Shown: positions 1 through 64,000 of the stretch, piece by piece | Position numbering within the stretch: the stretch's first letter is position 1 | Layout of the letters: the number at the start of each line of letters is the position of its first letter | NCBI GenBank assembly: GCA_044892525.1 | Contig: CM097888.1 | Location: 62,868,001-62,932,000, forward strand | DNA from: Schmidtea polychroa | Taxonomy: Eukaryota | Reading direction: 5' to 3' | DNA: 64,000 nt | Notes under the pieces: generated by a model | The model's input: only the letters and a program-made list of their open reading frames with translations | What the model was told of the DNA's origin: nothing | Database searches by the model: none | Program-made: the position numbers and the translations under genes

Positions 1-109
1 TATGCAATGTTGTGTTGCATACTATTTCACTATTTTTGTTATGTTCATTCATTAGTGTTATGTATGATCTTATTAATTTATAGTAGATAGATATTATGAT
101 TGCTGTTTA

Positions 110-200
110 GAAATTTGTTGAACCCAACCGAGTCACCTGTAAAAATACTGTCTCGGGACAGTTGGGGTGCTTGTTTGTATATTAATAAAAATAACTAAAA
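110..200. repeat. Dispersed repeat (possible LTR fragment); diverged inverted copy at about 4765-4840
   Basis: agaaatttgttgaacccaaccgagtcacctgtaaaaatactgtctcgggacagttggggtgcttg aligns by eye with the reverse complement of 4770-4840. Confidence 0.5.
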
Positions 201-1149
201 TAAAATTACAAATTTAATACTTTGTAAAATTGTCCGGAAGCAAAGATTTAGGTCTTTATTTGTAATAGAAGAATAACTATATACTGGAGGATGATTTACA
301 GAAAATAACTTCGAATAGTTTTGTTTTGTCTCACACTTATCAATAATCACTTTGCTTCTTAATATTTAGTTTGAATTCCAATTTTAACTTCAGTTTTGTA
401 TAGTTTAATTACTTACCAATTCTTTTACTCTTATCGAATTTTATTTTTAATTTGTCAATTTTACTATAGTAAATTATCCCTATATTGTGTTTTTTTATTT
501 TCTTCTTTTACGCAGTACGCAATAACAAAACTAGCAATGTACTATAAATCTTAATTACAAATAAAAAATACAACACTACACTTTAATTAGTATTAAATTT
601 ATCTGCAAGATTAATTTTTTATGGATACTTTCCCTCGGATATGATTTTAGGCGATTAGACTGAATTTTTTCTCCACTAAAAATACAATATTTTGAAAACT
701 AATAATTAATTTTCTACCTCTACTTTATTAAAATAACTGAGCTTATAAATCTAACATTTAAATCAGTTGTGCCAAACCGACGGCCGTCGGTTATATATAT
801 GCTTCAGCGTCGTTCAAAGTTGACCCGAACAATTACACAATATTTTGTAATTTTTAGATTTTATTTATTCAAAATAATAGAACAAATAAATGATTTATTA
901 TACAAATAAAACAAATTTCATAAGAAAATTAAAATTTTGCTGAAAAAGGCTAATTTTTCTCTTCAATATTTAATTAAAGAAAAATGGTTTTTCCTCGTAT
1001 GTCATGAAAAAATGTAAAATTAAATAGTTAAATCAATCTTGGCTTTAAAATTCTGCAAATTCATCATTAATTTATTATTCACAAGTTTCCAATTTTTCAA
1101 AAAACGTGCCAAATCACTCATTTAAACCAATTAATTCAGATATCCAACT

Positions 1150-4100
1150 CTCATTCTTAAAATTTTTCCAATTCTTCAGCCACTCGATTCTTCTTTTTTT
1201 CGTTCCTTCTTGTAAATGTAGTTCGACTCAATGAGTTGATAGAAATCTGATGATTTTATATAGGCCATCGTACTGCATACCATACCTGTGTCTGTTCTGC
1301 TGTTCTTTGCGTACCAGTACCACATTTGTCTTATCCATAGCTGTCATAGTGTCTGCAACTTTACTCGAGTTAAATCGCGCGTCTTCCATTCTTTCGCTCT
1401 TGATATCTCAGCTTGTTTCAGATTAGAATAAAGGTTAACACTTCGTCTTCAAATGGTGATAAACTTGTAGCACTCTGTCAACTGATATTTATATTGAATT
1501 CTATTCTACAGGGGTCGTCAAACTACGGCACACATACAGCCCACCGAAGACATTTATCCTGTCCACCGGATATAATTTACCAAATGGAACTGGCTGAACT
1601 GCAGAATTGTGAGTCTCTGAAAGACGCGTTCAGTTCAAGCAGCCTTCCTAATTTCTATGCATCTCTTCTCGCTGAGACATATTCCAATCTCAGAAACCAT
1701 TCACTCGTATTGGTAATAATCTTTGACAGTACTTATATCTGTGAACAGACTTTTTCTAAGATGAAACATTTTAAATCTCCAACCAAATCTAGACTTACTG
1801 ATACACACTTGCGTCACTTGGTAATATTAGCAGTGACAAATATGGAACCGGACATTGACCATCTTATCAGCCAAAAACAGGCCCATAGTTCCTATTGAAA
1901 TATTTGATAGTTGGGAAATTTAACTTTATTTGTTCTTCAATTTAATTGTTGTACTTATTTCTATTGTTTTCAAATAAAGATTTTTCAAAACGATTTTTTA
2001 ATTTAGTTCGGTCCTTCAAAGGCCTGAGGGACAGTGAACCAGCCTATTTTGAAAAGGTTTGAGGACCCCGGCTATTCTAGGTAGAAGTTCATGCCAGTTT
2101 CTCTCTTCACATCCACCTGCCAATGTTGCTGTGATAAGATCTCTTATCGTTCGTATGGCTCGTTCGGCTAAACCATTTGATTGGTGCTGGTAAGTTGAGG
2201 TGAATTCCTGTTTGATTCCAAGTTTCTATCTTAGGAAATTCCATTCAAAATTGCGGCCTCTCTGTTAAAAAGCTCTTTGGTTCGAGAAATAAATGTTTTC
2301 TTGGTTCTTCATTGATCGATCTTTCTTTAAGAGCAGATCTTGCAACATCGTAAACAGAGTTGAATTTTTTCTTGCATTTTTGACAAGTAATTATATTTTC
2401 CATATAATGAAGTAATTTCTTAACTCCAATATGACATATTTCTTCATGTAGGGTTTTTGTTCACAGGCATGCAAAAGTTTCTGTGACTAACATTAACATA
2501 TTTTTGTTCTTTTCTACTATAATTAATTCTTCATCAATTTGTGTATTATTTAAGTTAAATGGTAAACAATTCTTTTTTTTCCAGTGTTCATCTAATTTTC
2601 AATATCTCTCACATTTTTCGGAACCGAATGCCCTTTTGTTGTCGTTCCCATACTTTTCCATAGTTTCTGTTCTTTGGATAGTATATATATTTTCAATCCT
2701 TAGCTTCTTCATGTCTTGTTAATCTTGATAGTCCATCTGCATTCGAGTATTATTCACCTTTCTAATATTTTAATTCAAAATTATATTGCGACAGGTTAGC
2801 TAACCATGTTTTTAACTGCGGACTTATTGGCGTTTTCGTAGTGTTCATGAAAACTAATGCTTTGTGGTCGGTGCGAATTATGAATTTCTTCCCGTAAAGA
2901 TATTATATAAAATGCATGGCGTATTAATGTACGACGAGCAGTTCTTTTTTGGTTACACAGTAACTATTTTCATGTGATTACATATGTCTCGAGCCATAAG
3001 CTATGACAGATTCTTCTCCATCTTCTTTATTTTGACTTAAAACTGCACCAATAGCTCCAAAACTAGTGTCTCTGTCTAGGATAAAAGTCAATCCTTTTCT
3101 TGAAAAATCAAGGATAGGTGCCTCGCACAACCATCTCTTCAGTGTTTGAAAGCTCTCATTGCATTCTTTAGTCCAATTTATTTCTTTATCGCATCCAGAT
3201 GTTGCGGCGTATAATGGTTCAGCGATTTTGGCATAATCTTTGATAAATCTTCTATAATAGTTCGTTAATCCGAGAATCGATCTTAATTGTTTTGAACATA
3301 TCAAGATATCATCTAGATAAACTACTACTCCTTTGAAAAGCATTCCTTCTAGTACTGTGTGCATCAGTCTCTGGAATTTCGCTGAGGCTGTTGCTAAGTC
3401 AAACAGTAGTCTATTGAAGTCCTTCTCTTGTACTGAATATAGTCATTTCTTGAATTTCTGGGGCCAACTTTACTTGATAATACACATGGCCTAAATCAAT
3501 TGACGAAAATATTTTTGTATTCGCAAGACAGTCTAGTAGGAATTTGGTATTAGACATCGAAATGACTCCTTTTCTGTTATGGCATTCAATCCCCAATAAT
3601 CTACACACATACTGATGGATCCATATTTCTTCCCTACTATCACTAACGAGGCATTTCAAGGACTCTTGCAACACCGAATAACATTTGCTCTCATTAACTC
3701 TTTTATCAGCTCTTCAATCCTTTTCTCCGTGTGCATTGTTTGACGTCGAGGATGTTGCATTATTGGGACTCATGTTATCTCCATCTCATGTCGAACTAAG
3801 TTTGTAACTTCCAGATAAAATTTCGATGCCATAAATATTTCGCCGTATTCCTTGATCATTCCTTTAATATCTTTACTATTATCACCTTAAATAGCCACTA
3901 GTGCTTTATTTATTCTTTCTTCATCAGTGTGGATTTTGTTTATCAATGACGTTTTTATATTGATCTTCACAAACTTTACTTCAAACTCTTTCATTGTATC
4001 AATACCCCATATGAATTCGGGCTTGATCTCTTTTACCACTACTACTGTGATTATTTTAGTCTTCTGATTCCATGTGGCTGATATAGTTATTTACCCTATT

Positions 4101-4150
4101 ACTTCTTCAGCTCCAGTTGAAAATAGTCCGCATATAATATCGCACTACGT
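1150..4150 (-). mobile_element. Degenerate Ty3/Gypsy pol (RT, RNase H, integrase), broken by stops and frameshifts
   Basis: ORF 2978-3364 has YLDD plus LGLTNYYRRFIKDYAKIAEPL and GAVLSQ..IAYGSR. ORF 3411-3674 has FSSIDLGHVYYQV. Minus strand near 2100-2200 reads YQHQSNGLAERAIRTIRDL (integrase core). Confidence 0.9.
1509..2071 (+). mobile_element. Non-autonomous hAT derivative (563 bp) inserted in the Gypsy integrase; carries a hAT C-terminal dimerisation fragment
   Basis: TIRs CAGGGGTCGTCAAACT / GGTTTGAGGACCCCGG; perfect 8-bp TSD CTATTCTA (1501-1508, 2072-2079); ORF contains FDSTYICEQTFSKMK..KSRLTD.HL. Confidence 0.93.
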
Positions 4151-5074
4151 TGAAGGTCAGGTTTACCTATTTACTCCCACAAATATAAAACAATATAGTA
4201 AATAACGAAATTAAAAATTAAAAAACAAAAATAAAAAAATCAATAAGAAAAGAATTAAAACTGAATTTGAGCTCTAAATTTCAAAACAAAGAAACAGAAT
4301 TACAATCATAGGATCAAATCGAATTGAGTCTTATAATATTTAAGTGAAAAAAAGAGCAAACTCAAGAAGGTAATTTGGATTAAAATTCGTAACTTCAAGT
4401 GAAGAAGCTGATATACAATCAGAGATATAGACCAAATTAAAACCTACTATTTCCAAGTAAAGTAAAAGAAATAAAATCAAGATCGTAAGACAAAGGCTCG
4501 GCTTTTGATTCAGGCTATCACCCCTCGAAGACTAGTCCGAGAAATTTCTGATTTAAACTTCTATATCAAATCCGCCAACTAATTTTACCGGGAGATTATC
4601 TCACAAGTATCCGTGAATCACCAATTACAATTAACTGTCCGAGTCACCGTATTCTGCCTATCTGATAAAGTATTATTTATTAATTAATAAAATTGTAATT
4701 TTTAGGTTAGTTATCTGTTAGTTTATTATTTTATCATTAATATTATTATTTGAGTTGTAATACACATTACACACAAGCATCCCGACTGTCCCACCACATA
4801 TTTTACTGGAGACTCTGTCAAGCTCAACAGATTTTCTCGACACACCAAATTATAAAAACAACCATAAAACAAATTATAATAACAATCAACTAATAACGAG
4901 ACCACTATAGTTTTCTAGTAAGTAACAGCAATACCATAACAATTACTTTAATTTACTTAAATTTCCATATTTTTAAACATTACCCTAATTTCTCATAAGT
5001 CAATGAATTTTATTAATATCTAACCAAAACAATACATGTATCAAAATCTTGCGACCATAATATGATTTGGTTTT

Positions 5075-5240
5075 TAACGAGACCTGGATTTTGTGTACAA
5101 AAAATTTTATAAACCTTAAAATACTTAAGCTTTTTTAGTGAGAGCCGGTTTTCTATATAAAAAAATCCAGGGACCTATAAATACTTTAGTTTTTTTTTAA
5201 CTAAAATCGGATTTTGTGTACAAAAATATATAAGGACGTT
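5075..5240. repeat. Short diverged tandem array (about 63-bp unit, about 3 copies)
   Basis: Recurrent (c/t)gg(a/t)ttt(t/c)(g/t)...aaaaa...aaatact motif at roughly 63-bp spacing. Confidence 0.5.
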
Positions 5241-5289
5241 GTACGTGTTTATAAATTATTAAAATTAATTTTAAACATTGCTAATTCTT

Positions 5290-5660
5290 TAACTTTTTCT
5301 GTCAAATTTTAATTCTGTTTGAATAAGAATTCGATTTCTGAATGATGTCGAACTCTTAGTCTCTTTAAGGAATTATTTTGCAACCTTTAAAAGTAAATGT
5401 TTTCAAAATTAATAAATAAAATATTCATTACCGTTCTTTCATTATTGGATGTTGTAGACGTTGATAGATTTTTAAAGGAGAATTTGAATCACAAGATTCA
5501 ATGTTCGTAACTGTGCCATTACTGTTACCATAATACAGCCATAATATCCCATTTATATTGTTGAACTTATGTCTCAAATTTTGTCATTTTCATTTGAATT
5601 CTAATCTATGCAAGCATATGCATTTTTAAATATAATAAAATTAATCCCATTCAAAACATT
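5290..5660 (-). pseudogene. Paralogous exon-intron-exon fragment of the coiled-coil gene at 35450-35830
   Basis: 5320-5520 aligns closely with 35505-35760 (gaattcgatttctga.tgatgtcgaactct...gaatcacaagattcaatgttc), including the same GTAATG donor; this copy lacks about 45 nt. Confidence 0.6.
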
Positions 5661-5833
5661 TCGAAACTTGTTTATTCTCATTTGATTCTTAATTTACTTT
5701 TAATTTCTAAAATAATATTGTTTTAATATTTGTTCTTTTAAATTAATCAAATTCAAATGATATGATTTCAATATTATTAAATTATTATTAAATTATTTCT
5801 TATTATTTAAAGAATTTGTGTTAATACATATTT

Positions 5834-6784
5834 ATGGAACCCCTTTATCTATTCATTGGTTCTACGCATTATATTGCACATGTATTTATGTTGAATAAAG
5901 ATTTATATTCTGGTGATGTAGAAGGAAATATAATTAAATGGAATTTTGAATCCCGGCGTTCTGAAATCAAATGGAAAGCACATGAAAAATGTATTTTAAG
6001 TATTGACTATTTGCGAAGCAAGAACCATTTAGTAACTCATGGCAGAGATGGGTACTTGAAATTTTGGTTGAAGTCAGAAAATAAATTTGTTGAAATAAAT
6101 CGTATCGAGTCAAATCCTTATAGTTTCTGTCAAATGGCATTATGCCATTCATATAAAAATGGTGAGTTTGTTTCTTTTGATTTAGACGATGACGATCATA
6201 CTATCGAAATAGTGGAATATCCAAAAGACTTAATTACATACAACTTGTGTGTTAAACCACCTAAAAACCTATCTTTAAAATCGTATGGAATGGTTATGTC
6301 TATATCGATATTAGACACAAAAATAATGTTTGTAGGATATGAATCTGGATACGTGATAATGTTCAAAGAATTTCAATATTATTCAGCTATTAAAGTAGCT
6401 GATTGTATAATATGCATGGCAGTTAGCCAAAATCGATTACTAATTATTGGAACACCGAATAACGAATTAATTGTGATAGAAATTGATTGTAATTTTAGTT
6501 CTATGAGTGAAAAAAAGAAAATATTAATAAAAAATCCCGGAATCAGTTCAATAGTATTTAGACAAGATGAGAAAATATTTGCAACGGCTGGTTGGGATGG
6601 ACTAATTAGAGTATTTTCTAGCAAGAGTTTGAAACAGTTAGTCACTCTTAAATGGAATATTGACCATTGTCAAACAGACACAGTTAACCGTCATTTGGCA
6701 ATCGCTTTCACTGATGAAAATTATTTGATATCTGGATCCGATGATAAAATTATTTGTTTTTGGGATGTTTTTCGTAATAAATGA
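5834..6784 (+). CDS. GNB1L: WD40-repeat protein, GNB1L/Asa1-like, single exon, 316 aa
   Basis: Intact ORF with WD repeats (LYSGDVEGNIIKW, LVTHGRDGYLKFW, LISGSDDKIICFWD) and the family-type segment FRQDEKIFATAGWDGLIRVFSSKSLKQLVTLK. Confidence 0.8.
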   Translation: MEPLYLFIGSTHYIAHVFMLNKDLYSGDVEGNIIKWNFESRRSEIKWKAHEKCILSIDYLRSKNHLVTHGRDGYLKFWLKSENKFVEINRIESNPYSFCQMALCHSYKNGEFVSFDLDDDDHTIEIVEYPKDLITYNLCVKPPKNLSLKSYGMVMSISILDTKIMFVGYESGYVIMFKEFQYYSAIKVADCIICMAVSQNRLLIIGTPNNELIVIEIDCNFSSMSEKKKILIKNPGISSIVFRQDEKIFATAGWDGLIRVFSSKSLKQLVTLKWNIDHCQTDTVNRHLAIAFTDENYLISGSDDKIICFWDVFRNK

Positions 6785-7921
6785 AAATTAAGATTTACAT
6801 TTTGATAATTTTAAATAACAATTTTAGTTTTTGATTTATGTTAAGCTGATAACCCACCGAAATAAAAAAACATTTGTTTCAAAGGACAGAATGAGATAAG
6901 GAGTAAAAATCTTTTTAAATTAAACTAAAATGATTTAAGGATTTACCAAATTGAGAAAGGACCACCAATGGAGTGAAGAGGTTAATACCCTGTAATTTTA
7001 TCATATACACCTATTGAAATACACTTCTTGTTAATTTTAATTACTTTTATAAAAATAGTAGCTTAGGAAATAAAATTTGATTCTATAAAGCTATTAGCGA
7101 AATTTTTCCTGTAAAAAGTCATTTTGTGACTTGTAAGAAAGCAAAATGAATATGATGTTGAATATATTCCAATTGTTGTAGTGCCACTAAGTCGACACAA
7201 GATTTAACGCATGTCTAGAGGATGAAGATCTCTTACCGAAATTACAAACAGATTTGCCGAAACTTAGCTGTACTCCACTCGACTGCTTTCACGACATGGC
7301 ACCCACGATTTACATCGTTTTGGTACTGTAAAATGGAGACGAAACATGATAAAACAGGTGGGACCCTGCCTTAGGACTACTCTTTCATGATGTTTCGACT
7401 TACTGCCGATGAAGGACTTACGTCTCGTCTCCGTCATGCACTATTGATGTAGATTTTCTAAATTACCCATACCTTCGGAATGCACCTCGGAATTATTAGA
7501 AAGACAACAAAAAATCAGACTACGTCACTACCACTGCTTAGATTCACTATACTGATAAATGAAAAATCAAAATGAATTAATATCGCAAAAACTTTTATTA
7601 GTACAAAGAAAATTAAGGTCAAAACAATGATATGCAAAAGCAAAAATGGGATCACTGTACAAAATTAAGTCTCAAGGTTTTGGTGTGATACAGGTAAGCA
7701 TACAATTTACCTTGTTGTGCTGCTTCCAGCGTAACCCAGAATACAAACAATGTTTCTCCGCTTGATACCCTTCGAGAGATCAACGTTGGTAATGTATCAA
7801 GTAAGTGAGTGCTCGCGAAAAGTGAGAGCACTATAATTAAAGGCCTGTGTCCGCTTTCGCCTGGTCCTTTTACTAGTGAAAATTAATTATTATTTATTAA
7901 AATACAACACATCATTCAAGT

Positions 7922-10355
7922 TTATTTTGGAGTAATTTCTCGTTGCCGGTCTGCGTCGGACGTTCGGAGCTTCTTCAACTTCCCCAGAGTGTCGCAGTCC
8001 ATCTGCTTACGTTTAGGCTTGCTAGGTTGACCTGGTGGATAAATTGCAGCAAGCTCTGTTGGCAGAGTTAGGATCTGCTCGGCTACATCGTTGTCGATGG
8101 CCTGCTGGTGAAGTTGGGTCTCCAGTGTGCGCATCTGGATCTCCAGGACACAGATCTTGGTCTGGTTTTGCACTCCTTAACACTAGGACGGCCAGAGCGG
8201 TCATTTTGACCGTTAAGCAATTTCATTTTTATTTTGTGAGAAAACGAAAAGGAATTAACGTCTCATATTTTGTGACAATTATTCATTTTTAGTGAACTTG
8301 TTGTGCATATCAAAGCTTCAATTATAGCATTTGTCACGACTGAGATAATGAGGCCATCCCCATGGAAGGCCGAACCGGTCAATTTGACCGGTATCTTGAA
8401 ACACACAAGAAAATCACACATAATCATCTTACATACTAGAAAATATAAAACCAAATATAATTTACACACAACCGAAGCATTTAACAGTCATTTGGGAATG
8501 TTTTCCACAGTAAACTTTACTACATACATGGCATATAGCTCCGGATTTGTTATCACAATGAGGAGCAGAACAAGTTTTTCGCTTCTTTAATTTTGGTTGT
8601 TCAGAACAGAGTTCACCAGAGATGGGACTTGCTGTTCGACGGCTTTTGAACTCCTCACAAAGAGATGCAGCTAATTCAAAAATAAAATCCCTTCTTTTTA
8701 TAGTTGATCCCGTAGCATCTTTGAAAATAACATGAGCGTTGAGAGCTGCTTTATCAAGCAAATCATAGAAAGTAGCGACTGGCCATCTTGCTGTTGCGGC
8801 TTTAGTGCTGTCAGTGCAGACATTGTATCCTTTATTGAAAAATGGCTCCATTAGTTTCCTGACTACAAAATCACCCAGCCGTAATCCACAGCGTTCGTTT
8901 CTATCGTGAGCCCCTAAATATGGCATTTGATTGATGACAAATTTGGTTTTGACATCACTGAGAATCCAGTATTTGATACCGAATTTATCAGGCTTATTTG
9001 GCATAAATTGGATGAAGCAACACCTATTTTTTAGCGTCAAAAGTTGCACGTCGACAGTAAGGAAGGGATTACGAGTATAAACTTGAAGACAGTTTGAAAC
9101 AATAAGTCAAATATTTCACGAAAATGGGCATATTTATCTTGTTCTACTCTTTGACGTCGAGAACATTGTTCATCAAAACGAAGAAAGCGCACTATCTCAC
9201 GGAAACGGTTCCGAGACATGACTTCTCTAAAGTAAGGAGATCCAAATTGAGATGACCAGATTGAATTGATAGAATGTCGGCGAAAGCCTAACACACCACG
9301 GAGATACAGCAATCCAAGAAAAGCATCTAATTCTTGTAGACTGATACACCAGTCTGACGAAGCTTCTTTTCCTTTCATAATTGTGTATTTTTGAATTAAC
9401 TTCAGCATTCCTTCAGAGACTATCAAGCGCCAAGCGCTCAGGGGTGAGTCAATTTTGCGCTTTGCAAAAGCTTTCACACCAGGTGTTCCACTAAAAATAT
9501 TGTGCGCAGGGAATCTGCCAACACTAATAGCGTGATTGTTTTCTACTCGATTCCAAAGAGTGCCATCCCTGCTAGATAAAAGCTGATTTTCTAATGAAGA
9601 AATTGAGCTATTGACTGACTCATTGTCACTTTCTAACGAACTTTCTAACGAACGAAACGTCAAATTTATTATTGGATTCTAATGAAAACACGGTTTTATA
9701 ATGTTTGTTATCCCAAGAAGTTCAAAGATTTTCTATAACAATTATTAGATATTGTCTTATGACATTTCGTTAAGTTTTTCGTTTGATTCTTTTAATTTAC
9801 CAAATTTCAAAACTTAGAACTCTTAATGCTTGCTTAATTACACTTTTAATAAGCACTATCTTTGAATAAAAGCAAGAGAATATTTATAAACAAGAAATGA
9901 AGTATACATACATACCAGTCTGAATAAACGCGAAGACAATGTTTAAAATAGTGTAGCTTTGTGTCAGCTAAACAAATATTTTTATTTCATTGTTGTAAGT
10001 GGTTTAATAAATTAACTACTGTTAGAATAAAAATAATTAAATTTTGAAAGCGTGTTAGTAGCACAAAGAAAGTATTGCTAAATGAGTTGCATCATAGAAA
10101 TCTCAGCATGAAAATAAGGAGCATATGTGCACCGGTCAAATTGACCGGTTTGGCCTTCCAAGGTATAAAATATTTCCGGCCGTCCTAGTGTTAAAGTTGA
10201 AGCTGTTGGATGAGCGTCAACCGTTTCTTCATTTCGGTGGGGCTGAACCAGGTGCTCTCAAGCTCCCGGTATTGCCCCTTGAACTTGGATATTCTGGCCT
10301 GGAGACTTTCTACTTGCTGTTGGACTTGTTCCCTATCCTTACGTAGGTGCTCCAT
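7922..10355 (-). pseudogene. Orphan about 140-codon helical/coiled-coil ORF split by piggyBac copy A (parts 10355-10191 and 8176-7922)
   Basis: Removing the piggyBac and one TTAA gives one frame MEHLRKDREQVQQQVESLQARISKFK...IQQLQL*GVQNQTKICVLEIQMRTLETQLHQQ...; the only stop is the TAA inside the TTAA target. Confidence 0.6.
8181..10190 (-). mobile_element. piggyBac copy A, internally deleted derivative (2010 bp)
   Basis: TTAA TSDs at 8177-8180 and 10191-10194; 13-bp TIR CACTAGGACGGCC; nearly identical to 27156-29679 except two internal deletions and a frameshift near 9100. Confidence 0.97.
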
Positions 10356-10841
10356 GAGGTTGAACACTAAAATTTAAAAGAGCACCCATTAATCTATAAC
10401 TTACACTTCGATAATCTGTTTTCCAAAATTATTTATACTTCCATATCTATTGTTTCATACGCCCTTATCTCTCTGCTACTTTGAGTGACTACCACAAACC
10501 TTCGNNNNNNNNNNNNNNNNNNNNNNNNNNNNNNNNNNNNNNNNNNNNNNNNNNNNNNNNNNNNNNNNNNNNNNNNNNNNNNNNNNNNNNNNNNNNNNNN
10601 NNNNNNNNNNNNNNNNNNNNNNNNNNNNNNNNNNNNNNNNNNNNNNNNNNNNNNNNNNNNNNNNNNNNNNNNNNNNNNGATGGTGAGTTTGAAGGTTATA
10701 CCTTTGACTGGTCCAAGGTTCAAAAATTTTGAAACCTAATACTATACATATCAAACAAAAGTATTAAGAATGAGCCTGATCCATCAAACATATAAAACCT
10801 TCAAGGGGTCCAAAACCTTAAAAGCCTTATAACATATAAGG

Positions 10842-10842
<1 letters not shown>

Positions 10843-10929
<87 letters not shown>
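10843..10929. repeat. (AT)n microsatellite
   Basis: Uninterrupted TA dinucleotide run. Confidence 0.98.
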
Positions 10930-10931
<2 letters not shown>

Positions 10932-11762
10932 AACAAAAGGTAATATATAGATGAGTATAATGGTCATACCCTCAAAGGGTCCAAGGTTCAAAAAGAACAC
11001 ACGTCATCGGAATCGTGTAGCTAGTAGATAGTTTTATTTTATATTATCATTGTTGATTCGCTCATTATAATTTAACGTTCATGTCTCATTTTGGCGCCCA
11101 GTAACAGATGTTCCCTACTCCCCTCTAACTACGCCTATGCTTATTTATAATTATTGTAATATGTGATGAATGAATAAATTATAATGAATTATTTAAAATA
11201 TGAAAACATTATTTCACTAACAATTTGTAATGTTGTTTGAATAATAGACACATTTTGGTTATACTTTCAATTGACTCGTTCTTATGCTAACACTTATAAT
11301 TCGAAATTAAAAATTGAAATTAAATTATGCGATTAATTTATGGACTTGTTTTAATAGAATGCAGTATTTATTTAAAGTTTAGATTTATTTGAATAAAACT
11401 GCAATTTTTTATTATTTAGAATAAATTTTTGTCAAATTTAGAAATTTTTTTCAGTCAATGTGATTAAAGAAATTAATTCTAAATAATAAATTATTACAAA
11501 TTGATAAATATTACACAAATAAGCAATTGGAATGTTGAAACAAATTTTTTGCAGACAAATATCTTTGGTGTGGTCTTAATTCATTCTCAAATTTATTGTT
11601 TATTCGTTCATCTGTTGTTTTCACACAAATACCAAATTTAATTAGCAATTACTATATAATGTAACCATGTGATTCTAAAAATGAACTAGGTCAAAGTTCA
11701 AGCGCAAACAAATTATGAAAATTTATATAACTTCAATTACCACTTTAATTAATCATTTGAAT

Positions 11763-25223
<13,461 letters not shown>

Positions 25224-25685
25224 TTGAAAACAAAATATATTATTTATTTTTAATTTGTGAAAAAACTTTATGCAAATCGTTAACCAACGTTAAAATTTTG
25301 ATTAATAAATTATATAATCCTTAAGAATTCGGCACAGCCTTTTTAAGTGATATTTCTTGTAAAAGTTCAAGATTTTATTTTAATTGAAATAAACAAGTCC
25401 TATAAAAGATGTAAAAAGAAAGATAATGGAAGGAATGATATTAATTGGTATTTTAAAGGTAACATTTCAGAAAGGTAAAAATAAAATTTAGCAAACAGTA
25501 AAAATGTAATGAAATTTAATATAGGAAATGTGTTGTAAAATATGTGAAACAGTAAAGGTTGTTTTAGTAGAAAGCGTGTGTCCGACTTTCAGTTAGGTCC
25601 CTTTCTGCATGTCGTCTCTTAGCTATACTTGTCTCTCTGGAACCGACATTTAGCAGATGCATGACAGATTTAAGATAAGATTTTT

Positions 25686-25905
25686 ATTTATTTACATTGA
25701 ACTTAAAGTTCCGTTCCGGTTTTCGTGAATGCATCCGTAGCCATGGTCCCAAAGCCGCGTTCGAAATCTTCTTGATAGGGATTCATTGAGGCTTAGTAGC
25801 CCCAGCCAACTCTAGACTTACATACTGGATATATTGGATCAGGTCCCAATCGACTGTATCCTGGTTGACCTGCGTCTTCAACTGACGCACTCGAATCATG
25901 AGAGC
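25686..25905 (-). pseudogene. Second, diverged copy of the orphan ORF family seen at 7922-8176
   Basis: Reads ALMIRVRQLKTQVNQDTVDWDLIQYIQYVSLELAGATKPQ*; 14/39 ungapped identities to VLEIQMRTLETQLHQQAIDNDVAEQILTLPTELAAIYPP. Confidence 0.6.
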
Positions 25906-27155
25906 TTTCATCTCAATTTTATCTTATTTATTTTGTGTCAATATGTATCAATATGTGTCAATATATGTAATACAGGGATTGCAAAGAATCTCGCATATCT
26001 CAAGTCAAAACAACACAAAAATCAGTCCAACACTGTATTTTTTATGAAGTTACATAACAATGAAAATAAACAAAAATTCCGCTCACTCTCTAGTTTTCTG
26101 AACCCAAAAGTTGGCATAAAATACTTAAATTTGTGACCGAAATTCATTGGTATATATACCCTAATTTATCTAGAATATTCTGTTTTTTACCGATATATAA
26201 TTCTCATTTATTTTAAATTTTATGTTATTTCTTTTTGTTTTTAGTTAATTTAATTATTAAATGTTTTTAGTTAACTTTTCTAAATTACTTGGCGACCATG
26301 ATGAATTTCGCCATTTTTACGGAATATTCTAGTTTTTCTAGTTATTCCATTGTAATTTTTATTTCAAATTCATTTTTTGTTGAAATCTTTCTAATTTCCA
26401 GTCCTATATCTACTTATCGACATTAATTCAAATTTGCTTACTTCTGTAATGTATCTATGTTGTGTTTGAGTTGACTTCATGTAATACTTCTTGCTTTAGT
26501 TTCATTTTATTTTACTTTGAGTTTATTATTTTGGTGTTAAGTGAATTCTGTTTAATTGTTTAGTTGATGTTCGAACGTGTTTTGGGTTTAACTCAACTTG
26601 ATGTTATGTTTGTGTACCTTGCGCCAACGCCTTTCAGTCTTGATCCAACCATTTGGATTCAAAATCAGTTCTAGCCCAACTTACACATACAAATAATATC
26701 TATTTACTTACATAATCATCAGAAACGGATGTCATATTAAAAACAGAAACTGATCGGAATAAGCACTAACAAAGTGAAAATGAGGAAGAGTTTGAAACCG
26801 CTGCGGACGGAACTGTTTGGAAAAAAATAAAAGAAGGGTCTAATCGAGTAAAAATGCTGATAAATAAAATATTATAAAGGGCAGAGTTGAATCGGTATTT
26901 TCTTGATCATTGATCATAACATGATTGAACATGTAAGAAAATATACGGAATAAGAGGCATTTCAAATGTTGATAACGAAATGGAATCTATTACAAAATTA
27001 TATGCATTCATTGGACTTCTATATGCACGCGGCTCATATGAGGCTAAAAATATAAATATATCATATTTATGGAACAAGAAATGGGATTCGTCATTTTTCT
27101 CGATAACAATGAGCCAAAATGATTTTACTAAAACCATGAGATTTATACGGTTTAA

Positions 27156-29679
27156 CACTAGGATGGCCAGAGCGGTCATTTTGACCGTTAAGCAATTTCA
27201 TTTTTATTTTGTGAGAAAACGAAAAGGAATTAACGTCTCATATTTTGTGACAATTATTCATTTTTAGTGAACTTGTTGTGCATATCAAAGCTTCAATTAT
27301 AGCATTTGTCACGACTGAGATAATGAGGCCATCCCCATGGAAGGCCGAACCGGTCAATTTGACCGGTATCTTGAAACACACAAGAAAGTCACACATAATC
27401 ATCTTACATACTAGAAAATATAAAACCAAATATAATTTACACACAACCGAAGCATTTAACAGTCATTTGGGAATGTTTTCCACAGTAAACTTTACTACAT
27501 ACATGGCATATAGCTCCGGATTTGTTATCACAATGAGGAGCAGAACAAGTTTTTCGCTTCTTTAATTTTGGTTGTTCAGAACAGAGTTCACCAGAGATGG
27601 GACTTGCTGTTCGGCGGCTTTTGAACTCCTCACAAAGAGATGTAGCTAATTCAAAAATAAAATCCCTTCTTTTTATAGTTGATCCCGTAGCATCTTTGAA
27701 AATAACATGAGCGTTGAGAGCTGCTTTATCAAGCAAATCATAGAAAGTAGCGAGTGGCCATCTTGCTGTTGCGGCTTTACTGCTGTATAAACGCAACATG
27801 CTATCCATGGTATCTACAGATGTCTTATTTTTGTTATAAAAGTGTATCATTTCAGGCTTTCTCTTTTCGTCAGATCTCACACTAGCAGTAGAATGGAATG
27901 TTGACATGACAATGACTTTCTTGTCCGATTTGCCTTGATAGGAAACAGTGACAGTGTTTTGACACGATAAATAAGTCGATTCAAAAAGAGGCTTTTTCTC
28001 CAAGTGAGCTGATGATAAAAAGCGTGAATTTAATCTTAGTACCAACCAATGTTGTTCGATTTACAAGGAGATGTTCAGCTAGTGAGAGACTTGTAAAGAA
28101 ATTGTCAGTGCAGACATTGTATCCTTTATTGAAAAATGGCTCCATTAGTTTCCTGACTACAAAATCACCCAGCCGTAATCCACAGCGTTCGTTTCTATCG
28201 TGAGCCCCTAAATATGGCATTTGATTGATGACAAATTTGGTTTTGACATCACTGAGAATCCAGTATTTGATACCGAATTTATCAGGCTTATTTGGCATAA
28301 ATTGGATGAAGCAACACTTATTTTTTAGCGTCAAAAGTTGCTCGTCGACAGTAAGGAAGGGATTAGGAGTATAAACTTGAAGACAGTTTGAAACAAACAA
28401 GTCAAATATTTCACGAAAATGGGCATATTTATCTTGTTCTACTCTTTGACGTCGAGAACATTGTTCATCAAAACGAAGAAAGCGCTGTATCTCACGGAAA
28501 CGGTTCCGAGACATGACTTCTCTAAAGTAAGGAGATCCAAATTGAGATGACCAGATTGAATTGATAGAATGTCGGCGAAAGCCTAACACACCACGGAGAT
28601 ACAGCAATCCAAGAAAAGCATCTAATTCCTGTAGACTGATACACCAGTCTGACGAAGCTTCTTTTCCTTTCATAATTGTGTATTTTTGAATTAACTTCAG
28701 CATTCCTTCAGAGACTATCAAGCGCCAAGCGCTCAGGGGTGAGTCAATTTTGCGCTTTGCAAAAGCTTTCACACCAGGTGTTCCACTAAAAATATTGTGC
28801 GCAGGGAATCTGCCAACACTAATAGCGTGATTGTTTTCTACTCGATTCCAAAGAGTGCCATCCCTGCTAGATAAAAGCTGATTTTCTAATGAAGAAATTG
28901 AGCTATTGACTGACTCATTGTCACTTTCTAACGAACTTCCATTATCATCAGAGTTCCATTCATGTAACTCTTCGTCAGAATCATTTCTTTCGGGCTCATC
29001 ATCACTTCCCATAGGCTGATCTTCATCTTCAGAGAGAGCAGCGTCAATATTCCATAGCTTCTGTAAAGCACGTTGAGCAGCAATTCTTTTAGTTGGCATA
29101 TTTGATTCTAAAATAATGATAAAAACTCCGTCAGTAAAATAAGAAACGTCAAATTTATTATTGGATTCTAATGAAAACACGGTTTTATAATGTTTGTTAT
29201 CCCAAGAAGTTCAAAGATTTTCTATAACAATTATTAGATATTGTCTTATGACATTTCGTTAAGTTTTTCGTTTGATTCTTTTAATTTACCAAATTTCAAA
29301 ACTTAGAACTCTTAATGCTTGCTTAATTACACTTTTAATAAGCACTATCTTTGAATAAAAGCAAGAGAATATTTATAAACAAGAAATGAAGTATACATAC
29401 ATACCAGTCTGAATAAACGCGAAGACAATGTTTAAAATAGTGTAGCTTTGTGTCAGCTAAACAAATATTTTTATTTCATTGTTGTAAGTAGTTTAATAAA
29501 TTAACTACTGTTAGAATAAAAATAATTAAATTTTGAAAGCGTGTTAGTAGCACAAAGAAAGTATTGCTAAATGAGTTGCATCATAGAAATCTCAGCATGA
29601 AAATAAGGAGCATATGTGCGACGGTCAAATTGACCGGTTTGGCCTTCCAAGGTATAAAATATTTCCGGCCGTCCTAGTG
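27156..29679 (-). mobile_element. piggyBac copy B, full length (2524 bp)
   Basis: TTAA TSDs at 27152-27155 and 29680-29683; 13-bp TIR CACTAGGA(T/C)GGCC; internal palindromes ccggtcaatttgaccgg. Confidence 0.98.
27437..29099 (-). pseudogene. piggyBac transposase (about 554 aa) with a single apparent 2-bp deletion near 28040
   Basis: Catalytic D residues in TVDEQL, CTDNFF and SVDTMD; C-terminal CRD CSAPHC..CHVCSKVYCGKH..CFGC; frame switches at LVGT/LRLNSR. Confidence 0.93.
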
Positions 29680-29879
29680 TTAACAACAGAAGTCAACGAA
29701 GCCAAAGCTTACAAAACGATAAGTTCACTGATCTCTGAAGTTTGGTACAAATTTATCGAAAATAGTCAAAACTGTTATAATCTTTTGATAAACAATTATT
29801 TTCAACAAAAGGAAGTTGTAGATTGTTGAGAATACCTTAATTACAAAATAAAAATAATCATTAAAGCCGTAAAATGATT

Positions 29880-30400
29880 GGGTGAATGATGATGAATGAA
29901 TGGGGCATTCTTCTGGAACTCAGTAAAACAAGAGGGGAGAAAAATGAGAAGTGAAGAAAATCAATAAAAGCAAACAATTAAATAAAAGAAGGTTATTATT
30001 AATTAATAACACAAGTGCAAAAGAAGCGAAACAGAAAGTAAAACAAAATTTGGACTGGCTTGTCATCTCTATGGCCTACTCTAGATAGAGAGGTAAAGGC
30101 ATAGGAAATCCGAGAAACTATAACATGGAGAAATATAACAACTGACAATTTTTTTACAGCTGTCAGAGATTACGGAATGCCAATAGAAAAAGTGGAAAAA
30201 AGAATGAATTATCAATAAGTCCCATCAGATAGAAAAGTATAAAAACCGAACACAAATTAACAGATGGAGAGAAAATAGCTACGAGAAAAACTTGCGACGA
30301 AAAGAGAGAAAATTTGTTAGAAAGAAATTTGTGAGAAATTTGAATTTACGATTGTCCATTACCGGAAATAGTCAAGTGGTCGTGTTCTTAGAGTATTGTT
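29880..30400 (+). repeat. Purine-rich retroelement-like remnant related to about 58800-59450
   Basis: Shared acagctgtcagagat and aaagtggaaaaa segments; class not determined. Confidence 0.4.
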
Positions 30401-31838
30401 ATTGTTGTGCTTTCGTATTTGTGAAAAGATGAAGGGAGAAAATTATTGGTCCTTCTTGGGGAGTTTGTAACTTTGAAATTAGCAGACATGGCTGCTAACA
30501 CATCTTCTAAATTATTTTTTAAATCCGGTTCAAAAGTTAACGTCATAATTCCAAATATTTATTTAATGAAATATCGTATAATTTCCAAACAAATTTTCAG
30601 CGTTGAATAAAATATTTTAAAAACCATTTATAAAAATTTCGTTATTTAAAATATATTTATTTAAAAATGATTTACTAATAAAAGGCTTGTTTAATTTTTT
30701 AATTTTTTAATTTAAAAATTTCAATTTAAAAATGTTTTTAAAAGTTATTTTAAATAGTCAATTATTTATCATTTAAAATTATCTTAATAAATTATTGAAA
30801 TATTTAATTCTCAGCTGAAAACACCTCATAATTTCAATGCATTCATCCTTTGAAATTGAAAAAGGAGCACCCGTATACCAGAGACAATTAGATTTTACAA
30901 TAGCACAAAAGTCGGTGTATCAAATGGTCAAAAAATTTAATGTAAAATCTAAATGCATTTTATACAAAGAAACAACGGGTGAAGATATATAGAGGCAAGA
31001 ATTTTTATTTCAATTCGCATAAGAACTTGGGACTAAATATCAGAAGGAGACAGAGCTACCAAAAGAATGTTCATCAGAAACAACGACAAATACTGCTATA
31101 GATTCATCTGAACGGAAATCTTGTCGAATGAGATATTGTAAAGTTAATAAGACTAACAAAATTTGTGTAAAATGTAAAACATACGTATCTGAAAAATGTG
31201 CAATACAAAATACTATAATTTGAAAAAAGTGAGCTGAAAATACATAAATGTAAATAAAACTTTTCTAAATAGAAAAAAATATTTTTTTAACTATCCAATC
31301 TTTTTCTATGTTAACAATATATATTATTTTGAAGCGGTCATTTGACCCCTAATGGTAGGATTATGTATACATGAAATGTCTGTAGGTTTATAATGTTAAT
31401 GACAGAATCTTCGCAAAATTCCGTATTTTTAAACGAACTCGTATAAATAAATGCTTATAAATACAACTAAAGTTAAAAAAGCATAAAAAATTTCAATTTA
31501 TTTATTGAAATTAGCGTCGCCTTCATTTTCTGGAGAAAATATGTTTAGCTCCCATGTTTCGTAGGGTGTCATTAAATTGCGTTTTCCTAATGTGCTCTTT
31601 TATGGTGTTATCAATCCGACCAAGTTCTTCTCTTAGCGAGTCATTTAAGTTTGACTGATCTGAAAATATAAGAAATTAGTTTAAAAAAATTTCATTATTT
31701 TTAATCAAAATCAATAATACTCTTGATTACACAGTCATAGAAATGAAAGCGGAACCTTATTCAGTTTTCACCAAATTTTCAAAGAAAGAAGGCCTTAAAA
31801 ATTTACTTAAAATATTGGAGGCCAATAAAGGTTATTAC

Positions 31839-31972
31839 CAGTGATGGGATTCAGCCGGTACCACCGTTACGGCCATACTGGTTCTAGTTAGTGCGTACGA
31901 ATTTTTCATTTTACAAATCAATAAAAAAATGGAAAGCGTGCCGGTCTCAAAGAAAATTGAATCCCGTCACTG
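31839..31972. mobile_element. hAT-type MITE (134 bp)
   Basis: TIR CAGTGATGGGATTCA / TGAATCCCGTCACTG; perfect TSD GTTATTAC. Confidence 0.93.
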
Positions 31973-33342
31973 GTTATTACACTTATTTAGTGAAACCACA
32001 ATAAATTTTATTAATAATACAGATATAAATTCAAACCTGTTGAAACATTCATACATTTGTTAGTAAGAAAAATATCAGAAATTTTATAAGCCTTTACTAT
32101 ATTAGTTTCTAGTGAATGTTTTTTGTATTTATAATTACATCTTCAATATTTTAGGAAAAACCGAAAATAATTTTAAAAAAATGATTAGCAGGTATACATG
32201 GAGTATTTCTATTTTCCTTTTCTAATTTGGCAAATATTTATTCGCACGTGCTTCAAAATTTTAAAATAATTTTTAAAGCAAATTTCTACATATTTCAAAA
32301 ATTGAGTTACTAACATAAAAAAATAAAATTTTATCAGACTTTATGTTTTAAATACTAATTCTCACACCTGATATGATTGCAATTTTATCAATTTTAACCA
32401 TTTACTTTCATCAACCTCGTTAACTTCATATAAATATAAAATAACAATAAATTATTGTTGTGATTTAGTTTACAACATTCAGATATAGCGATGTAACAAT
32501 GAAATAGCAGAAGAAAGGAATGCATCTGGGTCGCTTTATTTGGTATACAAAACAAACTTTATATTTGAGGAAAGGCGATGTTTTATGAATAATTTAATGA
32601 AAAATGAAATATAAAATGGTTAAAATGTAAATTTATACTTATTTCTGATTTTATGGTATTATTTAGTGGCCGTTCTGGAGAAGGATTTTTTTCATTTCGA
32701 GCTGTTGGTTGATTCCCTGCAAATATGGTCATATTAAATAATTAATATTAAATATATTTAATAAACTACCTTTTTTATTAACTTTATCTGAATGCAACTT
32801 ATGTTTAAGAGTATCATATTGTTTTAAGTAGGAATTCTTTTCATTAATCATTTGTTGACTTTCATACGTTATAGGATAACCTGTNNNNNNNNNNNNNNNN
32901 NNNNNNNNNNNNNNNNNNNNNNNNNNNNNNNNNNNNNNNNNNNNNNNNNNNNNNNNNNNNNNNNNNNNNNNNNNNNNNNNNNNNNNNNNNNNNNNNNNNN
33001 NNNNNNNNNNNNNNNNNNNNNNNNNNNNNNNNNNNNNNNNNNNATTGATAACATACTAATATATATCTAATATATATGTTATCTACCATTACTTCACCTT
33101 CACGAATCTGACCCATGAATAGTCATCACTAATTCAATCTTTAGTATATTTGTCGAAACACTTTTTACTAACTGATACAGGAATTTCAAGTAGGAGTATA
33201 GATCTAAGAAAAATTTTGTGACAAAAAATTCATGCGATTGAACTCCGGATCGAATGCTAAGTGTTAATACCGTATGACGCATATACGCTTGTAATTATAT
33301 AATTAATTTTTATTATATAATTAACTTATTATTATTATTATA

Positions 33343-33416
<74 letters not shown>
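33343..33416. repeat. (ATT)n microsatellite
   Basis: Pure ATT run. Confidence 0.97.
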
Positions 33417-33417
<1 letters not shown>

Positions 33418-33469
33418 AAGTAATGATTTCTTGGTAGCAGCATTTATTATTTAAAACAATAAAGTGATA

Positions 33470-33564
33470 ATTTAAGCCTTTTGCCGCAAATAATGTATTT
33501 AATGAAAAAAATATAGTCGAAAATCTTTTCATTAAATACATTATTTGCAGCAAAAGGCTTAAAT
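33470..33564. repeat. 95-bp foldback palindrome abutting an assembly gap; arm fragments also near 21751 and 63165
   Basis: 39-bp arms atttaagccttttgc(c/t)gcaaataatgtatttaatgaaaa with one mismatch. Confidence 0.85.
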
Positions 33565-34634
33565 NNNNNNNNNNNNNNNNNNNNNNNNNNNNNNNNNNNN
33601 NNNNNNNNNNNNNNNNNNNNNNNNNNNNNNNNNNNNNNNNNNNNNNNNNNNNNNNNNNNNNNNNNNNNNNNNNNNNNNNNNNNNNNNNNNNNNNNNNNNN
33701 NNNNNNNNNNNNNNNNNNNNNNNNNNNNNNNNNNNNNNNNNNNNNNNNNNNNNNNNNNNNNNNNNNNNNNNNNNNTTTGAATGGTTATAATTGATGAAAA
33801 GAATAAAAATTTCCAAACTTGCATCACCGTTAATCAAGTAAATAAAATTTTTGTACAAAAAATTACCTTTCTGTAAATTATTTTAAATATTATTATCTAA
33901 GAATACATTAATGTGAAAAAAATTCACCTTGACCTAATAAATGTTCTTTCTGAAAGTCTGTAGAATTATTTAATACTTCTGGAGCAATGTTTTCTGAATT
34001 TCTAATTGACGCTCGACTAATTTGCCTAATGAAATAAAATNNNNNNNNNNNNNNNNNNNNNNNNNNNNNNNNNNNNNNNNNNNNNNNNNNNNNNNNNNNN
34101 NNNNNNNNNNNNNNNNNNNNNNNNNNNNNNNNNNNNNNNNNNNNNNNNNNNNNNNNNNNNNNNNNNNNNNNNNNNNNNNNNNNNNNNNNNNNNNNNNNNN
34201 GGATATACTAGAATAATTTTATAATATATAATATTTCAAGATATAGTTGAAGTTGCCATCATTGAACTGATGCTAATCAAAAATAAATAGAAAAGATTAC
34301 CAATAAAAATAGATAAGCAAGTTAGAATTGGGAATCCAAAATTATAACTATTTTTAATATGATATACGAATGAAATTTAAAACGTCTATTGGTATTGATA
34401 AAATATTTCAAAAGCAAAAAACAATTTGTCAGTTTTTTACTAATAACTATTTCATAACTTTGAATTTAATTAAAATATTTTGTTTATTAGTTACCGTCAA
34501 GCATAACTTGTAATGGGGTCATGTCAGTCATTATGTCAAAAACTTTTTTTAAACAACAAAGCGTTAATTAAATAATTTTAAAATTATTAACAAATCTTAG
34601 TAATGTACTTGTCAGTAATTTGGGTTCATTAGTC

Positions 34635-34680
<46 letters not shown>

Positions 34681-34855
34681 ATAAAAGTATAGTTAGTTTC
34701 ATAAATATTCAATTAAATTATTAATATTACTTTTACTATTATTACTATTATTACTATTATTTACTATTATACCACTCGGAGATCAATTTTACTATATATT
34801 TCGACAGGTTCACTATGATCATCAGGTGGAAATGAAATTATTATATGCATTTTAA

Positions 34856-34937
34856 CACATTGACGGACAGTAGAAACAAGTGACATTTGAAAATTGACAC
34901 TATATGACGGCTATAGACACAAGTGTCCATCAACGTG
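34856..34937. mobile_element. 82-bp piggyBac-type mini-MITE
   Basis: TTAA on both sides; TIR CACATTGACGGAC vs CACGTTGATGGAC (2 mismatches). Confidence 0.7.
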
Positions 34938-37900
34938 TTAAATTGCTTTTTCGAACAAAATTATAAAAAATTCTTAATAAAAATCAAAATCTAAATAATT
35001 TATTAATTATTAAAAAATAAATCTTATTTTTAAAAAAATAATCAATAAGTTTTCAAATTAAATTAAAATACGATTTTTATTAAATTAAATTTTTTTTATA
35101 TTCTTATATAACATTATTTTACATTCACATTAGTTTTCCATGTATCACTTCAAATACGACAATACAAACACAAACGAATCGTTCTTTGCATACATACCAG
35201 AACAAATAACACGACTTTAAGACAATCCCAAACAATAAAAATTGCTTTTTCTCCAGATTGGTTTAAGAAACCTAAAATGATGATATATGAACTAGTTATT
35301 GCAGCAGTGAAAAAATTGTTTGGAAACAAGATTTTTTAGTCAATAAATTATTATTGATTAAAGCACGCTTTAGATTTAATTGTCAATTTATTATTCCACA
35401 GACAAACTCAACATATATAATTGTATTGTGTGTGTTTATTAATTATTAAAACTAATTTCAAACCTCGTTAATTCTTTAACTTTCTCTTTCAAGTTTTGAT
35501 TTTGTTTGAATACGAATTCGATTTCTGAGTGATGTCGAACTCTGAGTTCATTTAAGGAATTGTTTTGCAAACTTTGAAAGTAAATGTTTTCAAAATTAAT
35601 AAATAAAATGTTCATTACCGAAGCGCCTCATTTTCTAGCATGTATTCTTGAAGGATTTCATAAAATGCCGTTCCTTCATTATTGGATGTTGCAGACGCTG
35701 ACAGATTTTTTATGGGAGAGTTTGAATCACAAGATTCAATGTTCATTACTGTGCTTGTCGCTGAAGGATTTCGAGACCCTTTTGTCGAAGTTGAATTTTT
35801 TCTCAATACGTATTCTAATGAAATAATAATAAATGTTTAAACAAGTTTGTATGCACTGCAAAAAGTTGTTGACAAGTCGGTTTTTTGTTAAAGTAAACAA
35901 TCTTATGACAGTAAGGGGTATAAGTTTATTTATAATAAAAAAACAATAATTGAGCCTAAATATTATCCAAAACTGACAGGCATTCGGATACTCTCTTCAT
36001 AACCCTAGCATATTTATCTAAAATTTACATGATAATTATAATTAGACCTTCATTAAAAATAACCTTCATTAAAAAAAAATAAATCATCACCACGCATTTA
36101 AAATCCGAAACAATTTATGGAATACTGGAGTGTAATTTATTAAAGGCATTTTGAAACGTTATTCGAAATTCATTTATTTTTTAACATTTTACTTTGAATT
36201 TTTTTCAATCGCGGATTTCAAAGTTTCTGTTAGTGGGTACAATTGGAAAATAATGAGTATGCTATGAATTAAACAGCTGCTAATATCAGTTATCCCGAAT
36301 TGAATATTTTTTCCAAATGATTCTTATATTCTTATTTAATTATATATTTTAATCTCACACTTTCAGCTATTTTCTCGATAATATATTGTTCTTTGTTTCT
36401 CTTTTAAACTTTACAATTTCTCTGACGACAAAAACTTTACTTTGATGAAATTTTATTGGATTAATTTGTCTAATTTTTGTTGTATAAAAACATTTCGGTT
36501 GTGCATAACAGCATTCTAAAATTGTCTAAAATTGAATGCGCAAAAGCCTCATAGAGACCTAGGCTTTTGCTAATCAGTAGCTCCACAACTTAAGATAAAT
36601 CAGGCATGATTGATTTTTTGATTAAATATTTATTTATTCAAAAGTATTTTTGAAAAAGCGGGAAAATACAATTAAATATTTTATAATGAACTTTATGTTG
36701 TTTTCTCTCAAAGTTGTCAGTAAAACAAATTTTATCAAATCCAATTTGTATATATTGAAACAATTGCATAGAAATCTTAGAAATTTTAATGATTTTATTT
36801 TTTCAAAATTTTTAATTTTAAAATTTAATTAAAAGCAAGTTGTGAAACAAAACATTTTTTAATTATTTACCTTTCATTGGGGTATTTAACGTTTCCTTAG
36901 ATTTTATTTCTAGTTGGTGTTTCAATAGTTGATTTTGTTCTTTTAATAATTGAATTTCTTGCTTCATGAAATTAAAATAATCAACTTTCTAAATATTTAT
37001 AGCAAAAATAATATTTAATAAATATAAATTATTTACAGAATTTTCGAGTTTTTCTTCTAGGTTTGTTGTTTGGGAACTTGATTCGACATTTCTGTATTTT
37101 TTATTGTTTTCAGTACTAATTTTGAATTGATCGAATGGTAATTGAACAGCCTATACAAATAACCTTATTGTATAATAATAAAATATAATAAGAAAATGGA
37201 AATTGTTAGAAATTAATTAAAAGCTAATTAAATATTCAAAAAAGTGATATTTTTCGAAGAAAATTAGCCTGTGGAATGAAATAATTTTAAAATTATGAGA
37301 ATCCCTAATAGGGAACAGAACAAAAAAACAAATTAATTAAAATTATTATTAACTTTCAAGTAAAACTCATTGGAAAAATCTCAGGGTTGACAAGTTGTTT
37401 AGTTGGCTAAATCATTTCAGTAAGAATTATGCGAATAGGCAGCTGTTTTTCCGAAGAGCGGACGTAAACGGAGAAATTAACCATGGTGATTAATGACAAT
37501 CTATTTTTATAAATAATAACAATAAGCGAGAAAATTTGCGACATTTGATCAGAACATGAGGGCGTATTGACAACATGAAATAAGCTAAACCAAACAATAA
37601 ACAATCAAATTGCAGATTGAAAACAACTCCAATTATTCTTAACAGAATATGTTTACTAATTCCTGCCAAAATTTCACAAATATCTCACAAAATAAAGACA
37701 AATAAAATTAATAATTTCCATTATATATTTATTATAAAAACTTCTTTCAATTTTTTTCACCTCTGATTTCTATTCAATTGACATTGTATTTGGCAATATA
37801 TTTAAATATCATTTTAATAATTATCATTTGTTGACATTTGATCTAATTTTCATTTTGAATTTCATTTATCTTCATTTAATTTTCGATTATAGATCAATTT

Positions 37901-38695
37901 CTTTCCATTTTAACACAAATCAATGCGTAGTAGATAATAAAATGAAGATAAATGCAATTCAAAATTTAGTTATTGATTATTTAAAAATAATATTTATTGA
38001 ATCAAAATAAATTACAAGTTTAAACATAATAAATAATTACTTGAAATTTTAGACTGTCACATGCATAAATTTCCTTTAGAAATTCCTGAAAATCATTGAA
38101 TTTGTTTTTGTCAAACATATTTTTGATCTGAAGCAATGATTCTAAATCGGTTACTGATGAGCCAGCCTTATTTGATAAAGTCTCTTACCGAATTTCGCTT
38201 GAATTTCCTTTAATTGAAATATTTTATGTGGTGCCTCATCCATGTACTGACCTTTAGAAGAAAGCTGTTAATTAAAATCTACTAAATTAAATTAATTAAC
38301 CTTCATTCATAAAATTAAATTCAAGTGAGAAAGGTTCACCAGAGGTATCTAAACATTTTTAATAACAATGATACTAAAATTAATTTATAATTAATCTCAA
38401 ATAAATTAGTAAGAACTCTATAAAATATGTATTATATCGTCTGAAATTTCAGTTAAATAATTCATGATAATTTATTGATTTCCTTTTGTAGAAAAGTAAT
38501 TTTTTAAAATTTTTTAATTAAAATAATTGTCTTTTTTATAAAATTACTTTTTTTTAACAAGCTGTTCATAAAAAGAGATTTATTTGTATATATGATATGT
38601 GTGCGTTATCAATGACATTCAATAACCTTGAAATTAACTAACAAATGTGTTGTGAGGGAGCTATCCTCACAGAAAGCTGATAATTGGCAATTTAA

Positions 38696-38935
38696 CCGTT
38701 TGCGGACAGTAGGCCAGCAGTGCTGGCCTTAAATGGCTTATAGTATAACGCTTATACGATAGCAGACGGTAGGCCAGCACTGCTGGCCAAGAATTTTGTT
38801 CCAGACGTTCTACATTGTATAATCTCCAGCTGTGCTGGTCAAACTTTAAAAAAATCATACCACGATATCGGGCATTCGTATACTAAAAAATAATATATTA
38901 AAATACTACTTAAAATTAATTCCGTCCGCAAACGG
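38696..38935. mobile_element. 240-bp piggyBac-type MITE
   Basis: TTAA TSDs (38692-38695, 38936-38939); perfect 12-bp TIR CCGTTTGCGGAC; two internal GGCCAGCA-N-TGCTGGCC palindromes. Confidence 0.85.
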
Positions 38936-39715
38936 TTAATACAATAATGAAATTCACATCGAATAACATTTTATTCACATTAAAAGTTATTTTAAAAGTT
39001 ATTTAAACAAACTTTATTTCTGAAATATATAAGTAATTTATTCATAAATAAATTAAATATAATGTATTGCACAGGCACTACATTAGCCCCCGCCCAAGTA
39101 CGGGGAGCGTATGCTGTTGCTGCTGCTGAGTAGTGTGTATATATACCCAACCAACACAACCCTCCCAACAAAAACATACCTCCATTACGCTTAAACCATT
39201 AGAAAAACAACCTAAAACCTATGTTTTTATAGTATTTTAACCCCATATTTTAAACAACAACCACCCTTAATCTTTAAAGCCTCAAACTCAAAAGCTTCAA
39301 ACTAAAAAGAGAATAGAAAAGAAAATGGCATTATGAAAAAGTTAGAGGGCTATTTGGGATAGGGCTATATACACACTACTTTTGATCGCAATCAAACTCC
39401 GGAGTTGATCTTTATCAGATTATTGATTTTAAATTATATAAATTAAAAAATAAATGAAAAATAGTAAAACTGCTCTGAGGGGACAGTGGTATTTTTTTTT
39501 GTTTTTTCACTGTCCCCTCAACAGTTTTTTTGATCCGGATCATTTTTTTATTTATCAACCTCTTTCGTTTATCAAATCTCTTCCAATAGCAGCACACCTT
39601 ATTATTCGCTTCTCGCTCGAATACGATTTCATCGGCGTTTTAAGCGTGCTGCTCGAAAGTACAAATGAATTCGAAAGTGAATTCGAAAGAGGTCCGAAAA
39701 CAACTGAGAAATAAA

Positions 39716-39788
39716 TGTGCACATTATGGAATCGATCCGGGGGTGTTCGAAAGACAGGTGGCGATAATTACCGGTTCGCCACCATCAC
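39716..39788 (-). ncRNA. tRNA-like Pol III cassette T4' (left-TIR mirror of T4)
   Basis: TGGCGAACCGG A-box-like motif, GGATCGATTCC B-box-like motif 43 nt downstream, GTG/CAC+A ends. Confidence 0.5.
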
Positions 39789-39952
39789 CCGTTTCAATAA
39801 TTTTTTTTTCATATTTATGTTTAAAAAATAAAATAAAATAAAATAAATAAAATAAAATAAAAATAAATAAAATATACAACTACTTTATAAATCTAAGATA
39901 CCCAAACTATTATTTTCAAATTTTTAATATTATTTTATGTTGAAAAAAAAAC

Positions 39953-40025
39953 AAACCACAGTTAAGATTTGAACCGCTATCCATTTGAACCACTGTGCCG
40001 GTCTAGCCCACTGCACTATCTGGTT
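39953..40025 (-). ncRNA. tRNA-like Pol III cassette T3' (left-TIR mirror of T3)
   Basis: TAGTGCAGTGG A box, GGTTCAAATCT B box, followed by a T run. Confidence 0.55.
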
Positions 40026-40123
40026 TTGGATTTTTGTCATTTTTTAGACTGTCACATTATGAAAATAAATATAAAAACATAAAAAATCAAAACAGGATAT
40101 CCAATAAAAAATTTTTTCTAAAA

Positions 40124-43100
40124 ATGAATTGTAATATTTGTAATAAAGTTTTTAAAAATAAAACTGGATTAATTTCTCACTTAAAATCGAAAGCTCATTT
40201 ATTAAAAGAAAACAATCTTAATGATACAAATTCAAAAGTTTGTCCTAAATGTAAAGGAAGATTTCTACATTCTGGATATAATAAACATTTTGAAAATTGT
40301 ATCGGGAAAAATAGAGAAATATTTACATGTCCTCATTGTAACTTTTCAACAAAAGTAAATTTCTATTATTTAGAACATATAAAAGAATGTAAAAATAAAA
40401 AACAAAATTCTGACGATGAGGAATGTCATTCAGAAGGAGAACCTGATTATGTTGAAAGAGAAAAATATAACTGGGATGATTTTAATCATGTAGATGAATT
40501 TCAATTAAAAATTAATGGACCTGCAACTCCTGGAGAATATATAAATAAAAATAAAAAAAATATTAAAAATTCTTTCACTGAAGCTTTAAAAAATTATAAA
40601 CCGACAAGGTATAATGTTATAAAATATAAAATTATAATCAAAGCAAAATACTGGCGAGGAGCAGAAGAAAAGACAACACCTTTAGATGTTGAAATTGGAA
40701 TACCCTTTAAATATTTATTTTCAACTAAAGGATTTGATAAAACCATCAAAGAAATAATTCAAGCAGTAGAAGCAAAACAAGAAGAGGTTGAAAATGAATT
40801 AGGAGATTCAAACTTAGTATTCAACTCTTTCCAAACTTTAGTGATTGATTATTGGAGAGGATTACCACCTAATCCTAAATCTTATATTCCTACACCCTTT
40901 AAATCTAAAAATGTTATAAACATACAGAATAATGATAACAAATGTTTCGTCTGGTCAATACTTGCACATTTACACCCTCAAGAATCAAACCCTCAAAGAG
41001 TTTCAAAATACAAACAATATGAAAATGAATTAATATTTCCCAAAGGATTCAAACATCCAATGAAACTAGAAGACATTCCAAAATTTGAAAGTTTAAATAA
41101 TCTTAAAATTAATATTTATGAACGTGTTAAAGGGAAACATGTTAATAGCAGAGAAATTATTCCAATTTATATTTCAGATTATGAAGTTAGAGATAACGAA
41201 CCCCAGGATAACACTAGGGAGATATATCTTTTAATCTTGGAACAACAAAATAATCAACATTATGTTTTAATAAAAAACTTTCAAGCTTTTACATCACCAG
41301 AGAATCCAACTAGTGGAGGAGGAACATGTAAAAGATGTCTTCATTATTCAACAACTAAAAACTCTATGATTAAACATACAAGATTTTGTGAAAAAGATGA
41401 TCCAGCTTTAATTAAAATGCCTAATAATCCCAAGATGTATTTTAAAAACTTTTCAAATTTACTACAAACAGTAGGAGTGCTTTATGGGGACTTTGAATCT
41501 ATAAATCGTAAACAAGATTTGGTTAAACAATATTTAAAAATAATAGAAAAAAATAAACTCATGGATTCCTGGAACTCCTCAGGAGAGAAGATGAAACCAG
41601 AGAGGATGAAAGCCTTTCTAAGAAAAAGGAATAAACCTAATAGTGTTAAAAAAACTAAACAATTACCATCTGCTTATAAATTATTATTTAAAAGTAATTA
41701 TCCTGAACTCATAGAATCTAGAGAATATACATTTCGAGGAATTTCAGAAACAGAAGTCTTGAATCATTTTACTAAAAGTATAAATGATCTAGAACATGAA
41801 ATATTTAAAGTATTAAAAACAAACTATCCTCAAAATATTTCTAATCAACAACAACAAGAATATGAAAACACTTCCAACTGTTGGATGTGTAAACAACCAT
41901 TTGAAGAGTCTCCGAATATAAAATTCCTCGATCATGATCATTTAAAAAAGGAAAATAATTATCGAGGAGCAGCTCATAAAAATTGTAATCTTAATTGTCA
42001 TACTCCTAAATTTGTACCTGTTATATTTCATAATCTTTTTGGTTATGACATACATCTATTTATTAAACATTTAGCAGCAAATGCTAAAAACTCTTTCAAA
42101 GTTATAGGACTTACAAAGGAAAAATATAAATCAGTTGAATATGGAAAATTAAAATTTATAGACTCGTTAAACTTTCTCCAAATGTCTCTAGATGGAATAG
42201 CTAAAACAATGAAACCAGAAGATTTTAAAATCACTCGAGAATTCTTGGAAAAAAATAATATTCCTCTAGAAGAATATTCTACATGCTTAGCAAAAGGAAT
42301 ATATCCTTATGACTATGTTGACTCGTTTGAAAGATATAATGAAACAAGTCTTCCTAGCCAAGAAGATTTCTCTTCACAACTTCAAAAATATCATATTACA
42401 AATCAAGAATATTCTCGAGCAAATAAAATTTGGGAATTATTCAAGTGTAAAACTTTAGGAGAATATACAAGTATGTATTTATCCTTGGATGTTTATATTC
42501 TAGCAGATTGCTTTGAAGAATTTACAAAATCTTTTGTTCTTAAACCTTACAATTATATAACAGCACCCTCTTTAGCTTGGGATACTTTATTATATACCAT
42601 TTGGACTTCAAATATAGAAGAAGCTGATAAAATTATAGATCTTTTAACTAACCTCGATATGTTTAATCTAATTAAAACAAACATTAGAGGAGGAGTCTCT
42701 TCAGTAATGGGGAATAGAGAAATAAAAGCTAGAAATGCAATAACTACTAGCAGAATGCTTTCAAAGACCTCTGATCCATATATAAAAATTAACAATGAGG
42801 AATTAAAAGAAATATTAGAAACAATGAAAAATCCTATATTTATACTTTATATAGATGCAACAGCTTTATATTCAGGAATTATGACTCAATATTTACCAAT
42901 GGGTGATTTCATTGAAATAGAATCATCAAAAGAACTTATAAAAGAAATACTTTCAACACCTAAAGATTCTCCAATAGGTTACTTTGTAGAATGTGACTTA
43001 TTATATCCAGATGATATAAAATCAGGAACAAGATATTTCCCATTAGCTCCTGTAAGAAGAAAGATTGATATCAACGAACTTTCTGAATGGCAAATCTCAC

Positions 43101-44350
43101 AAGATAAACCCCCAACAATGAAACTTCTTTGTGATCAAACAGATCGAAGGTTTTATCTTTGTCACTATAGACTCCTCCAATTTTATCTTTCACGAGGTAT
43201 GATATTAAAAAAAGTTCATAGTGTTATAAGATTTAAACAGAGGCCATTCATGAAAGCTTTTATCGAGGAGAACATTAGATGTCGAAACATTGCAAAAAGA
43301 GAAGGTAACCTTTTTAAAGATAATAATTATAAACTTTTAAACAATTCAGTCTTTGGGAAGACAATGGAGAATGTTGATAAATATACTCATATTGAACTCC
43401 TAACTAAGCCTACATTTAAAAACGCACAAGTATTTTCTGAAAGTCTTACTGCAATAGAACTGAAGAGTTTTGAGAAAACATACAACAAACCAATATTTAT
43501 AGGGTTTTCAATTTTAGAACTTTCAAAATTACAAATGTATGAAACATATTATAACATCTTACAACCTATATATGGTTCTAATATATTAATGCATGCAATG
43601 GATACAGATTCAAATCCTATACTTTCAAATTTAATAAATTCAACTGGAGAATTATTTTCATTTAAAGATGAAAAACCTTTTACTCCTATAGAAAATGGAA
43701 TATTTATTCGTGCTAAACAATATTCATACGAAACATTTAAAAACCCTGAATTTATAACCCGAGAAATTATATTTAAAACCACAGAAAAAGAGGAAATTAT
43801 TTCATTTAAATATCCTATATTCCCTAAAGGACCAGAGGGACAAGAAGAAAAACCTGTAAAGGATAACAGATGTAAAGGAATACAGAAATCCGTTGCAAAG
43901 AATCTTTCTCATCAAGATTATATAGATACATTGAATCCAAATCATAAAGATAAAATTGATGAAATACACCAACTTAAAAGTGAAAACCATGATATTTACT
44001 TGATAGAATCTCAAAAAGTATCATTATCAAATTATGATGATAAGAGATTCATCCTAAGTGATTTAAAGACAACTCTTCCTATAGGAAATAATTTAATACC
44101 GATAATAAAAAATCTAGAAAAGTTGAATAAGTTATATGATACAAAAATTACTGATCTTGATATTTATAATGTTGAAATTATTTATCCCGAGAGAGAAATC
44201 GAGAAGCCTTTATATTCTCAAGTTTTTAATCCTATATGTTTAGAACTTAAATATTTTAATACTGATCCTGAATATATAAAAGGTCTAAGTGATAAAGAAT
44301 TTAAAGATCATAAATTAATGATTCAAAGGTTGGCTTTCAACAATATTTAA
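40124..44350 (+). CDS. polB: Protein-primed family B DNA polymerase with N-terminal Zn fingers (about 1408 aa from ATG 40124)
   Basis: YGDFES (ExoI), DHDH..YRGAAHKNCNL, FHNLFGYD (ExoII), KGIYPYDY, YIDATALYS (A), KLLNNSVFGK (B), DTDS (C), CKGI, DDKRF. Confidence 0.97.
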   Translation: MNCNICNKVFKNKTGLISHLKSKAHLLKENNLNDTNSKVCPKCKGRFLHSGYNKHFENCIGKNREIFTCPHCNFSTKVNFYYLEHIKECKNKKQNSDDEECHSEGEPDYVEREKYNWDDFNHVDEFQLKINGPATPGEYINKNKKNIKNSFTEALKNYKPTRYNVIKYKIIIKAKYWRGAEEKTTPLDVEIGIPFKYLFSTKGFDKTIKEIIQAVEAKQEEVENELGDSNLVFNSFQTLVIDYWRGLPPNPKSYIPTPFKSKNVINIQNNDNKCFVWSILAHLHPQESNPQRVSKYKQYENELIFPKGFKHPMKLEDIPKFESLNNLKINIYERVKGKHVNSREIIPIYISDYEVRDNEPQDNTREIYLLILEQQNNQHYVLIKNFQAFTSPENPTSGGGTCKRCLHYSTTKNSMIKHTRFCEKDDPALIKMPNNPKMYFKNFSNLLQTVGVLYGDFESINRKQDLVKQYLKIIEKNKLMDSWNSSGEKMKPERMKAFLRKRNKPNSVKKTKQLPSAYKLLFKSNYPELIESREYTFRGISETEVLNHFTKSINDLEHEIFKVLKTNYPQNISNQQQQEYENTSNCWMCKQPFEESPNIKFLDHDHLKKENNYRGAAHKNCNLNCHTPKFVPVIFHNLFGYDIHLFIKHLAANAKNSFKVIGLTKEKYKSVEYGKLKFIDSLNFLQMSLDGIAKTMKPEDFKITREFLEKNNIPLEEYSTCLAKGIYPYDYVDSFERYNETSLPSQEDFSSQLQKYHITNQEYSRANKIWELFKCKTLGEYTSMYLSLDVYILADCFEEFTKSFVLKPYNYITAPSLAWDTLLYTIWTSNIEEADKIIDLLTNLDMFNLIKTNIRGGVSSVMGNREIKARNAITTSRMLSKTSDPYIKINNEELKEILETMKNPIFILYIDATALYSGIMTQYLPMGDFIEIESSKELIKEILSTPKDSPIGYFVECDLLYPDDIKSGTRYFPLAPVRRKIDINELSEWQISQDKPPTMKLLCDQTDRRFYLCHYRLLQFYLSRGMILKKVHSVIRFKQRPFMKAFIEENIRCRNIAKREGNLFKDNNYKLLNNSVFGKTMENVDKYTHIELLTKPTFKNAQVFSESLTAIELKSFEKTYNKPIFIGFSILELSKLQMYETYYNILQPIYGSNILMHAMDTDSNPILSNLINSTGELFSFKDEKPFTPIENGIFIRAKQYSYETFKNPEFITREIIFKTTEKEEIISFKYPIFPKGPEGQEEKPVKDNRCKGIQKSVAKNLSHQDYIDTLNPNHKDKIDEIHQLKSENHDIYLIESQKVSLSNYDDKRFILSDLKTTLPIGNNLIPIIKNLEKLNKLYDTKITDLDIYNVEIIYPEREIEKPLYSQVFNPICLELKYFNTDPEYIKGLSDKEFKDHKLMIQRLAFNNI

Positions 44351-44428
44351 TTTTTTAATAATAAAATGTCGACAATTAATTTAAGCAACTATAGCAACCT
44401 GATCTACTTTTTTAAAAATACACCCATT

Positions 44429-45025
44429 TTATAAATAAGAATTCTTTAACCATTTCTCCCGTTTAATTTTTTTAGAATATTCATTAGTTATAACATTAGT
44501 ACTTTTTAATCTATTAATATTATTTTTAATATCTTGTATTATTTGATTTGATTTCATTATTTCATCATCAGTTAAGATTCCATCTTCCAAAGCTTTTAAT
44601 TGAAATAAAAATAATTTAGAGATTCCTAATTCTATTGATAAACAAACTTCACGATATAAACTTTTCTTTTTAGAAGTATAAGATAGTGAAACTATTTCAG
44701 TTAGGAAACCATCAGCTACTGAAATACTTCCAAGTATTACAGGTGCAATTGTTAAAACTGGTAAAGTTATAGGTAAAATAACTGTTAATATTGCAGATGC
44801 AAATCCTAAAGAATAACCTATAACTTTTAAAACTGTATTCCCTTTATTCCATCTATTTTTAATTTTTTTATAATGCTTTAATAAATCTTGTAAATGTAAG
44901 GTTTCTGATTTAAATTCTTTTACTCTCATAATTTCAAGTTCTGTGGGAGCTGAAGGTCCCGAAGGTTTGGGGGAATAATATCTTGATGACAATTCTGGGT
45001 AAATTTTTTCTTTTACTTCTTCCAT
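44429..45025 (-). CDS. Polinton membrane-associated protein with YPEL and PSAP motifs, 198 aa
   Basis: Intact ORF; N-terminal IYPEL and PSAP; hydrophobic stretch VIGYSLGFASAILTVILPITLPVLTIAPVILG; flanking helical regions. Confidence 0.8.
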   Translation of the reverse strand: MEEVKEKIYPELSSRYYSPKPSGPSAPTELEIMRVKEFKSETLHLQDLLKHYKKIKNRWNKGNTVLKVIGYSLGFASAILTVILPITLPVLTIAPVILGSISVADGFLTEIVSLSYTSKKKSLYREVCLSIELGISKLFLFQLKALEDGILTDDEIMKSNQIIQDIKNNINRLKSTNVITNEYSKKIKREKWLKNSYL

Positions 45026-45033
45026 TTTAATAA

Positions 45034-46011
45034 TTAAAAAAATAAGATTTTATTATCTGGTACCAATACTCGGATATCATAAGAGACTCTTGTTGAGAGA
45101 ATGTCTTTATACAATTCCATCAATGCTTTACGAACTTCATCAACATCAACCTTTTTTTCATAAAATATTAAATCTATATATTGTACAAGTGTGCTTTTAA
45201 AAATAATATTCTTACTTTTAACTTTATGTAGTCCATGTGAATGAGTATTAACATACCAATCTCAGTGTGGTAAATCATAACTAGTCATTATAACATCACC
45301 CTTTTCAAGCTTACTATTATAATCACATTTCACAAACCATTTCATTCTTTCACCATCATCATCAAATAAAAAGAAATAAGGATCAATAATCTTTACAACC
45401 ATAAAAACACTCCATTCTTTACTATTTGTTGTTATTAAAGTTGGTTCTATAAAATGTTTATATGTATGGGGTAATAATGTTTTATTCTGTTCTAATTCAG
45501 CAGCTCTTTTTCTAATACTATGTGTGGTGTTAATGTGTGTTCCATGAGACTCTAAATTTGAAATTCTTTTATTAAATGATGTAATCATCTCATTTATTAT
45601 TTTATATATTGTATTAAATTTAGTATTCATAATTTGTTTATCTTTAGAATTTAATATGCTAGTATTTAACTTTACAACTTGTTCAGTTAACAGACTTTGT
45701 AACTTGTCAAATTTATCATTAAATCGTTGTTCGATATTATTAAGCTTTGATTCCATTGAATCCATTTTTGTTGTTAATGAACTTTCAATTCTTGTTGTTG
45801 TTAAATCAGTATAATTTTTATTAGCAGCATCACCTTCATCAATTGGTAAAGATAAATCTTTTATCTTGTGTCCATTTAAATTTAAATCTCCTTTCATTGA
45901 ATCACCTCTTTCATTAATATATTTATTTTCTGTTAAAGTTAATATTTCTTCTGTATTAAACCCTGTTTTTATTGTTCCACCACCTCTATTACAAGGAATA
46001 TAAGAACTCAT
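45034..46011 (-). CDS. Fibre-like protein (249 aa to TGA 45262-45264; frame stays open 75 more codons to TAA 45034-45036)
   Basis: GDSMKGDLNLNGHKIKDLSLPIDEGDAANKNYTD (phage fibre-type repeat) followed by heptad coiled coil; extension checked codon by codon. Confidence 0.65.
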
Positions 46012-46035
46012 TTATTAATAATTTAAAATGAATCT

Positions 46036-46806
46036 TCAAACCTGTTTCAGATGTAAATACATTGAAATCTCTTCTCCATTAAAATCAATCAATTCTCCTT
46101 CTTGGTTAAGAATTTTAAAATTAATATCCATTATATATTTTCTACATAAAGGCAAATAATTTGGAGGATTCATTCTTTCAACTATTTTATATCCCATAGG
46201 AACTGTGTTTGAGGGAAAGGAATATAAAACATTTGTTTGTTTACCATTATTATAAGAACCTGTTATACAATCGCAATGAATATTTATTGTGTTTGTATTT
46301 ATTATTTTTATAATATTTTCTGATGTTATATTCTCAACTATAGGTGTGATATAATGGTTTCGTGTAAATCCTAAAATTGTTCTAAAGAAACTATTATTTT
46401 GAAAATGAATTCCTATATTCTCTAAAGTCATTATACATTTTGAAGTTGGTAAATCCATTTTAATTTTAATGGCTCCATTTGTTTTTTTAGAAAGTATATT
46501 ATTTAAATCTTTTATCTCATAAGCTCCAGGTTCGATTGTTATTATAATCTTATCTGTAGATTTTGGGCTTATATAATAAAATATGTTATTATCTTTAGTT
46601 ATATTAAAAATAGTATTATAAGCACAAAACCATAATAGACCTAATTCATAATTTAAATCTTGATCTAATTTTATTGAATCTTGAAAGTTTATAGTAAAGT
46701 CTGATTCTTTTGAATTTATAGATAAAGTTCTTGAATATTTATCTGACATTATGTTTACCATTTTTTTAAAATTATCTTCCAGAAGGTTGCGAAACTCCAT
46801 TTTCAT
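46036..46806 (-). CDS. Minor capsid protein (penton, single jelly roll)
   Basis: YELGLLWF..YNTIFNI...NN.FYY, IEPGAYEIKDLN, INIHCDCITGSY.NG...VLYSF, YLPL...I...I.NQEG..IDFNGE pattern typical of Polinton pentons. Confidence 0.9.
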   Translation of the reverse strand: MKMEFRNLLEDNFKKMVNIMSDKYSRTLSINSKESDFTINFQDSIKLDQDLNYELGLLWFCAYNTIFNITKDNNIFYYISPKSTDKIIITIEPGAYEIKDLNNILSKKTNGAIKIKMDLPTSKCIMTLENIGIHFQNNSFFRTILGFTRNHYITPIVENITSENIIKIINTNTINIHCDCITGSYNNGKQTNVLYSFPSNTVPMGYKIVERMNPPNYLPLCRKYIMDINFKILNQEGELIDFNGEEISMYLHLKQV

Positions 46807-47296
46807 AATAGAGATTTTAAATCATTATAAATTTCTTGGATTAAGGAAGTGAAACCTTCTCCTTTGGACAGAGTCCCTTGAGATTTATTCAATCTATACA
46901 AAACATATAAGCTTAAAATACCACATATTTTAGTATTATTAGGTTGAACTTGTAAAGAATTAAAAGTATAGTCTCTCTTCGAGCTTACTCCGGACAGATA
47001 GTCTTCAACTTCTTTAGTGGGTTTAATCCCAAAGAATCAAAGTATATAGATTTATTATATATACAAACCCAATGAGATCCTTTTTCATTTGAATTTTGAT
47101 AATTTATAATAATATTCAGGGGACTTCGTTTCTTTTGAGTGTCTTCTTTCAGAATATCTTTCAGACTTGATAATTCATCATTCATTAATATTTTTATTTT
47201 TAAATTTAAATAATTTGCATAATCTTTTAAATCAAAATTTGTTTTTGCATTTATTCCAAATGTTTTTAAAAAATCTAATATTGAAGGACTAGTCAT
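46803..47296 (-). pseudogene. Adenain-type maturation cysteine protease with a 1-bp frameshift near 47030
   Basis: GSHWVC and YFDS in ORF 46985-47296; the shifted frame continues GIKPTKEVEDYL...QVQPNNTKICG to a TGA at 46803-46805 that overlaps the penton ATG. Confidence 0.92.
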
Positions 47297-48145
47297 TTTA
47301 TATATTTATTAAATTTATCTTTTGAAATTATTCCATGTTTTAATAATTCTTTAGAAATCTTTAAAATATCAGAATCTAAATTATTATGACCTGCTTTTTT
47401 AGCTGCTAATAGTTTTCTTAATTCAATAAAAAGGTTGATTGGGTTTGGTTTAACCCTTATACCATCACCTTCTTTAACAACATAACTCTTTTCATTTCTA
47501 TCTAAATATTTCTTTAAATCTTGAATGTGTTTTGCTTTTGAACTAGCTTTTATTGATCTTATAAAATTTAAATATTTTTTAATTTCTTCAACATCATCTG
47601 AAGGATATCCACAAAGTAATCTATAAAAATCATCTGTAAATTCAAAGTCTAAATATTCATTATTATAAACATTTTGTGAATGAATATGTGATTTATTTTC
47701 TGGAGTTGTATATAAAGTAAAGTTTTGTTTATTGATTGTTATTATTGAATATCCTTCAGAATTAATATGAAATGTGGGTTTAATTGAATCACTTAAACCT
47801 TCTCTAATTTTAGGATTAACTTTAAGAGGTTTTGTTTTTAAAAACATTTCTTCTTCTTCCACATTAGAGGTTCTTCTACGTTTTCTTTGATTTCTTTCAG
47901 AATGACTTTCAGGATGATTTTCAGTGGATTCTTTCTCCCACTCCAATTCTTTTATTTTTTGTTTTTTATCTTTTTTTTGCTTGCTCATTTAATCCTTTTA
48001 TAGCTTTAATTGTTGGTCCTTGTTGTTTTTGGATTAGCTCATTTAATATTATAGATTCAGCATGTTGAGTTGTATCTTTTTTATTATACTTGTTTTGTTC
48101 TGATTGTAATTTTTTTAAAAGTGCTAATCTTTCTTCATATACCAT
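47293..48145 (-). pseudogene. Conserved Polinton structural-module protein (PZ-type; label tentative) with a frameshift in an A8 run at 47971-47978
   Basis: A 59-codon ORF from ATG 48145 (MVYEERLALL...QQGPTIKAIKGL) joins ORF 47293-47988 if one A is removed; C-terminal LRKLLAAKKAGHNN..I..ELLKHGII motif. Confidence 0.65.
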
Positions 48146-48167
48146 TTTAATGGTATCAAAAATGGTA

Positions 48168-48701
48168 TCATGGTTCCTTCCAAGGTTTTACATATAATCC
48201 TTTACCATTTTTAGTTTTACAAAGGCATCCATTCTTTAAAGATTTATACATTTTTTTTAAATCATCTTTATCTTTTGAAGATAAAGATTCAGATGTTGAA
48301 ATTTGATTTTTTAAAAAATCATTTAAACCTCTGCCTTTATATGGATCAAGATAGAGACCTTTTCCTTTAGCTTGCCCTACCTTCATTTTCTCGATTTCAG
48401 TTTGTAGTTTTTCTTTTTCTAGGTCTGTCTTTTGAGATTCTTTAGCTTTTTGAACTGTAGTTGCAATTCCTCCAGCTATTCCAGCAGCACCTGATAAACC
48501 AGCAATGATTGCAGGTATTAAAGCAGCTAATGGAAGAATGCCGCCTTCTTTAGTAGAAGAGCCCTTCAGCTTCGCTCTAACTTGTTCTTTTACATGTTTT
48601 CCAATAAAATATTTCTTACCGTCAATTACTACTGATTTATTTTTATTTGATTTTATTAATTCTTGCAAAGATTCTTCAGTAGAGGAACTCTTCGAGGTCA
48701 T
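48168..48701 (-). CDS. Adenovirus pX/mu-like core or membrane-active protein, 177 aa
   Basis: EGGILPLAALIPAIIAGLSGAAGIAGGIA resembles the adenovirus pX C-terminus GGILPLLIPLIAAAIGAVPGIA; repeated G[KR]GL motifs. Confidence 0.8.
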   Translation of the reverse strand: MTSKSSSTEESLQELIKSNKNKSVVIDGKKYFIGKHVKEQVRAKLKGSSTKEGGILPLAALIPAIIAGLSGAAGIAGGIATTVQKAKESQKTDLEKEKLQTEIEKMKVGQAKGKGLYLDPYKGRGLNDFLKNQISTSESLSSKDKDDLKKMYKSLKNGCLCKTKNGKGLYVKPWKEP

Positions 48702-48716
48702 TTTATAATAAATAAA

Positions 48717-49526
48717 ATGGATGTACGAAGTCCAATAATTTGGAAACCAATTTTAAATAGACATAAATCTAAATTTAATAATAAAGTATTTCCTGATAAT
48801 TTTAGATTATTAATTGTTGGATCTTCTGGATGTGGAAAGAATGTACTTGTTTTGAAAATGTTACTTGAAGATGGTTTTTTAGATTATAATAATTTAATCT
48901 TTTACTCTACAACTATAAATCAACCAGAATTACAACTTTTGAAATGTGGATTTGAAAATAAATTAACTAAAAAAGCAATAATTGATATTTTTAAAAATCA
49001 ACATAGATGTCCTGAAGAAGTTTTTCAACCTTGTGATATGGTTGATTGGTATAAGGAAAAGATTTTAGAATCAGATATTAGTAATAAAAATGATTATATT
49101 TGTGAAGATCAGGGGCAGGAGGCAATTCAAGTTTTATTCTCTAATAAACCTGAAGATGTTTTACATTGTGATTTACTTCCTAAAGATAAAAAGATTCTAG
49201 TTATATTTGATGATGTTGTTAATATGAAAAATCAAGAGATTCAAAAGAGTTACTTTACAAGAGGAAGACATAATAATTGTAATGTTATTTATATATCTCA
49301 AACTTATTATGCTTTAGATAAAAACTCTATAAGAAATAATTCTAATTGTTTTATATTTTTTAAATTAGATCGCCGTGATAAGAATATGATTTATAATGAT
49401 TTATTTTCAAATGTTGAACCTGATAAGAATATGTTTGATATGTTTGTTGATAATCATTGGAGAGAAAAATATAATTATATTTATTTGGATAGAGAAGAAG
49501 CTGAAATATGGAAAAGTTTATTTTAG
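48717..49526 (+). CDS. A32/FtsK-HerA-type packaging ATPase
   Basis: Walker A GSSGCGKN (N instead of T/S), Walker B LVIFDD, RGRHNNCNVIYISQ and IRNN motifs. Confidence 0.93.
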   Translation: MDVRSPIIWKPILNRHKSKFNNKVFPDNFRLLIVGSSGCGKNVLVLKMLLEDGFLDYNNLIFYSTTINQPELQLLKCGFENKLTKKAIIDIFKNQHRCPEEVFQPCDMVDWYKEKILESDISNKNDYICEDQGQEAIQVLFSNKPEDVLHCDLLPKDKKILVIFDDVVNMKNQEIQKSYFTRGRHNNCNVIYISQTYYALDKNSIRNNSNCFIFFKLDRRDKNMIYNDLFSNVEPDKNMFDMFVDNHWREKYNYIYLDREEAEIWKSLF

Positions 49527-49537
49527 AGCTTGTCGAC

Positions 49538-50919
49538 TTAGAAATCTGTTTTCTGTAGTTCATTATTATAAAATCTATCTAATATTTTTTCATTATTTAA
49601 ATCAATGATGCTATATGTTATTGGAGTTGTATAATTTATTTTATTTATAATAAAAATTTCATTTGTCCATTTTGCTGTGAATCCTTTTTCAAATTTATTT
49701 TTATATTTAAATATTCTTACTCGGTCACCAATTTTAAACTTTGGTTTTTCATTTACCACTTTAACATTTATAAGTTTAATGCTTTCAGGATTCAAGGAAG
49801 CATTTAAAGGTGTTGATTTTATAGAACTATGTACATCATTATTATATTCATTTACAATCTTTTGTAACAATTCATTGTTCCATTTTTGTTTTCCAATAGC
49901 CGTAAAATATTTCCACATTTTATTTTTTAATGTTCTATTTAATCTTTCAACCACAACTGCTTTTCCTTCGTTTTCTGTTGAATATAATTTAATATCATTT
50001 TCATTTAAAAACTTTGTAAAAACTTTGTTATAAAATTCTGTTCCTTTATCACACCATAAATATTTTGGAATTCTTTGATATTGTTCAAATATATTTTCAA
50101 ATGCTTCTGTAATAGAATATCCTGTTTTATTTTCTAAACATCTTGCAAAGGCAAATCTTGTATATAAATCTATTACAGTTAAAATTATTTTATATTTTTC
50201 AGGGTCTGATGATTTGGTTGGCATAAAGACTAAATCTGCAGACCATGTTTGATCTTTTTCATGTACTTGAACTTTTAAATATTTTTTATTTTTTCTAAAT
50301 TCATGGTGTAATTCGTTGGCATATTTTATTTGTGATTCTGTTGGGGTTAATAAACTAGTCTTGGATATATTCTTGAGGGATCTTTCAGCATCTGCTTGTT
50401 CAATAATCTTTTTATTAGCAACATCTTTTGCCATCCTTGGTAAACTAGCACCTATGAAAATCTTACCTTTCATTGCTAATTTAACTAGAGCTCTTTGAAT
50501 CTTTCCTTGGGTTGATGGATTTTGGATATTATTTAAATCATGTATTAAATTCACATCTGCAACATGTCTATCTCTAAGATCTTCTGAATTGTATGCAATA
50601 TCATGTTTTAAAGCTGCTTGATCAATTCTATTTATTGGTTCTTCTCCTTGTTTGGGATTATTATTTTCATCTAATCTAATATCTAATCTTGTTCCTGGCC
50701 AGTATAATTGTGTTTAAATAAATGTCTTTCACCTGGATATTTTTCTGTAGTAAAAGGTTTTAATATTGAAGATGTCACTTTTGAAGATTGTAGGTCGCCT
50801 CCGGCTCGTGGAATCATGTCGCCTCCTATATGTTTTTTAGTTTTTAGATGACTTGCTTTATGATGTCTTGTAACTTGACAATTGCAACTTTCAAATCTCC
50901 AATATTTATTTAGAGACAT
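49538..50919 (-). pseudogene. PLA2-integrase fusion (about 460 aa) with a 1-bp frameshift near 50699
   Basis: HNYTG|PGTRLD..PINRIDQAALKHDIAY..RHVAD runs without a stop into ELHHEFRK..WSADL..WCDKGTEF..VVERLNRTLK and KFKIGDRVRI..FEKG..WT.EIF..ELQK. Confidence 0.88.
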
Positions 50920-50948
50920 TTTAAAATGTTAAAATATCAGGGATTATA

Positions 50949-52235
50949 TCAAGAATCTCCCCTAACATTTTCAATAATTGAAATCTTTCCACCATATAAT
51001 TTCATTTCTATTTTCTTTTCTTCTAATATTAATGTATATACTTTAGCTTTGAAATTAGAATCCTTTGTTATATGAAGTGTAACATCAACTTTATTTATGG
51101 CTAGGCGATCATCTTGGTCTGAAACATTTATACAAAATATAGAATATAAATTTTTGAAATCTTCTAAACTTAATTGCGGTTCAACTTTGAAATCATAACA
51201 TGTTTCAATATAATTTAGATATGGGAATATGTTTTCATTATTTTCAATATTAAATTCCATTCTATTTATTGGATAATAAGAACTATTTAATTGAATTTGG
51301 ATTGTTTTTAAATTATCAACTCCAATCTTTTGAATAAACAAGTTGTTATTTTTTTGGAAAGATGAATCTACTTCTTTGAATCCAATCAAGATATATCTTG
51401 GTCGGTATGCTAAATTTGCTACCTTTATAGAATATGTTGAACCCTCTGTCATACTAAATTCACTACAGATTCTATTTAAATAATTTACATTTATAGACTT
51501 GTTGGAATTTAATCTTTCAAGGAGTTTGATTTCAGAATGTGGATTTAATGTCCATTCAGGTATATGCAATTCAAGTGTTGATATTTTTAATTTAGCTGTT
51601 GTATCCTTATCTCCATAGAACAATCTTTTATCACCTTCTACTCTATTACAAACTAATTCTATAAAAACATTATGAAGTATACGATTATAGTTTTGAAGGA
51701 ATCCAAACAAGTGTTTTAATTCAAAATAACCTTCAAATTTTTTAGATTTATAAAGTTCAACTCTTTTATAGTAACCATAATTTATATCTAAACCATCTTT
51801 ATCTAAATCTCCTTTATTAACATCAGGAATCCAGCCTGTTAATTCACCATATTCATTTTTATAATCACAACCAGTCAAAATAAAATTTAACATTGTAGAA
51901 TATACTCCCGGATGCAAAACAGTTTCAATTTCTGATGATCCTAGTTTTAATCTCATGTTGGAGAATAAATTTGGAAAGAAATTATTTTCTAGGGTTATAT
52001 CTTTGTTTGCTTCAATTTCTAATTCGATTTTATAATATAATTTGGCATTACAAATATCTATAGGGTTTGATGTTTGAAGAGATTGAAAAACTATATCACC
52101 CCTACGATTTAAGTTTGCAATAGATCCTGAAGTTGGGGAGATTTTAAGTACATCGTTTTTCTTGATTTCATGAGTAAATTCTTTATTATAATCAAGATTT
52201 AATTTATTTTTTTCTTGAATTTTTATAATATTCAT
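50949..52235 (-). CDS. Major capsid protein (double jelly roll), 428 aa
   Basis: LENNFFPNLFSNMRLKLGSSEIE, ELKHLFGF, PRYILIGF, IQIQLNSSYYP, FKNLYSIFCINVS pattern of Polinton MCPs; intact. Confidence 0.9.
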   Translation of the reverse strand: MNIIKIQEKNKLNLDYNKEFTHEIKKNDVLKISPTSGSIANLNRRGDIVFQSLQTSNPIDICNAKLYYKIELEIEANKDITLENNFFPNLFSNMRLKLGSSEIETVLHPGVYSTMLNFILTGCDYKNEYGELTGWIPDVNKGDLDKDGLDINYGYYKRVELYKSKKFEGYFELKHLFGFLQNYNRILHNVFIELVCNRVEGDKRLFYGDKDTTAKLKISTLELHIPEWTLNPHSEIKLLERLNSNKSINVNYLNRICSEFSMTEGSTYSIKVANLAYRPRYILIGFKEVDSSFQKNNNLFIQKIGVDNLKTIQIQLNSSYYPINRMEFNIENNENIFPYLNYIETCYDFKVEPQLSLEDFKNLYSIFCINVSDQDDRLAINKVDVTLHITKDSNFKAKVYTLILEEKKIEMKLYGGKISIIENVRGDS

Positions 52236-52291
52236 TTTTATATATTAAAATTTACACACACAAAATAGGATTAATTAAATATATTATGTAA

Positions 52292-52365
52292 GACATTATA
52301 GCATAGTGGGAATAGGCTTCAATTTTATCACCGGGAGTACCGGGTTCAATTTTCGATTTTGGTCA
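52292..52365 (+). ncRNA. tRNA-like Pol III cassette T1
   Basis: A box TAGCATAGTGG at 52299, degenerate B box GGTTCAATTTT at 52343, GAC/GTC+A ends, T7 after. Confidence 0.55.
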
Positions 52366-52534
52366 ATTTTTTTCGATATTTTTTTTCAACGGAATCTGAT
52401 TCAGCGTACTGATTTTAGTATATATTTAAATTTTCAGATGGATCTGAGTGGTAGTTGTCGAGAAAATGAATAATTAATTATTAATTTCATCAATAAATAG
52501 TCACACATTAACAACTTATTTTATATTGAGTATA

Positions 52535-52607
52535 GCTCTAATAGCTTAGTGGTAATAGCACTCGACTGCATTGCCAATACCAATGGGTTCAAATCCCATT
52601 TCGGTCA
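52535..52607 (+). ncRNA. tRNA-like Pol III cassette T2 (tRNA-Cys-like layout, unpaired anticodon stem)
   Basis: A box TAGCTTAGTGG at 52542, B box GGTTCAAATCC at 52586, perfect T arm ATGGG-TTCAAAT-CCCAT, 73 nt, T8 terminator at 52608-52615. Confidence 0.75.
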
Positions 52608-52778
52608 TTTTTTTTCAAATATTTTTTTAACGAAATATTGATCAGCATACTCGATTTAGTACTTGTACAAATTTTTAAGGAGATTGGTCAACGGCAACTC
52701 TTGGAAATTTAAGATCAAAAACGTTTTAACTTAAGCTACCAAAAATTAATATATCCAATAAAAAAAATATTTATAAAA

Positions 52779-52973
52779 ATGGATGAGTTAAAAGAAAGAA
52801 TGAGAAATGAATTGAATGAAGTTAAACATAAGAGAATGAAAAGAAGAGAAGAAGAACCATTAGAATACATCAAAGAGTTGATGGTAGATAATGAAAAGTA
52901 TCGACATTTTTATATGAAGGCTGTAGATGTTGCTGATATAAGATTGAAGAAAATGAAACAATTACAGGAATGA
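52779..52973 (+). CDS. Small charged helical Polinton protein, 64 aa, unknown function
   Basis: TAAAAATG start; upstream motif shared with polB; stop lies at the inner TIR edge. Confidence 0.6.
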   Translation: MDELKERMRNELNEVKHKRMKRREEEPLEYIKELMVDNEKYRHFYMKAVDVADIRLKKMKQLQE

Positions 52974-52984
52974 CAAAAATCCAA

Positions 52985-53057
52985 ACCTAGATAGCGCAGT
53001 GGGCTAGACCGGCACCGTGGTTCAAATGGATAGCGGTTCAAATCCTAACTGTGGTTA
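52985..53057 (+). ncRNA. tRNA-like Pol III cassette T3 (in right TIR)
   Basis: A box TAGCGCAGTGG at 52992, B box GGTTCAAATCC at 53035, (A)ACC/GGT(T) ends, T8 after. Confidence 0.7.
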
Positions 53058-53202
53058 GTTTTTTTTCAACATAAAATAATATTAAAAATTTGAAAATAAT
53101 AGTGTGGGTATCTTAGATTTATAAAGTAGTTGTATATTTTATTTTATTTTATTAATTATTTTATTTTTAAACATAAATATGAAAAAAAAATTATTGAAAC
53201 GG

Positions 53203-53275
53203 GTGATGGTGGCGAACCGGTAATTATCGCCACCTGTCTTTCGAACACCCCCGGATCGATTCTTTAATGTGCACA
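53203..53275 (+). ncRNA. tRNA-like Pol III cassette T4 (in right TIR)
   Basis: TGGCGAACCGG at 53210, GGATCGATTCT at 53253, 8-bp hairpin GGTGGCGA/TCGCCACC, GTG/CAC+A ends, weak TTTATTT tail. Confidence 0.5.
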
Positions 53276-53997
53276 TTTATTTCTCAGTTGTTTTCGGACC
53301 TCTTTCGGATTCACTTTCGAATTCATTTGTACTTTCGAGCAGCACGCTTAAAACGCCGATGAAATCGTATTCGAGCGAGAAGCGAATAATAAGGTGTGCT
53401 GCTATTGGAAGAGATTTGATAAACGAAAGAGGTTGATAAATAAAAAAATGATCCGGATCAAAAAAACTGTTGAGGGGACAGTGAAAAAACAAAAAAAAAT
53501 ACCACTGTCCCCTCAGAGCAGTTTTACTATTTTTCATTTATTTTTTAATTTATATAATTTAAAATCAATAATCTGATAAAGATCAAATAGCCCTCTAACT
53601 TTTTCATAATGCCATTTTCTTTTCTATTCTCTTTTTAGTTTGAAGCTTTTGAGTTTGAGGCTTTAAAGATTAAGGGTGGTTGTTGTTTAAAATATGGGGT
53701 TAAAATACTATAAAAGTATAGGTTTTATGTTGTTTTTCTAATGGTTTAAGCATAATGGAGGTATGTTTTTGTTGGGAGGGTTGTGATGGTTGGGTATATA
53801 TACACACTACTCTGCTGCTGGTACTGGTGTTGATGGTTCTGGTGCTGATGATGTGGTTGGTGCTGTTCTGTTGGTGTTGTTTCTGTTGGTGCTTGTGCTG
53901 AAGATGGTGCGGATGCTTGAAGAAGGCGCGTGTCGAGCAGTCAGGCATACGCTGGTTGCTGATGTTGCTGTGTGTGCAGTTGGTGATGGTGCTGAAG

Positions 53998-54960
53998 AAA
54001 TATTTGATTCCGACCTTGAAATTTTAAATTTAGCTTGTTAATATGATCCGCAATGTCTGTTAGAAATGTTAGTCTTGAAATAAAAACAGGATTTTCAAAA
54101 TGATTTAATAATTCTACTTTGAATTTCATTCTGAGAAAATGTTCATGCATATGATTCCAGAATCGTGACAAAACCTTTCCTTTACTCAGCCAACAAAAAT
54201 CTGCCTGCATAACTAAAGCGCCGTAGTTACTGCTACTTGAATTGGTGGCCTTCCACAAGCCAAGCAGACCAATATCCTTTTCTAACATGACTGGGGCACC
54301 ATCCGTAGTAAGAAATATAAGCTTATTGATGTTGATGTCACTTTTAAATAGACATTACTTGAGTTCTTTGTATTTATCTTCACCTCTTGTTGTATTTTTC
54401 ATGGGTAATTGTGCTTATTATTCAAATAATAAGTTAATCTGTGTCAGAAATATCGCATAACTCATCTGTTGCAATAATGAAACTAGGTGCATTTTTTAAA
54501 TCAAACAATATTTGTTCAAGTATAATACTATGAAATAACTGAAGACCTGATATCAGTTTCTTGATTTCATTTTTATTCTTAAACTTAGCAAATAGGGAAT
54601 AATTACATTCTTGAAACCACGATTTTATTGTTTCGCCATCTGAATACCGTTTCTGTTTTTTTGCTAACGTCCACTTTATATTTATCGAAGCTTCTGTAAC
54701 ACGATGACTTACATTTAAATGAAACTGAAAAAGATTTAGTTGGCCTTGAAGATTCATTTTTATAGAAAAAACTTTAACTTGTCTGTCTTTCGTACCAACT
54801 TTGAAGTTTTAGTTAAAGTCACTATACATTATCGTGTATTATCTTTGTAGATTTGACTTTTTTAGAACAGAACAGTATCCAAGCATAGCAAACACACTGA
54901 TTTACCACCTGTCGCTGTGAGCGAAAAATGAAGTTCCAATGACAAAAAAAACTATCATAA
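53998..54960 (-). mobile_element. Degenerate hAT (GTF2IRD2-like) transposase remnant
   Basis: WLSKGKVLSRF, LTFLTDIADHINKLNLKFQG, SDGETIK and IIATDELCDISD fragments in broken frames. Confidence 0.85.
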
Positions 54961-57284
54961 GGTATTTAGCAAACATGTTGATTGGAAACTAAAATCAAAA
55001 TTGCAAAATTAATAAAAAATGAAAATTTAAATGTGACTTATTCAGTAATACTTGAGCATTCCGAATATAAAGTTTAGACAAAAATATTCAATGAAAAACA
55101 GTAATAGGGTAGGGCGTAGATGATAATGCATAACGGATTAATGACCTTATGTTTTCTCTAAGGAAATACGCAAAATTAATAAAAAAATAAGGTTCTTCAA
55201 TTATGGACAAATTATATTTTAAACGTCTTTAAAATAGTTCCAACTTTGACTCCGACTCTCGTCTCAATGTTAATAATGCGTTGGATATTTCTAGGTTTAC
55301 TATATTAGATATTTTTCGGATTCAATGAAGATAATAAAGAGTGTAATTATATGGTTCCTCTGACTTGTACACATTCATACAAATGGATTTGTGTTTGTTA
55401 TGTTATTTTATGAAAATACAAGAAGAATTATATTAAAGTTGACATTATGTATAATTATTATGAGAGGCACAGAGAATTGTGTGCTGAACGGTTCAAACAT
55501 AATAGTTTTTAATCGATGGAGAGTCCCTAATCAATGTTATTAAAAATAAACATATTAAATATTTAATTAAGCGATAACATTAATTAGTTCATTAAGAGAA
55601 TTGGGTTCATAAGAGTGACCGGCTGTTGTTTTGCTTGTCAAGCTAAACGTAAAAATAATTAAAATTTCTAGAAAATCCATTGGTAGAATGGAGACAAATT
55701 ATATTTAAGTTTGTGTGGCTAGATGATTGAGATACTTTAACTTTATTAAAGATAAAGATAACATTCATTTCTCTACAATGGCCAAAGAAAGAAAGTAATA
55801 AAAGCGATTTAACGAAAAAGCGAAAATTAGTGAAATAATTTTCTATATTTCCTAAACAGAGTCATATTATTTATTATGAAGCATTCTCCAATCGGGTTAT
55901 CTACCTTTTAAAGGAATGGGCTCTTTGAATTACATTGTTAATTTTTAGATTTAATATGTGATCATTGTATTGACAAATAAACATTTTGTGTTTGGTTTTT
56001 TTCATTTGAATATAACGGAGACGTGGATTCAGATTATTATTTATTATTCTACCGAAATAATTTTAATAATTCAAACCCAACTACAGTAAATATATTAGTT
56101 TACCACTAGGTTAACCAAGGTTTTATTTTGACTCTTCTTCTAGTTAACGAAGAAAACTTTTTAAAGACAAAAAAACTTGAACTAAAAATGATAGAAAGAG
56201 AATGAAAAAGTTATAATAAACATTAAATTAAATCGCCATTCGTACATCTTTTTCACTATATATTTCGATAGCATCACTTTAATCATCAGGTTACCTACAT
56301 TCACGACGGATGAATAACTATACTATATGGATAATATATAAACAAATTATAAAATCTATAAATTTTAAATTATAAATAAAAATGTTAAACAATTATTTTT
56401 TAAAAATAATTTTCAATAATCAATTATATTTAAACTTTTAAAAATTATTTTAAAATATTATTTTAATTATTTTTTTAATTAACATAACTATTATTAATAT
56501 ACATCAACATACAAAAACTTAATTAAAAACAATCAACATACACGTATTCGCTGAATTCTGCACATTGATTTTAGGATTAAAAGTTCTTATCAATATCACA
56601 TATCACACGCTCAAAACAATTATCAAAATTTTTTGATGATTTTAAAATCAGACATTCCTAATTCTCTCCTACAGACTTTATTGTGATCCTTAATATTGGA
56701 CACTCCCTTCAGTCGACAGTCTTCTTGAATTCCATTGGCTAATTGACAAATTTGTCTCTATTCATCACGGTTTCGAAAGACTTATATATTGTCGCTTCGC
56801 CTGGTATTCCATTTTGAATTTTGAAATCAGTGTCAAATTTAAAATATGGTGTTCGAATGTTGGTCAATATTTCATCATTTTTAAAAGACCCTGACAATTA
56901 ATTCCATAATTACAGTTCGCAATTGTTTTAAACCAGCTTTCAAAATTAACTCTCTTTGGTCTTCAGAATATATTTTTCAACAGGGTTAATAGATATCATT
57001 AAATGTGTGAAAGTAAAATATTTTAATGATGATTATATATCAGTAAAAAATTTTCATTATTAATCTATTTTCGATTTCCTTTCTTATTCCTTATTATACT
57101 CCTTATTATCGATCAATCTTTTGTTATAAATAGAAACAGTTTATAAAAGTGAAAATAATAAAACTAAAGTAAAACTAAAGTAAACTTTTAAAAATAAATT
57201 GGAAACTTAATATAAATCAAAAAGTCCACGAAATAATAATCACTGATCTCTTAGAGTTTAATAGAAATATAATTATTAATAAAA

Positions 57285-57605
57285 TCAATGAATAAAAATA
57301 AGAAATGACCTACTATTGTTTGAACTAGATAAATTAATCAACACCGGACCAATAAAATTAGATGTTTTCGTTTGCAAATACGCTAAGAAAATCGAATTTT
57401 TATTTTGTACTGAATTTGGAATTTGAGTTTGATAAGGATTACTATAGAAGAATCGATAACTTTCATTTTCAAAATTCCCTGATTGGTAGACATTGGTGGA
57501 AGACTGTTGGGGAACTTGAAGATTCAATGGGACATGTTTGTGATTCGGTGAAGAAATATGATGATCGATTGAATTTGGATTCGTGAGAGAATTGTAGCCG
57601 TTCAT
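57285..57605 (-). CDS. Possible low-complexity (N/S/Q/P-rich) first exon of an unresolved gene
   Basis: 106-codon ATG ORF in AT-rich DNA; further exon-like frames at 56700-57000; no motif recognised. Confidence 0.25.
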   Translation of the reverse strand: MNGYNSLTNPNSIDHHISSPNHKHVPLNLQVPQQSSTNVYQSGNFENESYRFFYSNPYQTQIPNSVQNKNSIFLAYLQTKTSNFIGPVLINLSSSNNSRSFLIFIH

Positions 57606-59280
57606 TATTCACTTCATAAGTGCAAATGAGCGATGCATAAATACTTATTGATTGATGCCAATGGAGCAGTTAATGGTTAATAGCGAATCACAATTAGTTG
57701 TGGATTTGTGTGCAGTTTGCATTTGTTTAGCGTATCACAGTGACTGAGTAACTGGTTTCATAAGTTATGCGAATTCTATAGATGTCCATTGTTTTAGTAA
57801 AAATTGTTAGTTATTCACAACTTTGAGTTATGATAATTTCTAACTGGTTTAATTAGAAGTATAATTAAGTTTGAAAATAGTCTAGTCATAAAATATAAAT
57901 ATAGTAAATATCTAATTTTTAAAATATTAATTAATTAATTAATACTATTGAAATTATAAAATTTAGTTTTTTTGTAATCAAATGTTATATATAAATAACT
58001 AAATAATTTTGAATTCATTATATAATTTTTAAAGAAAATTATAAATAAATATTCTATTTTAATAAAAATCTTTAGAAAGAAATAAAAAAGAAATGTAAAG
58101 CGAAAAAGAAATATCGAAAAAGACATACTTTTAAACTCTTTAATATTTAAAACATTTCAAATTTTTGAAGCTGCTCACCATTTTTTCTTTTAATTTTAAA
58201 GAGGTATTAACGAGGTTCTCGATATTTTTGGGTAAAAACTAACTCTTTTTCTTGTTTTGTTCATCCGGCACTATAACATAACAATAGGAAAACGGAAAAA
58301 TTCAAATAAAATAGGAAACGATCAATTAAAATAGCAAAAAATAGGAGACCCATCTTTTCTTGAGGCGTTTAAAATAAAAATAAAGGGGATTGAGGAGCAG
58401 AAAAAAGATTAGAAATATCAATGGAATTATTTAAAAAAAATTTATTTGGTAAATTTTAAATACTGAATAATTAGACTGAGGAATTTTGAAAAAGCAAAAA
58501 TGATTTTTGTCAAAGATTCAGAAAGTGGGAAAAATAACCTTTGAAATAGGAATTTCGATTCAAAATTTAATACTGAAAATAAAGAATATTAGGCCAGAGA
58601 TTGAATAGAAAGGATTTTAAAAATATTAAAAATATTTATTTTAAAAATATAAATATTTTTATATTTTTATATCACTTGAAAAAGGCAATGCCGAAAATTC
58701 GTGAGTATCAACAAACATCGATATATTACTGATTTATAGTCTTCAAACTCTCTTTTTAATAAATTTGTTGAGGATACCTAAATAATAATTCATAAAGAAA
58801 TAAACAAAATTACCTGGGGGAAGATCGCCATGACAAACGGGACGATCTATAGAGACTCAGAAAAGAAAACGGAAGTGAAAAGAAATTAAAAAATGAGAAA
58901 GAGAAAGAAAATAAAAGTTATCAAACAAGAAAATAAAAATCAAGGTCAGTACTAATTAATTAGTACAAAAAGGAAAAGGAATTTTGAAATCGGGGAAAAA
59001 GGAAAATAACAATATCCTTATCTCGACAGCTTACCAGTGATAATAGAATTTATGGAGAAGGCGGCCAAACAAGAAAGGAAAAAGGGAAAAACAACTTGAC
59101 AGCTGTCAGAGATAAAAATGGGACAGTCGGGGAAAGGAAAAGGAGAAGGAAAGTGGAAAAACACTTGATTATCTGGAGTGCCACAAGAGAAGCGAACTAT
59201 ATAAGGGAAAACTGGTGAACATGAAATTAGAACAAAAGGGACAACAAAATTAGAAGAAAAATTGGAGACAAAGGGACGCG

Positions 59281-59398
59281 AATTTGAAAACGATTTGGAA
59301 GACGATTTGAGAGACAATTTGAGAGACAATTTGAGAGACGATTTGAGATACGATTTGAGATACGATTTGAGAGACGATTTGAGAGACGATTTGAGAAA
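59281..59398. repeat. 12-bp tandem repeat GACGATTTGAGA (about 9 units) in a retroelement-like remnant
   Basis: Directly visible; plus-strand frame reads DDLR/DNLR/YDLR repeats. Confidence 0.9.
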
Positions 59399-61779
59399 TA
59401 AAATTATTGGAGAAGAGTTGAAGAAAAGAATTAATTGAATAATAAAACGAAAAGTTATTTGATTATTTGAATAAAGTTTGGAAGAAAGTCAAACAAAATA
59501 ACCAGCTCAAAATCACAGTTTAGAAACCAATCAGTAATTTGTGATCTTTTAATCCGGTGTTATACACAAGTACTATTCCTCACCGAGTGTTGGATTAAGC
59601 ATTGTATAGTCACCAAGCAGAGTGTTGAAGTTATTGTCAGTGTCAAGTGAAAGTTTGATGTGGGTATATCAAATATAATAATAATACAACAAAAATAAAA
59701 CCCTTACTTCTCTAAAGTTCTGCATAGAATTAAATTGTGACTGAAATACGTCGGTATATATACCCTATTTTTGGTGTGCGAGTATGTGTGCGTGAATTGA
59801 TTCAGTAAAACAAATTTGAATTATTTTAATTCTACTCAATTTTGAATCTTAATTTTTATCAGTTTTGATGGCGATTTTTCGTAATTTACTATTTATTTTG
59901 TTTTCTAATTTTCTAATTTTAGTTATTTTTACTCAATTTGGCCGCCATGATGGATATGGTCGTTTTCTAGAATATTCTATGTTGTTTTTAGAGATTTTAT
60001 TATATAATTTTCATTCCTTTTAATTCTTATGTTGTTACATTTTGTTTTTTGCTAATTTAGTTATTAAATTTTTATCTTTTAGTTAACTTTAATCAATTAC
60101 TTTACGCCATGACGGATTTCGTCATTTTATAGAATATTCTAGTTTTCTGTTCATTTCTATTGTAATTTTTTTATTCATAATTCCTTTTTTGATGTTATTT
60201 TGTGGAANNNNNNNNNNNNNNNNNNNNNNNNNNNNNNNNNNNNNNNNNNNNNNNNNNNNNNNNNNNNNNNNNNNNNNNNNNNNNNNNNNNNNNNNNNNNN
60301 NNNNNNNNNNNNNNNNNNNNNNNNNNNNNNNNNNNNNNNNNNNNNNNNNNNNNNNNNNNNNNNNNNATACTGTGAAAAATCTGAGCCAAATTCTTTTCAA
60401 TACTCAGTAAAAATTCTATTGTTCCTTGTTTAAATGATAAAACTTTAATAAAATTAATTTCCGGTTGAATATAAATATAGTGAAAATTTATTGTGTTCAA
60501 CTTAGGCAAATTTAATTATAAAATGAAATTAAGATTTATTAAACGCTATAAGATGTATTTAAAATATTATTACATATTCGTATGTTTGTGGTATGTCGAA
60601 ATTGTATAATTACGTTGCTCGGAATATTATTTATAATTATTTAAATTCTCCACATACATTATATTGGAAAATTGTTAGTTTTCAATATATTTTTTGGAAA
60701 TGTCTTATAAATAAAGTATAATCTTTTTCTAATATGGCGACCACGTTGATGCTGCAATTTTTTCGATCACCTGAAACATTTGAAGTTTGTGATGATGTAG
60801 AAGAATTTGTAAACGAAGCAGTCATATTTTTAGAACTAAAAAATAGGAATCAAAAATACCTTTAAAAACATCAAATTTGGAAAGAGATTTCAATACTGTT
60901 TTATTTTATCTGATTATTGGATTTTTACAGAAAATCGAAAAAGTAGCAAAAAATATTTTTGTTGGGAAAATGTGTAAAAGCACAAATTAAAATGGAAGTA
61001 GAATAAAAATCAATAAAAACACCGAAATAACAAAAGTGCAAAAAATTAATTAAAAATTAATAAAAGGAAAAAAGTAGTATCAGCGGGGTAAATGGGTATG
61101 GTTAAACACAAAATAATGAGACTAATTCAGAAACAATAATTAAAACTTAGTGAATGGTCCCCAAGGAAAGTTATAATAAAATAACAAATTTACTAAATAT
61201 TAGTTAATCGCAATTCGAGTCAATTGGGAACTCGAGCAATGAGGAAAACTCGGAGCGCACTAAGACCCGACTAATTGGGAAGTGAATGACTTGACTGAGC
61301 GGCCGTCTAAGAAGAAAATTAGCGGGATAAAAAATAATCCATCCAATAAGATTGAATTAACAAATAACCAACGCGTAAGAAGAATGTCAGTAATTCCCAC
61401 AAAGATTAAAATAACGGTGAGATAAATATCGGTAATCCCCTTTAATGTGATATTGACAATGTCGTTTAGAAAACTTTAAAAGGAAAGCTGACCAGAGTTT
61501 CCAGTTGGTCGAAGAAACAAAGTTAGCAAGAAACTACAAATCAAGAGATTCCAAGAGAACCTAACTCAAGTAAATCTAGAGAAAAATTATAACTTATCGT
61601 ATCAGAAAGGTGATTATCCTTTGGGCAACCTATCTTACGATAACAATTGTCTAAGAATAAAAGGTGCAAATCAAGTGACTATTTGTAATTGTGATACAGT
61701 TCGAATAAAGTTGTTCTGTGTTGGATTTCTGTTATTTGATTGGAAAAGGACACGAGGAGTCAGAAACTACCCAACTTGT

Positions 61780-62280
61780 TAAATATTAACCCAACATTTT
61801 TATTATTATATTCAGCACCAGTTTTAATATATCCAGATTTCAAAAAGCCGTTTATGTTAGACACAAAAACTAAATGTGAATAGGGCGGTTCTCTCACAAT
61901 TCCACTATGATGGCAATGAGAAAGTTATCTATTATGAATCACATTCTATGAGTAAATATAAACTTTGATACTACATTACACGTAAAGAACTGTCACCAAT
62001 CACTTTATACACTATCTGTATGGAAAAAGATTTAAATTGAGAACAGATCATAAGGCAATAACTTTAATGATAAAAACCAAAATACATTTAACAACTTTAT
62101 TTCAGACATTAATCAACTACCTTAGCGGCTTAGATATTGATATGCAATACAAGAAAGGTGAAAGTCATTCTAATACAGATGTCATTTCAAGAAGAGTGCA
62201 CATCATGCATACGGTGCCAAATGATCTACCCAAACCCAAAAGTTGGAAAACTGAAAACCAAAATTTTGACTTTGATGACA
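61780..62280 (+). mobile_element. Gypsy RNase H remnant
   Basis: Broken frames give KPFMLD, AVLSQ, EKVIYY.SH, YITRKEL, YGKRFKLRTDHKAIT. Confidence 0.85.
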
Positions 62281-62427
62281 AATGATAGTGAAAACCAAAT
62301 GTGGGCAGTGACGATAAATATAAAATAAGAAAAATAAAATAAAAAAGAATTCAAACAATTAAATGATAAAATAATATATTTAATACAAATAAAAAAAAAT
62401 TTCGACTATGACAATGACTATCGTGGT

Positions 62428-63155
62428 CACTGGCGGATCCTGACCATCTAGTAGGGAGGCGATTTTTAGGCTTTAGTGGGAACCGCAGGCAAGCCCACAA
62501 ATCGTAAAACTTGTTTACCTTTTTTCTTTAAGACTCATTATTGAGACTCATTATTATTGATTATAGCAACAATCTATAATATTTTTTATTATAAACTGAT
62601 ATTGAATTAATAATACACAATTATTTAAAAATTTTAATTTTATAAATAATTTGTATTTACTATTTATTATATTTTTAACTAACACAGCATGGTGTTTGAA
62701 AACGGTAGTAAATTAGGTCCATTGAGTAATATGAATTTTAATTAAGTTGTGGGATGCGTATTTTAAATCGGACTATTGGACTATATATGACGTCATTTTA
62801 TAGTTACATTACATAGATCAAGACAGTAGAAGAATGATACTCAAACTTTAGGCCTCAGATTTTGTGTTATAAATTATTAAAATAATCAACAAATCAAGGT
62901 TTTATGTACGTTACTCGTCTAATAACTAAACTCTCTACTCTTCATCAAATGATTGTATTTCAAATTTCAATATTTATAAATTACTTCAAAATATAATTTA
63001 CAACAGTGTATATCTGCATTAAAATTTGAACATTTTTGTTGACATTTCATACTTTCTTTATAAAGGGCTGCAAAAGAAATCGCTAAAGAAATTTCTTTTC
63101 AAATAATATAAGGGGGCGATCGCCCCATCACACCCCCCATGTGGATCCGCCACTG
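62428..63155. mobile_element. MITE-like element with hAT-style 13-bp TIRs, TSD not evident
   Basis: CACTGGCGGATCC vs GGATCCGCCACTG (1 mismatch). Confidence 0.55.
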
Positions 63156-64000
63156 ATTGAATTCGAAAATCTTTTCATTTGCATTAAATATATTATTTGC
63201 AGCAAAAATCTTTAATTATCATTTAAATGTTTTAAATTTAATTAATGCTGCTACCAAGAAATCATCACTTTATACTTTAAAAATGAATTCAGAAATAAAT
63301 AACAATTTATCTGAATTCTTTAACTACTAATAGGTGTGTATTGCCAGTTTAAAATTTCACATAAATAAATGCGCACATAGCGTCACAAAGAATTAGTTGG
63401 CGGGACATATAAAATAGTACATTCGTTTGCATTGAATAAACGCATCTATAATGTAAAAATAAAATCAATACGTGTATATTATATTAACATACAAACTTAC
63501 CCGTGTGTTGATCTTTAGCATTGCAATGAATAAACGCACTATAATAAATCATTTATAGACATTTTTAGAAATTTTAAGAAAAAAATGACCGATAAAATTT
63601 TGACGAAAATTCCGAAAACTCAACTTTGAGTTGTATAAATAATATATTTCGTAAGATTTATCTTCAATTTTTAATAAATTTAATATTAGTTTTTTTTAAT
63701 AAAACATGAGAAAATTCGATTAATTAAAAATGTTTATTTATATTTAAAAATATATCTGACTTACATTATATTGAAATAATTCCAAATAACTTCATAAAAT
63801 TTCATAAAAATCCAAAAAAAAATCCTGAAAAATTAATTAAAAATAATTTATAATAAAAAATGTTGATAAAAAGTATCATTTAAGAGCTTGAATAATGATC
63901 TCATATCTATATGGATCAAAATTCAAACCTTAAATTTTACTTTAAATAAAAAAAAATTACTTGAAAGCCATTAAGTTAAAAATAAAAAAAAAATAAAATA

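Follow-up and report, generated by a model that had tools for sequence, protein, structure and literature searches.

A full-length but coding-defective, likely recombinant Polinton insertion in Schmidtea polychroa, from a young family of about 2,000 copies

An element of 14.7 kb in the genome of Schmidtea polychroa was initially annotated as a complete Polinton with a full virion module, which raises the question of whether this copy is itself intact and what kind of family it belongs to. The element occupies positions 39129–53811 of the window, the 64,000-nt stretch of DNA that we analyzed (GCA_044892525.1, contig CM097888.1, 62,868,001 to 62,932,000), and all coordinates refer to this window. 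We are fairly confident that it is a full-length, coding-defective and likely recombinant Polinton/Maverick insertion, belonging to a young family of about 2,000 copies with a single capsid lineage in this genome.

The AGTAGT...ACTACT termini sit exactly at 39129 and 53811, where the initial annotation had placed them. Comparison of the flanks identified CTGCTG on both sides as the target site duplication (TSD; 39123–39128 and 53812–53817). Because the insertion site is a (CTG)n stretch, this TSD is weak evidence taken alone; it is backed by sibling copies with both ends found, which carry perfect 6-bp TSDs in 16/20 cases in a first sample and 14/17 in a second. A search for an empty-site paralogue found none, and the right flank consists of low-complexity sequence followed by hAT-like remnants. 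The element thus displays terminal inverted repeats (TIRs) with a repeated end motif and a 6-bp TSD, by which Polintons/Mavericks are recognized.

The left TIR (39129–40041, plus strand, 913 bp) has a type A1 end beginning AGTAGT, and the right TIR (52969–53811, minus strand, 843 bp) lacks the internal inverted terminus discussed below. As annotated, the outermost 230 bp contain 5 substitutions, every one lying inside the first 96 bp, but the TIRs extend well beyond that region and differ by 16 substitutions and 5 gaps in total (raw divergence 1.9%), with a 51-bp segment (39354–39404) present in the left TIR and missing from the right. Eight of the 16 differences segregate among 56 sibling TIRs and are inherited family polymorphisms, which makes TIR divergence a poor clock. 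Since just ~8 among 843 sites belong to this copy alone or almost so, we dropped dating from the raw divergence, and judge its original use for that purpose unsound. Sibling TIR pairs diverge by 0.5–5.1%. Asymmetric TIRs together with a perfect TSD were found in this copy and in one more among 20 siblings.

The element has 11 gene slots. In gene content it is indeed complete; in coding capacity it is not, with six of the 11 frames full length, and the copy falls outside the definition of an intact Maverick given in the available text of PMC8097293, in which all core ORFs are uninterrupted. The protein-primed DNA polymerase gene (pPolB; 40124–44350, plus strand) is an open frame of 1408 aa with an N-terminal C2H2 finger, counted among the six. 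Its exonuclease and polymerase motifs could be located, and it has 502 homologues at E ≤ 1e-20. Within the polymerase domain, however, it is internally deleted: 14 aa are missing behind residue 1094 and a further 16 aa behind residue 1163, the latter gap lying directly after the catalytic DTDS motif. The same two gaps appear when the protein is aligned to its three closest homologues, and both in-frame deletions are private, as none of the other 17 long pPolB frames covering these sites shows either. The PF03175 profile gave no match on this pPolB; homologues of 36–45% identity pass its cut-off.

Several labels of the initial annotation were borne out by domain searches and structure models. 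The major capsid protein (MCP, double jelly-roll; 50949–52235, minus strand) matches PF21738 with 94 bits, the A32/FtsK-type packaging ATPase (48717–49526, plus strand, 269 aa, open) matches PF04665 above cut-off with 33 bits, and the integrase domain matches PF00665, also above cut-off, with 48 bits. The penton (single jelly-roll; 46036–46806, minus strand), which is open, was modeled at pLDDT 95.6 and folds like the mavirus penton (E 4.8e-11). The adenain/Ulp1-type maturation protease (46803–47296, minus strand) is split over two frames here (46985–47296 and 46803–47036), and its label was upheld on sibling material: a model from a sibling copy matches adenovirus protease (E 1.8e-4), and a sibling-based profile matches ASFV S273R (E 2.7e-4) and adenain (E 0.049). 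Neither the penton nor the protease piece found a match when searched by sequence against the PDB.

The annotated PLA2 domain matches PF08398, but it does not form a gene of its own, being encoded as the N-terminal portion of the integrase frame. The resulting PLA2-integrase fusion gene (49538–50919, minus strand) shifts frame near 50700 in this copy; it forms one frame of at least 440 aa in 23/40 siblings, and PF08398 and PF00665 both occur on 96/120 homologues among the matches listed. No PF00385 (chromodomain) match was found on this copy's integrase. A coiled-coil, possibly fibre-like gene (45034–46011, minus strand) is interrupted by a stop at 45262–45264, unbroken siblings encoding 317–336 aa. 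Pfam and Atlas searches yielded leads only, both for the fibre label of this gene and for the open 198-aa frame with a hydrophobic stretch (44429–45025, minus strand). A ~290-aa orphan gene (47293–48145, minus strand; 280–313 aa in unbroken siblings) is split over two frames, and a small ORF (52779–52973, plus strand) is short, at 64 aa compared to ~89 aa in most siblings. The pX-like label of the open 177-aa core protein (48168–48701, minus strand) is weak, as PF05829 matches at E 0.043, below cut-off. The lesions of this copy likely arose after insertion; assembly errors could account for some of the single-base frameshifts but are an unlikely origin for the multi-codon deletions.

To place this copy within its family, we counted exact 24-nt words of its single capsid lineage in the same genome. 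The capsid gene word occurs 1,960 times, the integrase gene word 2,014 times and exact element ends 1,438 + 1,306 times, with 0 occurrences of the controls. The family is a set of about 2,000 close, young relatives of one capsid lineage. The initial annotation had suggested looking for other copies; neither their scale nor their modular polymerase and end structure figured in it. If most copies are near full length, we infer that they account for roughly 4% of the assembly.

End branches of the tree are ~0.005 (~0.5%), and dN/dS values of 0.15–0.26 for MCP and 0.09–0.16 for the ATPase indicate purifying selection; these values, with the sibling TIR divergences, support the view of a fairly recent endogenous polintovirus. 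All 11 frames are full length in 1/40 sampled copies, and frames break at differing places from copy to copy. The initial annotation had named lesions shared by all copies, with no intact relatives, as the mark of a dead family. A dead family is not indicated, since the lesions vary, the capsid genes are under purifying selection and one copy is fully open. Mini-elements of 186–232 bp carry 6-bp TSDs, which fits mobilization in trans. No relatives with flanks were found in viral contigs, and metagenomes contained six short integrase fragments without ends. Contigs of three presumed-RNA runs and one other run cover the element, coverage that says nothing of transcription.

Within the family, one nearly shared capsid/ATPase/integrase backbone is combined with three pPolB clades, which are 62–68% identical in aa sequence to the window's pPolB, and with about six unrelated end types. 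The pPolB and MCP trees, a comparison proposed at the outset, disagree: B-type pPolB lies ~0.54 substitutions/site from A-type, yet B copies mingle with A2 copies in the MCP tree. Nearest neighbors switch along the element's length. An A-type polymerase occurs in one copy that has B ends and a perfect TSD, and therefore the matching of origin and polymerase is not strict. Unlike ends without a TSD occur in 3/17 copies. The window's copy is likely a recombinant insertion.

Known Polinton and adenovirus biology suggests how such a swarm might propagate. In competent members, terminal-protein-primed strand displacement would start at the AGTAGT origins and copy the element as free linear DNA. Jelly-roll capsids would then enclose these genomes, and the integrase would insert the DNA with a 6-bp duplication. 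Co-replicating molecules may recombine, swapping polymerase and origin as one module, and such exchange would generate mosaics, for example this copy with its two unlike TIRs. Once lesioned, this copy could be mobilized only if functions were supplied in trans.

The ends themselves have a further feature. Most end types repeat their own terminus in inverted orientation ~200–320 bp inward. In the window, this terminal cassette of terminus and internal inverted copy spans 39129–39380 (single-strand DNA fold z −4.0); the first 15 nt of the internal copy are exact at 39366–39380, with a 23/30 match overall, and the copy lies inside the 51-bp segment of the left TIR. Compared to its own terminus, the window's internal copy matches at 14/18 positions only. 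All unrelated end types that we examined (A, B, C, D, E, F and G variants) repeat the cassette layout, at 197–316 bp, and the internal copy agrees with its own end at 17–18 of 18 positions in 10/11 end variants, compared to 3–12 across unrelated types. We excluded the possibility that the 51-bp segment is a one-off nested-insertion scar, as it is found at both ends in 15/20 siblings and has equivalents in other end types. The internal copy is dispensable, given that it is present in 0/9 sampled A2 ends; it is also missing from 10/46 A1 ends.

We hypothesize that a displaced single strand likely uses the internal inverted terminus to fold back on itself across ~250 nt, which would rebuild a duplex origin and allow copying to start from the terminus; fold-back of this kind would explain why the internal copy tracks each end type. 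In the sample, fold-back priming has left no direct footprint, with 0/78 cassettes in fetched loci centred in a long palindrome and one messy inverted duplication only. A broader form of this idea, which we put forward tentatively and consider rather unlikely, is that each Polinton end is a 200–320-bp double-origin cassette whose mirror rebuilds the duplex origin locally, not via a 14-kb panhandle, and that the cassette and its cognate polymerase form an exchangeable replicon sweeping a still-active recombining swarm.

These data can be read in other ways. That this copy is an intact, potentially autonomous polintovirus is in accord with its intact ends, TSD, full set of gene slots and open pPolB, MCP, penton and ATPase frames, but the interrupted integrase-PLA2, protease, fibre-like and orphan genes and the two private deletions in the polymerase domain make it extremely improbable. 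The family could also be a recently extinct burst, in which an intracellular transposon amplified and is now dead or nearly so, with mosaics arising through gene conversion or ectopic recombination of integrated copies. At least one frame is broken or short in 39/40 sampled copies, as expected of such a burst; the 3/17 copies with unlike ends and no TSD point the same way, and ~2,000 near-identical copies offer ample substrate for conversion, from which the mosaics could indeed stem. However, simple crossover between two loci does not produce asymmetric TIRs with a perfect TSD, and an extinct family is also hard to square with the purifying selection seen in both MCP and the ATPase or with the short end branches; we regard it as possible but doubtful.

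The internal inverted terminus, for its part, may have no function at all and represent a recurrent template-switching or repair scar kept terminus-like by occasional conversion. Its absence from the A2 ends, from some A1 ends and from this copy's right arm is consistent with this explanation, as are the short duplications and hairpin of the A1 51-bp segment, which resemble repair filler. That all unrelated end types examined have this layout, with a copy of their own terminus in each case, is harder to reconcile with a scar, and we judge a functionless repeat to be a serious possibility that falls somewhat short of even. Our preferred reading of the locus as a whole is still that of a defective, likely recombinant member of a large, young family.

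tRNA-like Pol III units, each with an A box, a B box and a T run, adjoin MCP and pPolB. U1 (52299–52373, plus strand) and U2 (52542–52615, plus strand) lie in a segment (52247–52742, plus strand) that is 91–96% identical to a stretch of the host rDNA intergenic spacer. U3 (52992–53066, plus strand) is at the inner edge of the right TIR, and its mirror (39943–40018, minus strand) faces away from pPolB. ARAGORN called 0 tRNA genes on U1–U3. The Rfam tRNA model matches U2 alone (52535–52607; 32.4 bits, cut-off 29), with many broken pairs, and U2 is the sole unit to fold better than shuffles. The U2 word (2,923 matches) was dropped as a measure of copy number, as tandem repeats of U1 and U2 also occur in the rDNA spacer (at the one rDNA locus examined); sampled matches outside the rDNA array were in Polinton context in 20/20 cases. 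A strongly folded 371-nt stretch (53190–53560, plus strand; z −6.5, 0/100 shuffles) is a candidate structured RNA, with a mirror at 39431–39801 (minus strand) by coordinates derived from TIR pairing. Several sub-lineages have no Pol III units; no TBP was found in those sampled, which have an HTH-like ORF and a ~95-aa ORF instead.

Adenovirus VA RNAs and MHV68 tRNA-like RNAs are virus-borne units with Pol III A and B boxes and T-run terminators. The candidate units share these elements; unlike the viral RNAs, U1 and U2 match host rDNA spacer and several sub-lineages are unit-less. In the open-literature search listings covered, we found no description of Polinton end cassettes with an internal inverted terminus, of Pol III units in Polintons or of the PLA2-integrase fusion.

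With Polintons/Mavericks, as portrayed in the available portions of PMC11161782 and PMC8097293, the element shares pPolB, an RVE integrase, an Ulp1/adenain protease, a packaging ATPase, double jelly-roll major and single jelly-roll minor capsid proteins, TIRs, a 6-bp TSD, a short repeated end motif and its 14.7-kb length. PMC11161782, in the same portions, defines a terminal protein and vOTU domain at the pPolB N-terminus as a Polinton/Maverick feature. Alpha (Mayetiola-class) adintoviruses, in the text available from Starrett et al. 2021 (PMC8502044), share a PLA2-bearing virion module. They are described there as having a PolB of the pfam03175 type, matched here only by the closest pPolB homologues and not by the window's protein; a separate PLA2X with a C-terminal pX-like domain, compared to the in-frame fusion here; and an integrase with a chromodomain, not found here. 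Exchange of polymerases on a conserved morphogenetic backbone is shared with nematode pPolB1/pPolB2 Polintons (Jeong et al. 2023, PMC10748475) and with mosaic Polisuviricotina (bioRxiv 10.64898/2026.10.13.758929), as far as the accessible parts of both describe it; the three polymerases here differ from those in being near relatives, not separate families. Nematode TIRs are described in PMC10748475 as highly conserved across polymerase classes, whereas in this family a different polymerase mostly comes with a different end sequence.

Vertebrate Mavericks have a median of 8 copies and a maximum of 287 in the figures available from PMC8097293, far from the ~2,000 here. Copy numbers in the thousands do have precedents in animals, given the loads of two coral genomes (1,676–1,724 polintovirus regions and 2,686–2,802 MCP genes in the parts available from PMC11131425); those figures are totals over all polintoviruses, whereas ours count a single capsid lineage by exact words. 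Maverick particles have not been observed so far, according to the same text of PMC8097293.

The flagged copy is ordinary and dead, and its worth lies in leading to its family. The genome, with its roughly 2,000 young copies from a single capsid lineage, brings statistical power to the questions of how animal Polintons replicate, form particles and exchange polymerases. With several polymerase and end types, mini-derivatives and an end structure that coevolves with the terminus, coupling, fold-back and activity become testable by observation alone. If the double-origin proposal is true, the swarm would be a natural record of Polinton replication and replicase swapping.

The Polinton spans 14,683 bp of the window, from AGTAGT at 39129 to ACTACT at 53811, confirming the exact termini proposed in the initial annotation. 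CTGCTG lies on either flank as the 6-bp TSD also proposed there; taken alone, this duplication is weak, because the insertion target is a CTG-rich stretch and our search for an empty-site paralogue of the insertion found none, but perfect 6-bp TSDs flank 16 of 20 sibling copies picked by their paired ends and 14 of the 17 with both ends located among 28 further copies examined. The TIRs measure 913 and 843 bp and differ by 16 substitutions and 5 gaps, with a 51-bp segment present in the left TIR only; the five outer substitutions noted previously are genuine and all fall inside the first 96 bp. The element sits in a low-complexity stretch and adjoins one of three transposase remnants that we take to be hAT-type (1404-1898, 16098-17660, and 53941-54808). 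The window presumably also holds two near-identical piggyBac-like transposase remnants (8462-9678 and 27437-29210), a WD40-like intronless 319-aa frame (5825-6784), cathepsin-like exons (21903-22753), and a Gypsy-like RT/RNase H fragment (2978-3442).

All 11 of the genes claimed for the element correspond to gene slots. MCP (PF21738), ATPase (PF04665), integrase (PF00665), and PLA2 (PF08398) passed the Pfam cut-offs, the penton (predicted model pLDDT 95.6) matched the mavirus penton at E 4.8e-11, and the protease, queried with an unbroken sibling gene, matched adenovirus and ASFV proteases. The expected motifs are found in pPolB, whose closest homologues match PF03175. Within the proposed virion module, MCP, penton, ATPase, protease, and PLA2 are thus matched, while the pX-like label of the core protein is weak and the fibre-like label putative. 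PLA2 and integrase share one reading frame, a single ORF of at least 440 aa in 23/40 siblings, and both domains occur in 96/120 homologues among the matches listed, as counted from the table; on these counts, the fusion is lineage-wide. This is a Polinton, working like an Alpha adintovirus (PMC8502044) except that it lacks the PLA2X and chromodomain features; we therefore place it with that group only with reservation.

Although described as complete, the window copy is an ordinary dead insertion. Only 6 of its 11 frames are full length relative to siblings: a premature stop interrupts the fibre-like gene; the protease, a ~290-aa orphan, and the PLA2-integrase are each split across two frames; and the small ORF is shortened. 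The pPolB frame is open, with 14 residues missing past position 1094 and a further 16 past 1163, the latter immediately behind the catalytic DTDS motif; these residues are kept in 17/17 other long frames spanning the region and in the three closest homologues. The single-base frameshifts could be assembly errors, which is unlikely for the multi-codon pPolB deletions.

The initial annotation recognized that a dead family would show the same lesions in all copies and no intact relatives. Our sample of 40 copies combined 20 selected by paired ends of the window type with 20 obtained by taking each fifth entry among the first 100 internal-word matches listed, all on contig C1. Frames are broken at differing places from copy to copy, all 11 are full length in 1/40 copies, median tree end branches are 0.003-0.005, and dN/dS in pairwise comparison with the window copy comes to 0.15-0.26 for MCP and 0.09-0.16 for ATPase, evidence of purifying selection, and to 0.31-0.37 for integrase and 0.53-0.56 for penton; together these results argue against a dead family. 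TIR divergence, from which the recent age was read, is an unreliable clock: of the 16 differing sites, 8 are positions where both bases occur commonly across 56 sibling TIRs, and no more than about 8 are private or nearly private. Because the differing sites segregate among siblings, the two arms appear to come from different sub-lineages, despite the intact TSD. Nearest neighbours of the window copy vary along the length of the element.

In the 781-Mb assembly, an MCP search gave 98 scored matches at 98-100% identity (3,228 first-look candidates). Exact 24-nt words occurred 1,960 times for MCP and 2,014 times for integrase, with 0 for controls; since these words, picked as the most conserved in the sample, were found in 42 and 44 of 48 sampled elements, we cautiously estimate about 2,200 copies. 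Exact end words number 1,438 for type A and 1,306 for type B, the latter mostly in pairs 13-16 kb apart among the 100 matches listed. Assuming that copies are mostly close to full length, the family would occupy ~30 Mb (~4% of the assembly), although the count includes some truncated copies and segmental duplicates. Set beside the Mavericks of vertebrate genomes (median 8, maximum 287; PMC8097293) and the approximately 1,700 polintovirus regions of two coral genomes (PMC11131425), this load is extreme but not unique.

Polymerases and end types are modular on this backbone. Of the 20 copies sampled by the internal word, 6 carried a different pPolB (72-74% nt and 63% aa identity to that of the window copy), all with the unrelated end type B; in MCP, ATPase, and integrase they share 94-98% identity with the window copy, and in trees these genes intermix with those of A2 copies. 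Loci anchored on MCP (86-99% aa) brought further end types to light (C, D, E/G, and F), of which the ones tested belong to a third pPolB clade. The coupling of end and polymerase is not absolute, as one B-ended copy has an A polymerase. Exchange of polymerases is already known: it has been reported with conserved TIRs (PMC10748475), and replication modules are reported to re-associate with morphogenic modules (bioRxiv 10.64898/2026.10.13.758929). In B-polymerase copies L124, L125, L128, L129, L133, and L140, a ~0.5 kb A-type pPolB 3′ remnant persists downstream of their own polymerase, and the polymerase-side TIR is short (about 330 bp) and lacks the Pol III mirror unit, which looks like a swap junction. 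In sub-lineages C-F (L185-L197), the TIR amounts to little beyond the end cassette, and two additional ORFs, one HTH-like of 141-191 aa and one of about 95 aa, separate pPolB from the 198-aa gene. Next to a deleted B-ended copy (L102/L122, G000:C1 near 2.66-2.68 Mb) lies a distantly related pPolB (29-35% aa) from another Polinton-type family.

A scan of the 64-kb window for an A-box, B-box, and T-run gave 4 matches, all within the Polinton, and 0 in 500 simulated controls. These predicted, tRNA-like Pol III units all face outward, three between MCP and the right end (U1, 52299-52373; U2, 52542-52615; U3, 52992-53066) and a mirror of U3 before pPolB (39943-40018). U2 scores above the Rfam tRNA cut-off, ARAGORN found no tRNA gene, and the units are absent from several sub-lineages. 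A 371-nt TIR stretch folds much better than shuffles (z -6.5). The U1/U2 segment also occurs in an rDNA spacer, at 91-96% identity to window 52247-52742; since sub-lineages C-G lack this segment, it was probably captured from the spacer into the element. In that rDNA unit (L200/L201, G000:C1:2500-21900), the spacer has U1 and three tandem U2 repeats with a 243-bp period.

Each of the unrelated end types examined has, 197-316 bp inward, an inverted copy of its first 15-28 bp. Beyond the common AGTAGT, this internal copy matches its own terminus at 17-18/18 positions in 10/11 variants (14/18 in the window's type, A1), compared to 3-12 of 18 for termini of unrelated types, and it may be refreshed from the terminus. 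As single-stranded DNA, the left end of the window copy forms a fold-back (z -4.0); such a local fold-back at Polinton ends could let the internal copy rebuild a duplex origin on the displaced strand. The internal copy is present at 36/46 A1, 10/12 B, 3/3 A3, 1/2 A1c, and 0/9 A2 ends, and at one A2 end fetched separately. Two observations count against this reading: the internal copy is dispensable, and a long palindrome was centred on the cassette in 0/78 cases. The outer ends of L106/L126 and L118 are closer to the A1 internal copy than to the usual terminus, which points to conversion between the two. At one element end (G000:C1:240401881-240402161), three exact termini stand in tandem with a 128-bp period. 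Literature searches, incomplete in coverage, found no description of the PLA2-integrase fusion, the Pol III units, or the end cassette.

Mini-elements L178, L179, and L182 (232, 192, and 186 bp; contigs C1 and C2) are left and right Polinton ends joined together, and a 6-bp TSD flanks each mini-element; L182 lies within the penton gene of another copy. By analogy with established Polinton and adenovirus biology (PMC11161782; PMC8097293), members of the family would replicate by terminal-protein priming, be packaged, and be inserted by the integrase with a 6-bp duplication. Free replicating genomes may recombine with each other, and dead copies and mini-elements would receive help in trans.

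What the first reader, a model, noticed from the sequence alone, without database searches (positions are those of the whole stretch)
49538..50919. Phospholipase A2 domain fused in frame to the integrase
Seen: correcting one missing base in GGN-CCA gives a single ORF of about 460 aa. It runs from a Cys/His finger-like N-terminus, through a parvovirus-VP1u-type PLA2 (YTGPG loop, DQAALKHDIAY, intact HD), to a DDE integrase (D-x33-E) with no chromodomain. There is no stop between the HD motif and the integrase. Inference: a virion-packaged polyprotein linking endosome escape and delivery of integrase, possibly cut by the adenain (GG sites at IGGD, AGGD).
Basis: partly seen in the sequence, partly recalled or inferred. 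Interest (0 to 1): 0.7.

Follow-up and report, generated by a model that had tools for sequence, protein, structure and literature searches.

The report
Polinton lipase-integrase fusion, gag-pol style
A virus-like jumping element in an animal genome encodes a predicted membrane-breaching phospholipase and its DNA-inserting integrase as one protein, and its relatives likely make the same joined protein by a ribosome slip, as retroviruses do for Gag-Pol, which suggests the phospholipase is how integrase gets into the particle.

Summary
Observation confirmed. The ORF lies in a 14.7-kb Polinton/Maverick. This copy is frameshifted near 50,700, but 15 of 29 sister copies read openly from a zinc finger through a parvovirus-type PLA2 to a D-x33-E integrase without chromodomain. 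Both enzymes are under purifying selection (shared-variant dN/dS 0.10 and 0.08). The fusion is lineage-wide: 25 of the best 150 protein clusters, 32 of 83 related loci. New here: in 10 related loci PLA2 and integrase overlap in the -1 frame, the integrase has no start codon, and an A_AAA_AAC heptamer plus hairpin follows the PLA2 end: a predicted gag-pol-like programmed frameshift. Best reading: a virion precursor in which PLA2 carries integrase into the particle and the element's clan-CE protease cuts the two apart. Packaging, cleavage and slippage are untested. My nine literature searches found neither fusion nor frameshift. The scan noted the same fusion before in this genome (e1-9115377).

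The parts
39129..53811 (.). Polinton/Maverick element, about 14.7 kb, AGTAGT...ACTACT ends, long terminal inverted repeats, 6-bp target duplication (CTGCTG, inside a CTG-rich tract, so weakly diagnostic)
50797..50919 (-). N-terminal propeptide: C2H2 (U1/matrin-like) zinc finger, first Cys substituted in this copy, ending at the conserved GG|D site
   Evidence: zf-U1 hits below cut-off in 3 homologues; G-G-D conservation
50794..50805 (-). AGG|D: predicted protease site that would free the PLA2 N-terminus (IGGD at 50818-50829 is not conserved)
   Evidence: GG|X specificity from PMC6048507
50450..50796 (-). Parvovirus-VP1u-type phospholipase A2 domain: Ca loop (frame broken near 50,700 in this copy), HD-x-x-Y helix 50591-50611, second Asp 50555-50566
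   Evidence: PF08398; residue conservation; dN/dS 0.10
50444..50467 (-). PLA2/integrase junction motif K-x-x-hydrophobic-G-x-G, here G-A-S; predicted protease site, degenerate in this subfamily
50318..50443 (-). Variable linker (0-75 aa in relatives) with the subfamily-specific Met of MAKDV at 50434
49538..50317 (-). Retroviral-like (rve) integrase: ELH start motif, D/D-x33-E core, SH3-like C-terminal domain, no chromodomain
   Evidence: PF00665; Foldseek and VIA matches to retroviral integrases
50949..52235 (-). [quoted passage not shown]
   Evidence: PF21738 E 1e-26
48717..49526 (+). A32/FtsK-like packaging ATPase
   Evidence: PF04665 E 5e-8
48168..48701 (-). Stand-alone pX-like basic core protein with five GG / G-x-G motifs (the part fused to PLA2 in insect PLA2X)
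   Evidence: weak Adeno_PX E 0.043, below cut-off; motifs; homologues in related loci
46803..47296 (-). Adenain-like clan-CE cysteine protease, split into two frames in this copy, one ORF in 19 of 19 sisters
46036..46806 (-). Probable minor capsid (penton) gene; name inferred from position and recall
   Evidence: homologues in related loci; Atlas clusters of viral proteins, no family
40124..44350 (+). Protein-primed B-family DNA polymerase, 1408 aa, open
   Evidence: Atlas clusters with DNA_pol_B_2, score 0.98; Pfam found only zinc fingers

Best explanation
This is the integrase gene of a Polinton (Maverick) family, fused in frame behind a zinc finger and a parvovirus-type phospholipase A2, and its product is likely a virion precursor in which the PLA2 module carries integrase into the particle and the element's own protease would cut the parts apart. 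Shown: one ORF in many copies; both catalytic sets conserved and under purifying selection; glycine motifs on both sides of PLA2; a clan-CE protease, capsid genes and packaging ATPase in the same element; and relatives in which the integrase has no start codon and overlaps PLA2 in the -1 frame behind a slippery heptamer and hairpin. Inferred: (1) the finger plus PLA2 part is what gets packaged; (2) cleavage at GG|D frees PLA2 for membrane breach on entry; (3) cleavage at the junction G-x|G frees integrase to act on the incoming genome; (4) the relatives make surplus PLA2 and a little PLA2-integrase by programmed -1 frameshifting, and this lineage fixed the joined state in frame at 1:1. In the window's own subfamily the junction reads G-A-S, so step 3 is least certain there.
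For: Open ORF in 15 of 29 nearest sisters and in most of 93 matches to a second subfamily (ranking favours intact copies). 33 of 53 PLA2 homologues of fusion length carry both Pfam domains; two Lottia gigantea gene models run from PLA2 into the integrase start. 25 of the best 150 50%-identity representatives are fused. In 39 clade members: His 38, Asp 38, Tyr 38, second Asp 39; integrase D, D, E 39 each; junction K 38, G 37. Variants shared by 3 or more of 46 copies: PLA2 10 non-synonymous vs 26 synonymous (w 0.10), integrase core 5 vs 14 (0.08), linker 11 vs 6 (0.52). GG|X or GX|G at the junction in 27 of 38 clade members and 11 of 15 others; G-A-G or G-L-G in 21 of 26 own-genome copies found by Pfam; the motif is tandemly doubled in some copies and homologues. 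The model has low-confidence gaps at both sites (residues 30-47, 155-164, 180-189; pTM 0.44). Protease family: ASFV pS273R E 0.0013, adenain E 0.004. Frameshift signal in 10 loci: -1 frame, A_AAA_AAC 5-17 nt after the G-x-G, no ATG before the integrase start, hairpin z -2.0 to -4.2, background 0 of 4677 codon positions, integrases only 42-91% identical; K-N footprint in 97 of 113 further stand-alone PLA2 proteins vs 1 of 49 fused. Precedent: mavirus virions hold integrase and a cleaved lipase-like protein (PMC6048507).
Against: No particle, cleavage, enzyme activity or frameshift was observed. The window's subfamily has G-A-S, matching neither GG|X nor GX|G (27 of 29 nearest copies; 2 have G-D-S), and carries an internal Met in a good start context. 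The junction motif also ends stand-alone PLA2 and PLA2X proteins, so it may be a structural cap of the domain. 8 of 26 Pfam-found copies break between residues 156 and 224, more than their share, though each at a different place and HMMER favours short frames. Hairpin covariation does not exceed shuffles (59-83 of 500), and 8 of the 10 frameshift loci are one clade. Six further loci break in A-runs without a hairpin, in mixed frames, and look like indels. The tree is FastTree only and unrooted, so the order frameshift-to-fusion is not shown.
Confidence: 0.6

Rival explanations
1. Uncleaved tether: the fusion stays whole (apart from the finger); PLA2 replaces the usual N-terminal part of the integrase and only tethers it to the particle or to membranes, acting while still attached.
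For: G-A-S junction in the window's subfamily; 11 of 38 clade members did not match GG|X or GX|G by the pattern used; parvovirus PLA2 works while attached to VP1 (PMC4642659); long flexible linker.
Against: The first junction Gly is kept in 37 of 39 homologues and 46 of 46 copies, the second in 32 of 46 while the middle residue varies; motif duplications; some linkers are only 0-3 residues long.
Confidence: 0.2
2. Two products from one ORF: the fusion is incidental, and integrase is made separately from an internal start (MAKDV) on its own or a spliced transcript.
For: Met in 14 of 14 G-A-S copies, context A at -3 and G at +4; L032 has a separate integrase gene with its own Met overlapping the PLA2 stop.
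Against: The Met is absent from the other 31 readable copies; only 14 of 39 homologues have any linker Met, at scattered places; the frame stays open across the junction in dozens of lineages; the 10 frameshift-type loci have no ATG at all.
Confidence: 0.12
3. Intracellular role: the element no longer forms particles; PLA2 helps the integrase complex cross the nuclear envelope or another inner membrane.
For: No particle has been seen for Polintons (10.64898/2026.06.19.733378); thousands of candidate places in this genome fit intracellular spread.
Against: Capsid, ATPase and protease genes are kept; the protease is one ORF in 19 of 19 sisters; lipases accompany capsid modules across related viruses.
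Confidence: 0.08

Closest known systems
PLA2X of Alpha (Mayetiola-class) adintoviruses (Starrett et al. 2021, PMC8502044) and 'CAP' of Sf Mavericks (PMC5803895)
   Same: Parvovirus-VP1u-type PLA2 in a Polinton virion module, with the same K-x-x-hydrophobic-G-x-G ending (L033, L034).
   Different: There PLA2 is joined to a pX-like domain and lies apart from the integrase; here pX is a separate gene and PLA2 is joined to the integrase, which lacks the chromodomain those papers call typical.
Mavirus virophage MV13 and MV02 (Born et al. 2018, PMC6048507)
   Same: Integrase and a lipase-like protein are both in the virion; a clan-CE protease cuts GG|X and GX|G and likely processes the lipase-like protein.
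   Different: Separate genes; MV13 is a predicted alpha/beta hydrolase, not PLA2; no fusion.
Retroviral and LTR-retrotransposon Gag-Pol (recalled)
   Same: Integrase made as the C-terminal part of a structural precursor, by -1 frameshift at a heptamer plus downstream structure or in frame, then released by a viral protease.
   Different: A dsDNA element with jelly-roll capsid; the carrier is a minor PLA2 protein, not the capsid protein; no reverse transcriptase; the protease is a separate gene.
Predicted -1 frameshifts in adintovirus Penton and Hexon-Adenain ORFs (Buck et al. 2024, PMC11071296, section 16)
   Same: Slippery sites proposed in the same virus group.
   Different: Other genes; that section does not mention PLA2 or integrase frameshifting.

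Membership tests
Polinton/Maverick (Polintoviricetes) | Terminal inverted repeats with AGT-type ends and 5-8 bp target duplication, 13-25 kb | tested here: met
   TIR arms 88-99% complementary, 39129-53811, 6-bp duplication in a CTG tract
Polinton/Maverick (Polintoviricetes) | Protein-primed PolB | tested here: met
   1408-aa ORF; Atlas DNA_pol_B_2 clusters 0.98; direct Pfam, PHROGs and PDB sequence searches gave no polymerase hit
Polinton/Maverick (Polintoviricetes) | rve integrase | tested here: met
   PF00665 over cut-off; Foldseek E 6e-14 to foamy virus integrase
Polinton/Maverick (Polintoviricetes) | DJR major capsid, packaging ATPase, cysteine protease | tested here: met
   PF21738, PF04665; protease profile hits pS273R and adenain, Peptidase_C5 in 10 of 26 members
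Adintovirus integrase as described (Starrett 2021; Buck 2024) | C-terminal chromodomain | tested here: not met
   ORF ends 5 residues after the last integrase motif; no Chromo in 25 of 25 clade proteins scanned, while 3 fusions outside the clade pass the cut-off
PLA2X gene class | PLA2 domain with a C-terminal pX-like domain in one ORF | tested here: not met
   PLA2 is followed by integrase; the pX-like ORF is separate at 48168-48701
Parvovirus-type (VP1u) PLA2 | Ca-binding Y-x-G-P-G loop, HD-x-x-Y helix, second Asp | tested here: met
   PF08398 E 2.5e-9 in an open sister; conservation; the loop is frameshifted in the window copy
Parvovirus-type (VP1u) PLA2 | Ca-dependent phospholipase activity | not testable with these tools
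   Only selection (w 0.10) speaks to it
Clan-CE protease substrate | GG|X or GX|G at the domain borders | tested here: inconclusive
   Met upstream (GG|D) and at the junction in most relatives; not met at the junction in the window's subfamily; cleavage untested
Programmed -1 ribosomal frameshift (relatives, not the window copy) | X XXY YYZ heptamer in the zero frame, -1 overlap, no own start codon | tested here: met
   10 of 22 split loci examined; an eleventh (L141) was set aside for lack of a hairpin
Programmed -1 ribosomal frameshift (relatives, not the window copy) | Stimulatory RNA structure 5-9 nt downstream, conserved by covariation | tested here: inconclusive
   z -2.0 to -4.2; 96.9% of cells paired vs 33-68% when slid, 3 pairs with double changes, but shuffles reach this 59-83 times in 500

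The most novel reading that the evidence does not exclude
A broad group of animal Polintons uses a Gag-Pol-like strategy not described for these dsDNA elements: integrase is made only as the tail of a zinc-finger/PLA2 virion protein, by programmed -1 frameshifting in some lineages and by in-frame fusion in others (repeated switches on the tree), is packaged through that carrier and released by the viral protease. Purifying selection on the PLA2 in a family with thousands of genomic copies would then mean that these 'transposons' spread through particles entering cells.
Probability: 0.5. Interest if true: 0.8.

Novelty: new variant of a known kind. Interest (0 to 1): 0.66.

Why it matters
No Polinton particle has been seen, and how an integrase would travel with the incoming genome is open. 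A PLA2-integrase precursor gives a concrete, testable answer, with defined cut sites and, in relatives, a frameshift signal that a simple reporter can test. Selection on an entry enzyme among genomic copies is indirect evidence for a particle stage. Practically, gene callers will miss or truncate the integrase in frameshift-type elements and mis-annotate them as broken.

Tried and rejected
Expression: no RNA holder listed for the stretch; four guessed-RNA runs are contigs only and cannot show starts or a junction-spanning transcript. Single-sequence fold of the PLA2 part failed (pLDDT 40); in the full model rice PLA2 scored only Z 6.4, within the common range; PDB sequence search of the PLA2 part gave only parvovirus capsids at E 0.2. 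Pattern scan of viral contigs for heptamer plus hairpin: 0 of 120 loci encode PLA2 or integrase, so chance matches; a viral-contig scan with a frameshift-type integrase returned only the contig of L031. A frameshift signal in the window's own family: none at the junction; L090 is a plain indel. Split loci L132, L135, L141, L148, L151, L158, L185, L188, L191, L193 and L031 were not counted as programmed frameshifts (stop, A-run indels, breaks inside a domain, or no heptamer). IGGD as a conserved site: rejected. The finger as a retroviral HHCC domain: rejected, it is C-x2-C...H-x5-H and is swapped for a DUF5679 ribbon or lost in relatives. No protease-junction complex model was obtained. The original Polinton description was not held in the library.

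Full report
1. Observation. The minus strand of 49538-50919 holds an ORF in two frames: Met, a Cys/His finger, IGGD, AGGD and HNYTG in one; PGTRL, LKHDIAY, the second PLA2 Asp and the whole integrase in the other, with the break near 50,700. The downstream 391-aa frame matches Phospholip_A2_4 and rve over their cut-offs and no chromodomain. It lies in a Polinton/Maverick at 39129-53811 with long inverted repeats and a 6-bp duplication, a PolB, DJR capsid and ATPase, a pX-like gene (weak) and a clan-CE protease. The genome is 781 Mb with four very large contigs; this fits a planarian such as Schmidtea mediterranea, which is my recall and not a tool result.

2. Sister copies. A DNA search gave 2300 candidates, 40 scored, 30 fetched, one being the window. 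Of the 29 sisters, 15 have one open 458-464 aa ORF and 27 have HD and the first integrase Asp in one frame; breaks are scattered. A second subfamily gave 93 matches, most without stops, though this ranking favours intact copies. Of 30 loci found by the PLA2 profile, 26 belong to the family and 4 do not; 8 of the 26 break between residues 156 and 224, each at a different place, which is more than their share but may reflect HMMER's preference for short frames. So there is no shared stop between PLA2 and integrase. Among 46 distinct open copies, variants shared by three or more copies give dN/dS 0.10 in PLA2 (10 vs 26), 0.08 in the integrase core (5 vs 14) and 0.52 in the linker (11 vs 6); singletons in the integrase core give 1.02, as expected after insertion (multi-hit codons not counted; copies chosen for being open). 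The protease is split in the window but one ORF in 19 of 19 sisters.

3. How common. Searching with the PLA2 part among proteins of 252-804 aa gave 53 hits: 33 with both Pfam domains, 3 with rve only, 1 truncated, 16 Lottia gigantea gene models, two of which read from PLA2 into the integrase start. Of the best 150 50%-identity representatives 25 carry both domains by my own profiles. Of 83 related loci 32 are fused, 24 have separate ORFs and 27 show integrase only, many being short contigs. On a FastTree of 172 integrases the window's protein sits in a 41-row clade (support 99) of 39 fusions and 2 truncated proteins; other fusions lie elsewhere, starred branches forcing at least 8 changes ('unfused' labels rest on gene calls). 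None of 25 clade proteins scanned has a chromodomain; three fusions outside do.

4. Anatomy. In 39 clade members the PLA2 His, Asp, Tyr and second Asp are kept in 38, 38, 38 and 39, the integrase D, D, E in all. Upstream, G-G-D-[IL]-Q is conserved, matching AGGD but not IGGD. PLA2 ends in K-x-x-hydrophobic-G, then G-x or x-G in 27 of 38. In this genome the junction reads G-A-G or G-L-G in 21 of 26 profile-found copies but G-A-S in 27 of the 29 nearest. The linker is 0-75 residues; 14 of 39 have some Met in it; the MAKDV Met is in 14 of 14 G-A-S copies and none of 31 other readable ones among 48. The AlphaFold model (35 sequences, pLDDT 76, pTM 0.44) shows finger, helical PLA2, integrase core and beta C-terminal domain with low-confidence gaps at both glycine sites; fold searches return retroviral integrases.

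5. The frameshift relatives. I examined 22 of the 24 split loci (L033 and L034 left out: PLA2X lies apart on the other strand). Eleven have integrase in the -1 frame with A_AAA_AAC in the PLA2 frame within the overlap; L141 was set aside (no hairpin, sisters in mixed frames). In the other 10 the heptamer is 5-17 nt after the G-x-G, no ATG precedes the integrase start, the PLA2 frame stops 1-14 codons later, and a hairpin follows (z -2.0 to -4.2); the same heptamer occurs at 0 of 4677 other codon positions; the integrases are 42-91% identical. Eight form a clade (99), L160 is near it, L129 lies inside the window's clade. In those eight the stem is 96.9% paired with loop lengths varying, but covariation does not beat shuffles. 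Of 120 proteins listed from 593 relatives of one such PLA2, 113 had the end motif and 97 of these have K-N within 14 residues, always after a residue that can end in A; 14-residue background windows 167 of 1347, fused control 1 of 49 (one family, protein only, DNA not seen).

6. Mechanism. Shown: one ORF, two selected active sites, glycine motifs flanking PLA2, a protease of the right clan, and relatives whose integrase can only be reached from the PLA2 frame. Inferred: a virion precursor in which the PLA2 module carries integrase; cleavage at GG|D and at the junction; surplus PLA2 through frameshifting in some lineages and 1:1 fusion in others. Confidence 0.6; rivals are an uncleaved tether (0.2), a separate internal start (0.12) and an intracellular role (0.08).

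7. Literature. Passages read by term search: PMC8502044 (PLA2X = PLA2 plus pX, integrase with chromodomain; its one held supplement was cut when stored and gave one PLA2X label), PMC3671162, PMC5803895, PMC4061559, PMC4642659 (lipases proposed to be packaged), PMC11161782, PMC8532177 (planarian Polintons are piRNA-silenced), PMC11131425 (no occurrence of the terms), 10.64898/2026.06.19.733378 (41), 10.64898/2026.10.13.758929 (42), 10.1101/2023.08.22.554363 (43), PMC6048507 (GG|X, GX|G; integrase and cleaved MV13 in virions), PMC12567637, PMC11071296 (73, and section 16 in full, 85; slippery sites proposed for Penton and Hexon only). Nine searches showed no report of a PLA2-integrase fusion or frameshift. 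Figures, bioRxiv supplements, Repbase and the original Polinton papers were not seen and could hold such maps. Gag-Pol biology and frameshift rules are recalled.

8. Verdict. Real; a new variant of a known kind; interest 0.66, mostly for the frameshift-or-fusion coupling that makes integrase packaging in Polintons testable.

Noticed in passing
L108/L109 (G000:C1:52596141-52599422; C102), L085, L086: Other PLA2 loci of this genome are not Polinton: L108 has a Parvo_NS1 ORF (E 4e-13) next to a long PLA2-led ORF, i.e. an endogenous parvovirus/densovirus-like element; L085 and L086 look similar but gave no NS1 hit.
   Followed up: partly
window 50420-50467: Loss of the second junction glycine and gain of an internal Met are perfectly linked among copies (14 of 14 vs 0 of 31 readable); one haplotype, so possibly chance.
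   Followed up: partly
L032:7066-8477: A complete-looking Polinton with separate PLA2 and integrase genes overlapping by a few bases, the integrase with its own Met and in the -1 frame: a possible intermediate state.
   Followed up: partly
L125, L130, L135, L141, L148, L151: One clade whose PLA2-integrase junction is an A-run in frames 0, -1 and +1 without a hairpin: assembly error, mutation or transcriptional slippage.
   Followed up: no
window 45262-46011 (-): Fibre-like ORF with phage tail-fibre hits (PHROGs E 1e-7) and an N-terminal GGG motif.
   Followed up: no
window 52713-52973 (+), 47293-47988 (-), 44429-45025 (-), 47966-48187 (-): Further element ORFs without a named family; two have homologues in related loci.
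   Followed up: no
window 8177-9953 vs 27152-29442; 23542-23920 vs 63521-63897; 21594-21790 vs 33526-33722: Near-identical repeats outside the element, probably other transposon copies.
   Followed up: no
window 59267-59420: 12-bp tandem array of about 12 units.
   Followed up: no

What the first reader, a model, noticed from the sequence alone, without database searches (positions are those of the whole stretch)
52292..53275. Array of tRNA-derived Pol III cassettes encoded by a Polinton (candidate VA-RNA-like system)
Seen: four different 73-74 nt units (T1 52292, T2 52535, T3 52985, T4 53203), all on + and pointing to the right terminus. Each has an A box about 7 nt from its 5' end (TAGCATAGTGG, TAGCTTAGTGG, TAGCGCAGTGG, TGGCGAACCGG). 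Each has a B-box-like motif 43-44 nt later, which is tRNA spacing. A T-rich tail follows directly: T7-T8 for T1-T3, only TTTATTT for T4. The outer base pairs differ in sequence yet still pair (GAC/GTC, ACC/GGT, GTG/CAC; T2 partial), while anticodon arms do not pair. Established: adenovirus VA RNAs, EBV EBERs and MHV68 tRNA-like TMERs are viral Pol III RNAs with A/B boxes, and Polintons are considered relatives of adenoviruses. Inference: these are non-decoding RNAs kept by the element (RNAi/dsRNA-sensor decoys, tRNA mimics) or TFIIIC-binding insulators. I do not recall such an array described in Polintons, but cannot check the literature here.
Basis: partly seen in the sequence, partly recalled or inferred. 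Interest (0 to 1): 0.92.

Follow-up and report, generated by a model that had tools for sequence, protein, structure and literature searches.

The report
Decayed tRNA-gene relics inside a Polinton
The four units are real remnants of tRNA genes carried by a virus-like Polinton transposon, two of them inside its terminal repeats. They no longer fold like tRNAs, two are private to this copy, and nothing yet shows a selected VA-RNA-like function.

Summary
The sequence observation holds. T1-T4 each have an A box, a B box 43-44 nt later and, for T1-T3, a T7-T8 run. Six such composites occur in the window against 0.035 expected by chance.

Corrections to the finding:
- T3 and T4 lie inside the 0.85-0.9 kb terminal inverted repeat of a 14.7 kb Polinton (39129-53811). 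Each is therefore mirrored on the minus strand at the left end, so there are six units, all pointing outward.
- T1 and T2 are two diverged tandem copies of a ~245-nt unit. They are 70% identical evenly across head and flanks, and they are absent from all six sister copies I could fetch.
- Only T2 reaches the Rfam tRNA threshold (32.4 bits against 29). ARAGORN finds none. Cloverleaf pairing across eight units (48% of cells) equals shuffled and slid controls, and no compensatory changes appear.
- More distant Polintons show no tRNA-like module.

Among six T3 copies the A and B boxes vary less than the rest (4/24 against 21/51 columns, p=0.04). T3 as a whole is the most diverged segment of the repeat.

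Best reading: non-decoding relics of captured tRNA genes that may still bind TFIIIC or Pol III. The VA-RNA-like reading is not supported but not excluded. tRNA genes in Polinton-like viruses are already published.

The parts
39129..53811 (.). Polinton/Maverick element, 14,683 bp, with AG...CT termini
   Evidence: Inverted repeats; termini read; gene content.
39123..39128 (.). Left copy of the putative 6-bp target-site duplication CTGCTG. The right copy is 53812-53817.
   Evidence: The site is a CTG repeat, so the exact length of the duplication cannot be fixed.
39129..40041 (.). Left terminal inverted repeat. It contains T4' and T3' on the minus strand.
   Evidence: 92% mean column identity over the whole aligned stretch, non-repeat inner flank included; 97-100% in most segments.
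52969..53811 (.). Right terminal inverted repeat. It contains T3 and T4 on the plus strand.
52292..52365 (+). T1: degenerate tRNA-like unit with a good A box, a B box with 2 mismatches and a T7 tail
   Evidence: No Rfam tRNA hit at E<=10. ARAGORN finds it only at an 80% threshold.
52535..52607 (+). T2: tRNA pseudogene-grade unit, the only one above the Rfam tRNA threshold. T arm 5/5 pairs, acceptor 5/7, anticodon stem 2/5. Isotype is indeterminate.
   Evidence: RF00005 32.4 bits against a gathering score of 29. ARAGORN default finds none. Relaxed ARAGORN gives a different anticodon.
52254..52745 (+). Block private to this copy: two ~245-nt tandem units, each a tRNA-like head plus about 170 nt of flank
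   Evidence: Units 69.8% identical, z=10; head 50/70, 3' flank 72/105, 5' flank 25/35. Absent from L001, L006, L007, L019, L020 and L021. No blastn match elsewhere in the window or in any locus.
52779..52973 (+). Small 64-aa coiled-coil-like ORF between T2 and the TIR. It is present in sister L021 and absent from five other sisters.
   Evidence: No homologue in the protein search. No Pfam match.
52985..53058 (+). T3: tRNA-derived unit at the inner edge of the right TIR. It has a consensus A box, two B-box motifs 16 nt apart and a T8 tail.
   Evidence: Copies in L001, L006, L007, L019 and L020.
39952..40025 (-). T3': mirror copy of T3 in the left TIR, about 100 nt upstream of and divergent from the PolB start
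53203..53276 (+). T4: most degenerate unit. Relaxed A box, B box with 2 mismatches (1 in the left copy), an 8-bp hairpin at the D-arm position and no T4+ run directly behind it.
   Evidence: Not found by Rfam, ARAGORN or the T1-T3 covariance model. 97% identical in L007.
39715..39788 (-). T4': mirror copy of T4 in the left TIR
40124..44350 (+). [quoted passage not shown]
   Evidence: 45% identical to P0039. That protein's aligned region carries PF03175 DNA_pol_B_2. Zinc fingers. The window protein itself gives no direct Pfam or PDB polymerase hit.
48663..49526 (+). Packaging ATPase (ORF bounds)
   Evidence: PF04665 Pox_A32, E=5.9e-8.
49538..50919 (-). Integrase gene (rve core with an N-terminal extension), interrupted in this copy. 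It appears as two ORF pieces of 78 and 338 aa, where sister L006 has one 463-aa product. At least one interruption; kind not determined.
50949..52235 (-). Double jelly-roll major capsid protein, 428 aa
   Evidence: PF21738, E=9.7e-27. 27 homologues found.
53471..53518 (.). Strong hairpin in the TIR, mirrored in the left arm: perfect 12-bp stem core (the predicted fold extends it) with an A-rich loop
   Evidence: z=-6.9. One stem pair is changed on both sides in L007.

Best explanation
The units are relics of tRNA genes that this Polinton sub-lineage picked up. None is a working tRNA.

T3 and T4 entered the terminal inverted repeat in the ancestor of a group of closely related copies. They are therefore carried at both ends, facing outward, next to the PolB and capsid gene starts.

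T1 and T2 are an older tandem duplication of a tRNA gene plus its flanks. The pair is found only in this copy and is decaying evenly.

What survives best is the internal Pol III promoter (A and B boxes) and the T-run terminator, not the cloverleaf. If the units do anything, the most likely mechanism is at the DNA level. TFIIIC would bind the B and A boxes, with or without Pol III producing short transcripts of about 75-90 nt that are unstructured and non-decoding.

Shown: tRNA origin, position in the TIR, distribution among copies, and lack of conserved structure. Inferred: TFIIIC or Pol III binding. Not shown: any transcript or any benefit to the element.
For: - tRNA origin: six A+B composites with tRNA spacing against 0.035 expected. 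The strict A box occurs only at T1-T3. T2 passes RF00005.
- Non-decoding: ARAGORN finds none. T1, T3 and T4 have no Rfam tRNA hit at E<=10. Cloverleaf cells pair at 48%, the same as controls.
- No conserved RNA structure: RNAalifold on six T3 copies gives -7 kcal/mol, a positive covariation term and 0 compensatory pairs.
- TIR location and mirroring.
- T1/T2 private and neutral: absent from L001, L006, L007, L019, L020 and L021. Identity is equal in the head (71%) and flanks (69-71%).
- Lineage-restricted: no tRNA or composite in L002, L005, L008-L018, L022 or L023.
- Boxes conserved more than stems in T3: 4/24 against 21/51 variable columns, Fisher p=0.04.
- The host copy is itself decaying: its integrase gene is interrupted.
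Against: - Sister copies are so close (TIR 83-97% by segment) that shared T3/T4 says little about selection in either direction.
- The box-versus-stem contrast rests on six related sequences and p=0.04.
- T4 and the GC-rich TIR core are strikingly conserved (97%) in an AT-rich genome. This could reflect a function I have not identified.
- T3 is the fastest-diverging TIR segment: 6 of 13 arm-to-arm mismatches fall in 74 of about 840 nt. This could be relaxed constraint, GC-to-AT pressure or transcription-associated mutation; the last would imply activity.
- No expression or occupancy data were available. The host genome could not be searched for donor tRNA genes or for extra copies.
Confidence: 0.6

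Rival explanations
1. DNA-level boundary or promoter-proximal elements. In this reading the TIR-embedded T3/T4 (with three B boxes per arm) are kept because TFIIIC bound there insulates the integrated element from flanking chromatin, or keeps the adjacent PolB and capsid promoters open. Any RNA made would be irrelevant.
For: - The units occupy symmetric, outward-facing positions in both TIRs.
- T3 lies about 50-100 nt from the starts of the two outermost genes and is divergent from them.
- T3 has a duplicated B box.
- Boxes are conserved more than stems.
- From established knowledge (my memory, not tested here): TFIIIC-bound B-box clusters in inverted repeats act as heterochromatin boundaries in fission yeast, and tRNA genes act as barriers in budding yeast and mammals.
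Against: - The units are absent from relatives with 73% capsid identity and beyond, so they are not needed by Polintons in general.
- The statistical support is weak.
- Symmetry follows automatically from lying in a TIR.
- T1/T2 cannot be explained this way.
Confidence: 0.2
2. One reading: selected, non-decoding Pol III RNAs that act like adenovirus VA RNAs or gammaherpesvirus TMERs, as decoys for dsRNA sensors or RNAi, or as tRNA mimics.
For: Promoter and terminator anatomy is intact enough for Pol III in T1-T3. T3/T4 are shared by all sister copies that reach that region.
Against: - There is no conserved fold or covariation.
- Fold energies are ordinary except for T2.
- No Rfam viral Pol III family matches.
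- The units are about 74 nt and lack the long stems that VA RNA function depends on.
- No hairpins lie between unit and terminator as in TMERs.
- T1/T2 are private to this copy and decay evenly.
- The module is absent from other Polintons.
Confidence: 0.1
3. T1-T2 is an ordinary insertion of a host repeat (a tRNA-derived SINE/MITE-like element or a captured piece of a host tRNA gene cluster) into one decaying Polinton copy. It is unrelated to T3/T4.
For: - It is private to this copy. It is bounded by a short AAAATT-like direct repeat when compared with L021.
- Its two units diverged by 30%, far more than the sister copies differ. The pair therefore pre-dates its arrival here.
- The copy has an interrupted integrase gene.
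Against: - No second copy occurs in the 49 kb of host flank or in any fetched locus.
- The tRNA-like head is followed at once by a terminator and does not start the insert, unlike a SINE.
- The direct repeat is AT-rich and could be chance.
Confidence: 0.35
4. Working tRNA genes that supplement the host pool, as proposed for tRNAs of Polinton-like viruses, virophages and giant viruses.
For: T2 is just above the Rfam tRNA gathering score. There is published precedent in PLVs (PMC12220804).
Against: T2 has a 2/5 anticodon stem and a 5/7 acceptor stem and is rejected by ARAGORN at default settings. The other three units fail every tRNA test.
Confidence: 0.03

Closest known systems
tRNA genes encoded by Polinton-like viruses and virophages (PMC12220804 section 16; predicted tRNA flags in MELD viruses, PMC8502044 Fig. 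6)
   Same: tRNA-type Pol III genes carried by members of the same broad virus and element class, presumably captured from hosts.
   Different: The published cases pass Rfam or ARAGORN as tRNAs with an assignable isotype, and a codon-supply role is proposed for them. Here ARAGORN finds none and only one of six units barely passes Rfam. Four of the six sit inside the TIRs, a placement I did not find described.
tRNA pseudogenes and tRNA-derived SINE heads
   Same: Retained A and B boxes at tRNA spacing with broken stems. T1/T2 behave as a neutrally decaying duplicated unit.
   Different: A T-run terminator follows each head directly, so there is no SINE body or tail in the transcript. No multi-copy family was detected in the sequence available.
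Adenovirus VA RNAs
   Same: Pol III type-2 promoter (internal A and B boxes) in a linear dsDNA element related to adenoviruses.
   Different: VA RNAs are about 160 nt with long conserved stems and sit internally in the genome. These units are about 74 nt without conserved or stable folds. No Rfam match other than tRNA was found.
Murid gammaherpesvirus 68 TMERs (tRNA-like plus miRNA hairpins)
   Same: Viral, non-aminoacylated, tRNA-like Pol III units arranged in a cluster near one genome end.
   Different: TMER tRNA-like parts fold as cloverleaves and are followed by pre-miRNA hairpins before the terminator. Here the cloverleaf is lost and the terminator follows at once.
TFIIIC-only sites and B-box boundary elements (ETC sites; fission-yeast IR boundaries)
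   Same: B-box-bearing sequences in inverted repeats flanking a chromosomal domain. In T3 the boxes are conserved more than the RNA features.
   Different: Occupancy and boundary activity are entirely untested here. This resemblance comes from my own knowledge, not from a tool result.

Membership tests
tRNA (Rfam RF00005) | Covariance-model score at or above the gathering score (29 bits) | tested here: not met
   Met only by T2 (32.4 bits). T1, T3, T4 and the mirrored copies give no hit at E<=10.
tRNA (Rfam RF00005) | Four-stem cloverleaf kept across copies | tested here: not met
   48.2% of cells pair, equal to shuffles and slid registers. D stem 31%, anticodon stem 35%, T stem 50%, acceptor stem 66%. 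ARAGORN finds 0 genes.
Pol III type-2 (tRNA-type) transcription unit | A box near +8, B box 30-60 nt downstream, T-run terminator | tested here: met
   T1-T3 meet it fully. T4 has degenerate boxes at spacing 43 and lacks a T4+ run directly behind it.
Pol III type-2 (tRNA-type) transcription unit | Transcription by Pol III and TFIIIC occupancy | not testable with these tools
   No expression or ChIP data were available, and the host was not identified.
Adenovirus VA RNA and other viral Pol III ncRNA families | Match to the family model; long conserved stems (about 160 nt for VA) | tested here: not met
   The permissive Rfam scan of 51800-53800 gives no viral Pol III RNA family. Units are about 74 nt with fold z-scores of +0.3 to -0.6, except T2 at -2.5.
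MHV68 TMER-like unit | Cloverleaf tRNA-like head followed by miRNA hairpins within one Pol III transcript | tested here: not met
   The terminator follows each head directly and the cloverleaf is not kept.
tRNA-derived SINE | Head at the 5' end of the insert, body and tail transcribed, many dispersed copies with target-site duplications | tested here: inconclusive
   The head is internal to the T1-T2 insert and is followed by a terminator. No other copy was found in 49 kb of host flank or 93 kb of loci. The host genome was not available.
Polinton/Maverick | Protein-primed PolB, rve integrase, DJR capsid protein, packaging ATPase | tested here: met
   rve, DJR and A32 found by Pfam. PolB assigned by 45% identity to P0039, which carries PF03175. 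The adenain-like protease and the penton protein were not identified.
Polinton/Maverick | Long TIRs, 5'-AG...CT-3' termini, 6-bp target-site duplication | tested here: met
   TIRs of 843 and 913 bp, AG/CT termini, CTGCTG on both sides. The site is a CTG repeat, so the duplication length is not certain.
PLV/virophage-encoded functional tRNA | Detectable by ARAGORN or the Rfam gathering score, with an assignable anticodon | tested here: not met
   ARAGORN finds 0. T2's anticodon differs between the Rfam alignment and relaxed ARAGORN.

The most novel reading that the evidence does not exclude
A Polinton lineage has built outward-facing TFIIIC/Pol III modules into both terminal inverted repeats. 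Each arm would carry two A boxes and three B boxes. They would work at the DNA level as chromatin boundaries or as nucleosome-free platforms next to the PolB and capsid promoters, or as a source of short Pol III RNAs that interfere with silencing of the integrated element. The unusually fast divergence of the T3 body between conserved boxes would then be a footprint of active Pol III transcription.
Probability: 0.2. Interest if true: 0.7.

Novelty: new variant of a known kind. Interest (0 to 1): 0.35.

Why it matters
If the TIR-embedded units bind TFIIIC or are transcribed, they would be the first Pol III modules described in Polinton termini. They would give a concrete handle on how an integrated virus-like element manages host chromatin and silencing. 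They would also parallel the Pol III RNAs of adenoviruses and herpesviruses.

If they are plain relics, as the present evidence mostly suggests, they still record host tRNA gene capture by a Polinton. They also serve as presence/absence markers for tracing copies of this family. The practical lesson is that A/B-box anatomy alone does not indicate a kept RNA system.

Tried and rejected
- **Chance resemblance:** rejected, with 6 composites against 0.035 expected.
- **Working tRNAs:** rejected.
- **One four-unit tandem array:** rejected. Only U1/U2 align (z=10). U3 and U4 align with neither each other nor U1/U2 (z 0.3-2.8).
- **IMG/VR scans:** no relatives from the capsid protein, a T4 hairpin pattern or a T3 double-B-box pattern.
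- **JGI metagenome scan:** a capsid alignment gave 11 short loci with no tRNA-like module.
- **Small ORF 52779-52973:** the protein search found no homologue. Its only relative was seen by eye in L021.
- **Covariance model from T1-T3 copies:** it found nothing new in the window or in 22 loci, and it did not recover T4.
- **Alternative fold for T3:** RNAalifold found no supported structure.
- **Host identification:** failed. The window's capsid protein is not in the protein collection. All close relatives are unnamed ENA, Logan or JGI metagenome contigs with about 2-3x coverage.
- **PolB identity:** the window protein gives no direct Pfam or PDB hit. It was assigned through homologues instead.
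- **Not available:** tRNAscan-SE and R-scape.

Full report
**1. What is there**

The region 52292-53275 contains four units of about 74 nt on the plus strand.
- The strict A-box pattern TRGCNNARTGG occurs three times in the whole 64-kb window, at T1, T2 and T3. The expectation is 0.65 and no shuffle reaches three.
- I scanned for a relaxed A box followed 36-51 nt later by a B box with at most two mismatches. The scan returns T1, T2, T3 and T4 with spacings of 44, 44, 43 and 43 nt, plus two further units on the minus strand near 39.7-40.0 kb.
- That makes six composites against a mean of 0.035 in 200 simulated sequences.
- T1-T3 are followed directly by T7-T9 runs. T4 has only TTTATTT, with a T4 run about 15 nt later.

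**2. Context**

The units lie in a Polinton spanning 39129-53811.
- The termini read AG...CT and are flanked by CTGCTG on both sides. The insertion site is a CTG repeat, so the exact duplication length is uncertain.
- The terminal inverted repeats are 39129-40041 and 52969-53811.
- Pfam identifies an rve integrase, a double jelly-roll capsid protein and an A32-type ATPase.
- The 1408-aa protein next to the left repeat has no direct polymerase hit. It is 45% identical to P0039, whose aligned part carries PF03175.
- The integrase gene of this copy is interrupted. It appears as two ORF pieces, where sister L006 has a single 463-aa product.
- The host flanks hold piggyBac-like and hAT-like transposase ORFs, WD40 and papain-type protease exons, and about 26-30% GC. 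The host is therefore a eukaryote, but I could not identify it.

**3. Corrections to the anatomy**

- T3 and T4 sit inside the right inverted repeat. Each therefore has a mirror copy in the left repeat: T3' at 39952-40025 and T4' at 39715-39788, both on the minus strand. At both ends the units point outward.
- T3' lies about 100 nt upstream of the PolB start and is divergent from it.
- In sister copies T3 lies about 50 nt from the capsid gene start and is likewise divergent.
- T1 and T2 are not independent. They are the heads of two tandem ~245-nt units that align at 69.8% identity (z=10).
- The tRNA-like head (50/70) is no better conserved than the 3' flank (72/105) or the 5' flank (25/35).
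- T3 resembles T1/T2 only at the level expected for tRNA-derived sequences. T4 resembles none of them.

**4. Are they tRNAs?**

- ARAGORN finds none in the window.
- Rfam finds only T2, at 32.4 bits against a gathering score of 29. Its T arm is perfect, its acceptor stem has 5/7 pairs and its anticodon stem is broken.
- In a permissive scan (E<=10) T1, T3 and T4 give no tRNA hit, and no viral Pol III RNA family appears.
- Relaxed ARAGORN recovers T2 at 90% and T1 at 80%. T3 appears only among obvious noise at 70%, and T4 never appears.
- T1, T3 and T4 fold no better than shuffles; T2 has z=-2.5.
- I laid the canonical cloverleaf on eight units (T1, T2 and six T3 copies). It pairs 48.2% of cells, identical to shuffles and to slid registers.
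- RNAalifold on the six T3 copies gives a weak consensus with no compensatory pair.

**5. Distribution**

- The capsid protein has 27 homologues, all from unnamed metagenome contigs. The nearest cluster, at 90% identity or more, has nine members.
- I fetched six contigs of that cluster. In L001, L006, L007, L019 and L020 the capsid gene start abuts T3 directly, with no T1, T2 or small ORF.
- In L021 the capsid gene is followed directly by a homologue of the small ORF, again without T1/T2.
- The T1-T2 block (about 52254-52745) is therefore private to the window's copy among those seen. It has no blastn match anywhere else available.
- Its two units differ by 30% while sister copies differ by a few percent. 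The pair must therefore have diverged before it arrived here.
- T4 is present and 97% identical in the one sister contig that reaches it, L007.
- Relatives with 73% capsid identity (L005) and more distant Polintons show no tRNA by ARAGORN or Rfam and no A/B composite. These are L002/L009, L008, L010-L018, L022 and the complete element in L023.
- Two of the sister copies (L019, L020) have capsid products called at 248 and 215 aa instead of 431. The family therefore includes decaying copies.

**6. Signs of constraint**

- Among six T3 copies, 4 of 24 A-box and B-box columns vary against 21 of 51 elsewhere (Fisher p=0.04).
- T3 as a whole is the most diverged part of the repeat. It is 92% identical between the two arms of this element while other segments are 97-100%, and 81-85% identical to the sisters.
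- By contrast, the spacer just behind its terminator is 100% conserved and T4 is 97% conserved.
- This pattern fits three explanations that I cannot separate: relaxed constraint on the RNA body with some constraint on the promoter, GC-to-AT pressure on a GC-rich island, or transcription-associated mutation.

**7. Interpretation**

- The best-supported account is that these are relics of captured tRNA genes. They are non-decoding, and their promoter and terminator anatomy is better preserved than any RNA feature.
- T3/T4 became part of the inverted repeat in a recent ancestor. T1/T2 are a private passenger in a copy whose integrase gene is already interrupted.
- If any activity remains, I expect TFIIIC binding with or without short Pol III transcripts. 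That step is inferred, not shown.
- The VA-RNA/TMER-like reading lacks the structure, conservation and distribution it needs, but it cannot be excluded without expression data.
- A DNA-level boundary role is the most interesting reading still open.

**8. Literature**

- tRNA genes in Polinton-like viruses and virophages are documented: 558 predicted tRNAs in about 8,300 genomes, with a codon-supply hypothesis (PMC12220804).
- tRNA genes are also flagged in related mid-size linear dsDNA viruses (PMC8502044).
- Three full-text searches and a check of the nematode Polinton survey (PMC10748475) found no description of degenerate tRNA-like modules inside Polinton inverted repeats.
- I therefore rate this a new variant of a known kind with modest interest.

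Interrupted genes are reported by count only.

Noticed in passing
window 53471-53518 (mirror in the left TIR, about 39470-39520): Very strong hairpin in the TIR: perfect 12-bp stem core (the predicted fold extends it) with an A-rich loop, DNA fold z=-6.9. In sister L007 one stem pair is changed on both sides (G-C to A-T) and another becomes G-T, so the stem is kept. The weak Rfam miRNA hits here are far below threshold.
   Followed up: partly
window 53337-53404: A second long-range stem of about 11-12 bp in the GC-rich TIR core. A G-U pair in the window is A-U in L007, and L007 has a 43-nt insertion just after the 3' strand. The core (about 53195-53420) also carries six TTTCGRA-like motifs.
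   Followed up: no
window 39345-39395: The left TIR holds a 51-nt piece missing from the right TIR. It contains an inverted copy of the ~20-nt element terminus, so the outermost ~250 bp of the left arm is bracketed by inverted terminus-like sequences (pair I14).
   Followed up: no
window 49538-50919 and L006 1414-2805: The sister's integrase product is 463 aa, with a precomputed Pfam hit to a parvovirus-type phospholipase A2 family (PF08398) in front of the rve core. This is an unusual fusion. In the window the same gene is interrupted and appears as two ORF pieces.
   Followed up: partly
window 40124-40330: The Polinton PolB starts with C2H2-type zinc fingers (PF12874, E=1.4e-5). Most of its relatives at about 30% identity instead carry an Endonuclease VII domain.
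   Followed up: no
window 8462-9663, 27437-29180, 16242-17660: Two piggyBac-like transposase regions, each split over two ORFs, and a hAT-like ORF in the host flank. The neighbourhood is transposon-rich.
   Followed up: no
window 21960-22753: Papain-family cysteine protease in two ORFs separated by about 38 nt, probably a very short intron. This may be a clue to the host lineage.
   Followed up: no
L002 5436-5515 and L022 4496-4575: A related Polinton family has a hairpin scoring 48.6 bits (E about 6e-7) against Rfam mir-754. That is below the family's gathering score of 84, but the hairpin is identical in two independent contigs.
   Followed up: no
window 53700-53948 and the flanks of the element: The Polinton is inserted in a CTG/CAG repeat that reads as a Gln/His-rich ORF on the minus strand. 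It may have disrupted a host coding exon.
   Followed up: no
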